DNA of 64,000 nucleotides, from assembly GCA_965263355.1 (NCBI GenBank), contig CBDHHL010000046.1, positions 98,554 through 162,553 of the forward strand, given 5' to 3'. Source of the stretch: Leptolyngbyaceae cyanobacterium. Its GTDB lineage: Bacteria; Cyanobacteriota; Cyanobacteriia; Phormidesmidales; Phormidesmidaceae. This document shows positions 1-64,000 of this stretch, piece after piece. The notes under the pieces are model-generated. The model did not search any database and had not been told where the DNA came from. It worked only from the letters and a program-made list of their open reading frames with translations. A program made the translations under genes and the position numbers. Within the stretch, counting starts at the first letter, position 1; each line of letters starts with the position of its first letter.

Positions 1-1382
1 ATGACCTCTAAGCCCCCTCGGGAGGCGAAGTTCTGTCCGAGCACTTCCTGAATGGCTGTGAATGATGCAGCCCCACTACGAGTAGCTACACGTTGGGTTC
101 CTCGTTGTTGGAGTTGTGTCATTGACAGCCGCCCTTCTTGCAGATCCCTTAAAGTGTCCCTGTCAATACGACCAGTAAATCTACCATTGGCATACTCACC
201 CAAGCCTGCCATAGCTAATCGACCTATAGAGCTACCACTCATATTTTGAAGAGATTGAGTAAGTCTTTGAGCGAGTTGTTGTTGACCTTGGATACCGCTT
301 TGGCCAGTTAATCCAACAACATCTTGATCTGTTAATACGCCTGAACGAACTGCCTGACTAACATCCAACAAAGATCTTTGCGCTAAAAAGGCTCCTGCAG
401 ATAGATTTCCACCACGGGCAAACGAGCCCTGCGCCCCCGCTTGCATGGTTTGTTGCAAAGCCGCAGCACCTCCAGCACCAAGGGCTGTAGCGGTTAAAGC
501 AGACCCCATGACATCACTACTTCGCCAGACACCCATCCTTCGCATGCTCCCAAACAACTGAGAGGCCTCTTCCAGCGAGGTACCCATCACTTCGGCAATG
601 GTCTTAGTTTGAGCAACTAACTTACCAAACCGTTCTTTAAATTGGGCTGCATTAGTAATGTCATTAAGCGCCCCCATAGAACCAAACTGGTCCATGAGTT
701 TTTGGAGATCTTTCATGGCCAAGATGGTGTCTTGGCTTGCCATTTCTCCAAGTACCGCAGAAAAATTTCGAATTTGGCCCGGTGAGAAATTGCCTCCAGG
801 CCGGATTACTTGACCAGAACCATAAGCGGGCCCAAAATAAGCACCTGACCGAGTGCGCATAAAGGCATTATTTTGAGCACCCTCATAAACGAGACCAGCC
901 CCTTCATGGACAGCAGCACCAATAGCTAAAGGAGCTGCGACAGACGTTCCAAGACCCACAGCACCTCGAGTTAGAACTGGAAGACCCTCTCTCAAACCAC
1001 CGTGAGCAACAGCGCGAGCCATATGTGCCGTCGCGCCAAAAAACCCAGAAGAAGCCGGAGCTCCTGCGCCTAACGCCAAACCTCGTCCTGCCATGGTGAA
1101 AGGGTCTAAAATGGCTGCCGAACGAGCCAGCCCCAAACCACCCGCCAAAGCCAAACCCGTATAGGCACCAACCGATGCACCGCTCAAGCCACCAACTACA
1201 GACGCACCACTCAAATTATCCGAAGAAATGGGTGTGGAAAATATGGGGGAGGCAAGCGGGGGAGTCGCTTGTGATTGGCCGTAGAGTTGTGCACCCACAA
1301 TACGGGAGTAATTGGCTTGATTAGCAAACATGGCTGTCTGTCCAGACATGTTCTGGCTAATCTGTTGGCTAGTTAGTACCAC
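1..1382 (-). CDS. Tape-measure-like large virion protein, 5' part (runs off the left edge; absent from the ORF track)
   Basis: Open minus-strand frame from GTG at 1382 (VVLTSQQISQNMSGQTAMFANQ...) to base 1. Ala/Gly/Gln-rich and helical with Gly-rich hydrophobic segments. Upstream TAGAAT 7 nt before the start. Confidence 0.6.
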   Translation of the reverse strand, partial: MVLTSQQISQNMSGQTAMFANQANYSRIVGAQLYGQSQATPPLASPIFSTPISSDNLSGASVVGGLSGASVGAYTGLALAGGLGLARSAAILDPFTMAGRGLALGAGAPASSGFFGATAHMARAVAHGGLREGLPVLTRGAVGLGTSVAAPLAIGAAVHEGAGLVYEGAQNNAFMRTRSGAYFGPAYGSGQVIRPGGNFSPGQIRNFSAVLGEMASQDTILAMKDLQKLMDQFGSMGALNDITNAAQFKERFGKLVAQTKTIAEVMGTSLEEASQLFGSMRRMGVWRSSDVMGSALTATALGAGGAAALQQTMQAGAQGSFARGGNLSAGAFLAQRSLLDVSQAVRSGVLTDQDVVGLTGQSGIQGQQQLAQRLTQSLQNMSGSSIGRLAMAGLGEYANGRFTGRIDRDTLRDLQEGRLSMTQLQQRGTQRVATRSGAASFTAIQEVLGQNFASRGGLEV

Positions 1383-1412
1383 TCAATCAATTCTACAGTA
1401 GGGCATAAGACC

Positions 1413-1679
1413 TCAAAAACGTCCTTTAGATTTTTGATATAAGTACCCTTCTATCGCCAGTTTCTCCCAGTCAGACAAGCCTTGAGCGTAGTCCAATACC
1501 CCGCATTTCTGCAGATACTCATGAAATCTCTGTACTTCCTGCCGACAATGAATCCTCAAGGCCTCACCTCCTTCCACTAGCAAGGGAGATTCAGAACTCA
1601 CTGGGTACCCAGCAAACTCCAAAGACAAGGAGAAAGTACTCTCGGTTACTACTTCCTCTGTTGTTTCTTCATTTCCCAT
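1413..1679 (-). CDS. Hypothetical protein
   Basis: ORF with a GGAGGG SD, overlapping the end of the upstream gene. Confidence 0.65.
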   Translation of the reverse strand: MGNEETTEEVVTESTFSLSLEFAGYPVSSESPLLVEGGEALRIHCRQEVQRFHEYLQKCGVLDYAQGLSDWEKLAIEGYLYQKSKGRF

Positions 1680-2055
1680 AATCCCCTCCAAACTCTGTCA
1701 CAGGTTCTGAGTCCTCTTCAAAGGTGAGTTTCTCTCCTAAATACCACTCAGTTAACTTGTCAGGCCAGTTCGGCAAAGACTGAAATTTACTAAAATCGGA
1801 AAATATCTCCCGTAAAACACCTGGGATTAAATGAGCTTCTTCAGGCCCATTTTTTAGTTGTAAGCTAAAATAACGGATAAAACAAGCTAGCTGAATTTCT
1901 AAATTTTGCACTGTTTCTTCTAGCCTACCAATCCGATCATGATGAGAAATCAACAAGTCTTTGTGATCATCCAAGTCATGAATCAGTGGGTTTTCGAAGA
2001 CTCTTCTTTCCTTTTTTGTCTCGATTTCCCAATTTGGATTTTGTTGGTCTTTCAT
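1669..2055 (-). CDS. Hypothetical protein
   Basis: 128-aa ORF in a tightly packed minus-strand operon. Confidence 0.65.
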   Translation of the reverse strand: MKDQQNPNWEIETKKERRVFENPLIHDLDDHKDLLISHHDRIGRLEETVQNLEIQLACFIRYFSLQLKNGPEEAHLIPGVLREIFSDFSKFQSLPNWPDKLTEWYLGEKLTFEEDSEPVTEFGGDYGK

Positions 2056-2275
2056 ATCTACTTACCTTAGTTTCACCAATCTCCTCCATCTCCTGATTTA
2101 GAGGTTCTAAAGTTTGTTCTACTTCGGACATGACCATCCGAATACTATCCGAGTCCAATGAATGTAGATGAGAATTTTCTAGCGCATCATCAAGATGGTC
2201 CAGAATGTACTCATACACCGCTTTTTTATGCGTAACGACTGTCAGTCGCTCGTTTAGGTCTTTAAAAGTAGCCAT
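1976..2275 (-). CDS. Hypothetical coiled-coil protein
   Basis: ORF preceded by TAGAAT-N6-ATG. Confidence 0.65.
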   Translation of the reverse strand: MATFKDLNERLTVVTHKKAVYEYILDHLDDALENSHLHSLDSDSIRMVMSEVEQTLEPLNQEMEEIGETKVSRYERPTKSKLGNRDKKGKKSLRKPTDS

Positions 2276-2288
2276 GATTACATTCTAG

Positions 2289-3008
2289 TTAGGCAGTCAA
2301 AGCACCAAGAATACGAGTTCTTAACTCGGCACCATAGCTAATATCCTTAATGATGTTTTTCATAGAATAACGTAATGTGCCCGCCTTTTTATTTCTAGCC
2401 CTTCTTGCCGAGTTATAAACATCGCCCTTCTTATAATTAACTGTGTCGTACGCCCTAATGTCCAAGGGTGCATGCTTAATAACTATGTCAGCTTTAGAAC
2501 CCAGCCTTAGCCAAAACTGTGCCGCCCTATCTGCAATCTGCTTAAGAGTAGCACAATCCATCCCATATTCTGGGAGGGTAATTGGGAGCTCCTGAACTTT
2601 TGACTTATCTAAACCCTCTCTAATCGCAAGGTTTAAAAAAGTTTCTTTGGTGTCGGGGCAGATAAAACTTTCTCGAAGACACTTAGGACAAACAGTGTGA
2701 TATTCCGCAGCAGCAGAATCTCTAATAGGTGCTCTACAGTCCGCATAGCCACACCAACGAACAAGAGTATCCATAGACTTATTAAGCCTGCCAGTTTCCC
2801 ATGCTATAATGGAACAACTGTTTTCAGCCTTAAAAAGGCTGCGACGAGTACCGAAAAGTATTTCCAACTTGAACGGCGCTAGCTCTTCATAACCTCCCAA
2901 CGTATCGTACTTAGCCAAGCCAGCATTTTTTTTGATCTCATCAACCCACACTTTTGAGGGAGAATACAGTTGCTTAATTTCATTGTGAGCAACCTCGTTA
3001 GTTTCCAT
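2289..3008 (-). CDS. Hypothetical protein with a putative Zn-binding Cys cluster
   Basis: 239-aa ORF; CGYADC and CPKC motifs. Confidence 0.7.
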   Translation of the reverse strand: METNEVAHNEIKQLYSPSKVWVDEIKKNAGLAKYDTLGGYEELAPFKLEILFGTRRSLFKAENSCSIIAWETGRLNKSMDTLVRWCGYADCRAPIRDSAAAEYHTVCPKCLRESFICPDTKETFLNLAIREGLDKSKVQELPITLPEYGMDCATLKQIADRAAQFWLRLGSKADIVIKHAPLDIRAYDTVNYKKGDVYNSARRARNKKAGTLRYSMKNIIKDISYGAELRTRILGALTA

Positions 3009-3015
3009 CTTTACA

Positions 3016-3459
3016 TTAGCCCGGGATTATGCGGGCACCTTTCTTATTTTGATCAGTTTGTATATTCGACTTATTGCCCAGCAAGGGTTGCTCTTCCACT
3101 TCTTTGATTGGGATATGTTCGGAAATGATGTCAAAAAGTTTAGAGGCTACCTCTTCCGTGACTAGGCCTTCGCCACTTAAAGCTATTGCCCAACCCCTAA
3201 CTAACTTGTTATTTTCAACAAGGAGAAGTTGTTTGCCAATAAAGACAGATAACCCAGCCTCCTTTCCAAAAACCAACAAAGCATAAGCTAATGTATTGGC
3301 AAAAGCCCTTTCCTTATCATAATGTATACGCCCCAAGAATTGTATTTCTTTATTAGCTACAGAAGCCTCTACAACTTGATACAACTCTGTGGCATTTAAT
3401 AATTCTTTTAGCTTCAACGCTACAGGTTCTGTGTTATCCCAAAGGTCATTACGACTCAT
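3016..3459 (-). CDS. Hypothetical protein
   Basis: 147-aa ORF in operon. Confidence 0.7.
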   Translation of the reverse strand: MSRNDLWDNTEPVALKLKELLNATELYQVVEASVANKEIQFLGRIHYDKERAFANTLAYALLVFGKEAGLSVFIGKQLLLVENNKLVRGWAIALSGEGLVTEEVASKLFDIISEHIPIKEVEEQPLLGNKSNIQTDQNKKGARIIPG

Positions 3460-4030
3460 GTTCTACTCCAAATGTGAAAGATGCATTAGAAGGCGCAACC
3501 TGGTCAGGCACATCCATAGTTAATTTCACCAAAAAATTTACATCTCTTAAAATAGCTTGGCGAAAGGCTGAACCAGTGAGAACTAAGGTCTCAGTCGGCA
3601 AAGAAGAGTCATACCGTATGGGCAACCCCAGTAAATTGTCTGTCAAGAAAGGTTCTCTTAACCAACTGCGCAAAGCGTTTAAAGAGCCAACTACCCAGCA
3701 AAACCCATATCTGTTTTTTTCTTGTAATGCGTGTATGGCTCGAGCCAATTGCTCCCAACCACTACCTTCAAAAGCTGGTTCCACGAGAATGGCATTTTGC
3801 ATTATTGTCTGTAAAGCAATGTCCTCCATTTCCAAAGTATTTCTTTTAACTAGGCGAAATACTCGAATCGGATAACCCACTTCAATATAGAATCGCGTGA
3901 CTGAGCCAGGTTTTTGATAGACATCCGAGATCAGCTTACTGAGATCCTCCACTGTATTAGGCATTGAGTACTCCTCACATACCTCGGTTGTGGTTGAACT
4001 ATCATATTTGTGGGATGTCGAGTTCATCAA
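3449..4030 (-). CDS. Hypothetical protein (start may be 3964)
   Basis: ORF in operon. Confidence 0.65.
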   Translation of the reverse strand: MMNSTSHKYDSSTTTEVCEEYSMPNTVEDLSKLISDVYQKPGSVTRFYIEVGYPIRVFRLVKRNTLEMEDIALQTIMQNAILVEPAFEGSGWEQLARAIHALQEKNRYGFCWVVGSLNALRSWLREPFLTDNLLGLPIRYDSSLPTETLVLTGSAFRQAILRDVNFLVKLTMDVPDQVAPSNASFTFGVEHES

Positions 4031-4238
4031 TATCTGCCTCTTTCAATGCAATACGAATACTGGCCAAGGTCAGTGGCGTATCATCAGCTAAATCTCGTAA
4101 GTGCTGTAATAAGGTCGTTAAGACCACATCCGAACGCACCCCGCGGCCTTTTGCATAGTTGCTTAACCAACGTTTAAGATTTGGATCAGTAGAAAATGAG
4201 ATCCTGTTCTTCTTTCGGTTAAGTCTGTTTTTCGTCAT
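4002..4238 (-). CDS. Small DNA-binding protein, possibly ribbon-helix-helix
   Basis: RISFSTDPNLKRWLSNYAKGRGV strand-helix-helix pattern; basic. Confidence 0.45.
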   Translation of the reverse strand: MTKNRLNRKKNRISFSTDPNLKRWLSNYAKGRGVRSDVVLTTLLQHLRDLADDTPLTLASIRIALKEADIDELDIPQI

Positions 4239-4930
4239 GAAGACCTCACTCTATGATTCTTGAAGATTTCTGAGTGAAATGACCCCAACCTAGACTTTAA
4301 TCCTTTCGATTCAAGTCCTTTGTACAAATACTCCCAAGGAAATAAAGGTCCTGGGTCTGATTTCCTACCCAGAGGAGTAGCCACGCTCTCATGACCAACA
4401 ATCCTAGAAAAATCTATCTTCTTAGATTTACATAAATACGTGCATAAATCTAACAAAGCGACTAACTGCTTTTGGGAAAAAGGAGCCCAATAGCCATCCA
4501 ATACATGACCGTCAGCATATTTAAGAATCGCACGTTGTGGCTCTCCATAAGTACTGGAGTCATACCGGAACTCTTTTCGACCAATATAATAGCCCCAACT
4601 CCCAGTTGATGACTGAAAAACCATACCCGGATTGGCCAACTCAATTCCCACAGCAGATCGATCACATCTATTTGTCAGCAGTTTGCCATTTGAAAAAAAC
4701 TGTCCCCGACCAACATGCCAAGTACGTTCTTCTAAGGGAGCCAACTGATAAATTGTTCCATCAAAATCCACAACGAAATGAGCTGAGGCTTTAGCTTCTG
4801 GATTACAAAGCCATTTAGCAGCTCTTTTTCCCGAAAGCCCTCCAGTGTAATGGACAGTTATCCAATCAATCTTGTACCTCCCTCTAGAAGATACATTAGG
4901 GGTGGAATACGTCTTATCAAACTTTATCAT
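4235..4930 (-). CDS. N-acetylmuramoyl-L-alanine amidase (Amidase_2/AmpD-like), probable endolysin
   Basis: ITVHYTG, ASAHFVV, TWHVG, GIEL, IVGHESV and RKSDPGPLFPW motifs. Confidence 0.9.
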   Translation of the reverse strand: MIKFDKTYSTPNVSSRGRYKIDWITVHYTGGLSGKRAAKWLCNPEAKASAHFVVDFDGTIYQLAPLEERTWHVGRGQFFSNGKLLTNRCDRSAVGIELANPGMVFQSSTGSWGYYIGRKEFRYDSSTYGEPQRAILKYADGHVLDGYWAPFSQKQLVALLDLCTYLCKSKKIDFSRIVGHESVATPLGRKSDPGPLFPWEYLYKGLESKGLKSRLGSFHSEIFKNHRVRSS

Positions 4931-5195
4931 TCCAACTGACCCTCGTCAAAAGCTCAAGAGCCTCTCTAAGACCCTCAAGAGTCGGATGGGCTTCGCAGCA
5001 CATATCTATGACACGGGCATTCAACAGGACTAGATCGGGTTCTTGGCCTGAAAACTCCTCAGAGAGCTTTCGGTCCATGTTCTTAACCAGTTCAGCATCC
5101 ATAGCTAAAAAGAAAGGTAGCCACGTCCACTTCACTTCCAATATACTTGCGTCATCAAACGTCGGCTGCACTAAGTCCGGCACTTTCCACCTCAT
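4917..5195 (-). CDS. Hypothetical protein
   Basis: ORF overlapping both neighbours in operon. Confidence 0.6.
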   Translation of the reverse strand: MRWKVPDLVQPTFDDASILEVKWTWLPFFLAMDAELVKNMDRKLSEEFSGQEPDLVLLNARVIDMCCEAHPTLEGLREALELLTRVSWNDKV

Positions 5196-5505
5196 AAAGT
5201 TCCTTGATTTTTGTCAAATCTAACACTTCCATCTCAACTGAATCTATATTTAGGAAACAATCATTTCGTCCTAAACCAGGAAAGGCCCCCTGAATGTAAC
5301 CTCGATAAGCAATATAGGCCCCGGGCTTTAAGTCAGTGACCTCATGCCCCACTGACAGCACCCTGCCCCGACTATAACCAATCTTTTGTATGCCTCCCCC
5401 ATCCTCTGCATAAACCCCTGAAGCAGCAACTTCCAGACTTAAGTCGGGATTCCTTAACCTCAAATTCTCGACATGAACCCATTTCCCATAAGCTCGCAAC
5501 ATCAA
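5155..5505 (-). CDS. GroES/Cpn10-like co-chaperonin
   Basis: LRAYGKWVHVE ... SGVY ... GRVLSVGHEVTDLKPG matches the Cpn10 pattern. Confidence 0.7.
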   Translation of the reverse strand: MMLRAYGKWVHVENLRLRNPDLSLEVAASGVYAEDGGGIQKIGYSRGRVLSVGHEVTDLKPGAYIAYRGYIQGAFPGLGRNDCFLNIDSVEMEVLDLTKIKELYEVESAGLSAADV

Positions 5506-5789
5506 ATACTCTCCAAGTCTAACTTACTTCCTTCAACCTTATTTGTTATACCTTCTGAAAACCAAGAATTAGATGCAGAGACAAGTTCCTTATTTGCAAC
5601 GCTCTTAGTTAAGATGAAACAGTTTTTAGAGTTGTTTTCCCGGAACACAATCCTCACACACACCTTGCCTTGACCATCCGTGTAACGTACCAGCAAAGGT
5701 ACCAGGGGTAAGACGCCCAAAACGGTTTGGACTGGTTGTTCTTGGACATCCACATTCTCTCTGGCAATGATTTGATTATATTGCATCAC
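5502..5789 (-). CDS. Hypothetical protein
   Basis: ORF in operon; AGGAG SD. Confidence 0.6.
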   Translation of the reverse strand: MMQYNQIIARENVDVQEQPVQTVLGVLPLVPLLVRYTDGQGKVCVRIVFRENNSKNCFILTKSVANKELVSASNSWFSEGITNKVEGSKLDLESI

Positions 5790-6048
5790 TCACAACTCCT
5801 TTATCTGAAACAGAACCAATTACTTGATCAATTTGAGGGACATTACCATCTACACGAATACAAATATTACTGGCATCTTCCAAAGTCACTGCATAATACG
5901 CTATGGTCTTACCAGATATAGGATCTCGTGATGGCACCATAGGGCTGGTTACAATTTCCTGCGATTTGAGCAATAGATCTAATTTGTGCTCAATACGCAG
6001 GACGGATGAGGCTATCTGCTTTAGCACATATAAGATACTGTTCAACAT
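5776..6048 (-). CDS. Hypothetical protein
   Basis: ORF in operon. Confidence 0.6.
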   Translation of the reverse strand: MLNSILYVLKQIASSVLRIEHKLDLLLKSQEIVTSPMVPSRDPISGKTIAYYAVTLEDASNICIRVDGNVPQIDQVIGSVSDKGVVSDAI

Positions 6049-6057
6049 AAAACCCCC

Positions 6058-6384
6058 TTATAATGACTCTACGCCCAATTCCTTATCTACGTACATAGAC
6101 ACAGACCTTGGGGGAGAAACGGGTGTAGTTTCTGAAGTCACAGATAACGTGGGAGAGTCTTGTCGAACCACACTAAACTCCTCCTCAGCTAATTCTACCT
6201 CTCCCTGTTGCAGCTCTTCCTCGTCTTGAAAGTCTTCTTTCAAATACACATCAACGAGTTGGCCTACTACACTCACTGGGGCTTCAATGAAGAACTCTCC
6301 TTGAGCAGTTCGTACAACAAAACCCCTCCCCTGTTGGCGTTCTTTTAGGTTAACAACGCCTTCCAATATCTGAATTATCTCCAT
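6058..6384 (-). CDS. Hypothetical acidic protein
   Basis: ORF in operon. Confidence 0.65.
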   Translation of the reverse strand: MEIIQILEGVVNLKERQQGRGFVVRTAQGEFFIEAPVSVVGQLVDVYLKEDFQDEEELQQGEVELAEEEFSVVRQDSPTLSVTSETTPVSPPRSVSMYVDKELGVESL

Positions 6385-6553
6385 GGAGTCCCTTTCAGTA
6401 AATCAAATGAAGGTGCAGGGTGCTGAGCCCGTTCTCGAGCATCTTCATAGTGTCGAACCAACAGAATATGACGAATATCTAAAAGAACCTCTAGAAGTAG
6501 CTCGTCCGTGGAAGACTCTGAAACAGAATCTGAAATCTGGCTCCTATGTCGCA

Positions 6554-6952
6554 TCATAAAGATTTCATTCTGCCTGCCCTTCGCATCTTCTCCAACATCT
6601 GAACTCTCTGGGCACCTGCTTTTAGTGCAGACCTTATCTTCCCTGGAACAAGCTTCCTGGTTACATTTGGGCGTACCTTCAACCCTTTTTGTGCTGTCCA
6701 CCTATCCAAAACCTTCTTATCTTCCCCTTCCACATTTTGAGAGGTTCCTCCTAAATATGGTAAGGCGGATTTCATATAGCGCTCAAATGACGCATCTAAT
6801 TTTATTTTTCCGTCTGCGTGTGGAGCTAACATAGCCTCCACGAGTACTCGATTGCCTAAGTACTCTGTAAATTGCTTCCTTTGTGCAAACACGCCCATCA
6901 ATGTCTCCAAGAGGGACCTAGGCGGAGGAAGAACACCCAGATCGTAGTACAT
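6554..6952 (-). CDS. Putative frameshift extension of the tail assembly chaperone (gpT-like frame)
   Basis: The -1 frame is open from the slippery site at 6985-6991 into this ORF. Confidence 0.65.
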   Translation of the reverse strand: MYYDLGVLPPPRSLLETLMGVFAQRKQFTEYLGNRVLVEAMLAPHADGKIKLDASFERYMKSALPYLGGTSQNVEGEDKKVLDRWTAQKGLKVRPNVTRKLVPGKIRSALKAGAQRVQMLEKMRRAGRMKSL

Positions 6953-6981
6953 GGCTACCTTAGCCCAACCCCTCGGAGATT

Positions 6982-7848
6982 CTAAAAACCCTTTATATTA
7001 TCAATTGTCAAAAGTGCGTGAGCCCGTTCATTCAACCAGTCAAACTGGATGAGTAAATCCAAAAATATGGGAGAGGCTAAGCGCTCTATAAACTGCAACT
7101 TCGCTTCAAATAATTCTGGAACAATCGCTTCTCTAGTCAAGTCATCAATATGGACTCTATGAGATGGAATCTCACGTCCGTTAATGGCTTCTAGGGCACA
7201 AGTAGCATAATACAAAGACTGCGTAGCTTGAACATACGCGTCTGAACCTTTTATGCCGAAAAGAGCCTCAAGAGTGTATCTTCTCTCGTACTCTTTTAGG
7301 GTTCTCAATCGAAATACATAATCATCCCGAATTACTATATCTTGCGAAACACTGCCATGAATAACCAGGTCCGAAAAGTTTAAGGGTGCTAGTCGAGCCT
7401 CGATGGCTGCTCTGCGCTTTGGGTCAGTAAGTCTTCTCCAGGTTGGTGACTGATTCACCTCCCCCAAACTTGAAGAAAATAAATCCTGAAAGGGTGATTG
7501 AACAACCTCGTCTTCCGCAAAAGCTTGTTGTTCTTCCAGCCTGTCCGCTTTTCCAGCAGACAAAGGGCCTACAGAGCTAGGGGTCGGCATTTGCTCCATG
7601 GTTTCTGGAGACGAAGCTGGCTCTCTCAGCAGCCTAGAAACCTCAGGATTCAAACTACGAGTAAGACTAGCGTCAACTTCCTCGACCTTTTCAGATCCTC
7701 CAGGAGGAGAGATCGCTGACTTCATCGAACGCATCCCTTCAGCTAGTTTTGCCATCTTTGTTTGGTCCGGAGATTTTGCCCTACCTAGGGGCATTCGGAC
7801 AGATTTTGCTTGAGTAACCGGGTCATTTTGTGGTTCGTTTATTTTCAT
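6982..7848 (-). CDS. Putative tail assembly chaperone (gpG-like)
   Basis: Low-complexity N-terminus, globular C-terminus (FRLRTL...ALEAINGREI); ends AAG GGT TTT TAG. Confidence 0.6.
   Translation of the reverse strand: MKINEPQNDPVTQAKSVRMPLGRAKSPDQTKMAKLAEGMRSMKSAISPPGGSEKVEEVDASLTRSLNPEVSRLLREPASSPETMEQMPTPSSVGPLSAGKADRLEEQQAFAEDEVVQSPFQDLFSSSLGEVNQSPTWRRLTDPKRRAAIEARLAPLNFSDLVIHGSVSQDIVIRDDYVFRLRTLKEYERRYTLEALFGIKGSDAYVQATQSLYYATCALEAINGREIPSHRVHIDDLTREAIVPELFEAKLQFIERLASPIFLDLLIQFDWLNERAHALLTIDNIKGF
6985..6991 (-). other. Programmed -1 frameshift slippery heptamer G GGT TTT
   Basis: X XXY YYZ pattern in correct phase directly before the stop codon. Confidence 0.75.
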
Positions 7849-8168
7849 TATTCTCCTCCTGTCTGGGAGACAATAACTTGTTTTGATAAGCCCCGAGGGC
7901 GTGTTTGAGTTCGAAGATTGAGTTGTGACCTTGCAACCTGAATAACTCGCCTACAAGACCCACAAGATGAGTGAATCCCTTGAGAGTTCGTAAATATCCT
8001 TGTAGGCCTTCCACAAAGATCGCAAAGAATTTCTTGGACACGCTGAGCCTGAGGTATTTGCTCCTCAGGAAGAGACACCTCTGCGGTTTTTTGCTCTGTA
8101 AAAAATCCCGCCCCAGGAGTTAAATCAACTTTTGACTCCTTGGGTCCACGTGATTTGGACATAATCAC
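7848..8168 (-). CDS. Zn-ribbon protein
   Basis: CDLC ... CGSC. Confidence 0.6.
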   Translation of the reverse strand: MIMSKSRGPKESKVDLTPGAGFFTEQKTAEVSLPEEQIPQAQRVQEILCDLCGRPTRIFTNSQGIHSSCGSCRRVIQVARSQLNLRTQTRPRGLSKQVIVSQTGGE

Positions 8169-8529
8169 CTTCCTTTTCTTCTACAATAACGGTTAAAGCC
8201 CCTAATCGAGCTGAGTGTTCTTTAACCTCTCCCAAGAATTTGTCGAATGCAGTTTGTACTTCAGGCCCTTTTATTCCGACAGTTTGTACTTCAACCGACA
8301 AGGAAACCACATCAGCAGTTGAATCCTCAAGTAATAGAGGTCCGGGAATCTGTTCATTGAGAATTCTCTTACAGGCTTGTGTTAACAATGCTTGCAACCG
8401 TGTATTGGCCAACAGAGGAGAAGCATTCCAAATGTCTTGAAGACTCGGCTGTTCTGGTGAGAAGGAGGTTTTAACAAATGAAATTTGCACTGCGAACTGA
8501 CAGTGCAAACTGTTAAGGAAGGCAGTCAA
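8125..8529 (-). CDS. Hypothetical protein
   Basis: ORF in operon. Confidence 0.55.
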   Translation of the reverse strand: MTAFLNSLHCQFAVQISFVKTSFSPEQPSLQDIWNASPLLANTRLQALLTQACKRILNEQIPGPLLLEDSTADVVSLSVEVQTVGIKGPEVQTAFDKFLGEVKEHSARLGALTVIVEEKEGDYVQITWTQGVKS

Positions 8530-8586
8530 CTGCTTTTGACTTGACAGCTACTTTTGTTTCTCGGAGCCCTCAATTTTAAGTCTTAT

Positions 8587-9468
8587 CTAGACTGAAGTTT
8601 TTTGGGAGGTTAAATACCCGACCAACTTATTGCGCAAGTTAGGGTTTCGAAAAATTTTCTCACTTGCTGCCTTTTCGCCCTGACCCAACAATAAGTCCGA
8701 CAAGTACAAAAAAGACCCTTTAGATGTAATAACCTGATTTTCTACACCCAACCTTACAAGGTCTAAGTCCTTCATAACCCCCATACCCTTCAAGAATGGG
8801 ATGGAGAAAACTACCCCTGGGGGAGCGTGACTAGACTTTCTGATGTCTATGATTTGAGAAAACCGATCTATGGAATTCATTTTTCGAGAGATGAACAAAC
8901 TACACTCTACAAGCTCAGATAATTTGGCAGATGCTGAGCGCACCTGTTGTGAGTTTCTTTGCAAATGTCTACTCCGTACTTGAGACGTACATATAATTAT
9001 GGAACCTGAAGGTAATAACTTTCGAATACTATCTAACCTACGACACCACCTATCTTCCCAACCAATCTCATTATCGATACTTGTGAGAGAATCAATCCCT
9101 AAACATATAGGCTGTTGAGAATTGAGTAAACTTTGCTCAAACATGCCAAAGTCACTTAATTCTCGAAGTAGCACTGTCTGATCGAGACAAAGTCCCAGTC
9201 GCTCAAAATAGTTAAGATCTAAGTAATCCCCCACACACAATAGAGTAAAAAAATTTGCCCTTTGGCAACTAGCCAGGACATGGCCTAAGAGTCCTGTTTT
9301 ACCTACCGACTCAACCCCGTAAAGCTCGGTAATACCTACTGGCAGGCCTCCCCCTAAAGCGCAGTCTAGGCGTAAAATCCCAGAAGGAACGACATGTGTG
9401 ATGCGATTTGATTGGGAAACTTGATTTATGTGTGTACGCAACAACTCCCGAACTTGCTCACTTTGCAC
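8587..9468 (-). CDS. recA: RecA/UvsX-like recombinase (divergent)
   Basis: SGILRLDCALGGGLPVGITELYGVESVGKT (Walker A), IDSLTS (Walker B), SQVR, and a RecA-like C-terminus (LGQGEKAA). Confidence 0.85.
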   Translation of the reverse strand: MQSEQVRELLRTHINQVSQSNRITHVVPSGILRLDCALGGGLPVGITELYGVESVGKTGLLGHVLASCQRANFFTLLCVGDYLDLNYFERLGLCLDQTVLLRELSDFGMFEQSLLNSQQPICLGIDSLTSIDNEIGWEDRWCRRLDSIRKLLPSGSIIICTSQVRSRHLQRNSQQVRSASAKLSELVECSLFISRKMNSIDRFSQIIDIRKSSHAPPGVVFSIPFLKGMGVMKDLDLVRLGVENQVITSKGSFLYLSDLLLGQGEKAASEKIFRNPNLRNKLVGYLTSQKTSV

Positions 9469-9585
9469 ACATTTTCTATGGCGGAAAGTTGCATTAATTT
9501 CACGTCAAAATTGAAGCAATGACAAACTTAAAAACAATCACAAATGGTCCTTGAAAAATAATGAGATTCCGCTATTTAGCCAAGA

Positions 9586-10248
9586 ATGTTTGTCGTACTA
9601 CAAAAAAATTCCCAAACATTCACAGTCGATATGGGAGAGCTAGACGAATATGTCATTGACATACTATGTAATCTTCACAACGTCCTATACCCATCAAGTT
9701 CAGCCCTGCAAGTCCTCGTAAAAGTACCCTCTATCATAAGTAGTCAGGTAGGGGTTTTGGACAGGGTGCAACTACTTCCATCTATCGATGACATTCAAGA
9801 ATGGGTCACCAGCCCAAAGGTAGAAGACCAAGCAAAAATCGAAATGCTAAAAATGATGCAGAGGAGTCTACCAGTTCCAGAACTGAAAAGACTGGAACTG
9901 GTAGACTCCATCGTAGAGGAGGCTTTCGACTATTCTCGCCCTACACCAAACGAAACAACAAAGATAGGTCGAGCTCCCGAGCCAAAAAAGGCCGCTGCCG
10001 TGCTCCAGAATTTAACTTGGCGAAGTGATGATCCAAGAGAGGCCTTCTCCGAAACTCAGAAGCCAATTGAAGTGCTAATAAAGAAAGCGTCTGGGAAGGT
10101 AATTCGTGCGATCGTTGATGTTAGTCGTAGATGTATACTAAACAAAGACGACCGAGGTTCAGGAATTGGGCCAAAAAACCCTTGGGATGCAAGTGCATTT
10201 AGCTGGTGCCAACCACCTACCTCTTCGGTAACGCAAATGACATCATAA
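9586..10248 (+). CDS. Hypothetical protein with a WRxDDPRE module
   Basis: WRSDDPREAF, shared with 56537..57013. Confidence 0.65.
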   Translation: MFVVLQKNSQTFTVDMGELDEYVIDILCNLHNVLYPSSSALQVLVKVPSIISSQVGVLDRVQLLPSIDDIQEWVTSPKVEDQAKIEMLKMMQRSLPVPELKRLELVDSIVEEAFDYSRPTPNETTKIGRAPEPKKAAAVLQNLTWRSDDPREAFSETQKPIEVLIKKASGKVIRAIVDVSRRCILNKDDRGSGIGPKNPWDASAFSWCQPPTSSVTQMTS

Positions 10249-10290
10249 CGTTGCTTGAGATACTTCAAGTAATCAGAGATAGTTCAGGAA

Positions 10291-10488
10291 ATGGTCAAAG
10301 CACTCATCACGCTTACTATAGCGGCACTTATTTTGGTTCCGAAAGTCGTTCCTGACATAGGAATCTCAGTGGATTTAATCGCAGCTGTTCGACAATTAAG
10401 CCGGCTAGAGGTCGGTGTATTGTGTTTTCTAGCTGGCTTAAACATAGACCTTAGACCACTTTGGTCAAAAAGAGGAGACAAGAAATGA
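10291..10488 (+). CDS. Small membrane protein
   Basis: Hydrophobic segments; stop overlaps the next ATG. Confidence 0.55.
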   Translation: MVKALITLTIAALILVPKVVPDIGISVDLIAAVRQLSRLEVGVLCFLAGLNIDLRPLWSKRGDKK

Positions 10489-12572
10489 ATGACTACCAAA
10501 AACTAATCAACTCACTCCCTTCAGAGTTGTCAACTATACCTAACTTAATGTTAAATACTTTCCCAATCATATTGGAGTTGGGAGGCGACGGCGTCAAAGC
10601 CTCCACTGAGGTGCATGAACAAAAAGCCTCAGCTGAATTCCCTAAAGAGGTGGCACGATGCCTCAGCGGAATACAGAATCTCTTCTTAGTCCTTAATGGA
10701 TCTAATGCGGCCTATGAACAACTAACTGCTTGCCAAAAAAAGGACAAACTTAGTCTTGCATCTTTCCGAGATTGGCACAGTGCATCATTAGACGCACTAA
10801 AGCATCTATCCCTGTCTTGGAAAAAGGAAAATCGAGACTTATCCGATGCAGAAGCTAACAATCTCGCGATACACTCCTGCTGTGCTTTTTTAGCCTGTGG
10901 GGATGCAGGAAAGATCCCCAGAATATACAATAAGTACTCAAAAGGGTACGGCGACCATGATGGTATGCTAGCAGTGGCAGCCAAACACGGAGATTTAGTA
11001 GAACTAGCATCTCTTCCGGATGAGCAGCAAACAGCTTTCATCGCCTTAGCAGGACTAAACTGTGGAAAAGCAGTGCTTGGAGAGTACTGCTACCCAGAAC
11101 TTAGGAACATACTAAATGGGGCATCGCCACTAGCACGATCCATAAAATACCTAGAATTTATGGCAGATGTGTCTGGTGCGGCAGGGCACGTGGTCTTTAA
11201 CGGCTCCTTGGTCATGGGAGAAAATACCTACAGGGTGTTTGATGACCTATTTACGGCTTTGGCCGATTGGGATTACAGCTCAAACTCTGTATGGCATTTT
11301 CTGCAGAAACAACGGGAGTACCTACTGCCCGAGCCAATCTTACGACTAGCGCTTTTGTGTAAAACAAGAAATTTTAAGGACTTATTATCTGTCACGAAGG
11401 CATTTGAAGGGTGTAATAAAATCACGCAACACATCCTTCAACGAGAGAGCAATGTGTCGTTCACATATGGACCAGCCCTACTCAGCAATCTAGAGTCCGA
11501 CGAACCATTAAAAGACTTCTTCATCGTGCTGGCTCGGGTACTTCAGAGAGCTCGATGCGAAGGTCTTGGAAATAACCAAATACAGGAGCTGTGTTTCCAT
11601 GCCCTCACTGACCAATTCGGCAAGGGTAAGAGTGAACATATTCAAGATCTGGCATTCAGTTTTGATGGCGTTTCCGTCATAGGGACTCCCGTCAAACAAG
11701 TAGCCTCAACAAAAAGAGGGGGACTGAAGACTTGGCACAAAGATTTTATAGCCATTGGTTGTGGAGGTGGAGCTGACAGCGTTAGCGCCGCACTGTTAGC
11801 AGATTGGTTACCAAACCTAAAAAAGAGGCTAAAGGGTGTAATTAGTACCCGAGGAGAATTTTCCGGGTCTCCTACTCCAGACGCCCCAATAGGGACCCGA
11901 AGAGTTCCGAAAGCACGGGAGATATCTGACGGCGTGTTTCTCATCGAACATGACTCCACCTTCAAAGGAAGAGGCTATGAGGTAGATCTAGCAAAAATGC
12001 TAGACGTACCACTTTTGTGGGTAGCAGTACCTAAGGATGATGAAACTCTGAAAGCACGACTTAGTGCAGCCCGGGAGTACATCAACCAAAACGCCACTCT
12101 TGTGGGCGTAGACACCGGAGGGGACTCCATTTGTAGTGCTTCCTATAATGAAGGCAGTCCGGATCAAGACTTCCGAGTACTACAAGCACTTCATCAACTG
12201 GATGACCACGCTCTTCATATTGTCGTCGCTCCCGGCATCGACACACATCCAGAAGACCTCTTGAAATTTGTTGAACTGGAAACAACCAAAGTTCAAGAGA
12301 TCGACCCCATATTAGTTTTAAGTTCTTATGCCAAGTTAGGAATTTTAGAACCTTCATCTGGAAAGTATTCCAAGACCGCATTGGCCCATGCTGCCTTCCA
12401 ACGCAAGGCAGCAGCCAATGATGAAACAATTTGGAGCGAGCTCCCGTTACCTTTTGAACTGATTGATAGAGAGGATAATGCTTGGGATCCGTACGTTCAT
12501 GGGCACCCCATAAGTAGTTCTTTAGTGCTAAGCCCTGTAAGTAAGACCTTAGAATTCCACTATGGAAAATGA
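10485..12572 (+). CDS. Two-domain protein: HD-like metal-binding N-terminus plus DUF1152-like C-terminus
   Basis: N-terminal GDAGK/DHD/ADVSGAAGH; C-terminal GCGGGAD, GVDTGGDS and APGID. ATG at 10485 has an AGGAG SD. Confidence 0.6.
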   Translation: MNDYQKLINSLPSELSTIPNLMLNTFPIILELGGDGVKASTEVHEQKASAEFPKEVARCLSGIQNLFLVLNGSNAAYEQLTACQKKDKLSLASFRDWHSASLDALKHLSLSWKKENRDLSDAEANNLAIHSCCAFLACGDAGKIPRIYNKYSKGYGDHDGMLAVAAKHGDLVELASLPDEQQTAFIALAGLNCGKAVLGEYCYPELRNILNGASPLARSIKYLEFMADVSGAAGHVVFNGSLVMGENTYRVFDDLFTALADWDYSSNSVWHFLQKQREYLLPEPILRLALLCKTRNFKDLLSVTKAFEGCNKITQHILQRESNVSFTYGPALLSNLESDEPLKDFFIVLARVLQRARCEGLGNNQIQELCFHALTDQFGKGKSEHIQDLAFSFDGVSVIGTPVKQVASTKRGGLKTWHKDFIAIGCGGGADSVSAALLADWLPNLKKRLKGVISTRGEFSGSPTPDAPIGTRRVPKAREISDGVFLIEHDSTFKGRGYEVDLAKMLDVPLLWVAVPKDDETLKARLSAAREYINQNATLVGVDTGGDSICSASYNEGSPDQDFRVLQALHQLDDHALHIVVAPGIDTHPEDLLKFVELETTKVQEIDPILVLSSYAKLGILEPSSGKYSKTALAHAAFQRKAAANDETIWSELPLPFELIDREDNAWDPYVHGHPISSSLVLSPVSKTLEFHYGK

Positions 12573-12590
12573 CACGTGTCATTTTCCATA
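12561..12590. promoter_or_regulatory. Perfect 30-bp palindrome with an AATGACACGTGTCATT core
   Basis: TATGGAAAATGACACGTGTCATTTTCCATA, directly upstream of a promoter. Confidence 0.75.
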
Positions 12591-12592
12591 AG

Positions 12593-12621
12593 TGAAATTA
12601 CTACTATATTATTGTTATAAG
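12593..12621 (+). promoter_or_regulatory. Class-A promoter TGAAA-N19-ATAAG
   Basis: Exact match; ATG 6 nt downstream. Confidence 0.8.
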
Positions 12622-12627
12622 TATAGT

Positions 12628-12813
12628 ATGGACAAAGATACACTGCAAGTTGCAGGTGCAATAGCTGGAGTAACCGCGGTAATCTGCGCTGTCACAGGCG
12701 CGATAGTCTATCGCAAGGAGATAAAGGAGGCCGTTCAGGGCGTCTTCTCTGGCTCAGATGATGATGATGAGACCACTCCAGCTGCTACGGCCGATTCGGC
12801 TGAAGCAACCTAG
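12628..12813 (+). CDS. Small single-TM protein with an acidic tail (leaderless)
   Basis: MDKDTLQVAGAIAGVTAVICAVTGAIVY... Confidence 0.7.
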   Translation: MDKDTLQVAGAIAGVTAVICAVTGAIVYRKEIKEAVQGVFSGSDDDDETTPAATADSAEAT

Positions 12814-12832
12814 TATCACCCCCCCTAGACTC

Positions 12833-12905
12833 CCAGGTCGTCAGTATAAAAGCTGATGGCCTGGTGTAGTTGTTCTAGAGACTGAACGCTCTAGTTTTTA
12901 GCTAG
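12833..12905 (+). terminator. Double hairpin plus TTTTTAGCTAG
   Basis: CCAGGTCGTCAG/CTGATGGCCTGG and CTAGAG/CTCTAG stems. Confidence 0.75.
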
Positions 12906-12915
12906 GACCCCTCAC

Positions 12916-13836
12916 ATGGAACTCAAACAGATTTTTGACAGCATCCTAGACACCCTAGTGATCCATCCCGTCATCGACGGGATGGATCACATAGAGGATA
13001 ATTCCATAGGCATAGTAGTGACGTCCTTCGGACCTACTGCATGTCTAGAAAAAGTCCGAGATTTCTCTTTTTGGACAGAGAGTAGATTTGTTGGACAACT
13101 TCTAAAATTATTGTCTAGAGACCCCAGAGTTTTAGACTCAAACCATTTACCCCAGATAATAAAATGGGGGCTCAGTCAGTGTGTTGAGGTGCGGGATGCG
13201 GTAATGCAAATCATAGATGTGTCCCGAAACAGCGAAGGATTAAAATTTCTAGCCGAGCACCAAGAGAATGTACCTTGGCTACGAGACTACCAAGAGCAGA
13301 TACTGGCCAGTGAACTTGCTACAAATCCAAGCCTACCAGCTGTAGATGTGCAACGCATACAAAATTCTGCTGCCCCAGAACCTAAAGGCTTGCCTAGCTT
13401 AATTTTCGACCCGCAAGATAGAGAGGAAAGAGATAGAGCCTTCTTTTATTATTTTTTTCTACAAGTGTCTCCGGCCTTAAAACCTGAGGATTACCAAAAA
13501 ATTGTGGAATCATTCCACAAAAAATTTGGGGAACCTATTGAGGGGAGACCCTTCTCCTCCTGGACACATGCTCAAATTGAAAACTTTGCGGCCAAGTTTT
13601 CGCAAGCAGTTTGTTGTATAGATGCGAAAGAGCTAATAAGTTTATGTCGACGGGTGCAACCGCACCAGGTGTCGATCGTGAACTCCTCAGATGGGCAAGG
13701 GCTTCCTAAAACTGAGATCCAGGATATCGGCGATGGGACAGAAATTTTAAAAATCACATTATACGGAGTTGACAGAACCACTATAGAAAAAGCTCAAAAG
13801 AGTCTTTGTGAAGCTAAATCAACGCTGCCTGCCTAA
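12916..13836 (+). CDS. Hypothetical protein, possibly with HEAT-like helical repeats
   Basis: 306-aa ORF; EVRDAVMQII-type segment. Confidence 0.65.
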   Translation: MELKQIFDSILDTLVIHPVIDGMDHIEDNSIGIVVTSFGPTACLEKVRDFSFWTESRFVGQLLKLLSRDPRVLDSNHLPQIIKWGLSQCVEVRDAVMQIIDVSRNSEGLKFLAEHQENVPWLRDYQEQILASELATNPSLPAVDVQRIQNSAAPEPKGLPSLIFDPQDREERDRAFFYYFFLQVSPALKPEDYQKIVESFHKKFGEPIEGRPFSSWTHAQIENFAAKFSQAVCCIDAKELISLCRRVQPHQVSIVNSSDGQGLPKTEIQDIGDGTEILKITLYGVDRTTIEKAQKSLCEAKSTLPA

Positions 13837-14527
13837 CAGATCTCCTAAATTTCTCCTTGTCACCTTCTACCGCCGCCACAGGTTCCAACTCATCACTAAG
13901 AGCATAATCAACCGGGATTACAAACTTACGGCTCTTCTTTGGGTGTATTTTACGTTCTCCGTAAGCCATTGCGGGTACTGCAGAGCAAATTGTACCTCGT
14001 AAATTTTCTGCCAGCTCTTGCTCTAAAGGCCGCCTTTTTGAAGAAAAACCAGCGCGCAAAAAATGCTTCCGCCAGTAAGGAGTACCGACTCGTTCTTCCG
14101 CTCTTGCAATAGCCCTTTTTCGTTCTCCCTTAGTTACATTTTTTGGTCGAAGAACATAGAGATCTCGACCCAAATCTCTCATGTTTCGCAACTTGTGACG
14201 AAATACCCTCGGCTCGACATCCAGCTTTTGCATATCCCCTGACGAATTCACACCCACATCATCATAGGCATGAATAATTTGTCCGCGATTACCGACTAAA
14301 CCTGAATGCGTCCAAACACGTTTAGGAGACCGGCCTTGGAACGCTCGAGCAAGAATTGAACCTAAGTCTTTTGGGGTCTCCGGAGTCTTGCTTAAGAAGA
14401 TATCTCCTGGTTGCACATGCTTTTCAAACTCCTTGAAGTCATTATAAATTGGTACCCCCTCTCCTACTTCATCTCGCTCAATAGAAGCCAATTTCATCAA
14501 CTCATCAACAAAAGAACTTGTCACCAT
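13814..14527 (-). CDS. Permuted papain-like (NlpC/P60, YiiX/YebB-type) amidase with an N-terminal FVDELMKLA tag
   Basis: QPGDIFLS, WTHSGLV (His before Cys), VGTPY, ICSA. Confidence 0.75.
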   Translation of the reverse strand: MVTSSFVDELMKLASIERDEVGEGVPIYNDFKEFEKHVQPGDIFLSKTPETPKDLGSILARAFQGRSPKRVWTHSGLVGNRGQIIHAYDDVGVNSSGDMQKLDVEPRVFRHKLRNMRDLGRDLYVLRPKNVTKGERKRAIARAEERVGTPYWRKHFLRAGFSSKRRPLEQELAENLRGTICSAVPAMAYGERKIHPKKSRKFVIPVDYALSDELEPVAAVEGDKEKFRRSVRQAALI

Positions 14528-14633
14528 TTAAGTTAATTTTACCCCTACTTGTACGGGAACTGAAAACTCTAGATTTTAAATTGTCACTTCAATGACGCCG
14601 TAACTCCCACAATCTCAACTAAAGTACAACCAC

Positions 14634-14969
14634 ATGGACAACACGTACAATTACTGTTGGATTATCAAAGGTTATGAACCCGATGGAGATATTTGGGACC
14701 TTGAGGTATTAGACCACAAGCCAAGTGAACAAGAAATAGAACAGGCCCTGACGAAACTGCCAACAACAGCCGAGAATGCCAGAGTAAAAGTATTCAAGCT
14801 TCGAACACGTCGCGAACAAGCAATACAGGCCGAACGCTTGGCCATAAAGTTGGCTGAGGCCATGAAGAACAAAAACTTTCATATAGCTCGGTCGGCTCTG
14901 GATGAGATGTTGGCATTAACTGGCGCGCGCATGCTGCATGAGCTAGAACAAGAACAAGAACAAATATGA
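14634..14969 (+). CDS. Hypothetical protein
   Basis: 111-aa ORF. Confidence 0.65.
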   Translation: MDNTYNYCWIIKGYEPDGDIWDLEVLDHKPSEQEIEQALTKLPTTAENARVKVFKLRTRREQAIQAERLAIKLAEAMKNKNFHIARSALDEMLALTGARMLHELEQEQEQI

Positions 14970-14974
14970 AACCT

Positions 14975-15523
14975 TTAATATAAGTTAGTACGGCTATATA
15001 TACGCAAAGTGTTATAGTTGTTAACTGAGCCTAAAAGACCCAACCTCCCCAACTCCCCATCCACAAACTGAGCATCTCCCCAATCAGGCAAGTCAGACCT
15101 CTTAACTATATAAGTTAGTATGTCGAGTGCCTGCTTCCGTACAGTTCTGCATGGGTCAGACAACGAACAAACATCTGGGCAAGGCACATTCAATCTTTGT
15201 AGTAGATCAAGGACTCCTAATCTAGACTCTTGTTGAATTGCAAAACCCAAAGGATCTATAAAAGACCTCAGCTCCTGAAACTGTATTGCCTCATCCAACA
15301 AAGGACAGACCATTTGCATGTTCACAAGATGAGTGAAAGATTCTTTAGGTTGGTCTGAGAAAATAACCAAATGGGAAAGCTGTGAAATCATCCTCTGGAT
15401 AAGAAGAATGCTTCTCCGATCTTGAAATTTGAAATGAGTTTCTACTGGAGGAAGGTATTGATTGTACCAAGTCTTCACAGAACCTACGGTAAAGATTCCA
15501 TTTGGGTTCGTACACCCCCACAA
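14975..15523 (-). CDS. Hypothetical protein
   Basis: 182-aa ORF. Confidence 0.55.
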   Translation of the reverse strand: MWGCTNPNGIFTVGSVKTWYNQYLPPVETHFKFQDRRSILLIQRMISQLSHLVIFSDQPKESFTHLVNMQMVCPLLDEAIQFQELRSFIDPLGFAIQQESRLGVLDLLQRLNVPCPDVCSLSDPCRTVRKQALDILTYIVKRSDLPDWGDAQFVDGELGRLGLLGSVNNYNTLRIYSRTNLY

Positions 15524-15545
15524 AAAGTGTTGTGGCTTATTAAAT

Positions 15546-16091
15546 TCAGTTTAAATTGTTTGCGTATTGCACTAAACAATTTAATGTGAATATTTTGATC
15601 CGAGACTGCTCATGCCCATCTGAATCATATTCTATGGCTATTACCTCAACAGCCCTACCATCCACAGAATACCAGGACTGTTCAGGACTAGCCATAAGCC
15701 AGTTTAGCTGCTCGTGGCCTTGTTGATTTGTGAAAGCCAGGCTAATATGTCTTGAATTTCTGGCAACGGAAACTAAATTGAAGTCCTTGTCTTGAAGTAT
15801 TTGACCCGTATGAAGAAGGATCCAAGATACGAATGTTTGGTCCTTCTTGGGCAGGCTTGCTCGAAGAAAACACTTCCTCATCTCAACTGGGATAGGGTAC
15901 TCACCGGGCTTATTAGCCCGACGCAAGCAGAGCTTTAAATGTCCTTTAATTTGCTCTTCTACTCGAGCCAATAGTGTTAACTGATTTGAGAGGGCAGATG
16001 TCCTCTCCTCAAGATCTCTAATATTGAGAAGTTCATTCACCTCTTTGAAAAGTTTCTCAAAAGAAGGCGGCATAGGTGCGACTGGCTTCAT
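15546..16091 (-). CDS. Hypothetical protein
   Basis: 181-aa ORF. Confidence 0.65.
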   Translation of the reverse strand: MKPVAPMPPSFEKLFKEVNELLNIRDLEERTSALSNQLTLLARVEEQIKGHLKLCLRRANKPGEYPIPVEMRKCFLRASLPKKDQTFVSWILLHTGQILQDKDFNLVSVARNSRHISLAFTNQQGHEQLNWLMASPEQSWYSVDGRAVEVIAIEYDSDGHEQSRIKIFTLNCLVQYANNLN

Positions 16092-16149
16092 AAGAACTAA
16101 AGAACAACATGCTACTCTTTATTAGTAAAGATGGCCAAAAACATGTTAC

Positions 16150-16560
16150 TCACAAGTCATCTTTTAGCCTTTTTTTAAGTGCTCTCGGGCCTAACTCTTT
16201 CAAGCTCGCCAACTCTCTCTGTGCTTGCCTTAGCGCTCTAGTTTTACGCGCATTTTGCAACGCTGTATAGGCCCCATAGCCACCACCTACTATGGCTCCA
16301 TGTGTCGGTCCCAGAGCAGCGTTATTGCGATAGGCAATGTCCCCCAAAGCTTCACCAGACACCGAGCCTAGAAAACCCGAGGCTGCGCCTGAACCTACAT
16401 CGCGTAATAGCTCTACAGGCGTTCTATCTTCCTCACGAGCCCCATAACCTCCCGCCAACGCCCCCAAAATAGTAGCGCTAATAGAGGGTGCATAAGCCTG
16501 TTTCTCCAATTGATAAGGAGCCTCCCAAGAGTAAATTAACTCCTTAGCATTCATAATCAT
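16150..16560 (-). CDS. K-x-A-tag glycine-zipper protein (putative virion cargo)
   Basis: NAKELIYSW...EKQA; GxxxG segments; TAGAAT-N6-ATG upstream. Confidence 0.7.
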   Translation of the reverse strand: MIMNAKELIYSWEAPYQLEKQAYAPSISATILGALAGGYGAREEDRTPVELLRDVGSGAASGFLGSVSGEALGDIAYRNNAALGPTHGAIVGGGYGAYTALQNARKTRALRQAQRELASLKELGPRALKKRLKDDL

Positions 16561-16590
16561 GCTCTGATTCTAAACCCCCAACCCCTTACC

Positions 16591-16619
16591 CAAAACTAGG
16601 CAAACACTTTTGGGATAAG
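16591..16619 (+). promoter_or_regulatory. Class-A promoter variant CAAAA-N19-ATAAG
   Basis: ATG 6 nt downstream. Confidence 0.65.
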
Positions 16620-16625
16620 TATTAT

Positions 16626-17513
16626 ATGAGCTCAACTCATTCAGAAGATATCGAAGTTGATTTTGGCTGGTCGCATTCATTCCTAGGGGTAGTGCTTCCC
16701 GGTCTAGTCATCTCTGTAGTCGGTATAATGTTCCTAGAGATGTTATACCCAGAGGAGTACAAGCTCCTCAACGCCTATACCTACCGCATCCTGCCTGCGG
16801 TAGTCGCGCTGGGAGGCGCGGCTCTAGGGTACATCTTTGCTCTTCTCACTGGTCGACTCGCTGCTACTGGCGGGGAAGCCAGAACAACGTTCTGGGTGGT
16901 GATGATTACATTATTCATCGCCCAATTCTTGTCCCTCTCTTCCAAAGAAATGCGGAAGGTGAAAGAAGAGCATCCTTACTACGTAGAGGCCTCTCGAATC
17001 CGATCCGAGCGTAACGGAATTCAGGAGGCCTACAACAAAGTAGGGACGTCGAAGTCTCGATATGCAAAAGCTCGAGAACAAGACGAAGAACGGCGAAGAA
17101 CAAACTACGAGAAAGACCTGGCAAGGGTTGAAAGGGACAGAAAGGCACTGGAGGCCAAGTACCCTGACGGCCCACCAAAAATCCAACTCGATTCGAATTT
17201 CTACTGGGATGTTATAGGGTTGGTAGCCCTAAAAATGGTCTTTACATTCCTTGGTGATGCCGCAGGACATTGGCAAGGGACAGGAGACCGACGTCGCGTT
17301 CTTCGCAACCGACGTATCGCTGCATTGAAGGAGGAGAACGAAAAGCTCCTCGCAGTGATTGAGGGGCTACAAAATCAGGCCCAGGACTTGCAGACCTCGG
17401 ACCAAGACAACACCCCATCAGTAGATACTGAGACACCTCCAGGCAACCAATCGCCTTCAACGATTACCAGTGGGCTCGGCCACTTGGTTGCGCACTTGGT
17501 TCCCAGAACCTAG
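16626..17513 (+). CDS. Multi-TM coiled-coil membrane protein (leaderless)
   Basis: Three N-terminal TM segments, a coiled coil, then a fourth TM. Confidence 0.75.
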   Translation: MSSTHSEDIEVDFGWSHSFLGVVLPGLVISVVGIMFLEMLYPEEYKLLNAYTYRILPAVVALGGAALGYIFALLTGRLAATGGEARTTFWVVMITLFIAQFLSLSSKEMRKVKEEHPYYVEASRIRSERNGIQEAYNKVGTSKSRYAKAREQDEERRRTNYEKDLARVERDRKALEAKYPDGPPKIQLDSNFYWDVIGLVALKMVFTFLGDAAGHWQGTGDRRRVLRNRRIAALKEENEKLLAVIEGLQNQAQDLQTSDQDNTPSVDTETPPGNQSPSTITSGLGHLVAHLVPRT

Positions 17514-17517
17514 CGGG

Positions 17518-17561
17518 GAGGAAGAAAGCAGCTGCAACAGCTTTCTTCCTCTTTTAGCTAG
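17518..17561 (+). terminator. Hairpin plus TTTTAGCTAG
   Basis: GAGGAAGAAAGC/GCTTTCTTCCTC stem. Confidence 0.85.
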
Positions 17562-17582
17562 TAATCCGCAGCAACCTAAGGC

Positions 17583-18116
17583 TTAGGAGCTGAGAATAAC
17601 CCTCTTAGCCAATTCGCGCTCAGTTTCTTGCCTCTTGCGTTTTTCTCGATCTGCGAGATAGCCAATTCCTAACATCCCATATACAGTTGCAGCGTCTGCA
17701 ACCCCCTTTTCCACCTTGCCTATCCCAGAACGCATAAGCCTTTTGTAATCTCCCGTCCTTGAAACAAAGCCCTTGGCTGGCGCAGCCGGAGGTACTATTT
17801 CAGAATATCTTGCTGGGCTAAGGCCAAGTTTCTGCCATATGTTATCCTTATGTTGGTGAATTTTGTTATATTTTTGTTGTCTTACTGCTCGAGATGACCT
17901 CCAAAATTCTCTTTTGCTCCTTAACAGGTTCTCCGCTCGGGAAATGTCCTCCAAACCATCAACAAGACCTCGGAGGGTAGCTCCGTTTTTGAGCCGTGAA
18001 TAAAACCTATTGAGGCCGGATAAAGTTCTCTGCCCTCCTTTTAAAATTTGACGTTTCATGGACCAGGACGCCTGTTTCTCCCACGAATGAACAAGACTGG
18101 CTGCGGATGCTTTCAC
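17583..18116 (-). CDS. K-x-A-tag basic protein (putative virion cargo)
   Basis: SAASLVHSWEKQA at the N-terminus. Confidence 0.7.
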   Translation of the reverse strand: MKASAASLVHSWEKQASWSMKRQILKGGQRTLSGLNRFYSRLKNGATLRGLVDGLEDISRAENLLRSKREFWRSSRAVRQQKYNKIHQHKDNIWQKLGLSPARYSEIVPPAAPAKGFVSRTGDYKRLMRSGIGKVEKGVADAATVYGMLGIGYLADREKRKRQETERELAKRVILSS

Positions 18117-18254
18117 AAAATTAGCTTACAAGACACTCAACTGTCATAGAACTTAGTGACTTTAAATTGTTGCTTGAACTTCATACCCACAAGATGGAGA
18201 GGGCCTTAAAAGGAGTCTGAAAGGACTTTTGTCTAACTCACATACTATTGCAGT

Positions 18255-18614
18255 TTAACTATTTCGGACTAACATCTTGAACCCGAATGGAACCGAAATA
18301 GTTTCATCCTCGATTAAGCCTGCCAAGATTGATAAATCACTCCCTGTATTCACAGTGAGGTTATTGCCAATAAAAACATGAAACCCAATACCCTTTAGGG
18401 TAACAGTCCCACTGTCAAAGGTAACTTGAGGTGGCACTTCATTGGAGTTTGGGGCCCCAGTCAATAATGCCTTAGCTTCCGCAGTTATAACTACGTCAGC
18501 AGCATTAACTTGAACAGCATTGTCCACTGGAGGCTCATTCAAGATGTTTGGTGAGGTCATATCAGACACTGCTCCGACAGCACCTCTGTAAGCGAAAATC
18601 TTTACAACAGCCAT
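18255..18614 (-). CDS. Hypothetical beta-rich protein, possibly virion
   Basis: CATAAT-N7-ATG upstream; Val/Thr/Asn-rich. Confidence 0.6.
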   Translation of the reverse strand: MAVVKIFAYRGAVGAVSDMTSPNILNEPPVDNAVQVNAADVVITAEAKALLTGAPNSNEVPPQVTFDSGTVTLKGIGFHVFIGNNLTVNTGSDLSILAGLIEDETISVPFGFKMLVRNS

Positions 18615-18893
18615 TTCGAGAATTATGTTACATGATTGTTGTGGACAACAAAGAACTTAAATCATTTTCTAAAATTCGCTTTTCAAGGTTCTTGATCTTT
18701 CGGTAATTGGAGAAGAGATAGCGGAGCAACTTCTCGATAGTATATATGGGCACTCCTTTATCTATTGCACTAAAACGCAACGCGCAGAGGGCTGGTCGCC
18801 ACAAATTGGACCAGTCCGTGATCAGAACTCAAAGTGACAAGGTCGTAGTCCCACTCTCCAAGAATGCGATAGTTTAGATATCATCAAATATCA

Positions 18894-19520
18894 TTAAGCT
18901 TTTTTCTTCCTATCCCTTTTCTTTAGTGCTTTGTTATATTCCCTTTTCTTCTTGTTGTAGTGATGGGCATAGATACCAGAACTCAAGGCTGCTATGGTGT
19001 CATTTTCCAGGTAGTGCTGCCCCAACGTACTGTTTATCCTAGAAATGACTTCTTCGGGTTTTGTGATTTTGATGCTATCGTAAATAGCAGCTTGTCTTCG
19101 AGCAAATAAATACATTTCATATGTTTCGGAGGATACTTCCGAGCCTTGTTCCCACAATTTTTCAACAGCTTCTATAAAGGCTTTGTTCCGATTAACTTTA
19201 TCCAGGTTATTGAAAGCTTTTTCAAAGCCAGCTTGCGCTAGGGGATGCATTTTTTTCTGGAAATACCGTCCAGATCCAGACAAGGCAGAACCGATAACAA
19301 GACCCGCGCCGGCACCTTGCAAAGCCCTGCTAGTACGATCTTCTCCTTCTGCAGTTGCATATCCAGTAAGACCCCCAGCAACGGGGCCCACAATTGCTGG
19401 GGTGACATACCGAGGAAGTGCCATTCGTGTTAAAAAACTCTTAGGTCTTGAAATTTGAGTCAGAGCCTTACTGGGACCTCTAGACCACCAGGAAGGAATT
19501 CCTGCTTGTTTGCGTTTCAC
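18894..19520 (-). CDS. Glycine-zipper protein starting MKRKQA
   Basis: GPVAGGLTGY...EDRT..ALQGAGAGLVIG, resembling 16150 and 27600. Confidence 0.65.
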   Translation of the reverse strand: MKRKQAGIPSWWSRGPSKALTQISRPKSFLTRMALPRYVTPAIVGPVAGGLTGYATAEGEDRTSRALQGAGAGLVIGSALSGSGRYFQKKMHPLAQAGFEKAFNNLDKVNRNKAFIEAVEKLWEQGSEVSSETYEMYLFARRQAAIYDSIKITKPEEVISRINSTLGQHYLENDTIAALSSGIYAHHYNKKKREYNKALKKRDRKKKA

Positions 19521-19688
19521 AGATGTATAATAAGAGTCCAGACAAGTCTCTCAAACTTAATACAGTTGTCTCTCAAAAGCCTTAATACTGAACTAGGATT
19601 TTTGCATGGACAATCACCACAGCAATACGGGACGATTTGTCGTGTGTTCTAAAAGACAAATTGATGTCACCTGTTCTAAAAAGAACAG

Positions 19689-20294
19689 GTGGTGAGTCCC
19701 CAAATATTACTGGTTAAGTACTCCAAAAAATCCGAGAAACTATTCTTGGAATTACTGCAACATAGCAACTCAATTGAAAACGACGTCGCACTCGAGACTC
19801 TGAAACAGATCGGACCTATAGAACCTTCCAGCGAGGGAGTAACAAGTCTCCCTCTCAAAGGTCCTTTAATCCTGATGATGCCCACTTCCGTGAAATACAT
19901 CTCAGAGGAGATCTCCATACCAGGTGATACTGTGGAAACGATTGAAAATTTTGCCATCCGAAAAACTGTCGAACACTTTGACGGAAGTACAATTAGGGCA
20001 GCTAGGGTCCTTGGTATAAGCCAAAGGAAAATCCAAGCAAAACTTAAGCAATGGAGAAAAGAAGAAGCAGAGTTAGAACGTAAGAAATCTAACCTAGAGG
20101 AATTTCAAACATTGTGCCCGTATTGCCATTCAATTTGTTGTTGCGAAACTTCTCAAAGCGTCGATGGAAATCTAGAGCAATGTGCCCCCTATACCTGCGA
20201 TAGTTGTGGTGCTCGGGAAATAGGGTTAGAAAATCCAACCGGTTTAGAAGGCATAGAACGAAAAACAGGGTGGTATCGAGGCCCAATCCAGTAA
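19689..20294 (+). CDS. Fis-type HTH (sigma54-activator C-terminus) fused to a Zn-ribbon
   Basis: IPGDTVETIENFAIRKTVEHFDGSTIRAARVLGISQRKIQAKL; CPYC...CDSC. Confidence 0.75.
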   Translation: MVSPQILLVKYSKKSEKLFLELLQHSNSIENDVALETLKQIGPIEPSSEGVTSLPLKGPLILMMPTSVKYISEEISIPGDTVETIENFAIRKTVEHFDGSTIRAARVLGISQRKIQAKLKQWRKEEAELERKKSNLEEFQTLCPYCHSICCCETSQSVDGNLEQCAPYTCDSCGAREIGLENPTGLEGIERKTGWYRGPIQ

Positions 20295-20338
20295 AATAAA
20301 AATGTCCTAGGAAGCAATACCCCGCTTCCTAGGACGTT
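20293..20338 (-). terminator. Intrinsic terminator closing the ncRNA
   Basis: GTCCTAGGAAGC/GCTTCCTAGGAC stem followed by a T-rich tract on the minus strand. Confidence 0.8.
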
Positions 20339-20388
20339 GGGTTGAGACTTAGATTGTTGGCGACGATTAAGTTGTGCCTGAACTTGAT

Positions 20389-20458
20389 GCTCACGCTCTC
20401 CCGTTGAGCTACCACCCCATAAAGAGGAGTGGGCGGGATTTGAACCCACACACTGAGC
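20389..20458 (-). ncRNA. Circularly permuted tRNA-like domain 2
   Basis: GCTCA GTGT GTGGG-TTCAAAT-CCCGC CCACTCC-loop-GGGGTGG TA GCTC-AACGGGA-GAGC G TGAGC. Confidence 0.8.
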
Positions 20459-20525
20459 CTAAAACACAACGATTGATCCAACAAACTCAACAATGCTAAA
20501 TTTCTGAGGAATAAATTAAGATTAA

Positions 20526-20610
20526 CATCCCTGCGTCTACCAATTCCGCCACCCTTTTTCTGTCATAAAAGGGACAGGACTCGAACCTGCATGTCCATGG
20601 GACTAGGATG
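20526..20610 (-). ncRNA. Circularly permuted tRNA-Leu-like domain 1, with variable arm
   Basis: CATCCT A GTCC-CAT-GGAC AT GCAGG-TTCGAGT-CCTGT CCCTTTT-loop-AAAAGGG TG GCG-GAATTGGTAGA-CGC A GGGATG. Confidence 0.8.
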
Positions 20611-20688
20611 ATATCAATCTAAAACTGAATTTTAGCTTGCCTCAGTGAACGACTCGTTCACTGAGATAGTTCTAACCAAAAAATGAAA

Positions 20689-21420
20689 CTAAGACAAGAT
20701 AAAATTAAAAATACGTTCCCCAACAGGTATCTTTTTTGCGACCGTTTCATTCGCCGCTTCTCGAGCCATTTTCACGGCATCGATGAGCAGCTCAACTCTT
20801 TTTCGTAGCTCCGCCTTCCTCGGTGCGGGACACGCTGCTGAAAAGTTGACGGTGGTCCAACTACCAACCACCTCGTCCATGTGGACTAATTCAGTTTGTG
20901 CTGGATGATGTTCTGTCGCTTCATATTTGACGATGACCTTTGGGATTTTTCGGGTTTTAGAGGTGTTTACTGGCTCAGAGCGAAACAGCCCTGTTGCTGG
21001 ATCAACGGTCCAATTTTGAGCTGAGTCAAGCTCTGGGATCTTACTAATTTCATCCTTTAGGTCATTCAATTGCTTTTCCAGAAAAAGCAGGTAAGTTGCC
21101 GGAGCACCCTTAATAATGACCCGTTCCCCCACAACCACGTCTGCTTTAGCTTCACAATTAGCCCAATCTTTTTGCGCAGTAACATCCAACAGTCCGGTCA
21201 TGTTATCTGCAATATCTTGCAGTAATTGATCTGTTTGGCACTGCACCTTGGAAGACTCCCCAGAAAAGTCTTCTCCATCTTCATCCCGCTTTTGGTATGT
21301 GCGAGTCATTCCGTTAAATAGGTTGGGTTTTTGGAAAGTTTTGTACGTTTGGGTCAAAAAAGCAAAGCAACGGCTCTTTACACCCTTTTCTATTGCAATA
21401 ACCTGGTTCAATTTAGTCAT
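20689..21420 (-). CDS. Conserved hypothetical protein of the MTKLNQ(V/I)IA(I/V)EKG family (recalled as DUF7873-like; unverified)
   Basis: KLNQVIAIEKGVKS, GMTRTY, DWANCEAKADVVV, PATYLLFLEKQL, VKYEATEHHPAQ, AVKMAREAAN. Confidence 0.8.
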   Translation of the reverse strand: MTKLNQVIAIEKGVKSRCFAFLTQTYKTFQKPNLFNGMTRTYQKRDEDGEDFSGESSKVQCQTDQLLQDIADNMTGLLDVTAQKDWANCEAKADVVVGERVIIKGAPATYLLFLEKQLNDLKDEISKIPELDSAQNWTVDPATGLFRSEPVNTSKTRKIPKVIVKYEATEHHPAQTELVHMDEVVGSWTTVNFSAACPAPRKAELRKRVELLIDAVKMAREAANETVAKKIPVGERIFNFILS

Positions 21421-21522
21421 TAAAAATGGCCTACCGGAAAAACGGGCCGAGTGCAAAGTTTGTTTGTTTTGTCCCTATTCCTTCATCTCTCTGTCACGCT
21501 ATTCGCTGAATATGTGCCACGC

Positions 21523-21822
21523 ATGAGTGAACAGTATAGTGCTATCGCACGATTTTTAGATTTATCCGAAGAGGCAGTGAAATGCCTTCACGAGTGGATT
21601 TCACTCGTTGAATCTGCTCAAGAAAATACGGAAATCGCTGAGGGGACTCTTTTGACAAAAGAAGAGGACCCAAAAGTTTTGAGGGAGCTCGAAGGAAAAG
21701 GGTACCTTACCGAAGAAGCACAAGGGTTCAAGCTAAACGAGCCATTTTTGAGAAACCGCTTAATTGCGATCAATATTTTTGCGAATCAACACCTTAGGTC
21801 TGAAGACGAAGTTCCGTCATAA
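21523..21822 (+). CDS. Winged-helix-like protein, paralog of 41148..41459
   Basis: ARFLDLSEEAVKCLHEW...ELEGKGYL. Confidence 0.6.
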   Translation: MSEQYSAIARFLDLSEEAVKCLHEWISLVESAQENTEIAEGTLLTKEEDPKVLRELEGKGYLTEEAQGFKLNEPFLRNRLIAINIFANQHLRSEDEVPS

Positions 21823-22120
21823 TCTTCTTGATTGTCTCACAATAAGTCTGTAAAGTAGATCTTTGCCATTCTTCTAATTCGACTGAGTCCTCTATTTTCG
21901 ACATCAACATAAAGATTATATGAAATAGTTCCCTATCTGGGATTTTATCCTTTGCCGGTTGTTGGCCATCTACACTGCACCAAGCCACGTTTAAGCCACC
22001 GTTTGGCTCTCGGAGTATGGAAGCTAACAAAAGTGCATCACAACCTCCCAAGCCTTCTGCTTCAAGCTCTTCTTTTGAAAAATCGCCTTGTTCTATATTG
22101 TACCTGATGGAGTAATTCAT
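21794..22120 (-). CDS. Hypothetical protein
   Basis: 108-aa ORF. Confidence 0.65.
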   Translation of the reverse strand: MNYSIRYNIEQGDFSKEELEAEGLGGCDALLLASILREPNGGLNVAWCSVDGQQPAKDKIPDRELFHIIFMLMSKIEDSVELEEWQRSTLQTYCETIKKIMTELRLQT

Positions 22121-22283
22121 CTCGTACCTTACTCAACACAATTGTATTTTAGAGGCTAGCATTGGCTACGACGATATGGCATAAAAGCCAAGACGGGTCT
22201 GAAAGCGGTGTTCGAGCTTGGATCTTCACTTTGGGGTGCATGTTGATTAGCTATGTTAGACGGACACTCTAACATAGCCTCTT

Positions 22284-22357
22284 AGGCCTTTAGCTCAATT
22301 GGATAGAGCAACCGAGGACTTTTCGGTAGGTTCGGGGTTCGAATCCTTGAGGGCCTG
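22284..22357 (+). tRNA. tRNA-like gene with an Arg-type body and a non-canonical anticodon loop (GGACTTT); no encoded CCA
   Basis: AGGCCTT/AGGGCCT acceptor, GCTC-AATTGGATA-GAGC D-arm, ACCGA/TCGGT anticodon stem, CGGGG-TTCGAAT-CCTTG T-arm. Confidence 0.75.
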
Positions 22358-22446
22358 AGGGAGGAGATGACAATAAATTTTCTCCCCCGTAGCGAACAAC
22401 TTTTGAACAAAGTTATGCCTGCATTGTCATCTCCTCTCGTTAATCT

Positions 22447-22475
22447 TGAAATTAGCCCGAACTTATTGGGGTAAG
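22447..22475 (+). promoter_or_regulatory. Class-A promoter variant TGAAA-N19-GTAAG
   Basis: GTG 6 nt downstream; TAAGAATTAGGTGAA context identical to 42227. Confidence 0.7.
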
Positions 22476-22481
22476 AATTAG

Positions 22482-22559
22482 GTGAACAAAATCACAAGCG
22501 CACTCGCGCACATCGAACACGCTTTCCTAAGTCTCGGCCCAATCGAGGAAGCAGTATAG
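22482..22559 (+). CDS. 25-aa leaderless peptide MNKITSALAHIEHAFLSLGPIEEAV
   Basis: Fills the space between a class-A promoter and a TTTTAGCTA terminator. Confidence 0.6.
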   Translation: MNKITSALAHIEHAFLSLGPIEEAV

Positions 22560-22560
22560 A

Positions 22561-22603
22561 GAGGGGGATGGGTAGTATAAAAGCTATTCATCTCTTTTAG
22601 CTA
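22561..22603 (+). terminator. Hairpin plus TTTTAGCTA
   Basis: GGGATGGGTAG/CTATTCATCTC stem; AGTATAAAAGCT top identical to the hairpin at 12833-12864. Confidence 0.75.
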
Positions 22604-22977
22604 ATAGATAAACTGGCTTCTGTCATGGTGTTGCGCCCAAAAGAACTTTCGAGCATATTTTTTAGCCTAGAAATTTCGTCAAGAAGTTCACAGGTATCCC
22701 TCGATTTGAAAGTATTGATTTCAGACTCAGCCATCTTCCTGAACTTGCCATTAGAAACTAGCGTTCCCCAGGATGTTGTGGAAGAGCCTTCAAACTCCCA
22801 AACTGCCCAAGTAAAGTTCTCTCGGTCGCAATGATTCCAACGAGATAATATCGCGGAGGTCAGTCGGAGAAGGTCATGTCGCTCTATGACTTGGTTGTGG
22901 CTAAGAATCTTAACATTCTCGAGTTTGGCTTCTGCCTCTGGTAAAAGTAGTAGAAATATTTGGAACTTGATTTTCAT
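22597..22977 (-). CDS. Hypothetical protein
   Basis: 126-aa ORF. Confidence 0.55.
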   Translation of the reverse strand: MKIKFQIFLLLLPEAEAKLENVKILSHNQVIERHDLLRLTSAILSRWNHCDRENFTWAVWEFEGSSTTSWGTLVSNGKFRKMAESEINTFKSRDTCELLDEISRLKNMLESSFGRNTMTEASLSIS

Positions 22978-23300
22978 TTGAGCCTATTTCTAGTTGCTGC
23001 CTGTGACGTAAGAACGTCGTCCACGCGACTTTTTAAGCCTTCTCGATCAACCCAGGAGAAATTGTAAAAGAATCGCAAATAGGCCTGTGCCCCTGTCTCA
23101 GACACTAAATACTTTGGTCGCGGACTTCTATCGGATATTAACAATCCTCTGTCGCTCAATTTTTTAAGCCGTGTGTTAAGACCGGATTCCACCACATCCG
23201 GATTTCTTCGTGCTACAGACACTGCCTGAAGCAAAGGATAGCAAAACAACGTGTCAATAATTAGCGCATCTGCGTGTGTAATAATAATACTATCAGTCAT
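22974..23300 (-). CDS. Winged-helix DNA-binding-like protein
   Basis: LNTRLKKLSDRGLL...KYLVSETG. Confidence 0.6.
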   Translation of the reverse strand: MTDSIIITHADALIIDTLFCYPLLQAVSVARRNPDVVESGLNTRLKKLSDRGLLISDRSPRPKYLVSETGAQAYLRFFYNFSWVDREGLKSRVDDVLTSQAATRNRLK

Positions 23301-23440
23301 GATTACTCAGGGGTTGGTATGCACGAAGACTTCTCCTGCTGCTTCTGCCTTCTGTATGGTGCATACCAACATAAGCTTGATAACAAAGTTTTTCACATAA
23401 TGCACGAAGATTTTGCTTTTGTGTGCAAAGTCTGGGTACG

Positions 23441-23812
23441 ATGCAAGCTATGCAATCACGCATAATCCTTGTAGAAAATAATGAACATACGCGTAAGGCT
23501 TTATTTACGTTGCTGGAGCATGCGCAAGAAGTTACAAATCCAGCCAGTCTTACTGCATTGGATCAGTTAGCGAAAGAAGACCTGATGGGAGAGAAGAATC
23601 TTGAAACTGGCTTAGAGCCTAGTAACCTAACAGCAATTTTGCTTTCTGCCCACTCTTACGCAGGGAAAACTCTTAAGCAAGTCAAGCAAATGCTAATTTC
23701 GGAAGCTCTAGAAGCCTGCAACCACAATACTTCCAAGGCAGCAAAAATGCTTGGCTTGAGCACACGAACGGTCCAATACCAACGGGCCCGTTGGCGTAAC
23801 GAATCAATTTAG
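23441..23812 (+). CDS. Mini NtrC-like protein: receiver-like start plus Fis HTH, no AAA+ domain
   Basis: RIILVENNEHTRKAL; GKTLKQVKQMLISEALEACNHNTSKAAKMLGLSTRTVQY. Confidence 0.75.
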   Translation: MQAMQSRIILVENNEHTRKALFTLLEHAQEVTNPASLTALDQLAKEDLMGEKNLETGLEPSNLTAILLSAHSYAGKTLKQVKQMLISEALEACNHNTSKAAKMLGLSTRTVQYQRARWRNESI

Positions 23813-23852
23813 TTGTTACATGAACTTATTGTGAGAGGGGTACTCCTACAAT

Positions 23853-23868
23853 AATGACACGTGTCATT
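23853..23868. promoter_or_regulatory. Palindrome AATGACACGTGTCATT
   Basis: Exact second copy, intergenic. Confidence 0.7.
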
Positions 23869-23881
23869 TCGAGGGAAAATA

Positions 23882-24016
23882 ATGAAGTACTTAATAGTAT
23901 TAACGGTGGGTTTTATTTTGGGTGTGATGATCGGACGTTTCCAGTCCGATCGAATTCAGGTATTGGAAACTATGATTATAGACCGTGCCTCTTCTTACAT
24001 AGAAGCGCGGAAATAA
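23882..24016 (+). CDS. 44-aa single-TM protein (not in the ORF track)
   Basis: MKYLIVLTVGFILGVMIGRFQSDRIQVLE...; GAGGGA SD. Confidence 0.55.
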   Translation: MKYLIVLTVGFILGVMIGRFQSDRIQVLETMIIDRASSYIEARK

Positions 24017-24402
24017 CCCTCCGCAATCGATTGAGATACATTTAAATCATGAATTACGTCATAGATTTTCTGGTCTAATACGAACTTCAATATTTCTTTT
24101 TCTTCATCTTCGGTCATTAGCCGGGTCTCTCCAGCCTTTTTAAAATTCTCGAAAGAGCTTCCTATGGTGGCTGTGGAAGACCACTGCCACCACTGGCCCC
24201 CCTTCAACTCTTCATTACCGAGTAGCATCGGTCCAATTACATCTAGTCCGAATTGCTCTATCGGGTACACATGATCTAGGAATGCAACCTGTTTGATGAC
24301 CCGAATATCTCTGGGGAGGGCGGGTTGCCCCTCCTCCCCAACAATCCTAAAAGAAAGTTTAAGAGTGATATTTTGGTGAGTGGTGTTGTTTGTGTTTGTC
24401 AT
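23995..24402 (-). CDS. Hypothetical protein
   Basis: 135-aa ORF. Confidence 0.6.
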   Translation of the reverse strand: MTNTNNTTHQNITLKLSFRIVGEEGQPALPRDIRVIKQVAFLDHVYPIEQFGLDVIGPMLLGNEELKGGQWWQWSSTATIGSSFENFKKAGETRLMTEDEEKEILKFVLDQKIYDVIHDLNVSQSIAEGYFRASM

Positions 24403-24494
24403 CGTGAAAACCGTTAAACCAGACTTCTTTTAGCCTGAGAATACGACACATAACCGACTAAATTTTTCTGAAACAATATGAGATAAGAAAGTCA

Positions 24495-25214
24495 ATGTTT
24501 ACAATCACAAATGAAATTGATCTCCAAAACTGGGTAAGAGCGCTCTTACTGGTGAATCCCGAACTGATGACTCGAATCCGGCTTTACCTTTCGATCGACC
24601 TCAAAGGCGAAGCCTTTCTCCTCAAGGCAGCAGCATCTAAAGAGGCTCAAGAAACCATACCGATTGAGATTTCCGGCATTTTCTGTGGGCTGTGTAGTGA
24701 CAAGCAAGAACAAGATACCTTGTGGAGAGTGCTGACTCAGTACAAAGTACTAGTCCAAGAAACTGCAAGAATTTTTGAACTTCACATTGACTATGTCGAG
24801 ACAGAGCTTGAGCAGAAAATAACTCTCCTCGCCTATTTGGGCGAAGAACAAGCAAGAATAGAAGAGGTTTTTGAAACAGATGAATCAAACGTATTCCAGT
24901 TCGAAGGCAACAGCTACCTCGTTGTTGATGATGAGGTAGCTGACGAAGAAATAAGAGAAAAACTCAGTTCAGAGCTAAGCTCCTGGGTGAGTGCCGAGCG
25001 CTTGATGCAGTTCAGCATCGTTGGGAGGAATGTACTGAACGTAATACTCGAATCAAATCTACAACCGGAAGAGAAAAACGAAGCCCTCCTAAAACTCCTT
25101 CGAGATCCGGAAGAATTGCTAAAGGACCTAGTAGCTGAATTTGGCAGAGAACCGCTCTCAATTGATAATATAGAAGGAGAGCTAAATGGGCTCTTCATTT
25201 ACCGCATTGCATAG
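24495..25214 (+). CDS. Acidic hypothetical phage protein (leaderless)
   Basis: ATAAG-N7-ATG upstream; YLVVDDEVAD...FIYR. Confidence 0.75.
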   Translation: MFTITNEIDLQNWVRALLLVNPELMTRIRLYLSIDLKGEAFLLKAAASKEAQETIPIEISGIFCGLCSDKQEQDTLWRVLTQYKVLVQETARIFELHIDYVETELEQKITLLAYLGEEQARIEEVFETDESNVFQFEGNSYLVVDDEVADEEIREKLSSELSSWVSAERLMQFSIVGRNVLNVILESNLQPEEKNEALLKLLRDPEELLKDLVAEFGREPLSIDNIEGELNGLFIYRIA

Positions 25215-25227
25215 ATTCGAATAGTCA

Positions 25228-25542
25228 ATGTTACCTCTACCAAAAGAACTTTTTTCCTACGTCGAGCCGAGCATTGTCAAGAAGCTGAGAGGTTTTGACG
25301 AGCAGGATGCGAAGGAGTGGCTCGCGCTTGAACTCACAAATCAGGTCTGGGCTTCAGACCAAAACTGGAGCAAGATAATTGCTGAACATGGAAACCTTAG
25401 TGAATCAACCTTATTGACCGAAGTCGTTTCAAAAACAATAAAGTTTGGAGCCGCGACAGAGGGTTTCAAAAAGTTTTTTCTCCATAACAACGCCTCTTTA
25501 GATTTCTGCAGTTACGAGGAAATGCTCGAATATTGGGCATGA
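25228..25542 (+). CDS. Hypothetical protein
   Basis: 104-aa ORF. Confidence 0.65.
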   Translation: MLPLPKELFSYVEPSIVKKLRGFDEQDAKEWLALELTNQVWASDQNWSKIIAEHGNLSESTLLTEVVSKTIKFGAATEGFKKFFLHNNASLDFCSYEEMLEYWA

Positions 25543-25687
25543 GGCGGAACCAATTGCCCGCAGACAAACAAGTTACTCGTTACATCAAATTGCCGTCCTT
25601 GCTACAATTTGTAAAAACCGGTTTCGACTTAGACAAGGTGAACCTTCCTCTTCCGGACACAGGATTAGAAAATGTGTATGTACCTGG

Positions 25688-25716
25688 CGAAAGATGAGCG
25701 TTACTTTCGGCATAAG
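25688..25716 (+). promoter_or_regulatory. Class-A promoter variant CGAAA-N19-ATAAG
   Basis: ATG 6 nt downstream. Confidence 0.7.
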
Positions 25717-25722
25717 TAAAGA

Positions 25723-26034
25723 ATGGAACTACAGAGCACTATGCTCCTAAACTTCATTCTTGCTTGGCTAATCCTGTTCGGACTATCCTTTATCATAACT
25801 CTCTGTGTTGTCTATCCCTTAATGCGGCGCATCAGGGCAGAGAAACTATTCTGGTACTACAAGGGGCAGGTAGCTGGCATCCAGCGACACAGATGCCTAA
25901 CAAAGGCCCCCCGTGTCACCGCAGAAGCTCAATATGATGACCTCTTAAAAAGATTCCAAACTCAACCTGGTGTCACCAAGGCGAAAGTTAAGAAGCTTCA
26001 AAAGGTCATAGAGGAGGCCAAGAGAGGAGACTAG
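25723..26034 (+). CDS. Single-TM protein (leaderless)
   Basis: N-terminal hydrophobic helix. Confidence 0.7.
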   Translation: MELQSTMLLNFILAWLILFGLSFIITLCVVYPLMRRIRAEKLFWYYKGQVAGIQRHRCLTKAPRVTAEAQYDDLLKRFQTQPGVTKAKVKKLQKVIEEAKRGD

Positions 26035-26036
26035 CA

Positions 26037-26080
26037 AGGAGAAAAGAGTAGACTCTACATCTACTTTTTTCTTAGCTAGC
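26037..26080 (+). terminator. Hairpin plus TTAGCTAG
   Basis: GAAAAGAGTAGA/TCTACTTTTTTC stem. Confidence 0.7.
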
Positions 26081-26126
26081 ACATTCTTGTGGCAGTTTTG
26101 CCACAGAGCAACCTTATAAGTTAAAC

Positions 26127-26525
26127 ATGACTTCTACAGAAGCATTCTGGATTGAACTTAAACCAGCTGGAAAATGGCTCAAAAACAATGTTCCCTTGAT
26201 GGAACAATGGACAACACTACTCCAGCAAAAGGGAAAAGAAACAGTGCTCAAGTTCATGATGAACTATGCGGCGAATCTTCTAGAATCTAAAATTATCCTT
26301 CCACCACCACCAGTGCATCGGTATGACTCGGATGCAGATAAGCTACTCTCAAAACAAGATAAAACCGAACTTCTAGAGATACTAGATCAACAATTAGAAA
26401 CTAGCTCCCTTAATGAGGAGCAAAAGGATGCTGTGCGAAAGTGTCTCGGTCGGGTATTGGAAGCAGAAGTAGAATATGGAGAACTGGCCATTGCTTGTGA
26501 AGACGACGATACTTTTGTTGGTTGA
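26127..26525 (+). CDS. Hypothetical protein
   Basis: TATAAG-N6-ATG upstream. Confidence 0.7.
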   Translation: MTSTEAFWIELKPAGKWLKNNVPLMEQWTTLLQQKGKETVLKFMMNYAANLLESKIILPPPPVHRYDSDADKLLSKQDKTELLEILDQQLETSSLNEEQKDAVRKCLGRVLEAEVEYGELAIACEDDDTFVG

Positions 26526-26564
26526 ATCATTTTCCAAAAAGACATATTCGCACGGAGACCGATA

Positions 26565-26816
26565 ATGCCAAATAAACTACCTACACCAGAAGAGCTATGG
26601 GATCCAGACGAAGTTCGAGACGCAGTCTATGACGCTCTCGGAGAAATGATGAAAAACAATAAAGTGCTCAGAGCCCAGCTAACTAGCCAATGGGTCAAAG
26701 ACGGGCATTTAGTAGAGCGAAAGATCAAGCACGATCATCTTGGTACGGCTACTGAGATCGATGAGGAAAAATTCCTGGCGCTCTGTTGGATTTTACGAGA
26801 CCACATAATCTTTTAA
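26565..26816 (+). CDS. Hypothetical protein
   Basis: GGAG SD. Confidence 0.65.
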   Translation: MPNKLPTPEELWDPDEVRDAVYDALGEMMKNNKVLRAQLTSQWVKDGHLVERKIKHDHLGTATEIDEEKFLALCWILRDHIIF

Positions 26817-26818
26817 AT

Positions 26819-27610
26819 ATGAGAAAACCAAAAATCCACGAACTCAAAATTCCCACTCATGACATACAAGCTCTTTGGAGAGGGACAAAGAAATCGGAAA
26901 TCCGGATCAATGATCGAGATTTTCAACCCAACGACTATATCCTATTTCGGGAGTGGTGCGATGAGGACTTAAAGTTCTTAAAAGGAACAATATCCACACA
27001 AATCACTTACATCCTAGACCGAGATATAGGCCTCGCAGAAGGCTACGTTATGCTTTGTTTAGTAAAGATAGCTGACGACCTTCCTATCTTATCAGATGTA
27101 GCTCGAGCCACGCGTATATTCGCCTATAAAAGTGACGACACTGTGGTGGAATTTGAAAAATTTGGTCGAGTGGATACCTTTGAAAAACTCCAAGTCACAC
27201 ACGCAAAGTGTCAGGTGATACCAAATTACGGAGAATTTTTAGCAGTGTACGGCCCTGAAGGGCGTCTCACACCCTATCAAATGAATGTTAGAACATCCCG
27301 TTTAGATACAGAAGACGGAGAGTTCTTTTCATTTTGTGGGCATCAAGTATCTGACTTCGATCCACGTGTGGAGCCACTGTTAGATCAGGTTAAGAACTTG
27401 CTGATGGATGAACTGCATAGCCTCACTTGGTCTATGAGGACCAAGCCAGAAGTCTGGAAAATCTTCAAAAAGGCGAAACGCGACGAAGACCCAGAACCTC
27501 ACATTCAACAACTCTATGCTTTGGGGCTACAAGTAACCCCAGAAACATTCTCTTACACCCATAATCTCCTCCACAGCCAAGAGATCCCACAACCTTTAAT
27601 TAGGGATTAG
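26819..27610 (+). CDS. ASCH/DUF3850-like N-terminal domain protein
   Basis: IHELKI...GTKKSEIRINDRDFQPND.ILFREW...ITYI...GLAEGYVML. Confidence 0.75.
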   Translation: MRKPKIHELKIPTHDIQALWRGTKKSEIRINDRDFQPNDYILFREWCDEDLKFLKGTISTQITYILDRDIGLAEGYVMLCLVKIADDLPILSDVARATRIFAYKSDDTVVEFEKFGRVDTFEKLQVTHAKCQVIPNYGEFLAVYGPEGRLTPYQMNVRTSRLDTEDGEFFSFCGHQVSDFDPRVEPLLDQVKNLLMDELHSLTWSMRTKPEVWKIFKKAKRDEDPEPHIQQLYALGLQVTPETFSYTHNLLHSQEIPQPLIRD

Positions 27611-27989
27611 ATGTGGGAGATTCCGCTCTTCGCTTTCTTCGCTCACGAGCAGCCCTAGCAGCCTTTCCAGCCCCGGCCACCCCGCTAACAATAGCCATTC
27701 CTTGAGCTCCTGAATGACCAGCAATCCCTATTTGCCTATCAAGTGCGTTGTGGCCCACAGACATACCCAAAACAGAGCTACCAGCCCCATACAAGGCTCC
27801 ATCGGATATATCTTGGACAAGTTCTGCATACGTTCTATCCTTGCTGTAACCACCCATACCGCCCGCCATACCTCCACCAAGTGCTGAAGCGTTAAAGGTT
27901 GTTGTCCACGGATGATATTTGGCCATGTTGACTAAATTTTTAGCCTTGGCTTTAGCCCATGCCCGTACCAAATCTGCTGCTGATTTCAC
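27600..27989 (-). CDS. K-x-A-tag glycine-zipper protein (start reassigned to GTG 27989), paralog of 16150
   Basis: MKSAADLVRAWAKAKA; DRTYAELVQD versus DRTPVELLRD. Confidence 0.65.
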   Translation of the reverse strand: MKSAADLVRAWAKAKAKNLVNMAKYHPWTTTFNASALGGGMAGGMGGYSKDRTYAELVQDISDGALYGAGSSVLGMSVGHNALDRQIGIAGHSGAQGMAIVSGVAGAGKAARAARERRKRRAESPTSNP

Positions 27990-28067
27990 CGCAATAAGGT
28001 AACATGAGACTAACCTTGTCGCTAAATAGCCCCACAATCGACACGTAAAGATGCTAAATATGGCTAG

Positions 28068-28712
28068 GTGACCTATCAACAGAAACAAACCACAAGAAAC
28101 AATTTCAAAATCGGAGTATTGGTAGACCAATATCAGTACTACTCCTTCAACTCTATCTGGTCTAAAGACAAAATAATCGACTTTTTTGTCAGAGACCTCC
28201 CACCAGGCTGTATCGTGGAAGATCTTGTTGAGGCTAGCCTCAACGTCTATTGTCAATTTTATAGCCTCAACTGTGTCATCAAAGAGGTTCATACTACTTT
28301 CAATAAAGAAACAGGTGAGATTGACTACAGAGTCAAGGCTCTCGTCCCAGAAAACGCACCCCGGATAACCTCCGAGATCTACGCTAGACTAGAAGCATGG
28401 AAACCGAACATTCAAGGCTTGCAATGGGACAAGGCATTCCAAGTTTACAAAGTGGTTTGGTTTGTAGCGCCAGACACAGGTTTTCTCAGCAAGACTACGG
28501 TAGTTTGTGTCTCTGCAAGCTCTAAGGAAAGAGCCATTAAACTGGCTCAAGGAAGCGTATCCGAGGACCAGGAACCGCACAGAGTGAGTCTATGTCCCTG
28601 CTCAGAGGAACAAGGACTAGAAAAGGTCTTGAGTAAAAGCTATACAAGCCACACAGAGAACAAACTAAATGACAAAGAATGGCTAAATACCGAATTTGGG
28701 CAAGAGATATAA
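28068..28712 (+). CDS. Hypothetical protein
   Basis: 214-aa ORF. Confidence 0.6.
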   Translation: MTYQQKQTTRNNFKIGVLVDQYQYYSFNSIWSKDKIIDFFVRDLPPGCIVEDLVEASLNVYCQFYSLNCVIKEVHTTFNKETGEIDYRVKALVPENAPRITSEIYARLEAWKPNIQGLQWDKAFQVYKVVWFVAPDTGFLSKTTVVCVSASSKERAIKLAQGSVSEDQEPHRVSLCPCSEEQGLEKVLSKSYTSHTENKLNDKEWLNTEFGQEI

Positions 28713-28758
28713 GTAATCACAACCAACCTAAGACAACCGTGAGTCAATTAGGTTACAC

Positions 28759-29235
28759 GTGAGCAGGTCCATTGCCATCCCCAAACCCCTCTGGTATCCA
28801 ATCTCCAAAATGAACATCCAAGAGTCTAGACAATTTACCCAACTATGGGAGTATCTAGTACGCAGTATTACGCCCGACTTGGCCGAAGTTGAGACTAGAG
28901 TAACGGCGTTTGGTCGCGAATGTGCCGAAGCCAAAAAAGTAGTTGGCTTTGAAGAGTTAGCAACTTGGCTGGAATCAGCAATTTGGAAGGGGCGAACGGA
29001 AGTCACAGAGATTCGAGAAATGGTAAGAAATTTTGGGGAATCCTGTGCCGGCCCAGAAAACGTGGCCAGGGAATTTTTAAAAGAGCATAACTTAGTACAC
29101 GATGAAACCGAATTAAAATTTGAGGTTGAAATGATTCTACTGCTTGGAAAAAATAAGGAGACCGCTAAAGCCATTAAGATTCTACAAGAAGCTAAGAATG
29201 CTTCTTGGCTACGTGGGTACAGGGATGCTGACTGA
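28759..29235 (+). CDS. Hypothetical protein
   Basis: 158-aa ORF. Confidence 0.6.
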   Translation: MSRSIAIPKPLWYPISKMNIQESRQFTQLWEYLVRSITPDLAEVETRVTAFGRECAEAKKVVGFEELATWLESAIWKGRTEVTEIREMVRNFGESCAGPENVAREFLKEHNLVHDETELKFEVEMILLLGKNKETAKAIKILQEAKNASWLRGYRDAD

Positions 29236-29566
29236 AATGATTAAGTTAACTGATAAGAAGGTCACATTAAGCCTAAACATTAAAAATATGTATGTGGTTA
29301 TCAGCCACAAACATTTCCAAATAGCTAAAATTACAGATGCCCAAACGCTCGAGTCTTTCAGCCGAGAAGCTTGGACCCCCTTGGATGATTTTAGCAGGTC
29401 TAGGTCAAATAAGATGGATTTCGACATACAATTTACTATCCGTGTAGCTGTTGACAACTACCCATTTTTACTCGAGCAAGCCCAGGATATGCCAATATCT
29501 CTTTTTCGGGATCAGCCTAAAATATTTCTTCGCTTAGTTTGGGAACGCTTGTTACATTTTGAATGA
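29225..29566 (+). CDS. Hypothetical protein
   Basis: Overlaps the upstream stop; start uncertain. Confidence 0.55.
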   Translation: MLTEMIKLTDKKVTLSLNIKNMYVVISHKHFQIAKITDAQTLESFSREAWTPLDDFSRSRSNKMDFDIQFTIRVAVDNYPFLLEQAQDMPISLFRDQPKIFLRLVWERLLHFE

Positions 29567-29588
29567 TCAAAATCCAGATAATTGGGCA

Positions 29589-29617
29589 TGAAATCTTTCC
29601 CGTTTTATGGGTATAAG
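29589..29617 (+). promoter_or_regulatory. Class-A promoter TGAAA-N19-ATAAG
   Basis: Exact match; ATG 7 nt downstream. Confidence 0.8.
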
Positions 29618-29624
29618 AGAAGTA

Positions 29625-30101
29625 ATGTCTACTACAACAATACCCCGTTCAGTATTTAAAGATTTCTATGCCGCTTGGTATAGCAAAGAAACGGTCCCAT
29701 ACGGGACCTCATACCATTTAAAAGGCGATAAGTATACCTCCATCATGGTTCAACTCCATGATGGACTCCCTTCCAACGAAGTGTTCGAGCTCACACACGA
29801 TATAGTCGCTGAAGCAGCTTTTAGTGAGTTAAAAGAGCTAAACTTAGACGACATATTGGACCTCAGGGTAGAAAGTTTGATGCCCTATCACAAACAACTA
29901 GCATGGATCGGCACGGCCCAAAACTACGAATACATAAATGAAGAATTAGAAGAATGGCCAAAAGAGGATTACTTAGGAAGGCCTCTCCCGAACCCTACAT
30001 TCTTTGTCCTCCTCGACAGAGGAATGCAAAGACATATCGATGAGCTCAAACGGAGGCTGTTTGAGGCACTCATCCCATTAAATCAGAACCCACTCTTTTA
30101 A
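29625..30101 (+). CDS. Hypothetical protein (leaderless; start reassigned)
   Basis: MSTTTIPRSVF... Confidence 0.7.
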   Translation: MSTTTIPRSVFKDFYAAWYSKETVPYGTSYHLKGDKYTSIMVQLHDGLPSNEVFELTHDIVAEAAFSELKELNLDDILDLRVESLMPYHKQLAWIGTAQNYEYINEELEEWPKEDYLGRPLPNPTFFVLLDRGMQRHIDELKRRLFEALIPLNQNPLF

Positions 30102-30127
30102 AATATGACACCTAAAACTGGGATAAG
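30099..30127 (+). promoter_or_regulatory. Class-A promoter variant TAAAA-N19-ATAAG
   Basis: GTG 6 nt downstream. Confidence 0.65.
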
Positions 30128-30133
30128 TAATAT

Positions 30134-30463
30134 GTGGAAGTTATATATTTCGCAAATGACGACAAGCCCTTCAGCCCTCCCCTGACCTACAAAAGTGTAG
30201 CAAATGATATGCTGCTGTCGGAAGAAAAGATAGATGACCTCCCCAAAAAGGAGGCACCAATCGTCTTTTGCTGGGCAGAGGAGGAGGAGAACGTCGCGAA
30301 TGACGACGGCTGTTTGTCTTGGGAAGAAGAAGAGGCAATGTATCTCGAAAGTATTTCCGAGGAGGCATCCATCTGGCTAAAAGCTAGAAAGCATCGTAGG
30401 TGTGCTCTACGTTGGGTCGTATTGTTCATCCTAGTATTGCTTTTCGTCGCGCTCCTCTCTTAA
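30134..30463 (+). CDS. Acidic protein with a C-terminal TM anchor
   Basis: E/D-rich with a hydrophobic C-terminus. Confidence 0.7.
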   Translation: MEVIYFANDDKPFSPPLTYKSVANDMLLSEEKIDDLPKKEAPIVFCWAEEEENVANDDGCLSWEEEEAMYLESISEEASIWLKARKHRRCALRWVVLFILVLLFVALLS

Positions 30464-30469
30464 GGAGTT

Positions 30470-30505
30470 AAGAAACCGGACTTTACATCCGTCTTTCTTT
30501 TAGCC
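30470..30505 (+). terminator. Hairpin plus TTTTAGCC
   Basis: AAGAAA.CGGA/TCCG..TTTCTT stem. Confidence 0.65.
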
Positions 30506-30519
30506 AGCTATTGAATAAC

Positions 30520-31041
30520 TCAGTGTTCAATAGCCTCTAAAATCTTACCTATATTTTCACTAAGAACTACTCGCTCAACTGAAGAAAAAGGAATAGAGTT
30601 CAGTCTCCTATTCATTTCATCCTCATCTGTAATATAACCAGCAAGAGAAACGCCTGCTCGTTTTAACTTATTAATAATACCCGCAACCATTTCTTCTTCT
30701 TCTTTTTGAGTCATGGCTTGACGCCCACCCAAGGCAGCAACACCTGCACTACCTAAGGCGCCGAGTCCTGCCCCTAACAACGCATTTCTACCAAGATGGT
30801 TTAAGTTTTTGGTACCTAGAATGCCTGTTAAAAGTCCTGTAGTAGAACCTAAAAGCCCTGAAGTGGCTCCAATGGCTGTTGCTTGTGTTAAGGTTTTGGG
30901 ATAATCATCTCGGGCTGTTCTTTTAGCTAATTGGCCAGAGAGGTACATAGACGCAGGTACTGAAGAAGCGGCTAAGAGTGTTTGTAACCCAGGATTTGCC
31001 GTCTTTTCCCAATGATGCACTAAGTCTTTAGCTGAGATCAT
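30520..31041 (-). CDS. WEKTA-family glycine-zipper protein
   Basis: MISAKDLVHHWEKTA; ARDD.P; RNALLGAGLGALG; TAAAAT-N7-ATG upstream. Confidence 0.8.
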   Translation of the reverse strand: MISAKDLVHHWEKTANPGLQTLLAASSVPASMYLSGQLAKRTARDDYPKTLTQATAIGATSGLLGSTTGLLTGILGTKNLNHLGRNALLGAGLGALGSAGVAALGGRQAMTQKEEEEMVAGIINKLKRAGVSLAGYITDEDEMNRRLNSIPFSSVERVVLSENIGKILEAIEH

Positions 31042-31091
31042 ACCCGGGATTTTAAACCCAAGCATAGCAACTCGGGAACCTGGCTTACTAT

Positions 31092-31622
31092 TTAGTCTTC
31101 AAGAGCTGTAAAAACCTCCTCTAAATTAGATGAGAGTATATTCCGTTCTAGTTGAGAAAGGCCTAATGAGCTCAAACGACGATTCATTTCATCTTGATCT
31201 TGAAGATACCCGGACAAAGAAATGCCAGCGCCTTTTAACTTTGCAAGAAGCTTATCCATGGACTCTTGTCTCTCGGATAAAGTTGGTGTGAATCGACCAG
31301 CCAAAGCTCCTAGACCAGCACCCGTCAAAGTACCCAAGGCTGAGCCTAAGAGCATATTTCTTCCAGGGTTAGGAGAATTAGCGGAAGCCAGAAACCCCGC
31401 TGTAGCGCCTGTGGTAGCACCTAAAAGACCTGAGTAGCGTCCAAGGCCTTTTGCGATTCTTCTCGTTTCTGGGTCGTCGTCTCGAGCCATTCTTTGAGCT
31501 ACATGGCCGGATAGGTATGAGGAAGCAGGCATAAGAGCAAGGGAGCCCAACATCTGCTTTACGCCAAGTGAGTCATTGGCGGTCTTTTCCCAGTGACTCA
31601 CCAACTCTCTAGCTGAAATCAT
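31092..31622 (-). CDS. WEKTA-family glycine-zipper protein (tandem paralog)
   Basis: MISARELVSHWEKTA; DEMNRRL shared with 30520; TAAAAT-N6-ATG upstream. Confidence 0.8.
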   Translation of the reverse strand: MISARELVSHWEKTANDSLGVKQMLGSLALMPASSYLSGHVAQRMARDDDPETRRIAKGLGRYSGLLGATTGATAGFLASANSPNPGRNMLLGSALGTLTGAGLGALAGRFTPTLSERQESMDKLLAKLKGAGISLSGYLQDQDEMNRRLSSLGLSQLERNILSSNLEEVFTALED

Positions 31623-31628
31623 GCTGAG

Positions 31629-31634
31629 ATTTTA
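31629..31634 (-). promoter_or_regulatory. Class-B -10-like element TAAAAT-N6-ATG (leaderless)
   Basis: TAAAATCTCAGCATG, identical at 34045-34059. Confidence 0.6.
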
Positions 31635-31691
31635 ACCTTTAAGAGCCAGACTAAAAACAGACAAAAGGGGCTACTCATGGGAAGATAGCCC

Positions 31692-31910
31692 ATGGAATTG
31701 TTTTTCGTATGCTACCTGATATCTTTTCTTTTCGTCATAACAACAGGCTTATCACTTTGGAAGGAAGAGTTGAATATTTATAATATTCATATTTTTCTTC
31801 TCATGTTTCTGTCTTGGGTTTGTTTCGGAATTTGTACTGTTTTTATTTTTTTGTATTTGCTTCTCTCCTTAGTACTCGACGTCATTCTTCCGCTTATCTG
31901 CGTTTGTTAA
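31692..31910 (+). CDS. Small hydrophobic two-TM protein
   Basis: 72 aa, almost entirely hydrophobic. Confidence 0.5.
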   Translation: MELFFVCYLISFLFVITTGLSLWKEELNIYNIHIFLLMFLSWVCFGICTVFIFLYLLLSLVLDVILPLICVC

Positions 31911-31934
31911 CCCAAATAACGCGTTAAAAAATAA

Positions 31935-31970
31935 TTTTGCTTAACTGTCACTTTAAAAAAAATTTTTTAA
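31935..31970. repeat. AT-rich TGTCACTTTAAAAAA element, copy 1
   Basis: Near-identical to 38258-38293. Confidence 0.65.
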
Positions 31971-31984
31971 ATAAAATAAACAGC

Positions 31985-32407
31985 ATGAACAACACTCATT
32001 ACGATCTTTTAGAGCTCCTAACGCACGTGTGTTACGTACGTTTCTATCGAGGGAGCACAAGGCATTTAGCTCAAGATGTTCTTGATCACGAACACACGCA
32101 TAAACTAGCGTGTAAAGCCATGTGTGAGGCTTATCTCTCAGCAAGAGAGCAAGGTGTTTTGGCGATGTCTACTGTATGTGAGTCCATTCACCAAGCCTGG
32201 AAGATTTCTTTGAAAGAAAGAGAGGCAGATTTAAATGAATTAAAAACCCCTCTTTTTGTTCCTTATGACGACCTGGTTTTTGAAATAAAAAACCAGGATG
32301 TCTACTTTGTGAGATTCTGCGAGGCCCTTGTAGATTTATTACAGCATGAGCTGCATACAATCAAACCTCCGCTTAAAGTAGAAAAATTGGAAAGAATAGA
32401 CTTCTAA
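31985..32407 (+). CDS. Hypothetical protein
   Basis: ORF from ATG 31985. Confidence 0.65.
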   Translation: MNNTHYDLLELLTHVCYVRFYRGSTRHLAQDVLDHEHTHKLACKAMCEAYLSAREQGVLAMSTVCESIHQAWKISLKEREADLNELKTPLFVPYDDLVFEIKNQDVYFVRFCEALVDLLQHELHTIKPPLKVEKLERIDF

Positions 32408-32449
32408 ATCGCAAGATTTTTGGGCCAACCACGCAGATGAGTTTGGAAA

Positions 32450-33388
32450 ATGATTAAAAGAAAACCGATTATTCACGAGGTGGAAAGTTCTTCCGGCCGT
32501 TGGGAGGCTATTTTTTCTAGAAAGAAGAAAGCAGAATTATTACCCAACGACAATTTTCAAGAGGGTGACTTTGTTAATTTTATAGATCTTGAATCCGAAA
32601 ATAAAATTTGGGTCTCAGCAAAAATCACCCATGTTGATCGAAGTTGCTTATCAGACCTCAGCTTAGTGTCTATTGAGACTCTAAACTACATGTTGCCACT
32701 ACTCCCTCCAATAGATGAGACGCCTCGTTTCTACACATGTAAGGAGGGAGAGGTATTTTTAGACTCTTCAGAGCTCTATAAGGTTGATCATGAAAATCAA
32801 AGCGTAGTTAAGGAAGAAACCTTTACTGGGATCTCTTCAGAAGGTCCTATATTTTTAGTAATTGCTGAAGGAACTTCTTTGACCTTTTATAGGTCAGATG
32901 CAATAGTTGTTAGTCCTGATAAAAAACTGACAATAAGTATTTACCAACTTGTTCAAGGTTGGGGGATAAAGGTTACTGATCCCATCATTTTGGATTATTT
33001 TAAAAAAGTAAAGCAAAAGCAGGAACAATTTAGAAAAACTCCAGCAATAGGATTATATTATAATGGGTCTGAAGGAGTGCCCATTCAATTTAAAAATGTT
33101 GGTTTCTTTTACGAAAATGCCTCTAGAATCATAGTAAATAACGGATGGACAGATACAAAAATATCGAAAGATCAACTTATTGGTTTATTTGTGTATGGGC
33201 AGCCCAAAGTTTTTCGTGTTGGTGATATTTCTGAAGTTATACAAACTGAACACGGTTGGTTTGTGTCCTTTACAGCTTCTTCAGCTTTAGATGTAAAGGA
33301 AGTTAATGATTTTTCTGTTGCGTTGAAGCAGGTTGGTCTGGTTGGGGGCTATGAGTCTCTCAGCCTCTGCGAGCTTGTAACGGTCTAA
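32450..33388 (+). CDS. Degenerate ASCH/DUF3850-like protein, paralog of 26819
   Basis: RKPIIHE...KKKAEL..ND.FQEGD...AKITHV. Confidence 0.65.
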   Translation: MIKRKPIIHEVESSSGRWEAIFSRKKKAELLPNDNFQEGDFVNFIDLESENKIWVSAKITHVDRSCLSDLSLVSIETLNYMLPLLPPIDETPRFYTCKEGEVFLDSSELYKVDHENQSVVKEETFTGISSEGPIFLVIAEGTSLTFYRSDAIVVSPDKKLTISIYQLVQGWGIKVTDPIILDYFKKVKQKQEQFRKTPAIGLYYNGSEGVPIQFKNVGFFYENASRIIVNNGWTDTKISKDQLIGLFVYGQPKVFRVGDISEVIQTEHGWFVSFTASSALDVKEVNDFSVALKQVGLVGGYESLSLCELVTV

Positions 33389-33516
33389 ACCTCGCTCTCC
33401 TTGGTAAGCTACTGTAGAAGGCCAGCTACGGTCCTGTACGACGATTTGGCCAGCCTGAAGGGCGGGGAGGACTTTGGTCTGTACATGTTGTAGTCGATCC
33501 TCGTATTGAAAGAAGG

Positions 33517-34047
33517 CTATTCAGATTCTTTTTCTAGGAAAGATAAGAAATAAGTTTCCTTTGCAGATAATCCTGAATCTCGGTTTATCTGATGTTTTTC
33601 TTCCATTGGAATTTCTTGGCTGAGATAATAATCTAAAGAAACACCAGCATCGATTAATTTTTGTTTGGCGTTTTCTGTGGTCTGGTTAATTTCTTCTTTT
33701 GTTGGTGTGTAGTGTCCCTTTAAAGCAGCAAGCCCCATGCCGCCTAAGGCGCCTAGGCCTGCACCTAAGAGCGTATTTCTTGGTACGTGCCTTGGATTCT
33801 GAGTGGGGAATGCGCCTGTCATAGCCCCTAAGGAAGCGCTCATTAGGCCTGACATGGCTCCTGTTCTGGTAGCAGACCTCAAGGTGTACGGCTCATCATC
33901 TCGGGTAAAAGCTCTTGCTACTTGGCCAGAGATGATTGCTGAGGCTGGGATGGTCAAAGCAGCAAGATAAGGTGCAGGTACATTTTCTAGGCCTTGAAAA
34001 GCTGCTGTTTTTTCCCAGTGATTTACTAAATCTTTAGCTGAAATCAT
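33517..34047 (-). CDS. WEKTA-family glycine-zipper protein
   Basis: MISAKDLVNHWEKTA; TRDDEP; RNTLLGAGLGALGG. Confidence 0.8.
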   Translation of the reverse strand: MISAKDLVNHWEKTAAFQGLENVPAPYLAALTIPASAIISGQVARAFTRDDEPYTLRSATRTGAMSGLMSASLGAMTGAFPTQNPRHVPRNTLLGAGLGALGGMGLAALKGHYTPTKEEINQTTENAKQKLIDAGVSLDYYLSQEIPMEEKHQINRDSGLSAKETYFLSFLEKESE

Positions 34048-34104
34048 GCTGAGATTTTAGCCCCTAAGAACTAAACTGAAAAATTTTTCACAATGAACCT
34101 AACC

Positions 34105-34488
34105 TCAAATCGATGAATACCTTTCAAGCAACATGTCGAAAAAGGCTTCAATGGACTCTTTTTGCTCCTCGGGAATAGGATTCTGTTCTGTGCCTTTGCA
34201 CCTCCAATCAGTTTCTATTTGTATTCTGTTTTGTTCTCCCAAAGCAGATAAAACCAAAGTAAGGGTATAATAGCTGCCTAATGAGGGTGCTGTTAACTCA
34301 ACGGTCTTTATTGTGGCTTCCCTATGAATGAAGACCTGCTCTTGAGTTTTTTCATTACAAATTCGAAAGTGGTTTTCATATGGTCTGTAAATGTCCACGG
34401 ACCAAGAATATTCACAAAATGTGTCATTTGTTTTCCGGCTATTAAACACTTGGGTGAAGTCAAAGGGCTTGTAACAATTCCATGACAC
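34105..34488 (-). CDS. Hypothetical protein, paralog of 39498
   Basis: LTLVLS...IQIETDWRC...SIEAFF. Confidence 0.65.
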   Translation of the reverse strand: MSWNCYKPFDFTQVFNSRKTNDTFCEYSWSVDIYRPYENHFRICNEKTQEQVFIHREATIKTVELTAPSLGSYYTLTLVLSALGEQNRIQIETDWRCKGTEQNPIPEEQKESIEAFFDMLLERYSSI

Positions 34489-34510
34489 AGTAGCCTTTCA
34501 ACAAAAAAGA

Positions 34511-34921
34511 GTGAAGGCTATGTGCATGACACAGAACATCCTAATTGGTGAAGCGGTGCTCGATATTAATGTCGAGCGACTAGAAGCGCGATATATTGTT
34601 GAGCCCATGGACGGAAGGGCCTTAGGGGCCCCCATTAACAGCAGACCAGATTACAGTAATCAAATACTGCCTCCTTATCTGACGTGGGCTAATTTTTGTA
34701 AGGAAGCCGAACTGGACTTCAGTGAGGCTATGAAGAAGGGTATAAAAAGATTAAGTAAGGTAGATCTAATAAAATTCAAAGATGTCGATCGACGTAAATT
34801 CACAAGAGCGACCTGGGATAAGGCTCGTCTGAATTACCTGATTTTTTGGACGGGGTGGGCTCTTGAGCACTGCAACCATCCAGCTATCTGCTTTCGTGAT
34901 GTCAATGAAGCCTCAACCTAG
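34511..34921 (+). CDS. Hypothetical protein
   Basis: PINSRPDY...WTGWALEHCNHPAI. Confidence 0.7.
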   Translation: MKAMCMTQNILIGEAVLDINVERLEARYIVEPMDGRALGAPINSRPDYSNQILPPYLTWANFCKEAELDFSEAMKKGIKRLSKVDLIKFKDVDRRKFTRATWDKARLNYLIFWTGWALEHCNHPAICFRDVNEAST

Positions 34922-35006
34922 GCGCAATAGCTTAGGAGAATTCTATCTTTCTTAATTGCTGACTCAGATCCCGCCCATTTGAGATTTGCGCACTTTTTAA
35001 ACCCAT

Positions 35007-35035
35007 TGAAATATCCCAGAAAAACGTGGGATAAG
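35007..35035 (+). promoter_or_regulatory. Class-A promoter TGAAA-N19-ATAAG
   Basis: Exact match. Confidence 0.8.
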
Positions 35036-35044
35036 AGTATTAAT

Positions 35045-35362
35045 GTGTTTATAGAGGTAACCCAAGAAACCACAGAACTTTTCTGCCCTTTAACGGGTGG
35101 GCACTTCCCCATCTCTAAAGAGGGTCAAGAGATTCTGAGGAAAAGGGATGACGGAGAAGAGATAGGCGTGAGAGTCTGTCTTTTCATAAACCCACTCACA
35201 CACCAATATCGGGAACTTCATCTAACAGGTGAAGAGTATCAACAGTTTGAAAAGGGGTTTCAAAAGGCAAAGAGGGGTAGGAATGTGCTTATTACATTTC
35301 TTTGCGTGATTCCAATTTTGTTGTGGCTGATCGCCGCTATAGATACGTGTAGCAGCATTTGA
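35045..35362 (+). CDS. C-terminal TM protein, paralog of 45746 (start reassigned to GTG 35045)
   Basis: FPISKEGQEIL versus FHISQEGQEIL. Confidence 0.7.
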   Translation: MFIEVTQETTELFCPLTGGHFPISKEGQEILRKRDDGEEIGVRVCLFINPLTHQYRELHLTGEEYQQFEKGFQKAKRGRNVLITFLCVIPILLWLIAAIDTCSSI

Positions 35363-35372
35363 AAGGTAAAAG

Positions 35373-36068
35373 ATGTTTACTAAAAAATTAATTCAACAGT
35401 TCATCCACAGTGGTTGTCAACACGACCACTCAACTTCACGCTTCGAACGAAAAATAATCGACCAGATTCTAGATTCTGCTCTCTCCCTTGAAGGGAACAC
35501 GGTAGACCTAAAAGAGGTGGACACAGAACCGGATACATACTGGAACGAATTATTAGAGTGGTTCTCTGAAGAAAATGAGAGCTCTGGGTACATGAATGAA
35601 GTTCTTGAACAAGGTACCTGCAAAGACGTGTTCGAGCTGTTTCAAGCAGGCCAAAGTCTGCATCACGCCGCTGTAAAAGATGCATTGGTTGAGGCTCTCG
35701 AAAATTTTGAACAACAAAAAGAAGAAGAAGAAGAAGAAGAAGAAGAGCTAGACCACACGCTTAAAGCGATCGAGGAATTAGAAGTTCTAACAAAAGTCAA
35801 AGACCTACCAACGATGTTTTGTAGACGTTTCTTCTACATAATCTCGCTAGGAAACTTAATGATACTTTTGAAACCAAATAACGTATCTGAATTGTGGATT
35901 GACGACACATCCTGGGTGAAGTCTGAGTGGAATAGAGAAGAAGACCCGTCCGTCCTTCAGGCCATCTACCCACTTGTGAAAAAGGCCTTGGTCGTTATGA
36001 CTCCGGATGAACTTGGAAACAACAAAATAACAGAGCTGTGGGCGAGGCTCAATAAGTTCACCAAATAA
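35373..36068 (+). CDS. Acidic protein, possibly with an Ocr-like DNA-mimic N-terminus
   Basis: EVDTEPDTYWNELLEWF...YMNEVLEQG; poly-Glu linker. Confidence 0.55.
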   Translation: MFTKKLIQQFIHSGCQHDHSTSRFERKIIDQILDSALSLEGNTVDLKEVDTEPDTYWNELLEWFSEENESSGYMNEVLEQGTCKDVFELFQAGQSLHHAAVKDALVEALENFEQQKEEEEEEEEELDHTLKAIEELEVLTKVKDLPTMFCRRFFYIISLGNLMILLKPNNVSELWIDDTSWVKSEWNREEDPSVLQAIYPLVKKALVVMTPDELGNNKITELWARLNKFTK

Positions 36069-36196
36069 TCGGAACTCGAATCACAATTTCGTGGTACCTA
36101 CACTTCGTGGGACTCTTGATCGGGTGCGCTATTGGGCCCTTTGTCGGCATAGGAGTATTCAAGGTCAAGCAGTTCCTGAAGTGTAGGAAGTGACCT

Positions 36197-36231
36197 AAGA
36201 AGGGATGTTCTCGTCCCTTCTTTTTAGCTAG
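36197..36231 (+). terminator. Hairpin plus TTTTAGCTAG
   Basis: AAGAAGGGATG/CGTCCCTTCTT stem. Confidence 0.85.
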
Positions 36232-36267
36232 CTTCTCCCATTTACCTGAAGAGTTCATAATGACTGC

Positions 36268-37713
36268 ATGGACAACTCGTTTGTTTTAGAGCTGATTAAG
36301 ATTGCTAAAACCAAAACAAAGCTTTTACCGCACCAAGAGCGTGTAGTCGAACGTTTAAAAAGGCCTTCAACTACTGGACTTGTTGTAGCTCATGGTCTTG
36401 GCCGAGGAAAAACTCTTTCCTCTATTGCTGCTCAAGAAGCCCTTGGATTGGATGCTGATGTTGTAGTGCCTGCGGCATTACAAGCCAACTACCTAAAAGA
36501 AGTAGATAAGCACACGGAAAATTCCAAGCTAAGAAGAAACTTAGTTTCTCAACAAAGAGTTTCTCGAGCGAGCCAAGAACTAAGAAATAGAATGTTGATT
36601 GTAGATGAAGCACATAAGGCCAGGGAGACAGGTTCTAAGTTAAAGTCAGAACTTAAAAGGAATGACGCACAAAAGAGGATGCTTTTAACAGCCTCCCCTT
36701 TCTATAATCATCCAGCAGATCTCGCCCCACTTGTAAATCTAGCTTCTGGAGAACGTGTTTTTCCAGAAACTAGGGGGGAGTTTAACAAAGAATATATTAC
36801 AAGACAAAGAATTAGGCCGGGTATTATAGGATTTTTGAGAGGTATAAAATCAGGGACAAAGGAAACTATAAACCCAGCTAAAGTCGAAGAACTTAAAAAT
36901 ATATATAATACTTATGTGGACTATGAGCCAGGTGCCTCAGATGAATTTCCAGATGTAACGGAGGAGACTGTTGAGGTTCCTATGACCAAGAGACAAGGCA
37001 AGATATATGATGCTCTCTTGGGCGCAGCACCTCCTTGGGTGGCTTATAAGGTGAGAAATGGGTTACCGCCTAACAAGCAAGAAGTAGGAGAGCTGAACGC
37101 CTTTTTGAGCGCTGCTAGACAGGTCTCTAATACGACGAAGGCTTATGATGCTAAGAACGCTCCTGAAGCGCCTAAGATTCAAATGGCAGTTAATAGCCTG
37201 CAAGAGATGTTGAATGAGAATCCTAGGAGCAAGGCCGTTGTGTATTCGAACTTTTTGGAGTCTGGAATAGAGCCCTATGCAAATGAGCTTTCTCGTCGAG
37301 GGATTCCTTTTGGGCAATTTACTGGAAAGCAAAAACAAAAAGAACGAGACCAAATGGTGAGAGATTATAATGAAGGTAAGTTGAAAGCGCTGCTCATCTC
37401 TTCTGCGGGAGGTGAGGGCTTGGATTTAAAGGGAACCAGGCTGATGCAAGTATTAGATCCACATTGGAACCATGAGAAACTAAGGCAAGTCAAAGGAAGG
37501 GGTATTAGATATAAAAGCCATGCCGGTCTTCCAGAGGATGAGAGGAATGTGAAGATTGAAAACTATTTAGCTGTACGACCTAACACAGTAATAAACAGGA
37601 TATTAAGCAAAGTAATACCAACCACTTCTTCTGACAAGTATATGAAGTCCATGGCAGATGATAAACAAAATCTAGTTGAACAATTTACAGATATTTTGGA
37701 GTCAAATCGATAG
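36268..37713 (+). CDS. SNF2-family (SF2) helicase/ATPase with an N-terminal FVLELIKIA tag
   Basis: LLPHQ, HGLGRGKT, IVDEAH, LLTASP, GGEGLDL, DPHWN, QVKGRGIR. Confidence 0.9.
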   Translation: MDNSFVLELIKIAKTKTKLLPHQERVVERLKRPSTTGLVVAHGLGRGKTLSSIAAQEALGLDADVVVPAALQANYLKEVDKHTENSKLRRNLVSQQRVSRASQELRNRMLIVDEAHKARETGSKLKSELKRNDAQKRMLLTASPFYNHPADLAPLVNLASGERVFPETRGEFNKEYITRQRIRPGIIGFLRGIKSGTKETINPAKVEELKNIYNTYVDYEPGASDEFPDVTEETVEVPMTKRQGKIYDALLGAAPPWVAYKVRNGLPPNKQEVGELNAFLSAARQVSNTTKAYDAKNAPEAPKIQMAVNSLQEMLNENPRSKAVVYSNFLESGIEPYANELSRRGIPFGQFTGKQKQKERDQMVRDYNEGKLKALLISSAGGEGLDLKGTRLMQVLDPHWNHEKLRQVKGRGIRYKSHAGLPEDERNVKIENYLAVRPNTVINRILSKVIPTTSSDKYMKSMADDKQNLVEQFTDILESNR

Positions 37714-37726
37714 TTAGCCGCTAAGC

Positions 37727-38218
37727 TTAAATTGATAACAAATATCGTTCGTTGGGAGATAAGTTGAGTTGTTGTTCTATTTTGGCGGATTCCTCAACAG
37801 ATGCGTCCTCGTCCAAATACCTTTCCACAGGTATACCAGCTTGCTCAAATTTCTTTAAGGCATTGTCTACGATTTCTTGTTTCTCGGCTCTTGTAGGCTG
37901 GGCTCGACCCGCCAAAGCACCAACACCAGCGCCAGCTAAGCCGCCTATCGATGCACCAATGAGGGCATTTCTAACCCTATTTCTTGGGTCTCGTGTCGAG
38001 AATGAACCGTGTGAAAGTCCTATGCCAGAGCCTACTAGGCCGTTAAGAGCTCCTAAATACCCTGCTGCTTGCAAAGTGCTCGGGGCATCATCCCTCGCTA
38101 CGGCTCGGGCAGCGAGGGCTCCCAGCGCTGCTGAGGCGTTTGGTATGGCAACGAGAGAAGCTGCGCCTAGGCTAGCAGTCTTTTCCCAGTGATTTACTAA
38201 ATCTTTAGCAGAGAACAT
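37727..38218 (-). CDS. WEKTA-family glycine-zipper protein
   Basis: MFSAKDLVNHWEKTA; ARDDAP; RNALIGASIGGLAG. Confidence 0.8.
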   Translation of the reverse strand: MFSAKDLVNHWEKTASLGAASLVAIPNASAALGALAARAVARDDAPSTLQAAGYLGALNGLVGSGIGLSHGSFSTRDPRNRVRNALIGASIGGLAGAGVGALAGRAQPTRAEKQEIVDNALKKFEQAGIPVERYLDEDASVEESAKIEQQLNLSPNERYLLSI

Positions 38219-38257
38219 GTCGAAAAATTAACCCAGAAATGAGAGCCATAAAATTTT

Positions 38258-38293
38258 TTTTGCTTAGTTGTCACTTTAAAAAATATTTTTTAA
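38258..38293. repeat. AT-rich TGTCACTTTAAAAAA element, copy 2
   Basis: Near-identical to 31935-31970. Confidence 0.65.
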
Positions 38294-38314
38294 GATAAGG
38301 CATTTTTGACGTAT

Positions 38315-38343
38315 TGAAATGTTTGGGAGTGTTGTGGAATAAG
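38315..38343 (+). promoter_or_regulatory. Class-A promoter TGAAA-N19-ATAAG
   Basis: Exact match; ATG 7 nt downstream. Confidence 0.8.
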
Positions 38344-38350
38344 AATAGTA

Positions 38351-39049
38351 ATGTCTAACAAACAGTTAATGAACAACGCACTTCAAACAGATGTCGTCAA
38401 AGCCAAAGGAGCGCGACGTTTCACCGAGGAACATGTGTGTGATGTGTGCGGTAACCGTCGCAAATGCTATGAGAAGGAAATAGCGCGCGATGGGAAAGAA
38501 ATACATATTTGCCAAGAATGCTTAGACAAGAATTATCGCACTCTGGCTATCATTTCGGAAGGCTTCCCGCACGATCCAATATTCGATGTCAAAATCCTAG
38601 CATTTTGCGAAACAAACCCCCCAACGATAAAAGAGTTGGAGGAGACATTTGCAGATGAAGACCTCCTCTATACTGTATACATCGGTATGGATTACCACTT
38701 CTATGGGGCTGAAAAGGATAGGGTAGCGATACAACAATCCAATCTCTCTCTTATAAAAAGTATAGAGAAGAGAGAATACGAAGGAGGAGAGTGGTTAATT
38801 CAAACGTTTTTGAGCAAGTTAGGAGAAGGCGAGCAAATTTCCGAGATTGAAAAAGCCTATCTTCAAGGATGGGTGACAATTGCTCACCCTCTTAACGAGG
38901 AAAAACGAATACTCGCAGTATTAGAGGCTCTAGAAATACCATTTGAGGACAAAGACTTTCACAGGAGTACGCATCACATCAGGTACATGCCACTCTCTGA
39001 AACAACAGTCTCAAATCTAGCACTACACTTACTTCATGTCGGCGTTTAG
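38351..39049 (+). CDS. Zn-finger-containing protein (leaderless)
   Basis: CDVC ... ICQEC. Confidence 0.75.
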   Translation: MSNKQLMNNALQTDVVKAKGARRFTEEHVCDVCGNRRKCYEKEIARDGKEIHICQECLDKNYRTLAIISEGFPHDPIFDVKILAFCETNPPTIKELEETFADEDLLYTVYIGMDYHFYGAEKDRVAIQQSNLSLIKSIEKREYEGGEWLIQTFLSKLGEGEQISEIEKAYLQGWVTIAHPLNEEKRILAVLEALEIPFEDKDFHRSTHHIRYMPLSETTVSNLALHLLHVGV

Positions 39050-39114
39050 AAATCAAGCTCCGTAGAATTTGAAAAAGATGATTGATAAATAACAATTTGT
39101 CGTAAGGCAAAAGG

Positions 39115-39142
39115 AGGGGAGGTGTAACACTTCTTTTTAGTA
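39115..39142 (+). terminator. Hairpin plus TTTTTAG
   Basis: GGAGGTGTAACACTTCTTTT, same as at 42634. Confidence 0.7.
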
Positions 39143-39164
39143 TGCAGTTGTTGTGCCATTAAAG

Positions 39165-39193
39165 TGAAATCCGCCTACCATTTGTGTGATAAG
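39165..39193 (+). promoter_or_regulatory. Class-A promoter TGAAA-N19-ATAAG
   Basis: Exact match; no start codon follows. Confidence 0.75.
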
Positions 39194-39199
39194 AATAGT

Positions 39200-39339
39200 A
39201 GCGGAAAAAGATTAACAAATCGCAACCAAATAAACAAAAGAACATCCGCGAGTCCCAAACAAAAAGAAACAAAGTGAACGAAAGTGAACGATGAAAGATG
39301 GGGCGGGGAAGTAAATAAATGCGAGCTTCCTTTAGCTAG
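39200..39339 (+). ncRNA. Putative ~140-nt A-rich small RNA
   Basis: Bounded by a class-A promoter and a GGAAG/CTTCC-TTTAGCTAG terminator; short stems enclose A-rich loops. Confidence 0.6.
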
Positions 39340-39406
39340 TAAGTAGAAATTTATTTACGTCATTTGGAGGGTACAAGATATTTAATTATTATGCGATAAG
39401 AACACT

Positions 39407-39492
39407 ATGAGCACTCACCCCCGAAATAATCAAAAGGCTCGAGAGCGGGAAGGGGTGGATGATGTAAAAACCATTCACTTCTTCTTTAGCTA
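39407..39492 (+). ncRNA. Putative ~85-nt small RNA (or short peptide unit)
   Basis: TACAA-N19-ATAAG upstream; hairpin-TTTAGCTA end. The ATG frame has no stop before the terminator. Confidence 0.45.
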
Positions 39493-39497
39493 TCTAG

Positions 39498-39791
39498 CTA
39501 GATGAAGTCAGCACTTATTTCTAAATTCTGGAAAAATCTGTTGATACTGTCCTGCTGCGCTAGGTCTATTTCACCCCTTGAGCACTCCCAATCCGTTTGT
39601 ATTCGAAGAATTTGACTTTTTAGTCTCTCAGAGGAAAGGGTAATTTTCAGCAAGAGGTACTTGCCCAAATTGGGCTGTATTAAAGAAACGTTCTCTATTT
39701 TCTGTTCCCTGCGAAATAACAAGGCTTCGTTAGTTATTCCGTTAGTTATAGCTAGGAATTCACTCGCTTCAGAGAGTCTCTTGATGTCCAT
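39498..39791 (-). CDS. Hypothetical protein, paralog of 34105
   Basis: LKITLS...LRIQTDWEC...SINRFF. Confidence 0.65.
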   Translation of the reverse strand: MDIKRLSEASEFLAITNGITNEALLFRREQKIENVSLIQPNLGKYLLLKITLSSERLKSQILRIQTDWECSRGEIDLAQQDSINRFFQNLEISADFI

Positions 39792-39971
39792 GAAAAAAAT
39801 TTACTCGCCCAATGTGTCGCTTGTTGACCTGTTCTTCAACAATTGAGTGAAATGGAAGCTGCCCCTGAGTGGCCCTCCTTTGCTTCAACATAATTGACTA
39901 GACCATTCGCCGTAGGACTCGTTACAATCGATAGTAAGTATCTTCTGCCTCTTCTAAATGGCTGGTGCAAA

Positions 39972-40000
39972 TGAAACTGGCAAAGACCTGTTGGGATAAG
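39972..40000 (+). promoter_or_regulatory. Class-A promoter TGAAA-N19-ATAAG
   Basis: Exact match. Confidence 0.75.
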
Positions 40001-40004
40001 AATT

Positions 40005-40102
40005 ATGAAAGGAGAATTTAGAATCGAGGGAGAAAGCAGGTAGCGAAAAGGCCATGGCCGTAAGCTCGAAAGTCCGATGTTGGGGCCTCGCTTTTTAGCT
40101 AG
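40005..40102 (+). ncRNA. Putative ~95-nt small RNA (or 12-aa peptide MKGEFRIEGESR)
   Basis: Lies between the promoter and AGCGA..GGCC/GGCC.TCGCT-TTTTAGCTAG. Confidence 0.5.
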
Positions 40103-40183
40103 TAATACAGTTGGTTGCGTAGCATTTAGGTGACTAGTTCTCTTACCGATAAAATTCTTTAAAAGCTGTGTTAGCCTCTCATC

Positions 40184-40465
40184 ATGAAGAAAGATATCCT
40201 AGAGCAACTTGTTAACTTGATTCCGCGATTTGTGGCTGCTGCCTTCATCATTATGGGCTTTATTGATTTTATTTACGAAACAGGACTGCTCAACTGGGTA
40301 GCTGCTGTCATCCTAATGGCTATAGGTGGTGCATTCCTCTTGTGGCTCTCTTTGAATTTGATTTGGTGGTTCGTTAAACCGGTCATCAATCTGTACAGAA
40401 TTTTAAGGGGCAAAAAGCCGATTACAGATAATCCGTTTGACCGATTGACCGATTGTGGTAGCTAA
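40184..40465 (+). CDS. Two-TM membrane protein
   Basis: Two hydrophobic helices. Confidence 0.7.
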   Translation: MKKDILEQLVNLIPRFVAAAFIIMGFIDFIYETGLLNWVAAVILMAIGGAFLLWLSLNLIWWFVKPVINLYRILRGKKPITDNPFDRLTDCGS

Positions 40466-40702
40466 AAAATTAAAAATTTTTAAGAAAAAATTGTCACTAA
40501 CTCACACAATAATTTTTTATCAGCAAGACCTCTCTCAAAAATTTTTTTAAAAAATCTGAGGAGGTCTTTATTTAAGAACAAGATCCAAGACCTTAACACT
40601 GCGTAGCAGTTTTGGCCCCCCACCTTAGAAGAGTTATAGCCATACTTGATATACGACTTATTGCGGTTGAGGATATTGAGTAACACTGCTACACACACGG
40701 TG

Positions 40703-41197
40703 ATGACTAACGAAAATGCATCATCAATAGACCGCACAACCGATACGATTCCCGACAGCCCTGCGGCTAAACGTCCTATATTCACCGAAGAGCAGATAGA
40801 GCAAATGTTGGGGCTCTTCTTGGGGGCGATCGTCAGCTCAAGAATGCTAATGATGGACGAATTTCTCCAAGGCTCTGCGACTACCCAAGAGCTTACAGAG
40901 CGTATCGATGAATTCACCCACTACCAAATATGCTGGGTAGAGGAGCAATTACGTCACCGCTTTAACTTGCCCCAAGAAAAAGTACAGGAATTGCTGGTGA
41001 AACAAACGAAAGCTACTCAATACTCTGTATTGAAGGAAATAGCGGAAATGGGCCTGAGGGACCTGTTAAGGTCTAAAAAGCCCGGCGAGATGGAGAATCC
41101 GTTGGATAGTCTTTATGAGAAAGACCTTAGAGAGACTATAGAGCTGCTTAATTCCAAGGCCCCGAAGCAGGAGCTGAAAACAGACCGAAGTTCTTAG
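40703..41197 (+). CDS. Hypothetical protein
   Basis: ORF from ATG 40703. Confidence 0.65.
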   Translation: MTNENASSIDRTTDTIPDSPAAKRPIFTEEQIEQMLGLFLGAIVSSRMLMMDEFLQGSATTQELTERIDEFTHYQICWVEEQLRHRFNLPQEKVQELLVKQTKATQYSVLKEIAEMGLRDLLRSKKPGEMENPLDSLYEKDLRETIELLNSKAPKQELKTDRSS

Positions 41198-41459
41198 CGA
41201 CAACTTCCTTTATTTTGTCGTTGTTGATTCCGTGACCGAAGGGCCCACGAAATATGTACCCCTTCTGTAGCAGCTCCTCTTCAATACTCTTTTCCATCTG
41301 AGGAACCTCTACTGCAATTACGTGGTCCCTACTCCGAGACACTTGCATGGCCCGCCCCATCCAATCGATGAGAACCTTAAAAGCTTCCGTGCTCAGGTCC
41401 AACATCCTGGCGCCGTCCTCTAGGGAACTAGCAATGGGCGGTAATTCATCTTGTTGCAT
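41148..41459 (-). CDS. Winged-helix-like protein, paralog of 21523
   Basis: ARMLDLSTEAFKVLIDW...ELLQKGYI. Confidence 0.65.
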   Translation of the reverse strand: MQQDELPPIASSLEDGARMLDLSTEAFKVLIDWMGRAMQVSRSRDHVIAVEVPQMEKSIEEELLQKGYIFRGPFGHGINNDKIKEVVAKNFGLFSAPASGPWN

Positions 41460-41505
41460 GGCTATTGATTAACACGCTCAAGTGCATTGCTGTACTGCGT
41501 CAAAG

Positions 41506-41534
41506 TGAAATTGGTGTGAGTTTATTGGTATAAG
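41506..41534 (+). promoter_or_regulatory. Class-A promoter TGAAA-N19-ATAAG
   Basis: Exact match; no ATG at +6/+7. Confidence 0.75.
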
Positions 41535-41540
41535 TATATT

Positions 41541-41735
41541 GAGGCCAAAAAGAGAACGGCCACACTCAAAAACCATTGCGGGGGGCGCGTATCCGCAAAT
41601 AACCAAAAGGAACCAATGAATAAGAAACACGCGAAGTCCGAATGATGCAAATAGCGGGCGAGAGAAGTAGCAAATCCGAAAGGTGCGCTCAAGGCTACCA
41701 AGGCCAAGTCCCACAAGGAGCTTCTCTTTAGCTAG
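41541..41735 (+). ncRNA. Putative ~195-nt multi-hairpin A-rich small RNA
   Basis: GGCC/GGCC, TTGCGG/CCGCAA and GAGAAG/CTTCTC stems; ends GAGCTTCTCTTTAGCTAG like the 39200 RNA. Confidence 0.6.
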
Positions 41736-42181
41736 TACCTACTTTTTCCCTAGACCGACTAGCAAAGATATGGACCCGTCTTAGAGGCTGGACCAAGACC
41801 AATTTAGACGATTACTTGCAAAACCGGTGTTAGCGATGCGTATACGCTATTTGTCAGTATAATGAGGAACAAGGCCTTGGACGATGTGCACAAGAGACCC
41901 CATGTCTATATTGCAGATCGTTCAGAACAGCTCGGTAACCAAACGCCCCTTGCTCAATCGCACGTAACGAAGCGAACCAAAACGAGAAGCGTGCTCTACT
42001 TTGTGAGCTATGCTCTTAGCCACAGAAACGCGGCTACGCCAAGCCCCATCAAAGTTCTCTAATTCACACGTATTATGCGCACCAGGGCCATATTCGTATG
42101 TAGCACTCTTTACACGCACAAAGTAAATATCGGTAGTGCTAAACGCTTTCATTGCTTTAAGCACTACCACGTAAAAGAGAT

Positions 42182-42197
42182 AATGACACGTGTCATT
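42182..42197. promoter_or_regulatory. Palindrome AATGACACGTGTCATT
   Basis: Third exact copy, 4 nt upstream of a class-A TGAAA box. Confidence 0.75.
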
Positions 42198-42201
42198 GCT
42201 G

Positions 42202-42230
42202 TGAAACTACGCACCCAATATCGGGATAAG
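42202..42230 (+). promoter_or_regulatory. Class-A promoter TGAAA-N19-ATAAG
   Basis: Exact match; GTG 6 nt downstream. Confidence 0.8.
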
Positions 42231-42236
42231 AATTAG

Positions 42237-42593
42237 GTGAATACAAAGGCTAAAAGCCCACCAAATGGCGTCTCTGAAGCCGACGTCCTCGCCTACGACC
42301 TAGACGAGCTCGTGAAAACAATGAAACTCACGAAGCTGACAGAAGCCCAACGGAAAAGACTCAGAACAAAGATTGAGAAGCTAGACAAAGCAACCGAAGG
42401 CGCGACCTTGGGAAGATCCGTGAAGGTGGTATGCGACCTCTCAAGCGGTAACGTGAGAGAAGACGTAGAAACGCCCGCAATAAAATGGGCAAAGCGGATA
42501 GGAGTCGTAGCAGCAGCCCTAGCAATTGGTGGATTCACAGTCTGGGCGGCCATGAAAGCCGCTGAAATAGCCGAGCAGCACCTCGTAGACTAA
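42237..42593 (+). CDS. C-terminal TM protein (leaderless)
   Basis: IGVVAAALAIGGFTVWAAM. Confidence 0.75.
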   Translation: MNTKAKSPPNGVSEADVLAYDLDELVKTMKLTKLTEAQRKRLRTKIEKLDKATEGATLGRSVKVVCDLSSGNVREDVETPAIKWAKRIGVVAAALAIGGFTVWAAMKAAEIAEQHLVD

Positions 42594-42630
42594 CTGCTGG
42601 GCCTCGTGCTGGAGGCCTGGCCCCTAACAG

Positions 42631-42657
42631 AAAGGAGGTGTAACACTTCTTTTAGCC
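42631..42657 (+). terminator. Hairpin plus TTTTAGCC
   Basis: AAAGGAGGTG-TAA-CACTTCTTTT. Confidence 0.75.
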
Positions 42658-43056
42658 AGTAATTTGAAATTTGAGGAGTATAAAATTTTCGTGTGGTAAA
42701 CCGGTGAGCCTACCGTGTCCCGTGTCTGATAGTGGTAGCAGTAGAAGTTGTCGTAGTAGTGGTGATGATAGAGGAAGGGGAGGGGGGAAGTGTTCTGTGT
42801 CTAGCGATGGTGATGTTCTGTGTTTAGTGTGTCTAGAGTCTAGGGAGGTATAAGAGGTTGTTGCTCACGCCTTTAGTGCCCGGTCCGTCTAAATTTTTCT
42901 TTGGGGTACTGGATAAGAACTTGTCTATTCTACTCTTGGGTCTATTAAGGCAATTTAGTTGCTTACGCTTTTAAGCCGCGGTCGTCCGAAAAAATCCTGT
43001 AGTGTTTGCCAATAAAACTTCACGACAACTCCATATAGTACTGCTATTAAGAGTCT

Positions 43057-43230
43057 ATGAAACCAAAACACATCACTTGGTGCCTTGCAGGCCTTGCTAT
43101 TTGCATACTCCTCATGAATTTAGCTTTAAATATTGTATTCGAAGATCTTTGGGAGCGCATTGACCATCTAGAGCAAAAGGTTGAGTTGCTTACGCCTTCA
43201 AGCTGCGACCTTCCTCGGAAAAAGGGCTAA
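43057..43230 (+). CDS. 57-aa single-TM coiled-coil protein (not in the ORF track)
   Basis: MKPKHITWCLAGLAICILLMNLAL...RIDHLEQKVELL; TAATG coupling to the next gene. Confidence 0.65.
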   Translation: MKPKHITWCLAGLAICILLMNLALNIVFEDLWERIDHLEQKVELLTPSSCDLPRKKG

Positions 43231-43415
43231 TGATGAACGAACTTCAACTATCTCGTTGCGTTGTAGGCCTAGCCATCGTGCTTCTGCTTTCTATTTTTGC
43301 CTCTATCTACAAACATGACCAACAAAGGTTACAACTAGAACAACTTGAAAAGAGACTTCAAGTTGTTATTGAAGGGTGCTTGTCTCAGGAGGAGAAGTCA
43401 TGCGTGAAGAGATAA
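43230..43415 (+). CDS. Single-TM coiled-coil protein
   Basis: TM followed by RLQLEQLEKRL. Confidence 0.65.
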   Translation: MMNELQLSRCVVGLAIVLLLSIFASIYKHDQQRLQLEQLEKRLQVVIEGCLSQEEKSCVKR

Positions 43416-43576
43416 ATGATGCTGCCACAGTTTTGTTACTCGGAATAGGTCTGATGCTAGGTGTTTGTATTATTGTTGGGACGTTTATGGCGACAGAGTA
43501 CAAAAACCAGGTCATAGAAGCAGTGAAGATTCACTGCTCAGACCCTAAAACCGACGTAAAACACACTCTGGATTGA
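43400..43576 (+). CDS. Single-TM protein
   Basis: GGAGGAG SD; TM segment. Confidence 0.65.
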   Translation: MREEINDAATVLLLGIGLMLGVCIIVGTFMATEYKNQVIEAVKIHCSDPKTDVKHTLD

Positions 43577-44057
43577 AACAAGAATCAACAAACCTCATCA
43601 TCCTCCCCGATAACTGACCCATAAAACCAATAGGGACGAGTCGCTCATCTTCGTAGTACCAATAATCAGGAGGAATGACTGGACCACAATTCTCTAAAGC
43701 CCTCCCTCTATCAATTTGGAAAAGCTTATTTATATCTTCAAGCCGCATATGGGGAATTAAACATTGTGGACGCGATGGACGTAATCCTTGCAAAGGCGGA
43801 TCTTCGTCCAAAGCTAAATAATACACGGTAAACGGGGTGCTACCGAAGCGACACTCTCGACAAGGCAATCTTTTTAAAGCCTCTTTTCGTATTTTTGGCT
43901 CATACCAATAGGGTGAAGCCTCTTCCACCTCGACCTTGGCATCAAAATGCTCCTCTTCTGGGCCTTTTTGGAACAATTCCATGGCCTCATTTACAGCCGA
44001 ATCCTTGTTTAGTGATGCACTATGGTACTCGAATACGAGCCGAACCTTAAAAGACAT
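43545..44057 (-). CDS. Hypothetical protein
   Basis: 170-aa ORF. Confidence 0.65.
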   Translation of the reverse strand: MSFKVRLVFEYHSASLNKDSAVNEAMELFQKGPEEEHFDAKVEVEEASPYWYEPKIRKEALKRLPCRECRFGSTPFTVYYLALDEDPPLQGLRPSRPQCLIPHMRLEDINKLFQIDRGRALENCGPVIPPDYWYYEDERLVPIGFMGQLSGRMMRFVDSCFNPECVLRRF

Positions 44058-44130
44058 GCCAAACTACTCTCGCACATGAAAAAACAAAGCAAGTATGACT
44101 CGGGTCATGCTTTGAAATACACTGTGCAAC

Positions 44131-44343
44131 ATGAACGAACATCCGCTCGTGTACACGCTTTGGTCCATGTGTTTGTTTTGTATGTTTGGGTACTTTATGT
44201 ACCTGGACGATATGCAGACTATTAGAAACAATCAGTTAAGAGTAAGGCTGGTTACGCTAGAAACGAAACACAAGGCGCTGGTAGCAGAGTATATTCACTC
44301 TGTACCAGCGAAAAAGCCCTGCGAATGTACTTGTGAGGACTAA
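44131..44343 (+). CDS. Single-TM coiled-coil protein with a Cys-rich tail
   Basis: TM, RLVTLETK, PCECTC. Confidence 0.6.
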   Translation: MNEHPLVYTLWSMCLFCMFGYFMYLDDMQTIRNNQLRVRLVTLETKHKALVAEYIHSVPAKKPCECTCED

Positions 44344-44526
44344 TCAGAGAAGGGGAATGAGTCTAGAGGGGATTATTTTTTCTTGTTGGACCAAGAGATG
44401 CATTCTCCGATCTCATTTCTTTTGACGCACCATTTGTTATAATCGTAGTTCTTTTGAGTTGATGCACAACCCATGTAAAAGGAACATACTAAAACTATTG
44501 CAACTATCTTTATCATTTGTTTTCTC

Positions 44527-44739
44527 CTAATCATTCCATGCTGCATTTGCAGCGTCTACGCGCCTAGCTCGACTTGCGCAATCGCAGTCTACCGGGCGCG
44601 GTTTAATTTGCTCGTTGCTGCATCGCAGAACGCAGTTCCTATAAACTGTTTGAGCACTTCTACTCAACTGGCTAATAGGTGTTTGGCAAGAGCTGAAGGC
44701 CAAAAAGGCTAACAGAGCAAGCCATTTTGTGGTTTGCAT
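44527..44739 (-). CDS. Small Cys-rich lipoprotein
   Basis: MQTTKWLALLAFLAFSSC lipobox; CVLRC, CDC. Confidence 0.65.
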   Translation of the reverse strand: MQTTKWLALLAFLAFSSCQTPISQLSRSAQTVYRNCVLRCSNEQIKPRPVDCDCASRARRVDAANAAWND

Positions 44740-44908
44740 AAACACAACAAACACCAATTTATTTTCGGACTCAAGCAACAGCACTGTGAAGCTTCAGTAT
44801 CACTAATTAGTCACAAGTGTTCCTGCCCAAGACCTACCCGCACGGCCAATCAGCAACAATCATGTCGATAAGATTTCCTCGCAAGTAACTTTGCTATATC
44901 CTTGCTCA

Positions 44909-45358
44909 ATGGATTACACGGAAGTCTCAAAAGCAGAAGCAGAGTACGAGAACACTCGCAAAAAGCTAATCGACAAGATCGAAGCAAAATTTCACGACCA
45001 TTTCGAAGCAACAAGCATTGAATTGATTGTCTTTCCAAAGACGCTAGTCACTATAAATGCTCACAACCTAAAAGAGCTATTTGATTGGGCCAAAGCAAGA
45101 AAAGACCAAGACACCCTCGATGTCGAAATCCATGGCGAGGCACGGACCGTTGAGGTACCTTGGGAGATCTTGTCTACACTCAACGAGCTTATTTCACTCG
45201 AAGAGCACCGAGTAACAACATCAAACATTGAGTCGTGGCGTAAAATATATCCAAAGGCCTGGCAAGAAAGGCTCTCCGCCTACATCATGGAATTAGAAGA
45301 GGATAACTGGCGCCTTAAAAATCGGCTCAAACGCCGCGAAACTTCCGAACCTCAGTGA
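44909..45358 (+). CDS. Hypothetical protein, paralog of 46029
   Basis: VPWEIL...WRKIYPKAWQERLSAYIMELE. Confidence 0.7.
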   Translation: MDYTEVSKAEAEYENTRKKLIDKIEAKFHDHFEATSIELIVFPKTLVTINAHNLKELFDWAKARKDQDTLDVEIHGEARTVEVPWEILSTLNELISLEEHRVTTSNIESWRKIYPKAWQERLSAYIMELEEDNWRLKNRLKRRETSEPQ

Positions 45359-45384
45359 AATTCACATTAGATTCTTGAGATAAG
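45356..45384 (+). promoter_or_regulatory. Class-A promoter TGAAA-N19-ATAAG
   Basis: Exact match; ATG 6 nt downstream. Confidence 0.8.
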
Positions 45385-45390
45385 AATAGT

Positions 45391-45639
45391 ATGCAAACAA
45401 AATCATTTTCCAGCCTCAAGACTCATGACCAAATCACTGCGGTCAAGAACTTGCTGGCGGAAGTGCATATTGCGCTAGAGCAAGCGTTAGAGCGCCGTGT
45501 TGTTCTGTATTTCGAACTTGCACAAGGTGCACCCGAAGCGGTGTCATTGTACAAGGACGCCCGAAGCCTACAAGAACAAGGTGCAATAACCCACGAGCGT
45601 CTCGAAGAGATAGAGCGACTGCTGCTGACTCATCGCTAA
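45391..45639 (+). CDS. Hypothetical helical protein (leaderless)
   Basis: Fills the promoter-terminator unit. Confidence 0.75.
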   Translation: MQTKSFSSLKTHDQITAVKNLLAEVHIALEQALERRVVLYFELAQGAPEAVSLYKDARSLQEQGAITHERLEEIERLLLTHR

Positions 45640-45642
45640 TCT

Positions 45643-45686
45643 AGAGGAGAGGCGTAACTCAAAAGGTTGCCCTCTCTTTTAGCTAG
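45643..45686 (+). terminator. Hairpin plus TTTTAGCTAG
   Basis: GGAGAGGCGTAAC/GTTGCCCTCTCT stem. Confidence 0.8.
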
Positions 45687-45709
45687 CATTTTCACGAAAA
45701 TCCAGACCT

Positions 45710-45738
45710 TGAAATACTTGTGAACTTGGTGGGATAAG
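45710..45738 (+). promoter_or_regulatory. Class-A promoter TGAAA-N19-ATAAG
   Basis: Exact match; ATG 7 nt downstream. Confidence 0.8.
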
Positions 45739-45745
45739 ATATTTG

Positions 45746-46039
45746 ATGTTCATACACATTAAAAGCTTCACTCCCATCATCCAAAACCTTTGGGGGCAAA
45801 AATTCCACATTAGTCAAGAGGGTCAAGAAATCCTCTACGACTTAGTAACGGGCCAAAAACCCGACCTTCATGTTGTCATCGTTAAAGATGAGTTCTCCAA
45901 TAAGTGTGTGGAAAAGCATGTTTCTTCAAAGGAGCTAGAGCGTCTTCAGAACATTCAAAGCAAGGCTAGGAATCGAGCCTTGCTCGTGACGGTACTACTA
46001 ACAGCAGCAATAATATTCGGAGGACTATATGCACTATAA
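45746..46039 (+). CDS. C-terminal TM protein, paralog of 35045
   Basis: FHISQEGQEIL...KARNRALL followed by a TM. Confidence 0.7.
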   Translation: MFIHIKSFTPIIQNLWGQKFHISQEGQEILYDLVTGQKPDLHVVIVKDEFSNKCVEKHVSSKELERLQNIQSKARNRALLVTVLLTAAIIFGGLYAL

Positions 46040-46487
46040 TGACATCCTTGAAAAAATTAAAGAGGCCCAGACGAAAAGACAAGACTCCTGGAAGCAACTC
46101 CAAGATGCTTTCTATAAAACCTTCGGAAGCTACGGCATCCAGGTAATAACCTGGCCAAAGCAACAAACTAGGGTAGGGACAAATGAGCTGCAACACTTGT
46201 CTGAATGGCTTGAATCTCAAAAGAACCAGAACACCTTCAAAATCATAGACAAAGGAGGAAATACCCAAGAAGTCCCAATTCCTTGGAAACTTTTTGAGCA
46301 ACTCAAGGAGTATCAAAAGCTGGAAAAAGAGTGGGACCTACCAAGCCACGACGTATCCACCTGGCAAAAGCTAGCGCCAGATAACTGGGAAGAACTCCTC
46401 TCTCATTATCTAAAACACTTAGAAGCAGAACTGGTTAGCGCAAGAGAACAGCTGAGAAATGAGGAAGAAGAAGAAGAAGACTACTAG
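46029..46487 (+). CDS. Hypothetical protein, paralog of 44909
   Basis: IPWKLF...WQKLAPDNWEELLSHYLKHLE. Confidence 0.7.
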   Translation: MHYNDILEKIKEAQTKRQDSWKQLQDAFYKTFGSYGIQVITWPKQQTRVGTNELQHLSEWLESQKNQNTFKIIDKGGNTQEVPIPWKLFEQLKEYQKLEKEWDLPSHDVSTWQKLAPDNWEELLSHYLKHLEAELVSAREQLRNEEEEEEDY

Positions 46488-46495
46488 AGGATAAG

Positions 46496-46538
46496 AAGGA
46501 AAGTGACACCTGAGTTTCAGGTGTCACTTTCTTTAGCT
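46496..46538 (+). terminator. Hairpin plus TTTAGC, between convergent genes
   Basis: GAAAGTGACACCTGA-GTT-TCAGGTGTCACTTTC. Confidence 0.8.
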
Positions 46539-47422
46539 GCGGCTTGGACAGTAGCTATGATGGCTTCAACCGCCTGCTCTTTTGTATCTGTCGCAACGAT
46601 AAAACGCCCATTATGACAAAAATTTAGTCCTTTTATGCCAGACAGCTCGGACAATTCAGCCTTCGGTTTGCCCGCCCAAGCTTCTGGGAAAGGAAGCCTT
46701 TGGTCTCTTCCGCCCGGCCTAGATGGGACACAGAAGGCACTCCAACCTCCTCGTGCCGATGGATAGACAACAAACTTTATAGACTCTGGCACCTCGTGGG
46801 AGGACCAAGGCATAAACTGTTCGAATGTCACATAAGGCGAACCTTCCTTTTCCGCCTCAGCAAAGGCCTTTTGAACGGCTTTGTCGGCTCGAACCGAACC
46901 TTCCGCCCGTTTAATGAGGGACTTAAGAATTAGTTTGGCGATTATGACAGCCTCGTCGAAGCCGTCATCAAATGGTATTTTCTCGTCCCAGCAGGGGTTG
47001 AATGAAGATACTGATGTTGCGATACCCGTTAAGGCACCACCGACGTCCGGAGCATCAACATTCTCCTTTAGCCACTGAGCTACCTCTCTCCAAGCTCCCG
47101 GGCCTGCAAGCTCTGACCCAAATTTTTCCCACACGAGTCCAGCACTCGCATAAGGCTGACCATCGTCATATATTTTATCGAAGTCCCGTTGGTGATGATC
47201 GAAAAGACCCTTTTCCGGGTCATAAGCTCCACCAACATCCACAAAAATTGTGCCTGCAACAGGATTCGCCTCTCTAATATCCTTACGGATGACCTCCGCT
47301 CCTGGGAACAGCAAAAGAAGGATGGCCGTCGCATAGACGTCGTCGCAGTGGAAGACACCCGCATGTGTTTGGATAGTTGTTATAGTTGTTGTTGTTGTTG
47401 CTGAAACAGCTGCGTTGTTCAT
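46517..47422 (-). CDS. MYG1-family (DHH-like) exonuclease
   Basis: THAGVFHCDD, VDVGGAYDP, FDHHQ, YASAGLVW, RLPFPEAWAG, FCHNGRFI. Confidence 0.92.
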   Translation of the reverse strand: MNNAAVSATTTTTITTIQTHAGVFHCDDVYATAILLLLFPGAEVIRKDIREANPVAGTIFVDVGGAYDPEKGLFDHHQRDFDKIYDDGQPYASAGLVWEKFGSELAGPGAWREVAQWLKENVDAPDVGGALTGIATSVSSFNPCWDEKIPFDDGFDEAVIIAKLILKSLIKRAEGSVRADKAVQKAFAEAEKEGSPYVTFEQFMPWSSHEVPESIKFVVYPSARGGWSAFCVPSRPGGRDQRLPFPEAWAGKPKAELSELSGIKGLNFCHNGRFIVATDTKEQAVEAIIATVQAAAKESDT

Positions 47423-47501
47423 GTGCTGTCGTTGTACTCAGCTTCGGAGCTGAGGACAATAGACAAATATCCGATGACCCAAATGACGTCTAAACGGGTT
47501 A

Positions 47502-47530
47502 TGAAAGAATATAAAAATATACGGTATAAG
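47502..47530 (+). promoter_or_regulatory. Class-A promoter TGAAA-N19-ATAAG
   Basis: Exact match; ATG 7 nt downstream. Confidence 0.8.
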
Positions 47531-47537
47531 AACTATA

Positions 47538-48173
47538 ATGAAACAATACAAAGATTGGGCTCCAAGCCAACACGATATCAAAGGCCTCAACCTCCCAGAA
47601 TGGCAAGAGGCATTCGTCATCGCGATGACGACCCGAGATTCTGACCGTCTCGAGGTTCATAACTGGAAATTCCTGTGCTCCGAGGCTGACCGTCTCGGTG
47701 CTGAGGAAGAAAAAGACTACGGAATTTTCAACTTCAACCACTGGGCGTGCGGTTGGTTCGATATCTTGTTAGTGAGGAAAGAATCTCCTGCATTCGCCCG
47801 GATGCAAGAATTGATTGAGTCTTTAGAAGACTACCCCATTCTTGATGAGGACAACTTCAATTGGGACGACGATGAAGAGGACGACGAAGACGATGATGAC
47901 GAATGGGATGATGACGGATGGGAGCAAGCTTACGACGCTGGAAACTACGCCGGAGCCTACAACGGACTTTCTCTCTCAAACTCCTATGTGAAATGGATTA
48001 CTGAAGCTCGACTGGGTTATGAAAAATCCAAAGATTGGGAACCAACACAAAAGGAGATTCGTGGATTTGTGCGTGGCTATATGACGCACATGGATGAAGA
48101 AGACACCAACATCGATGAACTCGTAGAGAACTGCATTGATGCTTTCAATGCAGAGGAGACAAACGGAGAGTAA
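47538..48173 (+). CDS. Highly acidic phage protein (leaderless)
   Basis: RDSDRLEVHNW, FNHWACGW, LEDYPILDED; D/E tract. Confidence 0.75.
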   Translation: MKQYKDWAPSQHDIKGLNLPEWQEAFVIAMTTRDSDRLEVHNWKFLCSEADRLGAEEEKDYGIFNFNHWACGWFDILLVRKESPAFARMQELIESLEDYPILDEDNFNWDDDEEDDEDDDDEWDDDGWEQAYDAGNYAGAYNGLSLSNSYVKWITEARLGYEKSKDWEPTQKEIRGFVRGYMTHMDEEDTNIDELVENCIDAFNAEETNGE

Positions 48174-48192
48174 ACTTTCTAAGAAGAAAAAG

Positions 48193-48223
48193 AAGGGAGG
48201 TGATATCCAACTTCTTTTTAGCC
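48193..48223 (+). terminator. Hairpin plus TTTTTAGCC
   Basis: AAGGGAG..G/C..CTTCTTT stem. Confidence 0.7.
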
Positions 48224-48302
48224 TTTAAACTGAAGCATTGCTGTTACGCTAATGCCTTATAAACCTGGTTAATTCTTTTTGTCCCAAAGGACGAAAAAGA
48301 AC

Positions 48303-49673
48303 ATGACTGAATTAATATATGCTTACAGCCTACCCATTGCACTCGCAATTGCTGCAATATTTTTCACAGTAGCTGTTTTTGTAGTGTTGTGGGCCATAAA
48401 CCTAAGACAAGTAGTAGAACCTAACGTAATCCACGCAGTAACTGCCCGTAGAACCGTAACTTATTACGGTACGGATGAGGCAGGACGCTCATATTATAAA
48501 TGGCCGGAATGGATGCCTATCATCGGAGTTCAGGTAAAGGAACTACCGACCGACGTGTTCGCGATAAATTTGAACAACCATAAGGCTTGGGACAAAGATA
48601 ACGTCCCATTCAAGTTGGCTGTAACCGCGTTATTCAAACTGGATCTAAACAAGCTTCCTGAGGCTTTTCGCTCCATCCAATCCATGGAACGTTTAAAAGA
48701 TCAATTGGGCGAAATTATTGAAAGTGTCGTCCGAGAAACTTTAGCTACTTTTGATATCCTAGTAATCCTAAGAGACAGACAAGCTTTGTCTCAAAAGTTT
48801 AAAGAGGCCATCGAGAACAGTGCCGGCGAACTGGGGATCACCGCGGTTCGGGATGTGGCAATTAAGCAGATAGAGGATGCGGATGGTTCCAATGCTATAG
48901 AGGCCATCCGAGCGCAAAAACAGGCCACACACGACAGAGAGTCTCGTGTGCGTGTGGCAGAAGAGAATAAGACTGCGCAAGAAGCTGAGATTAATGCTGC
49001 CTTGGCCATCACATTGGCTCAAGAACAGCAAAGAGAAGAAGCGGGCAAGAGAGAAGCTTCTGCTTCTTTAGCTGTGCAGTTGGCTAAAGAAACAACCAAC
49101 CAACAAACAGAAGAAGCTAGGCTTTTAACGACTCAAAAATCTCTGGCAGTTGTTAGATATCAAGATACTGAGAAAGCAAACATTGAACTAGAAGTGGCTA
49201 AGACAGAGGCAGAAGCAAAAGCCAAAGAAGTAGAAATTGCTGCTGCTGCTGCTCTCGTACAAGAGCAACGAAAAGCTGAGGGTGTTGAAGCAGCGGGTAG
49301 AGCAGCAGCAGCAGCAGAACAAGAAATGCAAATGGCTACTGTACACGCACAGATCCAATTGGCCAAAGAATTGGCCGAGAACGTCGCATACCAGCAATAC
49401 TTACTAGACAAATATCGCGTTGATGCGGCTGAGAAAGTTGGACTGGAAAACGCCAAAGCCTTGGCGAAGGCAAATCTTCAGTTCTTTGTTACTGGGCCTA
49501 ACACCTCAGAAGGACTCAATGCAGCGGCCAGTAAGTTCTCACCAGAAGCTGGGCTTAATCTCGGATCAGCCCTAGAAGGCCTTATGGCTACACCTGTAGG
49601 CAAAAAGGTGGTCAATTTGGTAGACCAAGTCTCCTCAAACCCCTCCGCCAATAACGCCAGTAAAGATCTATAA
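48303..49673 (+). CDS. Flotillin-like SPFH/band-7 membrane protein
   Basis: N-terminal TM, SPFH domain (LGEIIESVVRETLA...DRQALSQ), AEA-rich coiled coil. Confidence 0.85.
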   Translation: MTELIYAYSLPIALAIAAIFFTVAVFVVLWAINLRQVVEPNVIHAVTARRTVTYYGTDEAGRSYYKWPEWMPIIGVQVKELPTDVFAINLNNHKAWDKDNVPFKLAVTALFKLDLNKLPEAFRSIQSMERLKDQLGEIIESVVRETLATFDILVILRDRQALSQKFKEAIENSAGELGITAVRDVAIKQIEDADGSNAIEAIRAQKQATHDRESRVRVAEENKTAQEAEINAALAITLAQEQQREEAGKREASASLAVQLAKETTNQQTEEARLLTTQKSLAVVRYQDTEKANIELEVAKTEAEAKAKEVEIAAAAALVQEQRKAEGVEAAGRAAAAAEQEMQMATVHAQIQLAKELAENVAYQQYLLDKYRVDAAEKVGLENAKALAKANLQFFVTGPNTSEGLNAAASKFSPEAGLNLGSALEGLMATPVGKKVVNLVDQVSSNPSANNASKDL

Positions 49674-49715
49674 CCCTCCTTTTCAAAGTAGTTAACAACA
49701 TGCTTAGCTAGAACC

Positions 49716-50162
49716 ATGTTGTTAACTACAATACTTGCAATCGCCTCCCTCACTCCTGCTAGCTCCCCTAAAGAATTTATCCAAAACAACGCGTGCGGAA
49801 TCTCTCTTTACGCAAGAAATTTCGGTTATAAGCCAAAAGAGCTAAAGAAACAGTTAGAAGCCAAGTTAAGAGCACAATCTATCTCTTCATGCGTTGTCCA
49901 GATACCTCACAGGCAATTACCTTTGATTGAACTTAGCCTTTTTTTGGGTAAAACCTTTTACCCAAACTGGTCTAAACAACGACTTGCGCTACTTTCTGGA
50001 TGTTTTTATTCCAGAAAAGGAGATTCACTAGATGACACAATTGAAGCACTCAAAAATTATGTGAAGAGAAAAAAGATCAGAGGGGAAAAGAGGAAGGAGT
50101 TTGTAGATCAATTTGTTAAAGGCTATGCTCAGTGCAACCCTATTGGAGCATCTGGTTGCTAG
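49716..50162 (+). CDS. Secreted hypothetical protein
   Basis: Signal-peptide-like N-terminus. Confidence 0.6.
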   Translation: MLLTTILAIASLTPASSPKEFIQNNACGISLYARNFGYKPKELKKQLEAKLRAQSISSCVVQIPHRQLPLIELSLFLGKTFYPNWSKQRLALLSGCFYSRKGDSLDDTIEALKNYVKRKKIRGEKRKEFVDQFVKGYAQCNPIGASGC

Positions 50163-50560
50163 TCATCCTCCCTATTGTTTGGTTCCCTTAATCGAACAGA
50201 AATTACTGTCTGCCCGCCCATAAGGGACAATAAGGCCGCGAAGTTCGTTCTTTCATATGTTGGGGATCCAATCTTGTGGTCCCTCGGGTCTCGTACTGTT
50301 GAACGCTCCCCCTCCATCAACTTAGCACCTATCCAAGCTGATGCCACTTCATCCAACTCTTTTAAATCCAACTCTCGGAGGAATTTTATTATTAATTTTT
50401 CAAGGTGCTGAGAAACTGTATCTCCGTTTAAGAGTTTTGCATCTAACAGCGCTTGGGGTGTTGGGGTGTTAAGCTTGCTTTGAGCGATAAACAACATGAA
50501 ACAGACATATACCAATGCACAATCCTTTGAAATACGAAAACAGTCGGATTGAAAATACAC
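50159..50560 (-). CDS. Hypothetical protein
   Basis: ORF; start uncertain. Confidence 0.5.
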   Translation of the reverse strand: MYFQSDCFRISKDCALVYVCFMLFIAQSKLNTPTPQALLDAKLLNGDTVSQHLEKLIIKFLRELDLKELDEVASAWIGAKLMEGERSTVRDPRDHKIGSPTYERTNFAALLSLMGGQTVISVRLREPNNREDD

Positions 50561-50583
50561 GGTAAATACACGATAAACACAAC

Positions 50584-50775
50584 ATGGATGACAAAGACCT
50601 TCAAAAAATGGGCCTAGCCATTTACAATTTCTGGGGAGCTTCGGAACTTAAGGACAGAAATGAGGTTCTCGAAAAACTCCGAGATTTAGATAATGAGGAA
50701 CTTTGGGAGGTGCTTCGAAAAGCACTATTTGAGGCACAAGAACACGGCGTTCATTGTGGACGTGCTGGCCATTAA
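50584..50775 (+). CDS. Hypothetical protein
   Basis: 63-aa helical ORF. Confidence 0.6.
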   Translation: MDDKDLQKMGLAIYNFWGASELKDRNEVLEKLRDLDNEELWEVLRKALFEAQEHGVHCGRAGH

Positions 50776-51058
50776 CCTTCGTTCTTCTTCGTACCTCGCG
50801 CAAACAAGATAAAAAACAAAGGCCTATTATATCTCAGAAACTTTTGGGGTGGCAAGATACGCTCTAAGAGAGATAGGGATAGATACCAAAGACATTCCAG
50901 TATAATCCAACCCAAACCACATGTCCCCAAGAACAGCATCATACAATAAACAGAGAAAATAACCGGATTCGACATGTGGGGTACTAAACTGCAAATTGCG
51001 AACTAAATCAACAGAGCTCCTCCTATGTGAATACTCCACATTGTATAGTGTTTACACA

Positions 51059-51487
51059 ATGCTTAGAAGTGCAAGACACAAAGCTGTACTAGCTAACGCC
51101 CTCTCCGGTCTATCAAATACGCCTTCAAGATTCCTAGGTGCCCTACGGGGAGAGAAGTTTCAACAAGCTGAAAAATGGAACAGAGAAGCCAGAAGACTCA
51201 TGCGACAACAAGCTCATGAAGTGCTCAAAGATAGGCGAGAACGGAATGTTTGGGCAAAGTTTAGAGGTTGGGAACCTGTCACAGAAAAGCTCCAACTCCG
51301 AGACAAACTTGACCCAAAGATCCTGGATGCAAGAGAGACCGCCCAGGCATTCGCCTCGGAAGGTCTAATGGATGCTGCGGGTGCTTATGGCGCTTTGGGT
51401 CTTACAGGCTTAGGTGCAGGCCTGCACCTAAGAGAGAAGACTGCTGCTGCACTCGTCGCTAACTGGCGACGAAGAAATGTTTTATAG
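51059..51487 (+). CDS. Protein with a C-terminal EKTA-AALVANW tag-like motif
   Basis: DAAGAYGALGLTGLGAGLHLREKTAAALVANW, similar to 17583. Confidence 0.6.
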   Translation: MLRSARHKAVLANALSGLSNTPSRFLGALRGEKFQQAEKWNREARRLMRQQAHEVLKDRRERNVWAKFRGWEPVTEKLQLRDKLDPKILDARETAQAFASEGLMDAAGAYGALGLTGLGAGLHLREKTAAALVANWRRRNVL

Positions 51488-52112
51488 CACTCCGATGCGC
51501 TCTTTTACACTTAAAGTCCGGGGTCAAGAACACAGTCTCTGCTGCCTTCACCTCTTGTGAGGGCAGCAGAACTAATTTGACTTGGTCCGCTCGCTTTTTA
51601 ATAGCAACAACATTTGAAAAGGTCTCATGCCACCCTTTTTCGCCAACAGGACCGGTTAGTTCTGGATTATACTGCACACGATGCAGCGCTGCAATAACCC
51701 AAATGTAAGGGATATTTATTGTGGACATATCTTGTACGGTTTTCGCGTTGTACCTAAGAACATCCGTGTCAAATATACAAATGTCTTTCCCAACAGCCAA
51801 GTCTGGGAGGTTACTTTGCACCATAGAGCACTCAGAGAATGTCTCTGGCGCCTCTCCTTCCATTACCTCAGGATATGGTATATCCCTCCTATAAGCTCTT
51901 ATAGCCTTTAGCACATTGGATGATGTATTATCATGAACATAGCAAACTCTATGTCCCCTCTCAGCCAAATTAACTCCGATATTTAAAGCCAAAGTTGTCT
52001 TTCCTGAGCCTGATTGGCCAACTAAAGCCAACTTTTCTTGTGGCAATAGGCCTCCCTCTAGAAGCCTATCAAAAGGCTCAATGTGTGTCGGAATCTTCTC
52101 ACACATCATCAA
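51459..52112 (-). CDS. KaiC/RadA/DnaB-like RecA-fold P-loop ATPase
   Basis: IPTHIEPFDRLLEGGL, GQSGSGKTTLALN, ICIFD. Confidence 0.8.
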   Translation of the reverse strand: MMMCEKIPTHIEPFDRLLEGGLLPQEKLALVGQSGSGKTTLALNIGVNLAERGHRVCYVHDNTSSNVLKAIRAYRRDIPYPEVMEGEAPETFSECSMVQSNLPDLAVGKDICIFDTDVLRYNAKTVQDMSTINIPYIWVIAALHRVQYNPELTGPVGEKGWHETFSNVVAIKKRADQVKLVLLPSQEVKAAETVFLTPDFKCKRAHRSAIKHFFVAS

Positions 52113-52380
52113 CCTCCAGATTCAATCTGACGCGCATTTCTTTAGCCTTCTTCCTTAAGTTATTTAGCGTCTCTAGCTGCTCCCTTGCTTGCCTAGCTGC
52201 CTGCCTTAGATTCCCGAAATCGGAAACGACATAACCTGCGTCATGCAATACTATGGCTGCACTTTCCAAACGAATCACATGTCTCAACTCTTCCAAGCAA
52301 GAACGCAACCCAGCTACTACAGTTTGGGCATCAGATATCTGGTTATTAAGTGCCTCTAACTCTTTAAAAGATTCGTCCAT
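52099..52380 (-). CDS. Coiled-coil hypothetical protein
   Basis: 93-aa ORF in operon. Confidence 0.65.
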   Translation of the reverse strand: MDESFKELEALNNQISDAQTVVAGLRSCLEELRHVIRLESAAIVLHDAGYVVSDFGNLRQAARQAREQLETLNNLRKKAKEMRVRLNLEVDDV

Positions 52381-52744
52381 TGTTTGGCTCCAAGCTTGTT
52401 TGTGTCTTAGGTTGTGTTTTATCGAGTTGACCTAGTATATACCCATATATTGCCTTAACGTGCTCGTCTCTTAAGCGATAAAAGGCATGCCTACCTTCTA
52501 GTCTTCGATCCACTAATTGAAGATTTCTCAGAACTCTCAATTGGTGAGACACCGCCGATTGCTCCATTTTCAAAGTTTTAGAGAGGTCAGAAACACACAG
52601 GCCTTCCGCCTGTCGAGGGAACAATTGGTGGACAATTTGTAGCCTATTTGGGTCTGCCAAAGCCCTAAACAAGCTTGCGATTGCATTGGCTTGTTCTTCT
52701 TTTAAGAGGTTTGGTGTGCATGGATCGACTTTGCTGTCTTGCAT
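52364..52744 (-). CDS. ArsR/SmtB-family transcriptional regulator
   Basis: FRALADPNRLQI, LCVSDL, QSAVSHQLRVLR, RLEGRHAFYRLRDEHV. Confidence 0.9.
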   Translation of the reverse strand: MQDSKVDPCTPNLLKEEQANAIASLFRALADPNRLQIVHQLFPRQAEGLCVSDLSKTLKMEQSAVSHQLRVLRNLQLVDRRLEGRHAFYRLRDEHVKAIYGYILGQLDKTQPKTQTSLEPNNGRIF

Positions 52745-52955
52745 GAACGTAAGGCTATCGTGTTCATGTGTCAAAAAAGCAACAGCAAAGAATCTTATAA
52801 TCCACTTACTGAGTAATCTTAGCCTTACAAACAAGGGACTCCAATAAGAATGCTACTGCTTTTATTATTGTGGGGTCAGTCAATAACAGAGGGCCTTATG
52901 TGCCAATGCTTGGACCAAATGATCTAAGGAGGTAACCACAAAACTTCGATGAATT

Positions 52956-53273
52956 TCAAAGTCCTCGGTGTGCAGCTTCTCTGCATTCTTCGCAGTAGTC
53001 GAAGAGGGCTTGCATTGTCTCCCCTGAAGGTCCTTCTGCCCCAAAGACTGAAGATGGGACCCAATAGTCCAATCTACAATGTTTGAGGTCGGGTCTCCCA
53101 AAGCTCTTGTGGGTTGCGTGATCTTGGACCAGACTAGAGATCTTCGCCCCCCAAGCCCTAGCAAATTGACCAGCATTGACCAGCCACCCATCATCGTTTT
53201 GATATCTAAAATCCACAGGCACGTCATTAATGACGATTGTCACGTCTGCTTCTCTTGCAACTATGGTTTGCAT
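52956..53273 (-). CDS. KilA-N-like DNA-binding protein
   Basis: INDVPVDFR...DGWLVNAGQFARAWG. Confidence 0.5.
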   Translation of the reverse strand: MQTIVAREADVTIVINDVPVDFRYQNDDGWLVNAGQFARAWGAKISSLVQDHATHKSFGRPDLKHCRLDYWVPSSVFGAEGPSGETMQALFDYCEECREAAHRGL

Positions 53274-53374
53274 GTCTTTAGCCTACAAATACTTTATGGC
53301 TAAATAGTGACACCTAAACAAACCTTCCATGTCTATGTTGTAAAGGCGTAATAAACCTGCTAACCGCTCCAAAT

Positions 53375-53746
53375 ATGAAAATCGAAGTGCATTCCGGACT
53401 CGGACCCTTACTATTTTGGAAAAAACCTTCTGATGAGCTAATGGTAGAATTATTGTCATTGGCGTTGATATTCGATATTCCAAAACAGAAGGCCTTTAAC
53501 GACCTCCCCTTCGAAATTGATTGGACCACAGGATCTTCCGTAGCCAGTAGCAAGAGGGTTTACTCATTCTGCTGCTGGACGCCTGTAGAAGCGTTAGAAT
53601 CCCTCGAACTAGAAGAGGGTAGGACGAAATTAATTCAAGAGTGTGTGGAGAAAGCAAGAGCTACAAAAGAAGATTGCACTCCTTCTGGAAATGAGGCCAA
53701 CGAGTTTCTCATCAAAGTTCTTCTAGAAAAAATGCTTAGACAATAA
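53375..53746 (+). CDS. Hypothetical protein
   Basis: 123-aa ORF. Confidence 0.6.
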   Translation: MKIEVHSGLGPLLFWKKPSDELMVELLSLALIFDIPKQKAFNDLPFEIDWTTGSSVASSKRVYSFCCWTPVEALESLELEEGRTKLIQECVEKARATKEDCTPSGNEANEFLIKVLLEKMLRQ

Positions 53747-53768
53747 AAATAGGGGATTATGACTCTAT

Positions 53769-54020
53769 ATGGCCCTTGCCCTTAGCACCTTGGCAGCAGT
53801 GTTCGTGTACACATTTACTTTGTCTAAACCCTTAGGATTGGGCCTCCTTTTTGGGGGCTTAGTCCTTTTGTTCATAAGTAACCACCCAAATAAACATATC
53901 TCCCACGAAGACGTAGAGCGGGTATATGGAAGACAACCACCCCTAGACCCTGAAATACTTACAGTTGCATTCTTCGTGACGGTTATTTATCTCTTCCTGT
54001 TCGCCAAACTACTTCCTTAG
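53769..54020 (+). CDS. Small multi-TM protein
   Basis: Three hydrophobic segments. Confidence 0.6.
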   Translation: MALALSTLAAVFVYTFTLSKPLGLGLLFGGLVLLFISNHPNKHISHEDVERVYGRQPPLDPEILTVAFFVTVIYLFLFAKLLP

Positions 54021-54194
54021 GTGTCACCTAAAAGACATAGTAATTCACTACAATGTTTTTGGTGAGTATCGAACGCAAAGAAACAAAGTGGTGTTTATCA
54101 CTTCAAGAATTTCTCGATCTGCCTGGGAATGAACAATTCTTGGATTCTGACGAACCATCAGAGGACACAGTCCGTTGGATTGCGGTAATCCGAG

Positions 54195-54542
54195 ATGCAG
54201 AAAAATGGGGGGAGTGATTTGGTTTTTCGTCTATGTCACGCTAAGGACACAAGAACCGTAGACAATACTCAAATGCAAATGGCTACCTTGAGAAACTTCC
54301 TAGTTAACCTTGGAAGAGTTGCTGTAATTGTAGGCTTAGCCTACTTGTCTATTATGTGTGTCCGGACAATGGTGGCGTTTCCAATTGTTAAGCTCTTCTA
54401 CTTAGACGGGGAGCTAGTTCGGTTTTTGTGGCTAGGACTATTCTCTGGGTGGGTGCTTACAGGAGCAAACACTTACCTATTTACAAAACTTTTCTGGGAG
54501 CTCTGCTCTGACTTCTTTTTGTGGCTCAAGCAAGAGAAGTAG
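54195..54542 (+). CDS. Membrane protein (start probably downstream)
   Basis: Two hydrophobic segments. Confidence 0.5.
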   Translation: MQKNGGSDLVFRLCHAKDTRTVDNTQMQMATLRNFLVNLGRVAVIVGLAYLSIMCVRTMVAFPIVKLFYLDGELVRFLWLGLFSGWVLTGANTYLFTKLFWELCSDFFLWLKQEK

Positions 54543-54543
54543 T

Positions 54544-54972
54544 TCACAAATAAAAAGATAAAATCAACCACTGGATAAGCAGATGCCAAGTGTTGTCGAC
54601 CGCGAACAACACAAATATTGGTAAGAATCCAGTCTCCTTGGGCGGACCTTCCCGACAATCTTTTGTCCCAAAAAGATTAACAAATCGAATCCAATATCTA
54701 GCCAACCGAAATCGGTCTATCAGAAAGTGTGTGGCAAATATCAAAGCCATAGGCTCCCACAAAAAAGATGAGTAAAAAACCAAAACGTAGGCCAGCGTGT
54801 AAGTGGTTGCATGCACTAAACACGGCCAGGTGCTTGAGGTTTTCTTAGACGCCATCCAATGATTTTGGAAGAGGTAATCGCCCATAAGATGGGCAATTAT
54901 AACTGCCCCAGCTATCTCTATATTCAACATCGACATTTGTCGTATAGACATGAAACGCCCTTTGGACCACAA
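54544..54972 (-). CDS. DUF3307-family membrane protein
   Basis: AHLMGDYLFQNHWMASKK, CLVH, THFLIDRF, VDNTWHL. Confidence 0.85.
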   Translation of the reverse strand: MWSKGRFMSIRQMSMLNIEIAGAVIIAHLMGDYLFQNHWMASKKTSSTWPCLVHATTYTLAYVLVFYSSFLWEPMALIFATHFLIDRFRLARYWIRFVNLFGTKDCREGPPKETGFLPIFVLFAVDNTWHLLIQWLILSFYL

Positions 54973-55188
54973 AAAAGCGTGAGAATCTTATTCTACCTCA
55001 AAGATAGCTTGGCTGGCCTGTACTGGCGCCATTTCGCTTACACCATAGAGACAGTTTTTATCATCAAAGAAAAATATGGAAAAACCGTCTCTGTTATTGT
55101 TGGTGGCACTTTGCAAGAGGCACTCGATGAGGGTGCTAGGCAACTTGCCGCACCCAAGAAGAACTTGACCTATGAAAAAGTCGTTCTT

Positions 55189-55653
55189 CTAAAGAGAGCC
55201 TCCAGGCCTTCTTAGACCCTCTTTTGAGGGTGCAGCCTGAATCGATTGCTCTGCATTCCACCGACGCATAATTTCAACCCCATCAAAATCTTCTGGCAGC
55301 CCATCAAAAACTCGCTCTTCATAATACTCGCAAGCTAACAAAGTGGGCTGCTCGTCCTTGCAATAAATATCATAGATAACCTCTCGCGTGAAATCCGACG
55401 GAGCTATGTAAACTTCGCCTGGTGCCTCTTTGAAATGCTTTATTAACTGGGCTGCTAAGCAACCACCGCCGACAGCATGCCGATTTAGTTCTGTGGCTTT
55501 TTTTCGATCAGGCAAAATATCGTCGAAGCCCACTAGGAAGTCCGCAAGAGATTGCCCAAATTGACTGGGTTGTCCTCCGCTATGTTTGTAAATTGTTACC
55601 AAGTGGTGGTTTGAGGTTTTGTCATGCACGCGGATAACACAGCTTGTTGCCAT
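55189..55653 (-). CDS. Conserved phage hypothetical protein
   Basis: MATSCVI...IYKHSGGQP...GCLAAQLIKHFK. Confidence 0.7.
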   Translation of the reverse strand: MATSCVIRVHDKTSNHHLVTIYKHSGGQPSQFGQSLADFLVGFDDILPDRKKATELNRHAVGGGCLAAQLIKHFKEAPGEVYIAPSDFTREVIYDIYCKDEQPTLLACEYYEERVFDGLPEDFDGVEIMRRWNAEQSIQAAPSKEGLRRPGGSL

Positions 55654-55665
55654 ACAGACATCTAC

Positions 55666-55920
55666 TCAATAGGCTTCTTGTTGAGCAAGCCAATCTTGAA
55701 ACCGTTCTACATCCATATGCACCATGCCTTGATCTCTCATCTGCTGATGCACAATGGAGCCCCTGGCGGCTTTGCTCAAGATCTCTTGGGCATGACTGCA
55801 TGCTTGACACACAGCACTTTGCCTTGAAGTAAACTTTGTCTTGCAAACTCGACAACGTGCCAATTTCATTGCGGCCTTTTTAAGACTCAACGTGTATAAG
55901 TCAATACGCAATGCAGACAA
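55666..55920 (-). CDS. Zn-finger protein
   Basis: CRVC...CQAC. Confidence 0.55.
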   Translation of the reverse strand: MSALRIDLYTLSLKKAAMKLARCRVCKTKFTSRQSAVCQACSHAQEILSKAARGSIVHQQMRDQGMVHMDVERFQDWLAQQEAY

Positions 55921-56156
55921 CAGGAGAAAAAATGACCCGAACAGAGGAACCCATCAAAATTTGGGTAGTTTCAGGAGAGGGTTGGAACGGAGAATTTTTT
56001 CATTGCTTAGGAGCGTTTCGTCATGAGCCCGATCATAACGATACAGAAAAACTTCTCTTAGGCCTTAAAGAAGAAAATACAAGTTGGCAGGAAAATGACT
56101 CTGGTCTCTACGGAACACCTATTCGACAACTGCTTGTTTCAGTCCTTGTTGTTTAA
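55911..56156 (+). CDS. Hypothetical protein
   Basis: AGGAG SD before ATG 55932. Confidence 0.55.
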   Translation: MQTTGEKMTRTEEPIKIWVVSGEGWNGEFFHCLGAFRHEPDHNDTEKLLLGLKEENTSWQENDSGLYGTPIRQLLVSVLVV

Positions 56157-56538
56157 TGGGGAGCGCCTGAAGCCATATGACACCCTCATAGACCTCCCTT
56201 CTCAATATTCTAAAAGCCTCTTCGTCATTTTTACAGCCTACTCGTAATACTGGAACTGGGTCTGAACCCAACCAACCCGGCATTTTGTCCGGGTCTGGAA
56301 AATCTAACTCCTTAAAAAGGAATTCTTTACAATATTTTTTACTTCGATGTTCTGGAGTTGTTATTACTTTCCAAAAAGAGCGGTCGTACAAGGTCAGCCT
56401 CGTATCCAAAAACCATCGCTCTGCCTCCTCTTCACTGCAAAACTCTTTGATGCTTTGTTGGGCCATCTGTTGATGTTTGCTTAAAGTAATCTGATAACGC
56501 AGCATGTGAGAGAGAGAAAGGCATAAAAACCGTAACAT
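56119..56538 (-). CDS. Hypothetical protein
   Basis: ORF; start uncertain. Confidence 0.55.
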   Translation of the reverse strand: MLRFLCLSLSHMLRYQITLSKHQQMAQQSIKEFCSEEEAERWFLDTRLTLYDRSFWKVITTPEHRSKKYCKEFLFKELDFPDPDKMPGWLGSDPVPVLRVGCKNDEEAFRILRREVYEGVIWLQALPIKQQGLKQAVVE

Positions 56539-57013
56539 GAAAACTCAAATAAATTGGAGGAATGATGATCCTCGTGAATACTTTAAACGTGAAGATACAA
56601 AAATCGTTGTCGTCAGAAAGAGAGGAGAGGCAATAGAAGTCGCTACTGCCTTTGTTTTTCACCAACGTAGGCAAGTGCAAATGCGATTTCCCTTCGAAGG
56701 TTTAACTACTAGTAATACTCCGAAGGTCACCTCACTCACAAGCTGGCCCAAAGATACATACTGGCTTGAAGTTCCTATCCAAAACCTCCCCTGGAGGTTT
56801 CAAGACCCTAGAGAATACTATGTAACAAAACCGCTGCCCAGCCATCTGATAATTCACACAGGAGAATCTCATTATCCTGCTAGATTGGGCTCTTTTGACA
56901 ATAACGATTCTTTCAAACTACGAGTAACAACCAAGTTCATATCAGAAGGCGCCAGACTGTTACCAGTAAAACAACCATGGGGAGACAAGGGCTGGCTGCC
57001 TTTGGAGGTTTAA
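56537..57013 (+). CDS. Protein with two tandem WRxxDPREY modules
   Basis: WRNDDPREYF...YWLEV and WRFQDPREYY...WLPLEV. Confidence 0.7.
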   Translation: MKTQINWRNDDPREYFKREDTKIVVVRKRGEAIEVATAFVFHQRRQVQMRFPFEGLTTSNTPKVTSLTSWPKDTYWLEVPIQNLPWRFQDPREYYVTKPLPSHLIIHTGESHYPARLGSFDNNDSFKLRVTTKFISEGARLLPVKQPWGDKGWLPLEV

Positions 57014-57429
57014 TGTTTTTGGAAATCACACTCTGCATTAGTGGGCTTTTGCTCGGAGCAGGCTTTGCATACAATCGAGAAATTAAAGACTTTGTTAATA
57101 CTTGGTGGGCTGAGCAAGAAATTGAACAAATGCCGTTGCTAGTCGAGCAGAGCCTTGAAGAGAAAAACGGCAAAGTAACGACAGTTTTCTGTTCAGGCAG
57201 AGGCAATAAAATTCAACTCCAAGCCGTCCATGGCAGCACACATCGTAACTCCATTTCCACCAATGGGAGAAATTGTTCGATCTCCGTTGACCTCCCACCA
57301 GGGACTCAGCTTAAAATTAAAATGTCTGGAAGAAGCAACAAGGTCGTTGTTAAAGATTTACAAGTTATTGAGAACGTTCAACAGGGCCACTATAATACTG
57401 TTAAAGTACAAGGCAACCCATGGACGTAA
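57013..57429 (+). CDS. N-terminal TM protein with short beta repeats
   Basis: SGRGNKI / NGRNCSI / SGRSNKV / QGHYNTV. Confidence 0.65.
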   Translation: MFLEITLCISGLLLGAGFAYNREIKDFVNTWWAEQEIEQMPLLVEQSLEEKNGKVTTVFCSGRGNKIQLQAVHGSTHRNSISTNGRNCSISVDLPPGTQLKIKMSGRSNKVVVKDLQVIENVQQGHYNTVKVQGNPWT

Positions 57430-57794
57430 AAATTAGTTTAGAAGACCTAGCGTCACGTCACCCATCTGTAATAATCAAAGACTCTGACAGCCCGTACATT
57501 TTCAAACAAATCGCTGCTGGTATATTTCGATCTTGTCGGGAAGTGCGAGGAGTTTTAATCCCAACACACCTAGATATCGAAACAGATATCTGGACAGACA
57601 GGCCTCTAGGAAACTGTAGTCAAAAGGATGTGGAAACCTGGCTAGAAAGCGCAAATCTCTCAGGATTCTTTTCCCCTCGGGCAGATGAGGGCGCTGAAGC
57701 CTGGATACCCGTTGTAGTAAACTCTCGCTGCCTAAGCTTTCTAGAACCCTTTATAGGTAAAGAAGCTTTTTTAACATATCTCAACTCCGACTGA
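57420..57794 (+). CDS. Hypothetical protein
   Basis: GAEAWIPV...LTYLNSD. Confidence 0.65.
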   Translation: MDVKISLEDLASRHPSVIIKDSDSPYIFKQIAAGIFRSCREVRGVLIPTHLDIETDIWTDRPLGNCSQKDVETWLESANLSGFFSPRADEGAEAWIPVVVNSRCLSFLEPFIGKEAFLTYLNSD

Positions 57795-58086
57795 TCCGAA
57801 GAGTTCTTCGAACCCCTCTCCACTGAGAAAACAAGTCTGTAATCTTGGAAAAAGCTCGCGGCTCCATTTTGCTCTCAACCAAAGTCAACACACCTTGGTC
57901 GTAGTGCAGTACGACTACGAAAAAATTCGGGTTGTCTTTTCTAATCTCTATTCTTGATACGCAGATCAAATCCATCTCCACATCAGGCGTATTGTTGTCT
58001 TCGTGGTTAACGTGAAGAAACCCGTCTTCGCAGGTATAGGACATGGTCACAGCAAAGAGCTTGTTGCAACTCTCAAGAAAACGCAA
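57781..58086 (-). CDS. Hypothetical protein
   Basis: 101-aa ORF. Confidence 0.55.
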   Translation of the reverse strand: MRFLESCNKLFAVTMSYTCEDGFLHVNHEDNNTPDVEMDLICVSRIEIRKDNPNFFVVVLHYDQGVLTLVESKMEPRAFSKITDLFSQWRGVRRTLRISRS

Positions 58087-58091
58087 CTTTC

Positions 58092-58676
58092 CTATGACTC
58101 GGGAAGTGTATCATAAACATATTCCATAAAGTCATACACGTCGTTTGTGCCTCCAGAGAATCCAAGATCATCACTTTGTTGAGACACTCGTTTGACATCT
58201 TCCTTTGTAGTCATTCCATTTATTTTGGCCTCCAGACGAATCCTAGACAGGTTTTCCTCGTGGGCAGTCTCCAAGGCCTCCCGGCTAGGGAGCTTACTCG
58301 CCTTCAAATAGCTTTGAGCTGCGGCAGTCGGGACACCCGCCAATAGCCCATATAATGCACCTGTGGTCGAACCGCGAAAGCCAAGCTCCCTGAGAGCTCC
58401 TGGCTTCAATGGAGTTTTCATCACTTTCGATGTGACAAGAGCTGGAAGCACAGTACCCGCAGTCCCAAGCAGCGCACCCGCACCCATACCAAGAATGGGT
58501 GTTGATACACCTCGACCAAAACCAGCTAGTGCAGCTTCCTCTCTGTTGCCTGACATAGCACCAGCTGCGCCCGCACCGGCGCTAAGAAGGCCAGAGGCCC
58601 CCAAAAATGCAGGTAGGGTATAATTGGCTTCTTTTTCCTTCCAAGAAGCAATTAGATCTCGAGCAGTAATACTCAT
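58092..58676 (-). CDS. K-x-A-tag glycine-zipper protein
   Basis: MSITARDLIASWKEKEA; several GxxxG hydrophobic segments. Confidence 0.75.
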   Translation of the reverse strand: MSITARDLIASWKEKEANYTLPAFLGASGLLSAGAGAAGAMSGNREEAALAGFGRGVSTPILGMGAGALLGTAGTVLPALVTSKVMKTPLKPGALRELGFRGSTTGALYGLLAGVPTAAAQSYLKASKLPSREALETAHEENLSRIRLEAKINGMTTKEDVKRVSQQSDDLGFSGGTNDVYDFMEYVYDTLPES

Positions 58677-58781
58677 AAGCACAGATTAAACGGGTACTTT
58701 TATGTTAAAAACGAAAAACCACAAAAATGACCCCTAACTGCCATAATCTCAATTTATAAACCAAGTCAGGAAGGCAAATCC

Positions 58782-58949
58782 ATGAACAGAACCTTACTAT
58801 TACTACTACTACTACCTTTGACGGTTTCTTGCGTAACTTCAAGCAAAACAAGCATGGATGAAAAATGCTTAAAGTCGTGCCAAGACTTTAATAAACAATA
58901 TAACGATAACAACAACTGTAGGAGCATTTGCAGCCATGAGCTACCATAA
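58782..58949 (+). CDS. 55-aa Cys-rich lipoprotein (not in the ORF track)
   Basis: MNRTLLLLLLLPLTVSC lipobox; CLKSC...CRSIC. Confidence 0.65.
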   Translation: MNRTLLLLLLLPLTVSCVTSSKTSMDEKCLKSCQDFNKQYNDNNNCRSICSHELP

Positions 58950-59274
58950 TACAGTTCGTTTTGGCTTCGCTGCTATCATTACCTCCGAAATAGAAGAAAA
59001 GAGTTCCAATGACCTAGGCTCCGGAAAAATCCTGAAAGATGAGTTCGCTTTAACACACGCTGGGGACGAATGTTTAGGCATTGGTCTCAAAAAACTCCTA
59101 GTATGGGAGGAATCAGTACAACTGGTCAATCACGAATTTACCCTCATGACCAGCTCAGAAACGTTAGGGATAGACGCATCTCTGCGCGATGCACTAATCT
59201 CAGAGGCTAAGAGATTAGAAATCGAGATCGATCAAGAATCAATTGGTTGGGCTGTTTGGGGTCATATCGGTTAA
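58936..59274 (+). CDS. Hypothetical protein
   Basis: AGGAG SD. Confidence 0.65.
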   Translation: MSYHNTVRFGFAAIITSEIEEKSSNDLGSGKILKDEFALTHAGDECLGIGLKKLLVWEESVQLVNHEFTLMTSSETLGIDASLRDALISEAKRLEIEIDQESIGWAVWGHIG

Positions 59275-59283
59275 TCGCAGTCT

Positions 59284-59312
59284 TGAAACTTTCTCCCTAT
59301 TGTGGGGATAAG
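59284..59312 (+). promoter_or_regulatory. Class-A promoter TGAAA-N19-ATAAG
   Basis: Exact match; ATG 6 nt downstream. Confidence 0.8.
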
Positions 59313-59318
59313 AGTTTC

Positions 59319-59819
59319 ATGACACCTAACAACCCACTGGTAATACTAGTTACCGGAACTCCTACCTCTAGTACTATCTACGTTCAAAATGTGGTCCCTT
59401 TTCTCAAGAAGAGCCTGGTCATGGACTTCAACGCTGCGGGTTCCTCACCTGGGGCGTTTGTCTCAGAACCCATAGAAAAACTCAGAGACAACATGGAGAT
59501 GTTTTCGGGGGAAGCGGGGGCAACCGTCCACTGCGGAAGTAACTATCATGTTATCTACGCTACACAAAGAGTAGACCTCGACACAAAGCTAGCAGAGAAA
59601 CTGAACCAATGGTTACCAAATGAAGACTTCTTATTCTTAGAAGCAGCTGAGAGGGCTTGTTGGTTTTTGGACAACCTCAGCCGGGTTGATGTTGTAATAA
59701 ATACGAGAAGCATCGTCGAATTCTGTCCCAATAGAACAGAAGAAGCCCAAAGATACTGGAAAATACAAGCTGCCGTAATAAGACACAAGAGAAATAACCT
59801 AAACTTAGAAATCATCTGA
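59319..59819 (+). CDS. Hypothetical protein (leaderless; start reassigned)
   Basis: MTPNNPLVILVTG... Confidence 0.7.
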   Translation: MTPNNPLVILVTGTPTSSTIYVQNVVPFLKKSLVMDFNAAGSSPGAFVSEPIEKLRDNMEMFSGEAGATVHCGSNYHVIYATQRVDLDTKLAEKLNQWLPNEDFLFLEAAERACWFLDNLSRVDVVINTRSIVEFCPNRTEEAQRYWKIQAAVIRHKRNNLNLEII

Positions 59820-59825
59820 TCGGGC

Positions 59826-59858
59826 GGGAGGCTTTTAATGCCTCCTTGTTCTTTAGCC
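59826..59858 (+). terminator. Hairpin plus TTTAGCC
   Basis: GGAGGC/GCCTCC stem. Confidence 0.7.
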
Positions 59859-59887
59859 TCTAAACTGTATAGTCTCGTAAGGGAAAA

Positions 59888-60238
59888 ATGCTTGTGAAGT
59901 ACCAACCTGGTTATGTTCCAAGATCTACCCTAACAGGACGAAGACTACCCTATGAAAAAGGTTCAGAGTCTCCTGAAGTGTCTTATAAGAGGCATAAGAG
60001 AGTCATTGAGGTTCACAAATCAGGAGATAGGATCCTCATTCGACAGTGCGAACTATGGATACTTAGCAACAACTTTTCTGCTAAGCCAATATACCTATCC
60101 GAAAAGGAGGCTGATGCTTTGAGGAAGAAATTATTAGAGCTTCTTCAAGCACAAAAGGACGAAATAATCCAATTTGGCTACCTTCTCTTTACAGTATTCG
60201 TCATCTTAGGGATATATTATGCATGCTCTAACCTTTAA
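59888..60238 (+). CDS. C-terminal TM protein
   Basis: 116-aa ORF. Confidence 0.6.
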   Translation: MLVKYQPGYVPRSTLTGRRLPYEKGSESPEVSYKRHKRVIEVHKSGDRILIRQCELWILSNNFSAKPIYLSEKEADALRKKLLELLQAQKDEIIQFGYLLFTVFVILGIYYACSNL

Positions 60239-60464
60239 AGAAAAACTCCAAATATTGCTGGAGCAGTTACAAGAAAATGGGGACCCTGCAACAACTCGGT
60301 TGGTTCTCATGGAGCTGTTAAAAGAGTCCGTGGGACCTATCGACATAGTTTGTGAAGACTGTGAAGACAAAACAGTAAAAAACAAGAGGACCCTGAATCT
60401 CCCGCACTGGTGCCCAAACTGCGAAGAGATGACCTATTCAAAACTCATCCCCAAAAAACAATGA
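60219..60464 (+). CDS. Zn-ribbon protein
   Basis: CEDC...CPNC. Confidence 0.6.
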   Translation: MHALTFKEKLQILLEQLQENGDPATTRLVLMELLKESVGPIDIVCEDCEDKTVKNKRTLNLPHWCPNCEEMTYSKLIPKKQ

Positions 60465-60787
60465 ACGTAAAAGAGATTGATTGCCTGATTTGTAACAGGG
60501 CTACAAGCTGCCCCAGTTGCGGCTCCATCTTAAAGTCGCGCCTAACACATTACAGGAATATTTATAGGGAAAGCGGAGAAACTCAAGAACATGTCAAGCA
60601 CCAAGTCTGCCCGAATAGAAAGTGCCATCTATTCGGGTTTGATTACTGTTCTATCAACTACAGCCCAATAACACCTAGCCTATTTAAATTGGAAGACCTC
60701 GCCAGGATACTGGCTGAGAAAGAGGCTGAAGGAGCTCAATCCCTTTCTTTAGAGGAGCTAATCAGGAATTTTTCTAGGCGCTCTTGA
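60461..60787 (+). CDS. Cys-rich Zn-binding protein
   Basis: CLIC, CPSC, CPNRKC; ATGA overlap with the upstream gene. Confidence 0.6.
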   Translation: MNVKEIDCLICNRATSCPSCGSILKSRLTHYRNIYRESGETQEHVKHQVCPNRKCHLFGFDYCSINYSPITPSLFKLEDLARILAEKEAEGAQSLSLEELIRNFSRRS

Positions 60788-61155
60788 ACATCAGTTGCTG
60801 TATGTTGATCCCATTCATCGGCTTGTTCCACCTCAGGAATGTCGAACAGCCTCCAACGTTGTAATGGGTAATGTTGGGATATCTGCCCGGTTGGTAGATG
60901 TGCTTGAACAATAAAATAGTCCCCACCGAAACAAAATTCTCCAGAGTTATGCCGCAGACTCTTAATAACTCGGAATTTATCTTTTAAAGCATTGAATGCT
61001 AAAGCGTTATATAACGCCCTACACTCGTAGAGCTCCGTAAAGGTATGGAATCCATCACAATCGCATGGGGCCCCATAGAACGTGGCACACCCAGGGGCGT
61101 GGTCTTTAATAACAGTCACAATAGGCCTATATTCTGAAACTGGATTACTGTCCAC
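60736..61155 (-). CDS. WDGH-domain-like phage protein
   Basis: DGFHTFTELY, LPTGQISQHY, EWDQHT. Confidence 0.75.
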   Translation of the reverse strand: MDSNPVSEYRPIVTVIKDHAPGCATFYGAPCDCDGFHTFTELYECRALYNALAFNALKDKFRVIKSLRHNSGEFCFGGDYFIVQAHLPTGQISQHYPLQRWRLFDIPEVEQADEWDQHTATDVQERLEKFLISSSKERD

Positions 61156-61205
61156 AACAGTAAATTACTCTCCCAAACATGACTCCAAAATGGTAGTAGC
61201 AGCGC

Positions 61206-61583
61206 ATGGATGATATTACCTTTATAGTACAAGATTACGTTATACAGGTCTCATTCAGGGCTCTATTGAAGGAAAATGTACCCTACACGTTTTTCTCAGG
61301 CCCTATTTTTAATCACAGGGACTTTATTTCAGAATCTAGCAGGATTGTGCAAGACCTCATCAAGGGGGGACGAACTGAAGAACTCTCCTTCGAAGTTCAC
61401 CTGAGCACGGCTAAAGAACCTTCAATAGAAGGGAATTTTGGGGGCTCCATCAAAGACTTTCCTGCCTGCATAAGGGAATTGCAAGAAAAAGAGCCTGACT
61501 TTGAAGTGCCAGCCGTTTTATCCCAGCAAATTTGGGAAAAGTTTCAAGAAACGACACAAAACTTTTACAAAAACCAAAGGTAA
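61206..61583 (+). CDS. Hypothetical protein
   Basis: 125-aa ORF. Confidence 0.6.
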   Translation: MDDITFIVQDYVIQVSFRALLKENVPYTFFSGPIFNHRDFISESSRIVQDLIKGGRTEELSFEVHLSTAKEPSIEGNFGGSIKDFPACIRELQEKEPDFEVPAVLSQQIWEKFQETTQNFYKNQR

Positions 61584-61602
61584 ACTGAGATAGGTTGTCT
61601 GA

Positions 61603-61950
61603 GTGGAATGCTGGGTAGTTCGCCTAAATGTTAAAGGGGTGAGAGACAAATCTATATCTGGGATTATCATCTCAGAACAAATTGCCATTTCAAACTTCTC
61701 AAACGATGAGGAAACAACAAGCAACATACTCAAAGCTCTGGTCGCAGAGTGGGCAGTGAAGCAACAGGTTGTACTGAATTTCTTAGAAGAAAACTGCTCC
61801 AAGCAGTTGCTTCAAATCTTCGAGGAATTACCTGAAACAAGTGATGCTGCATATTTGGAAGCGCTTTTGCACAGCCACGTCAAGACATTGTGCTCGATTT
61901 ACACAATTCAAGATTTTACATACGTTGAAAAATGTGAAGTGCCCATCTGA
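61603..61950 (+). CDS. Hypothetical protein
   Basis: 115-aa ORF. Confidence 0.6.
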   Translation: MECWVVRLNVKGVRDKSISGIIISEQIAISNFSNDEETTSNILKALVAEWAVKQQVVLNFLEENCSKQLLQIFEELPETSDAAYLEALLHSHVKTLCSIYTIQDFTYVEKCEVPI

Positions 61951-61988
61951 GTTTGTTTCATCGCCAGCAAGGCGTATAAAACATCTCT

Positions 61989-62573
61989 ATGAGCAGTCCT
62001 TTCATCGTTGCTGTCCAAGGGGCAAGGTCCACTTCATCCTGTGCTGAATTAGCCATTAGATGTGGAGAAGTCCTGGTTGTAGACCTTCATGGCAACGGAA
62101 TACTAAGCCTAGCCTCAGACCATTCTGACGTATTCGCACCAGATATCAAAAACGTCTTCTTCAACAACAAAAAACTTTTGCGACAGATAGTGCATGCAAA
62201 AAACTTTTCGGTAATTCCTGGCACAAAGAATCTATCCAATTTGGAGCTTCATAGCCTCCAAGGCAATATTTTCGACCCACTAAAACAAGTAAGTTTTGAT
62301 GTTGTCCTTTTCGATTTGGGCGGGGTTAAGGGAAAGCTCCAGGACTCAATAGCATTCAAGAGAGTCGTTAATACAACGCTTTCGTACAAAAACCTGGTCA
62401 TTCCCCCAAACCCCCCCTCTCGCTTAATACCTTCATTAGAAATTAGAAAGATGAGCGAGCAACAACAAAGAATATACAACCCCTATTTAGAGTTCTGGGA
62501 ACTTAGAGCCAAAGAATTATTAGACCTAAGAACAAAGACTAACTCAGGTACTGTTCAATATATTGGATCGTAG
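61989..62573 (+). CDS. Degenerate ParA/Soj-like protein
   Basis: VLVVDLHGNG, NFSVIPG..NL, FDVVLFDLGG; the Walker A region is degenerate (QGARSTSS). Confidence 0.55.
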   Translation: MSSPFIVAVQGARSTSSCAELAIRCGEVLVVDLHGNGILSLASDHSDVFAPDIKNVFFNNKKLLRQIVHAKNFSVIPGTKNLSNLELHSLQGNIFDPLKQVSFDVVLFDLGGVKGKLQDSIAFKRVVNTTLSYKNLVIPPNPPSRLIPSLEIRKMSEQQQRIYNPYLEFWELRAKELLDLRTKTNSGTVQYIGS

Positions 62574-62784
62574 ATCCTAAAGTTCGATATTCCTCAAAAT
62601 CCTCTTCTGACATGGAAATCCCAAACAAACTTTCTATAGCCTGCCCAATAACTTCTTGGTCGATGGGATCAGCACCTAGATCTTCCCAGGTTGTGTTTAA
62701 GGTGAGGTCCTCCTCCCGAATCCCTAAAACCTCCCAAATAATATCCTCTAGTTGAGATTGTATAGAATCGCGCTCTTTTGTCAC
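62539..62784 (-). CDS. Acyl-carrier-protein homolog lacking the phosphopantetheine Ser
   Basis: IIWEVLGI..EDL...TWEDLGADPID...AIESLFGISMSEEDFEEYRTLG..IQYI. Confidence 0.8.
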   Translation of the reverse strand: MTKERDSIQSQLEDIIWEVLGIREEDLTLNTTWEDLGADPIDQEVIGQAIESLFGISMSEEDFEEYRTLGSTIQYIEQYLS

Positions 62785-62937
62785 AAAAACACTTTAACGG
62801 CTTTCACCCACCACCCAAAGCTGATATAGACCAAACCAGCCAGAGAGCTAACGTCATACCTCAACCGTCAAGTCCTGAGCCTATATTGATGTCTATGCTC
62901 TCTGGCGTTTTCTCCCCCTGTCAGCTATTAAACCCAC

Positions 62938-63147
62938 ATGGAAATCAGCGTAAGCGCATGCTGTCCTGTGTGCGGAAATACAATTGAAGACATCTCCACC
63001 TCCATAGCTGAGAATGAATGCGTGTCTGAAGTAGAATGTGAACGATGCAAGTGCCGATTCCTAATGAAAGTCACGATAGACTGGACGAGGCTGGAAAAAA
63101 GACCCACTAAAGTTACGGAACAGTCACATAAACCCACTAACCTATAA
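62938..63147 (+). CDS. Zn-ribbon protein
   Basis: CPVC...CERC. Confidence 0.6.
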   Translation: MEISVSACCPVCGNTIEDISTSIAENECVSEVECERCKCRFLMKVTIDWTRLEKRPTKVTEQSHKPTNL

Positions 63148-63252
63148 CCCAGTTAAATCAGTGGTACATAAAGCAGACACAGTATTTGCTCTAATACTAT
63201 GCTTAATAGCAGCATATTTTTGGTACCTATTACTTTCACACAAGGGAATCCT

Positions 63253-63726
63253 ATGAATAACCAACATTTACCCGACGGGATTAAAACCGCAATATCCGTC
63301 CAGAATGACTTTTGGATCATTGAGCATAGATCTGGCATAACCAAAGTACAAGAATGGGGACCCTTTAGATGGGATGCCACTCATCCCGAAACTGGAGAAC
63401 CAATATTTTTCACCCACGAGGTATCAAACGTTAGTAAAGAGGCCTTACTAGATAAATTGCCCTACTGGCTAGAAGAAGCAGAAGCAGAAGCTTTTGCTTC
63501 TGCAAAAGCATGGGTGAATGAGAGACATGAAGATATCTTACAAAAAGAGCCCTGGGCCGCGGTCCTTACCCAACACAAGACATTTAGGGCCTGCTGCAGA
63601 ATCCTAAATGGCTCGAACCTCCATAGACCTCCTGTAGTGGAGGGAAGATGGTCAGAAAAAGGGCTTAAACTAGCTCTTCAAAACTTAGGGGTCTGGAAAA
63701 ACTGGTGGTCTGTGGCTCCTGTGTGA
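63253..63726 (+). CDS. Hypothetical protein
   Basis: ORF from ATG 63253. Confidence 0.6.
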   Translation: MNNQHLPDGIKTAISVQNDFWIIEHRSGITKVQEWGPFRWDATHPETGEPIFFTHEVSNVSKEALLDKLPYWLEEAEAEAFASAKAWVNERHEDILQKEPWAAVLTQHKTFRACCRILNGSNLHRPPVVEGRWSEKGLKLALQNLGVWKNWWSVAPV

Positions 63727-63876
63727 TATGACAGTGAAGACACCTTTTTCTACTGGTGGGTCCAAGAAAAGCATGTTTCCTTTAGAGCATGTCTACCTAC
63801 CAATTGTGCTTAGATACGTCTCCTCGAAGAATGTCGTTTACTCGACATAGTGCCTTACCAGCATTCGTAGAAATTC

Positions 63877-63902
63877 CGTGTGATGTCCTAGGACATCACA
63901 CG
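63877..63902. repeat. Perfect 26-bp palindrome
   Basis: CGTGTGATGTCCTAGGACATCACACG. Confidence 0.7.
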
Positions 63903-64000
63903 CTACTCAAAAGTATACATAGGTACTTCCAATATGTCGCCTACGAGCTTTTTCTGAAAAAGAAGGAGAAGCTACCTTTCTCCTCAGGCCAACTCATGCC

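Follow-up and report, generated by a model that had tools for sequence, protein, structure and literature searches.

Four short units of a large uncultured phage, on the + strand of the window (the whole 64-kb stretch of DNA that was analyzed), each run from a promoter to a terminator. The initial annotation had placed four such units here, and we recovered both signals at every one of them. The features, together with a further unit that we used as an internal control, are as follows.

22446..22603, + strand: internal control unit, outside the RNA family; same promoter and terminator, with a 25-codon leaderless frame at 22482-22559
39164..39196, + strand: promoter of unit 1, GTGAAA-N19-ATAAGAAT; matrix rank 5
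39200..39339, + strand: predicted RNA 1, about 140 nt; stems A and B, a terminal stem, and a TTTAGCTAG tail
39228..39240, + strand: loop motif copy of RNA 1; mean unpaired probability 0.98
39371..39403, + strand: promoter of unit 2, with a weak upstream box (GTACAA) and ATAAGAAC; matrix rank 19
39407..39493, + strand: predicted RNA 2, about 85 nt; a 5-bp stem and then a 15-bp terminator hairpin at 39447-39486
39424..39436, + strand: loop motif copy of RNA 2; unpaired probability 0.87
39971..40003, + strand: promoter of unit 3, ATGAAA-N19-ATAAGAAT; matrix rank 3
40007..40102, + strand: unit 3, about 95 nt; an unpaired purine-rich 5' part, a hairpin at about 40042-40096, and a tail, without the shared motif
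41505..41537, + strand: promoter of unit 4, GTGAAA-N19-ATAAGTAT; matrix rank 2
41541..41735, + strand: predicted RNA 4, about 195 nt; a 5' hairpin at 41543-61, stems A and B, and a terminal stem
41597..41609, + strand: loop motif copy of RNA 4; unpaired probability 0.83

To rank the promoters, we trained a matrix on seven promoters of protein-coding units only and scored 127,934 positions. The matrix has the consensus RTGAAA-N19-ATAAGWAT, and the hits at 41530, 39996, 39189, and 39396 came 2nd, 3rd, 5th, and 19th. TGAAA-N19-ATAAGWA was found eight times at a spacing of 19 but just once when every other spacing between 12 and 27 was allowed, and all occurrences are on the + strand. An ATG or GTG lies 11 to 12 nt past the motif at all seven untrained, noncassette + strand sites in the top 17, and frames of 25 to 239 aa open at six of these. 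The start codon of coding promoters was at offset 11 or 12 in 14 of 14 cases, and the window contains at least 13 predicted leaderless genes. Since start codons sit at this distance from the motif, the +1 of the four units can be predicted at about 39200, 39407, 40007, and 41541 (40005 had previously been given for unit 3). A generic scan for sigma-70 promoters and intrinsic terminators detected none of these signals.

Sigma-28 (FliA) promoters of Bdellovibrio, described as TTAAG-N16-CCGATA (PMC3627812), have the same spacing as the phage promoter, namely, a 5-mer, 16 nt, and a 6-mer ending in GATA. The phage promoter differs from them in reading TGAAA-N16-(GG)GATA, followed by AGWAT. We rejected this likeness as a pointer to a sigma factor or a host, as it identifies neither. 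Four helicase-related records contained no convincing sigma factor, with a weak partial match in one of the four.

At the other end, each unit closes with a hairpin and a TTTAGCT signal, which also closes the phage's leaderless genes. The sequence TTTAGCTAG occurs seven times on the + strand of the window and never on the - strand, and three of the seven copies close units 1, 3, and 4; the 3' end of unit 2 is TTTAGCTAT. Units 1 and 4 do share the ending that the initial annotation had remarked on, but this ending is mostly the generic phage terminator, and CTTC(Y)...TTTAG closes several protein-coding units too. Local folding energies at the terminators of units 1 and 4 were -9.2 and -10.0, compared to a background of -7.8 ± 4.0, and the hairpin cutoff used for mapping did not catch the terminators of units 1, 3, and 4.

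The same signals bear on coding capacity. A stop codon precedes the terminator hairpin in all eight coding units with a mapped hairpin, and the control unit, with its start at the canonical offset and its stop directly 5' of the hairpin, follows this pattern. None of units 1 to 4 combines a start at offset 11 or 12 with a stop before the hairpin. RNA 1 has no start codon at +1, and RNA 4 has none at the canonical offset. RNA 2 has an ATG at +1, from which a 32-codon frame crosses the hairpin and stops at 39505, past the tail. In unit 3, the ATG of a 12-codon frame (40005-40043) sits 2 nt upstream of the predicted +1, and the 5' part holds two Shine-Dalgarno-like words with no start codon behind them. 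Given these ATGs, we can only infer the absence of a gene in units 2 and 3, and the earlier view that none of the units contains a convincing gene applies most cleanly to units 1 and 4. As judged from sequence, units 1 and 4 are very probably noncoding RNAs and unit 2 is probably one, while for unit 3 the balance tips modestly in the same direction.

The predicted structures are most elaborate in units 1 and 4. In RNA 1, stem A (39201-05/39245-49) closes a 39-nt A-rich loop, stem B (39252-56/39300-04) closes an A-rich loop containing the 10-nt tandem AAAGTGAACG at 39271-39290, and a terminal stem follows at 39306-12/39325-31. The short GC stems originally noted here along with the tandem (GCGGA/TCCGC, GTCCC/GGGGC, and GGAAG/CTTCC) have pair probabilities of 0.91 to 1.0. 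A loop-loop helix in the same unit (39220-24/39320-24, -6.3) is too weak to claim. In RNA 4, stem A (41586-90/41629-33; probability 0.70 to 0.76) closes a 38-nt A-rich loop and is followed by stem B (41636-40/41655-59) and a terminal stem (41660-68/41720-28). Stem B reads GTCCG/CGGGC, compared to GTCCC/GGGGC in RNA 1, and lies outside the minimum-energy fold (-39.0 kcal/mol when forced versus -42.2 kcal/mol). A possible pseudoknot lies at 41576-81/41593-98, and unit 4 can form a 7-bp pseudoknot helix of -9.9 kcal/mol. The order of stem A, an RA linker, GUCCS/SGGGC, and GAAGU/GCUUC is common to units 1 and 4 and was found nowhere else, with one two-sided change and with G-U pairs at matching positions. 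Overall similarity between the two bodies is modest (z = 2.38, 17/1000; the unrelated pair of unit 3 and the control unit reached z = 2.64), and a MAFFT alignment of the units did not bring the stems into register.

The 5' stem of RNA 2 (39408-12/39437-41) encloses a 24-nt loop with a probability of only 0.56. Compared to shuffled sequences, units 1 to 4 folded with z scores of -0.76, -2.22, -0.94, and +0.25, so that only unit 2 folds better than its shuffles. Adenine makes up 46% of unit 1 (top 0.15% of windows) and 37% of unit 4 (top 4%); the A-rich character ascribed to the cassettes belongs to these two and not to units 2 and 3. Among the six possible pairs of units, the best inter-unit pairing was that of unit 2 with unit 3 (-15.4 versus -9.3 ± 2.3).

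Units 1, 2, and 4 share a 13-letter A-rich motif, AAATAANCAAAAG, with one copy per RNA. These are the only three copies in the 64 kb, where 0.03 were expected and where none of 100 shuffles attained three; shuffles of the unit 2 body held the motif in 2 of 200,000 cases. An unsupervised search for the longest word common to the three bodies returned 12 specified bases, compared to at most 8 in 300 shuffles. The motif was absent from 14 coding units. It begins 17 (unit 2), 28 (unit 1), and 56 (unit 4) nt past +1, and its center base is different in all three copies. In all three RNAs, it is predicted to be single stranded and enclosed by a 5-bp stem, a stem that also arises in 10 to 33% of flank shuffles for each RNA. 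The locus had been described as one cluster of four; the motif unites units 1, 2, and 4 and leaves unit 3 outside the family. Unit 3 could be another kind of RNA, a leader, or a gene for 12 aa. We also observed GAAAG three times in unit 3 (P = 0.03) and twice in unit 1 (P = 0.16), a post hoc count for which we make no claim.

Unit 1 is retained, at about 90% identity, in a related phage from the same sample (39151-39346 aligned, with 8 substitutions and 12 gap letters). The gaps represent seven indel events, which break reading frames and which in this one relative all fall outside the 5-bp and 7-bp stems; the chance of all seven missing the stems is about 0.13. One of them adds an A to the A-run of the motif (insertion behind 39235). 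The neighboring gene is mostly below 80% in the relative, as contig joints of equal depth pass over 38354-38478 and 38530-39125 at an 80% cutoff. For unit 4, no contig of a relative provided coverage in X1 or X2, where depth was flat. Alignment depth might suggest some further partial coverage around units 2 and 3, from which we draw no conclusion, and contig branches fall at 39346, 39417, and 42725.

Searches farther afield returned no relatives of the RNAs. With blastn, 38300-42700 had no real homolog among 50,697 phage records. The neighboring 232-aa protein had none in viral contigs or genome contigs and gave nothing at or above 0.9 in an atlas search; its sole relative in 50%-cluster representatives is 56% identical. 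Pattern searches were equally unproductive: the start of unit 1 had four matches in metagenome contigs, none of them like unit 1 beyond the pattern; the shared 3' end had three in viral contigs, none a real homolog; the promoter pattern had 25, none with protein similarity to the window; and the loop motif plus stem B had 22, none with the downstream stems when inspected by eye. The motif plus tail, searched at unit 2-like spacing only, matched 77 loci (54 distinct), with the promoter motif within 90 nt upstream in 0 of 54. Helicase relatives (L001 to L005) were found at 50 to 52%. Two of these records (G003 and G004), examined over almost their whole length, have only the helicase in common with the window; they lack the promoter and the loop motif, have no similar cassette among three candidate sites, and contain TTTAGCTA 29 and 23 times. 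The helicase is also all that the first 50 kb of Pseudanabaena phage PA-SR01 has in common with the window, and it thus gives no pointer to a cyanobacterial host. Matching the promoter pattern to GTDB genomes did not reveal the host (28 matches, 22 within long frames). Most of those matches came from one apparently conserved Flavobacteriaceae gene, on the other strand. The window had no Rfam match at gathering score, and 39100-43100 had none to CrcZ or CrcY or to any antitoxin family at E values up to 10. A Yfr10 match at 40493-40582 (E = 2.4) was taken as chance.

We tentatively propose, at something short of an even chance, that units 1, 2, and 4 constitute an uncatalogued family of decoy RNAs for one factor that binds A-rich RNA. 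They would be three related noncoding RNAs, made from the promoter class and ended by the terminator of the leaderless single-gene units. In each RNA, a short G/C stem would close a large A-rich loop displaying AAAUAANCAAAAG, and the three together would tie up a single protein with affinity for A-rich single-stranded RNA. Candidate partners include the distal face of Hfq, ribosomal protein bS1, and another RNA-binding protein of host or phage, and the host may lack Hfq or bS1. Transcription, function as RNA, protein binding, the partner, and timing are all matters that we infer. Read as a site for the distal face of Hfq, the motif parses as AAU-AAN-CAA-AAG, in which the variable base falls on a third position, one that is not read. 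It resembles the Hfq site amiE6ARN as given in PMC6422490 and contains one ARN4m1 by the definition in PMC4104026. ARN4m1 and ARN5m2 windows number 12 and 15 in unit 1, 8 and 9 in unit 4, and 1 and 1 in unit 2; by this measure, unit 1 ranks within the top 1% of windows in the genome, yet not above its own shuffles. Counts of ARN, ARN4m1, ARN5m2, and AAnAAnAA did not exceed those of same-composition shuffles. The specific likeness to CrcZ and Hfq targets that had been suggested was not borne out, with AAnAAnAA present 1, 0, 0, and 1 times in units 1 to 4 and with ARN runs and GGA not above the level of composition-matched shuffles. The broader suggestion of a sponge or decoy fared better. Its case is now stronger than in the initial annotation because the 13-nt motif is shared and a related phage conserves unit 1, and the anatomy is decoy-like. 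CrcZ-type sponges are multivalent, and the single motif copy per RNA, in place of several, is a point against the decoy reading.

Alternatively, the RNAs could act by base pairing, with the motif as a seed for a U-rich host RNA (complement, CUUUUG-N-UUAUUU) and with unit 3 pairing to a C/U-rich target. We consider this unlikely, though an exposed, conserved 12-base word also has the appearance of a seed. Units 2 and 3 resemble the prophage anti-sRNA AgvB, described as pairing with the G/U-rich seed of GcvB, in that a terminator hairpin follows a short, exposed 5' part (PMC4104026). AgvB also binds the distal face of Hfq, so the pairing and decoy readings overlap. The variable center of the motif and the extra A in the relative would be easier to reconcile with a site for a protein than with a seed for pairing. 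No complement was found elsewhere in the window, which represents about 40% of the contig, even with G-U pairs allowed.

It is distinctly unlikely that units 2 and 3 are micropeptide genes of 32 codons from the +1 ATG and of 12 codons from 40005. In favor, the same signals do flank a 25-codon leaderless frame elsewhere in the phage (22482-22559), unit 2 has its ATG at the canonical offset of 11, and the unit 3 frame stops at the foot of the hairpin, as in the control unit. However, the frame of unit 2 enters the terminator without a stop, the hairpin supplies half of its sequence, and the RNA motif lies in this unit; the predicted product of 32 aa is absent from the protein collection, where short frames are rarely called. 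The ATG of unit 3 is at offset 9, compared to 11 or 12 at all 14 coding promoters. Micropeptides also cannot account for units 1 and 4, and the indels of the relative break frames across unit 1.

We give a slightly poorer chance to the idea that the units work as DNA, either as emptied slots or shuffling cassettes resembling the PeSLs of T4-type phages or with the 13-mer as a directional DNA-binding site. Asymmetric 13-bp operator sites do occur in other phages, the window consists of modules in the order promoter, gene, and terminator, and both the contig branches and the unremarkable whole-unit folding of three of the four units are in keeping with this idea. Against it, the motif always lies in a predicted loop, and G-U pairs are present in the stems. 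A decayed slot would not be expected to stay better conserved than the gene beside it, as unit 1 does. PeSLs as described in PMC2839356 have their stem-loop at the promoter and a Shine-Dalgarno sequence and a start codon at their end, whereas here 85 to 195 nt separate promoter and terminator.

Another scenario, which we regard as very unlikely, is a device for translation takeover that favors leaderless phage mRNAs over host mRNAs. RNAs 1, 2, and 4 would mimic A-rich translation initiation regions and sequester bS1 or some similar factor, while RNA 3, which opens with a Shine-Dalgarno-like word that no start codon follows, would block the anti-Shine-Dalgarno sequence. Leaderless translation is described as independent of bS1 (PMC9031893). 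The duplex of RNA 3 with a 16S tail had an energy of -12.7 kcal/mol, and the hairpin arm of unit 2 was almost equal against the same tail (-12.1 kcal/mol), a point against this scenario. Phage operon genes at 2289-8168 use Shine-Dalgarno sequences, so such an effect could only be short-lived.

A still slimmer prospect is that the RNAs serve an A-specific defense ribonuclease, such as those of the ToxN/AbiQ family, as decoy substrates or bind it as mimics of an antitoxin. Enzymes of this family cleave at AAAU or AAAA and are restrained by pseudoknotted RNAs. The motif includes AAAU and AAAA, and unit 4 has its possible 7-bp pseudoknot helix, but units 1 and 2 lack such a helix, the only tandem is the 10-nt one rather than an array of 34- to 36-nt pseudoknots, and no Rfam antitoxin was matched at gathering score or at E values up to 10. 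Least probable of all are leaders or nut- or put-like antitermination sites governing downstream read-through: the layout of promoter, site, and terminator is that of antitermination systems, but the next element after unit 1 is unit 2, which has a promoter itself, a gene of opposite orientation comes after unit 2, and the next clear gene beyond unit 4 (42237) has its own top-ranked promoter. The motif is also missing from the coding units. For unit 3 alone, a leader is plausible; it precedes a same-strand gene for a 93-aa membrane protein (40184-40465) that lacks a top-40 promoter of the phage class.

If the decoy reading is true, the 13-nt motif is a bait for a host factor that this phage lineage disables. 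If the RNAs instead favor leaderless translation, they would offer an RNA-only route to takeover of host translation. The promoter and terminator code also lets the early and middle program of an unannotated lineage be read from sequence. In the open-access literature, we did not come across any phage RNA family described as titrating a protein via a shared loop motif.

Among known systems, the CsrB and RsmZ sponges display loops on a row of short stems and have multiple GGA in hairpin loops. The units share the row of short stems but have no GGA loops; each contains two GGA, compared to shuffle means of 2.6 to 4.0, and both of those in unit 1 are in stems. CrcZ and CrcY, the Hfq-Crc-titrating RNAs of Pseudomonas, are likewise described as stand-alone RNAs with A-rich single-stranded stretches, at 426 nt compared to 85 to 195 nt here (PMC6422490, PMC3480352). 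Unlike them, the present RNAs are phage encoded, spread one motif copy per RNA over three RNAs, and have no Rfam match; CrcZ and CrcY have several AAnAAnAA per RNA, an element that is not enriched here. Their promoters depend on RpoN and CbrB, whereas the units use the promoter of the phage's protein genes. The terminator-promoter joints of PeSLs stand ahead of a gene and, as with the signals here, bound small variable modules by repeated promoter and stem-loop elements; our units instead run from promoter to structured body to terminator (PMC2839356). AgvB and AsxR are several short phage RNAs with an exposed A/C-rich 5' part and a terminator hairpin, but in the account of PMC4104026 these anti-sRNAs measure 51 to 60 nt, conserve the 3' part, and vary the 5' seed, while here the conserved part is the loop motif and the location is not a lambdoid moron site. 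Finally, the noncoding RNA candidates of the virulent Pseudomonas phages phiKZ and PAK_P3 are also short, genus conserved, and of uncharacterized function; those described in PMC10914365 are derived from 5' untranslated regions (UTRs), processed from 3' UTRs, or antisense, whereas the RNAs predicted here have their own promoter and terminator and a common motif.

Three gene-less cassettes, units 1, 2, and 4, form a real, uncatalogued RNA family whose function is unproven. They lie close to one unrelated unit, unit 3. All four run from promoter to terminator, and a coding unit with the same signals serves as a control:

39200-39339 (+), unit 1
39407-39493 (+), unit 2
40007-40102 (+), unit 3
41541-41735 (+), unit 4
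22446-22603 (+), control unit, a 25-codon leaderless micropeptide with its own promoter and terminator, adjoining the 3' side of an odd tRNA

No match to the units was found in Rfam, and no homologue in public collections. Alignment of units 1 and 4 gave a common CAAATAAMCAAAAG; another copy, in unit 2, emerged when the search was relaxed. The shared A-rich motif, AAATAANCAAAAG, occurs exactly three times in the window (39228, 39424, and 41597; expected, 0.03), and allowing one mismatch adds one site (15361), which is within chance. Because the motif was defined post hoc, we made two additional checks. Its unit-2 copy arose in 2 of 200,000 shuffles of the unit-2 body. In an unsupervised search, the longest word common to the bodies of units 1, 2, and 4 (one of four possible trios) had 12 specified bases, compared to at most 8 in 300 shuffles. 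With unit 3 swapped in for unit 2, the best common word had 5 bases. Unit 3 is apart from this family.

The motif is predicted to be unpaired (probabilities of 0.98, 0.87, and 0.83 in units 1, 2, and 4) within loops of 39, 24, and 38 nt, each shut by a 5-bp stem, an enclosure that alone arises, for each RNA, in 10 to 33% of shuffles. A terminal stem (GAAGT/GCTTC) is likewise common to units 1 and 4, as is a stem 3' of the motif-enclosing one that differs by one two-sided change (GTCCC/GGGGC versus GTCCG/CGGGC). In unit 4, forming the latter stem costs 3.2 kcal/mol relative to the best fold; a predicted pseudoknot helix (41576-81/41593-98) is also possible in this unit. Overall, units 1 and 4 resemble each other modestly, with z = 3.35 when the terminator arm is included and 2.38 when it is left out, where control pairs scored up to 3.44 and 2.64.

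The region of the units is present in three runs from a single study, the best of which may be the source sample. In X1 and X2, two runs of one sample, a second contig aligns over 39151-39346 and differs by 8 substitutions and 12 gap positions; the conservation of unit 1 is that of one relative, at contig depths of 5.2 and 2. Its seven indel events in unit 1 (+1 at 39204, -1 at 39219, +3 at 39223, +1 at 39235, -4 at 39270, +1 at 39279, and +1 at 39299) disrupt reading frames and spare the stems of 5 and 7 bp, two of the seven falling at stem edges. One of them extends the A-run of the motif. Same-depth joints in X1 skip 38354-38478 and 38530-39125 of the 232-aa gene before unit 1, so most of that gene is below the 80% cut-off. 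No contig of a relative was seen over unit 4 in X1 or X2. Further related contigs in these runs lie at 36280-37583 and 43440-43542, with a helicase about 81% identical. Several members of the lineage are present together in the sample.

We tentatively read units 1, 2, and 4 as RNA decoys for one common partner, since the simplest reason for three RNAs, each predicted to be transcribed separately, to retain the same exposed word on different scaffolds would be a single partner. Alternatively, they could be base-pairing RNAs with the motif as seed. This is unlikely, as the variable center base and the tolerated extra A would fit a protein site somewhat better.

ATAAGWA lies upstream of all four units and of several genes. 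A promoter matrix trained on seven protein-gene promoters ranked the unit promoters 2, 3, 5, and 19 of 127,934 positions, and TGAAA-N19-ATAAGWA has 8 copies at spacing 19 versus a single copy at the remaining spacings between 12 and 27. Because the training promoters were chosen for a start codon downstream, the independent check consists of the seven new plus-strand sites in the top 17 (one minus-strand site, at rank 18, was left out of the promoter count). In all seven, an ATG or GTG follows at offset 11 or 12; it opens a frame of 25 to 239 aa in six. The seventh frame has 3 codons, and a GTG 2 nt further on is in frame. The phage thus seems to start genes of this RTGAAA-N19-ATAAGWAT class leaderless, with the predicted +1 apparently 11 to 12 nt past the first A of the promoter motif. 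The Bdellovibrio sigma-28 promoter, given as TTAAG-N16-CCGATA in the available text of PMC3627812, is alike in spacing and different in letters, a resemblance only.

The initial annotation saw no convincing gene in the units. This probably holds for units 1 and 4, while peptides are possible for units 2 and 3. No start codon stands at offset 11 to 12 in unit 1, 3, or 4, and the internal frames of these units span 6 to 33 codons. That units 2 and 3 encode micropeptides is quite doubtful. The phage does possess a true unit of this kind, the control (promoter at 22471, GTG at +1, 25 codons, hairpin directly after the stop), and unit 2 has ATG at +1. However, the unit-2 frame crosses the hairpin and ends at 39505, beyond the terminator tail, and the unit-3 ATG (12 codons, stop at the hairpin foot) is at offset 9, a position not required by any of the 14 coding promoters. 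The unpaired 5' part of unit 3 has two SD-like words, judged against a 16S tail of presumed sequence, with no start codon behind them. Unit 3 may pair with a C/U-rich RNA, may serve the membrane-protein gene at 40184 as a leader, or may encode 12 residues.

A purine-rich/pyrimidine-rich hairpin followed by TTTAGCY closes each of the four units as well as the coding units that were mapped. The window has 7 copies of TTTAGCTAG on the plus strand and 0 on the minus strand, and a standard scan detected none of the TTTAGCY-type terminators. Units 1 and 4 do end similarly, as first remarked, but this is largely the general terminator, since CTTC then TTTAG also ends coding units at 36222, 39135, 42650, and 48216; the local hairpins of units 1 and 4 are weak (-9.2 and -10.0; background, -7.8 ± 4.0). 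TTTTAGC also follows hairpins in distant phages whose SNF2 helicase is the sole thing in common with the window (L003:20137, L005:18828, and L002:16391, all plus strand), and this tail may be in wider use among phages. Several hairpins are G-U-rich, and the opposite strand folds much worse (-16.7 versus -4.0 and -12.5 versus -0.1). Such predicted strand dependence points to action as RNA. It is improbable that the units are DNA elements. An RNase decoy is highly improbable, and attenuation even more so.

The phage contig containing the window (162,553 nt) belongs to a rare lineage. Proteins encoded in the window are mostly unknown and include an amidase, a RecA-like protein, and an SNF2 helicase. 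Among 1.84 billion representatives, a single relative (56%) was found for the 232-aa gene before unit 1. Two relatives (48-51%) are known for a 288-aa gene, and none of similar length was found for the 164-aa gene lying between unit 3 and unit 4. Other features are as follows:

10461-12572 (+), DUF6829 + DUF1152 fusion, 703 aa
19689-20294 and 23423-23812 (+), two Fis-type HTH genes
22283-22358 (+), tRNA, ARAGORN call Ser(ACT), Rfam 48.4 bits
52364-52834 (-), ArsR-type regulator
62539-62784 (-), acyl-carrier-protein (ACP)-like gene, PF00550
16150-16560, 30520-31065, 31092-31622, 33517-34047, 37727-38218, and 58092-58682 (all -), six paralogous glycine/alanine-rich proteins
42660-43050, low-complexity G/T-rich stretch without genes

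The anticodon loop of the tRNA, GGACTTT, lacks the U33 and purine 37 normally found there and closes to a 3-nt loop on folding; CCA is absent, and the body looks Arg-like. It is possibly a tRNA mimic or a decayed tRNA. The ACP-like gene has GADP at what we take to be the position of the phosphopantetheine serine motif and is a possible non-modifiable ACP mimic. The six paralogues (N-terminus (M)xSAKDLVxHWEKTA; 23-43% identity to the first member) include some with a GGNTAAAAT-type second promoter-like word 6 to 8 nt upstream of ATG, which suggests a second leaderless class. The G/T-rich stretch has a weak promoter-like site at 42913 (matrix rank 22), and its area a three-copy repeat (42856, 42954, and 43181) and a contig branch (42696-42725).

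CsrB, ToxN/ToxI, nut/put, and operators provide general background for comparison. The proposed specific likeness to CrcZ and Hfq was not supported: ARN-type counts are accounted for by A content, and the defining features of CrcZ were not found, so that Hfq is one candidate partner among several. The motif can be read as AAU-AAN-CAA-AAG, an ARN4m1, defined for the Hfq distal face in the available part of PMC4104026, and is similar to the Hfq site amiE6ARN as presented in that of PMC6422490. Another candidate is bS1. According to PMC9031893, this protein binds enhancer sequences that lie 5' of the SD and is dispensable for leaderless mRNAs, which would suit a phage with many leaderless genes. 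In the titles and opening abstract text of open-access papers, we found no phage RNA family with a common protein-decoy motif. Virulent phages have many ncRNA candidates without known function (PMC10914365, in part), and phage-encoded sRNAs that regulate or sponge RNAs are known from the available portions of bioRxiv 10.64898/2026.06.19.733364, PMC4104026, and PMC13501541.
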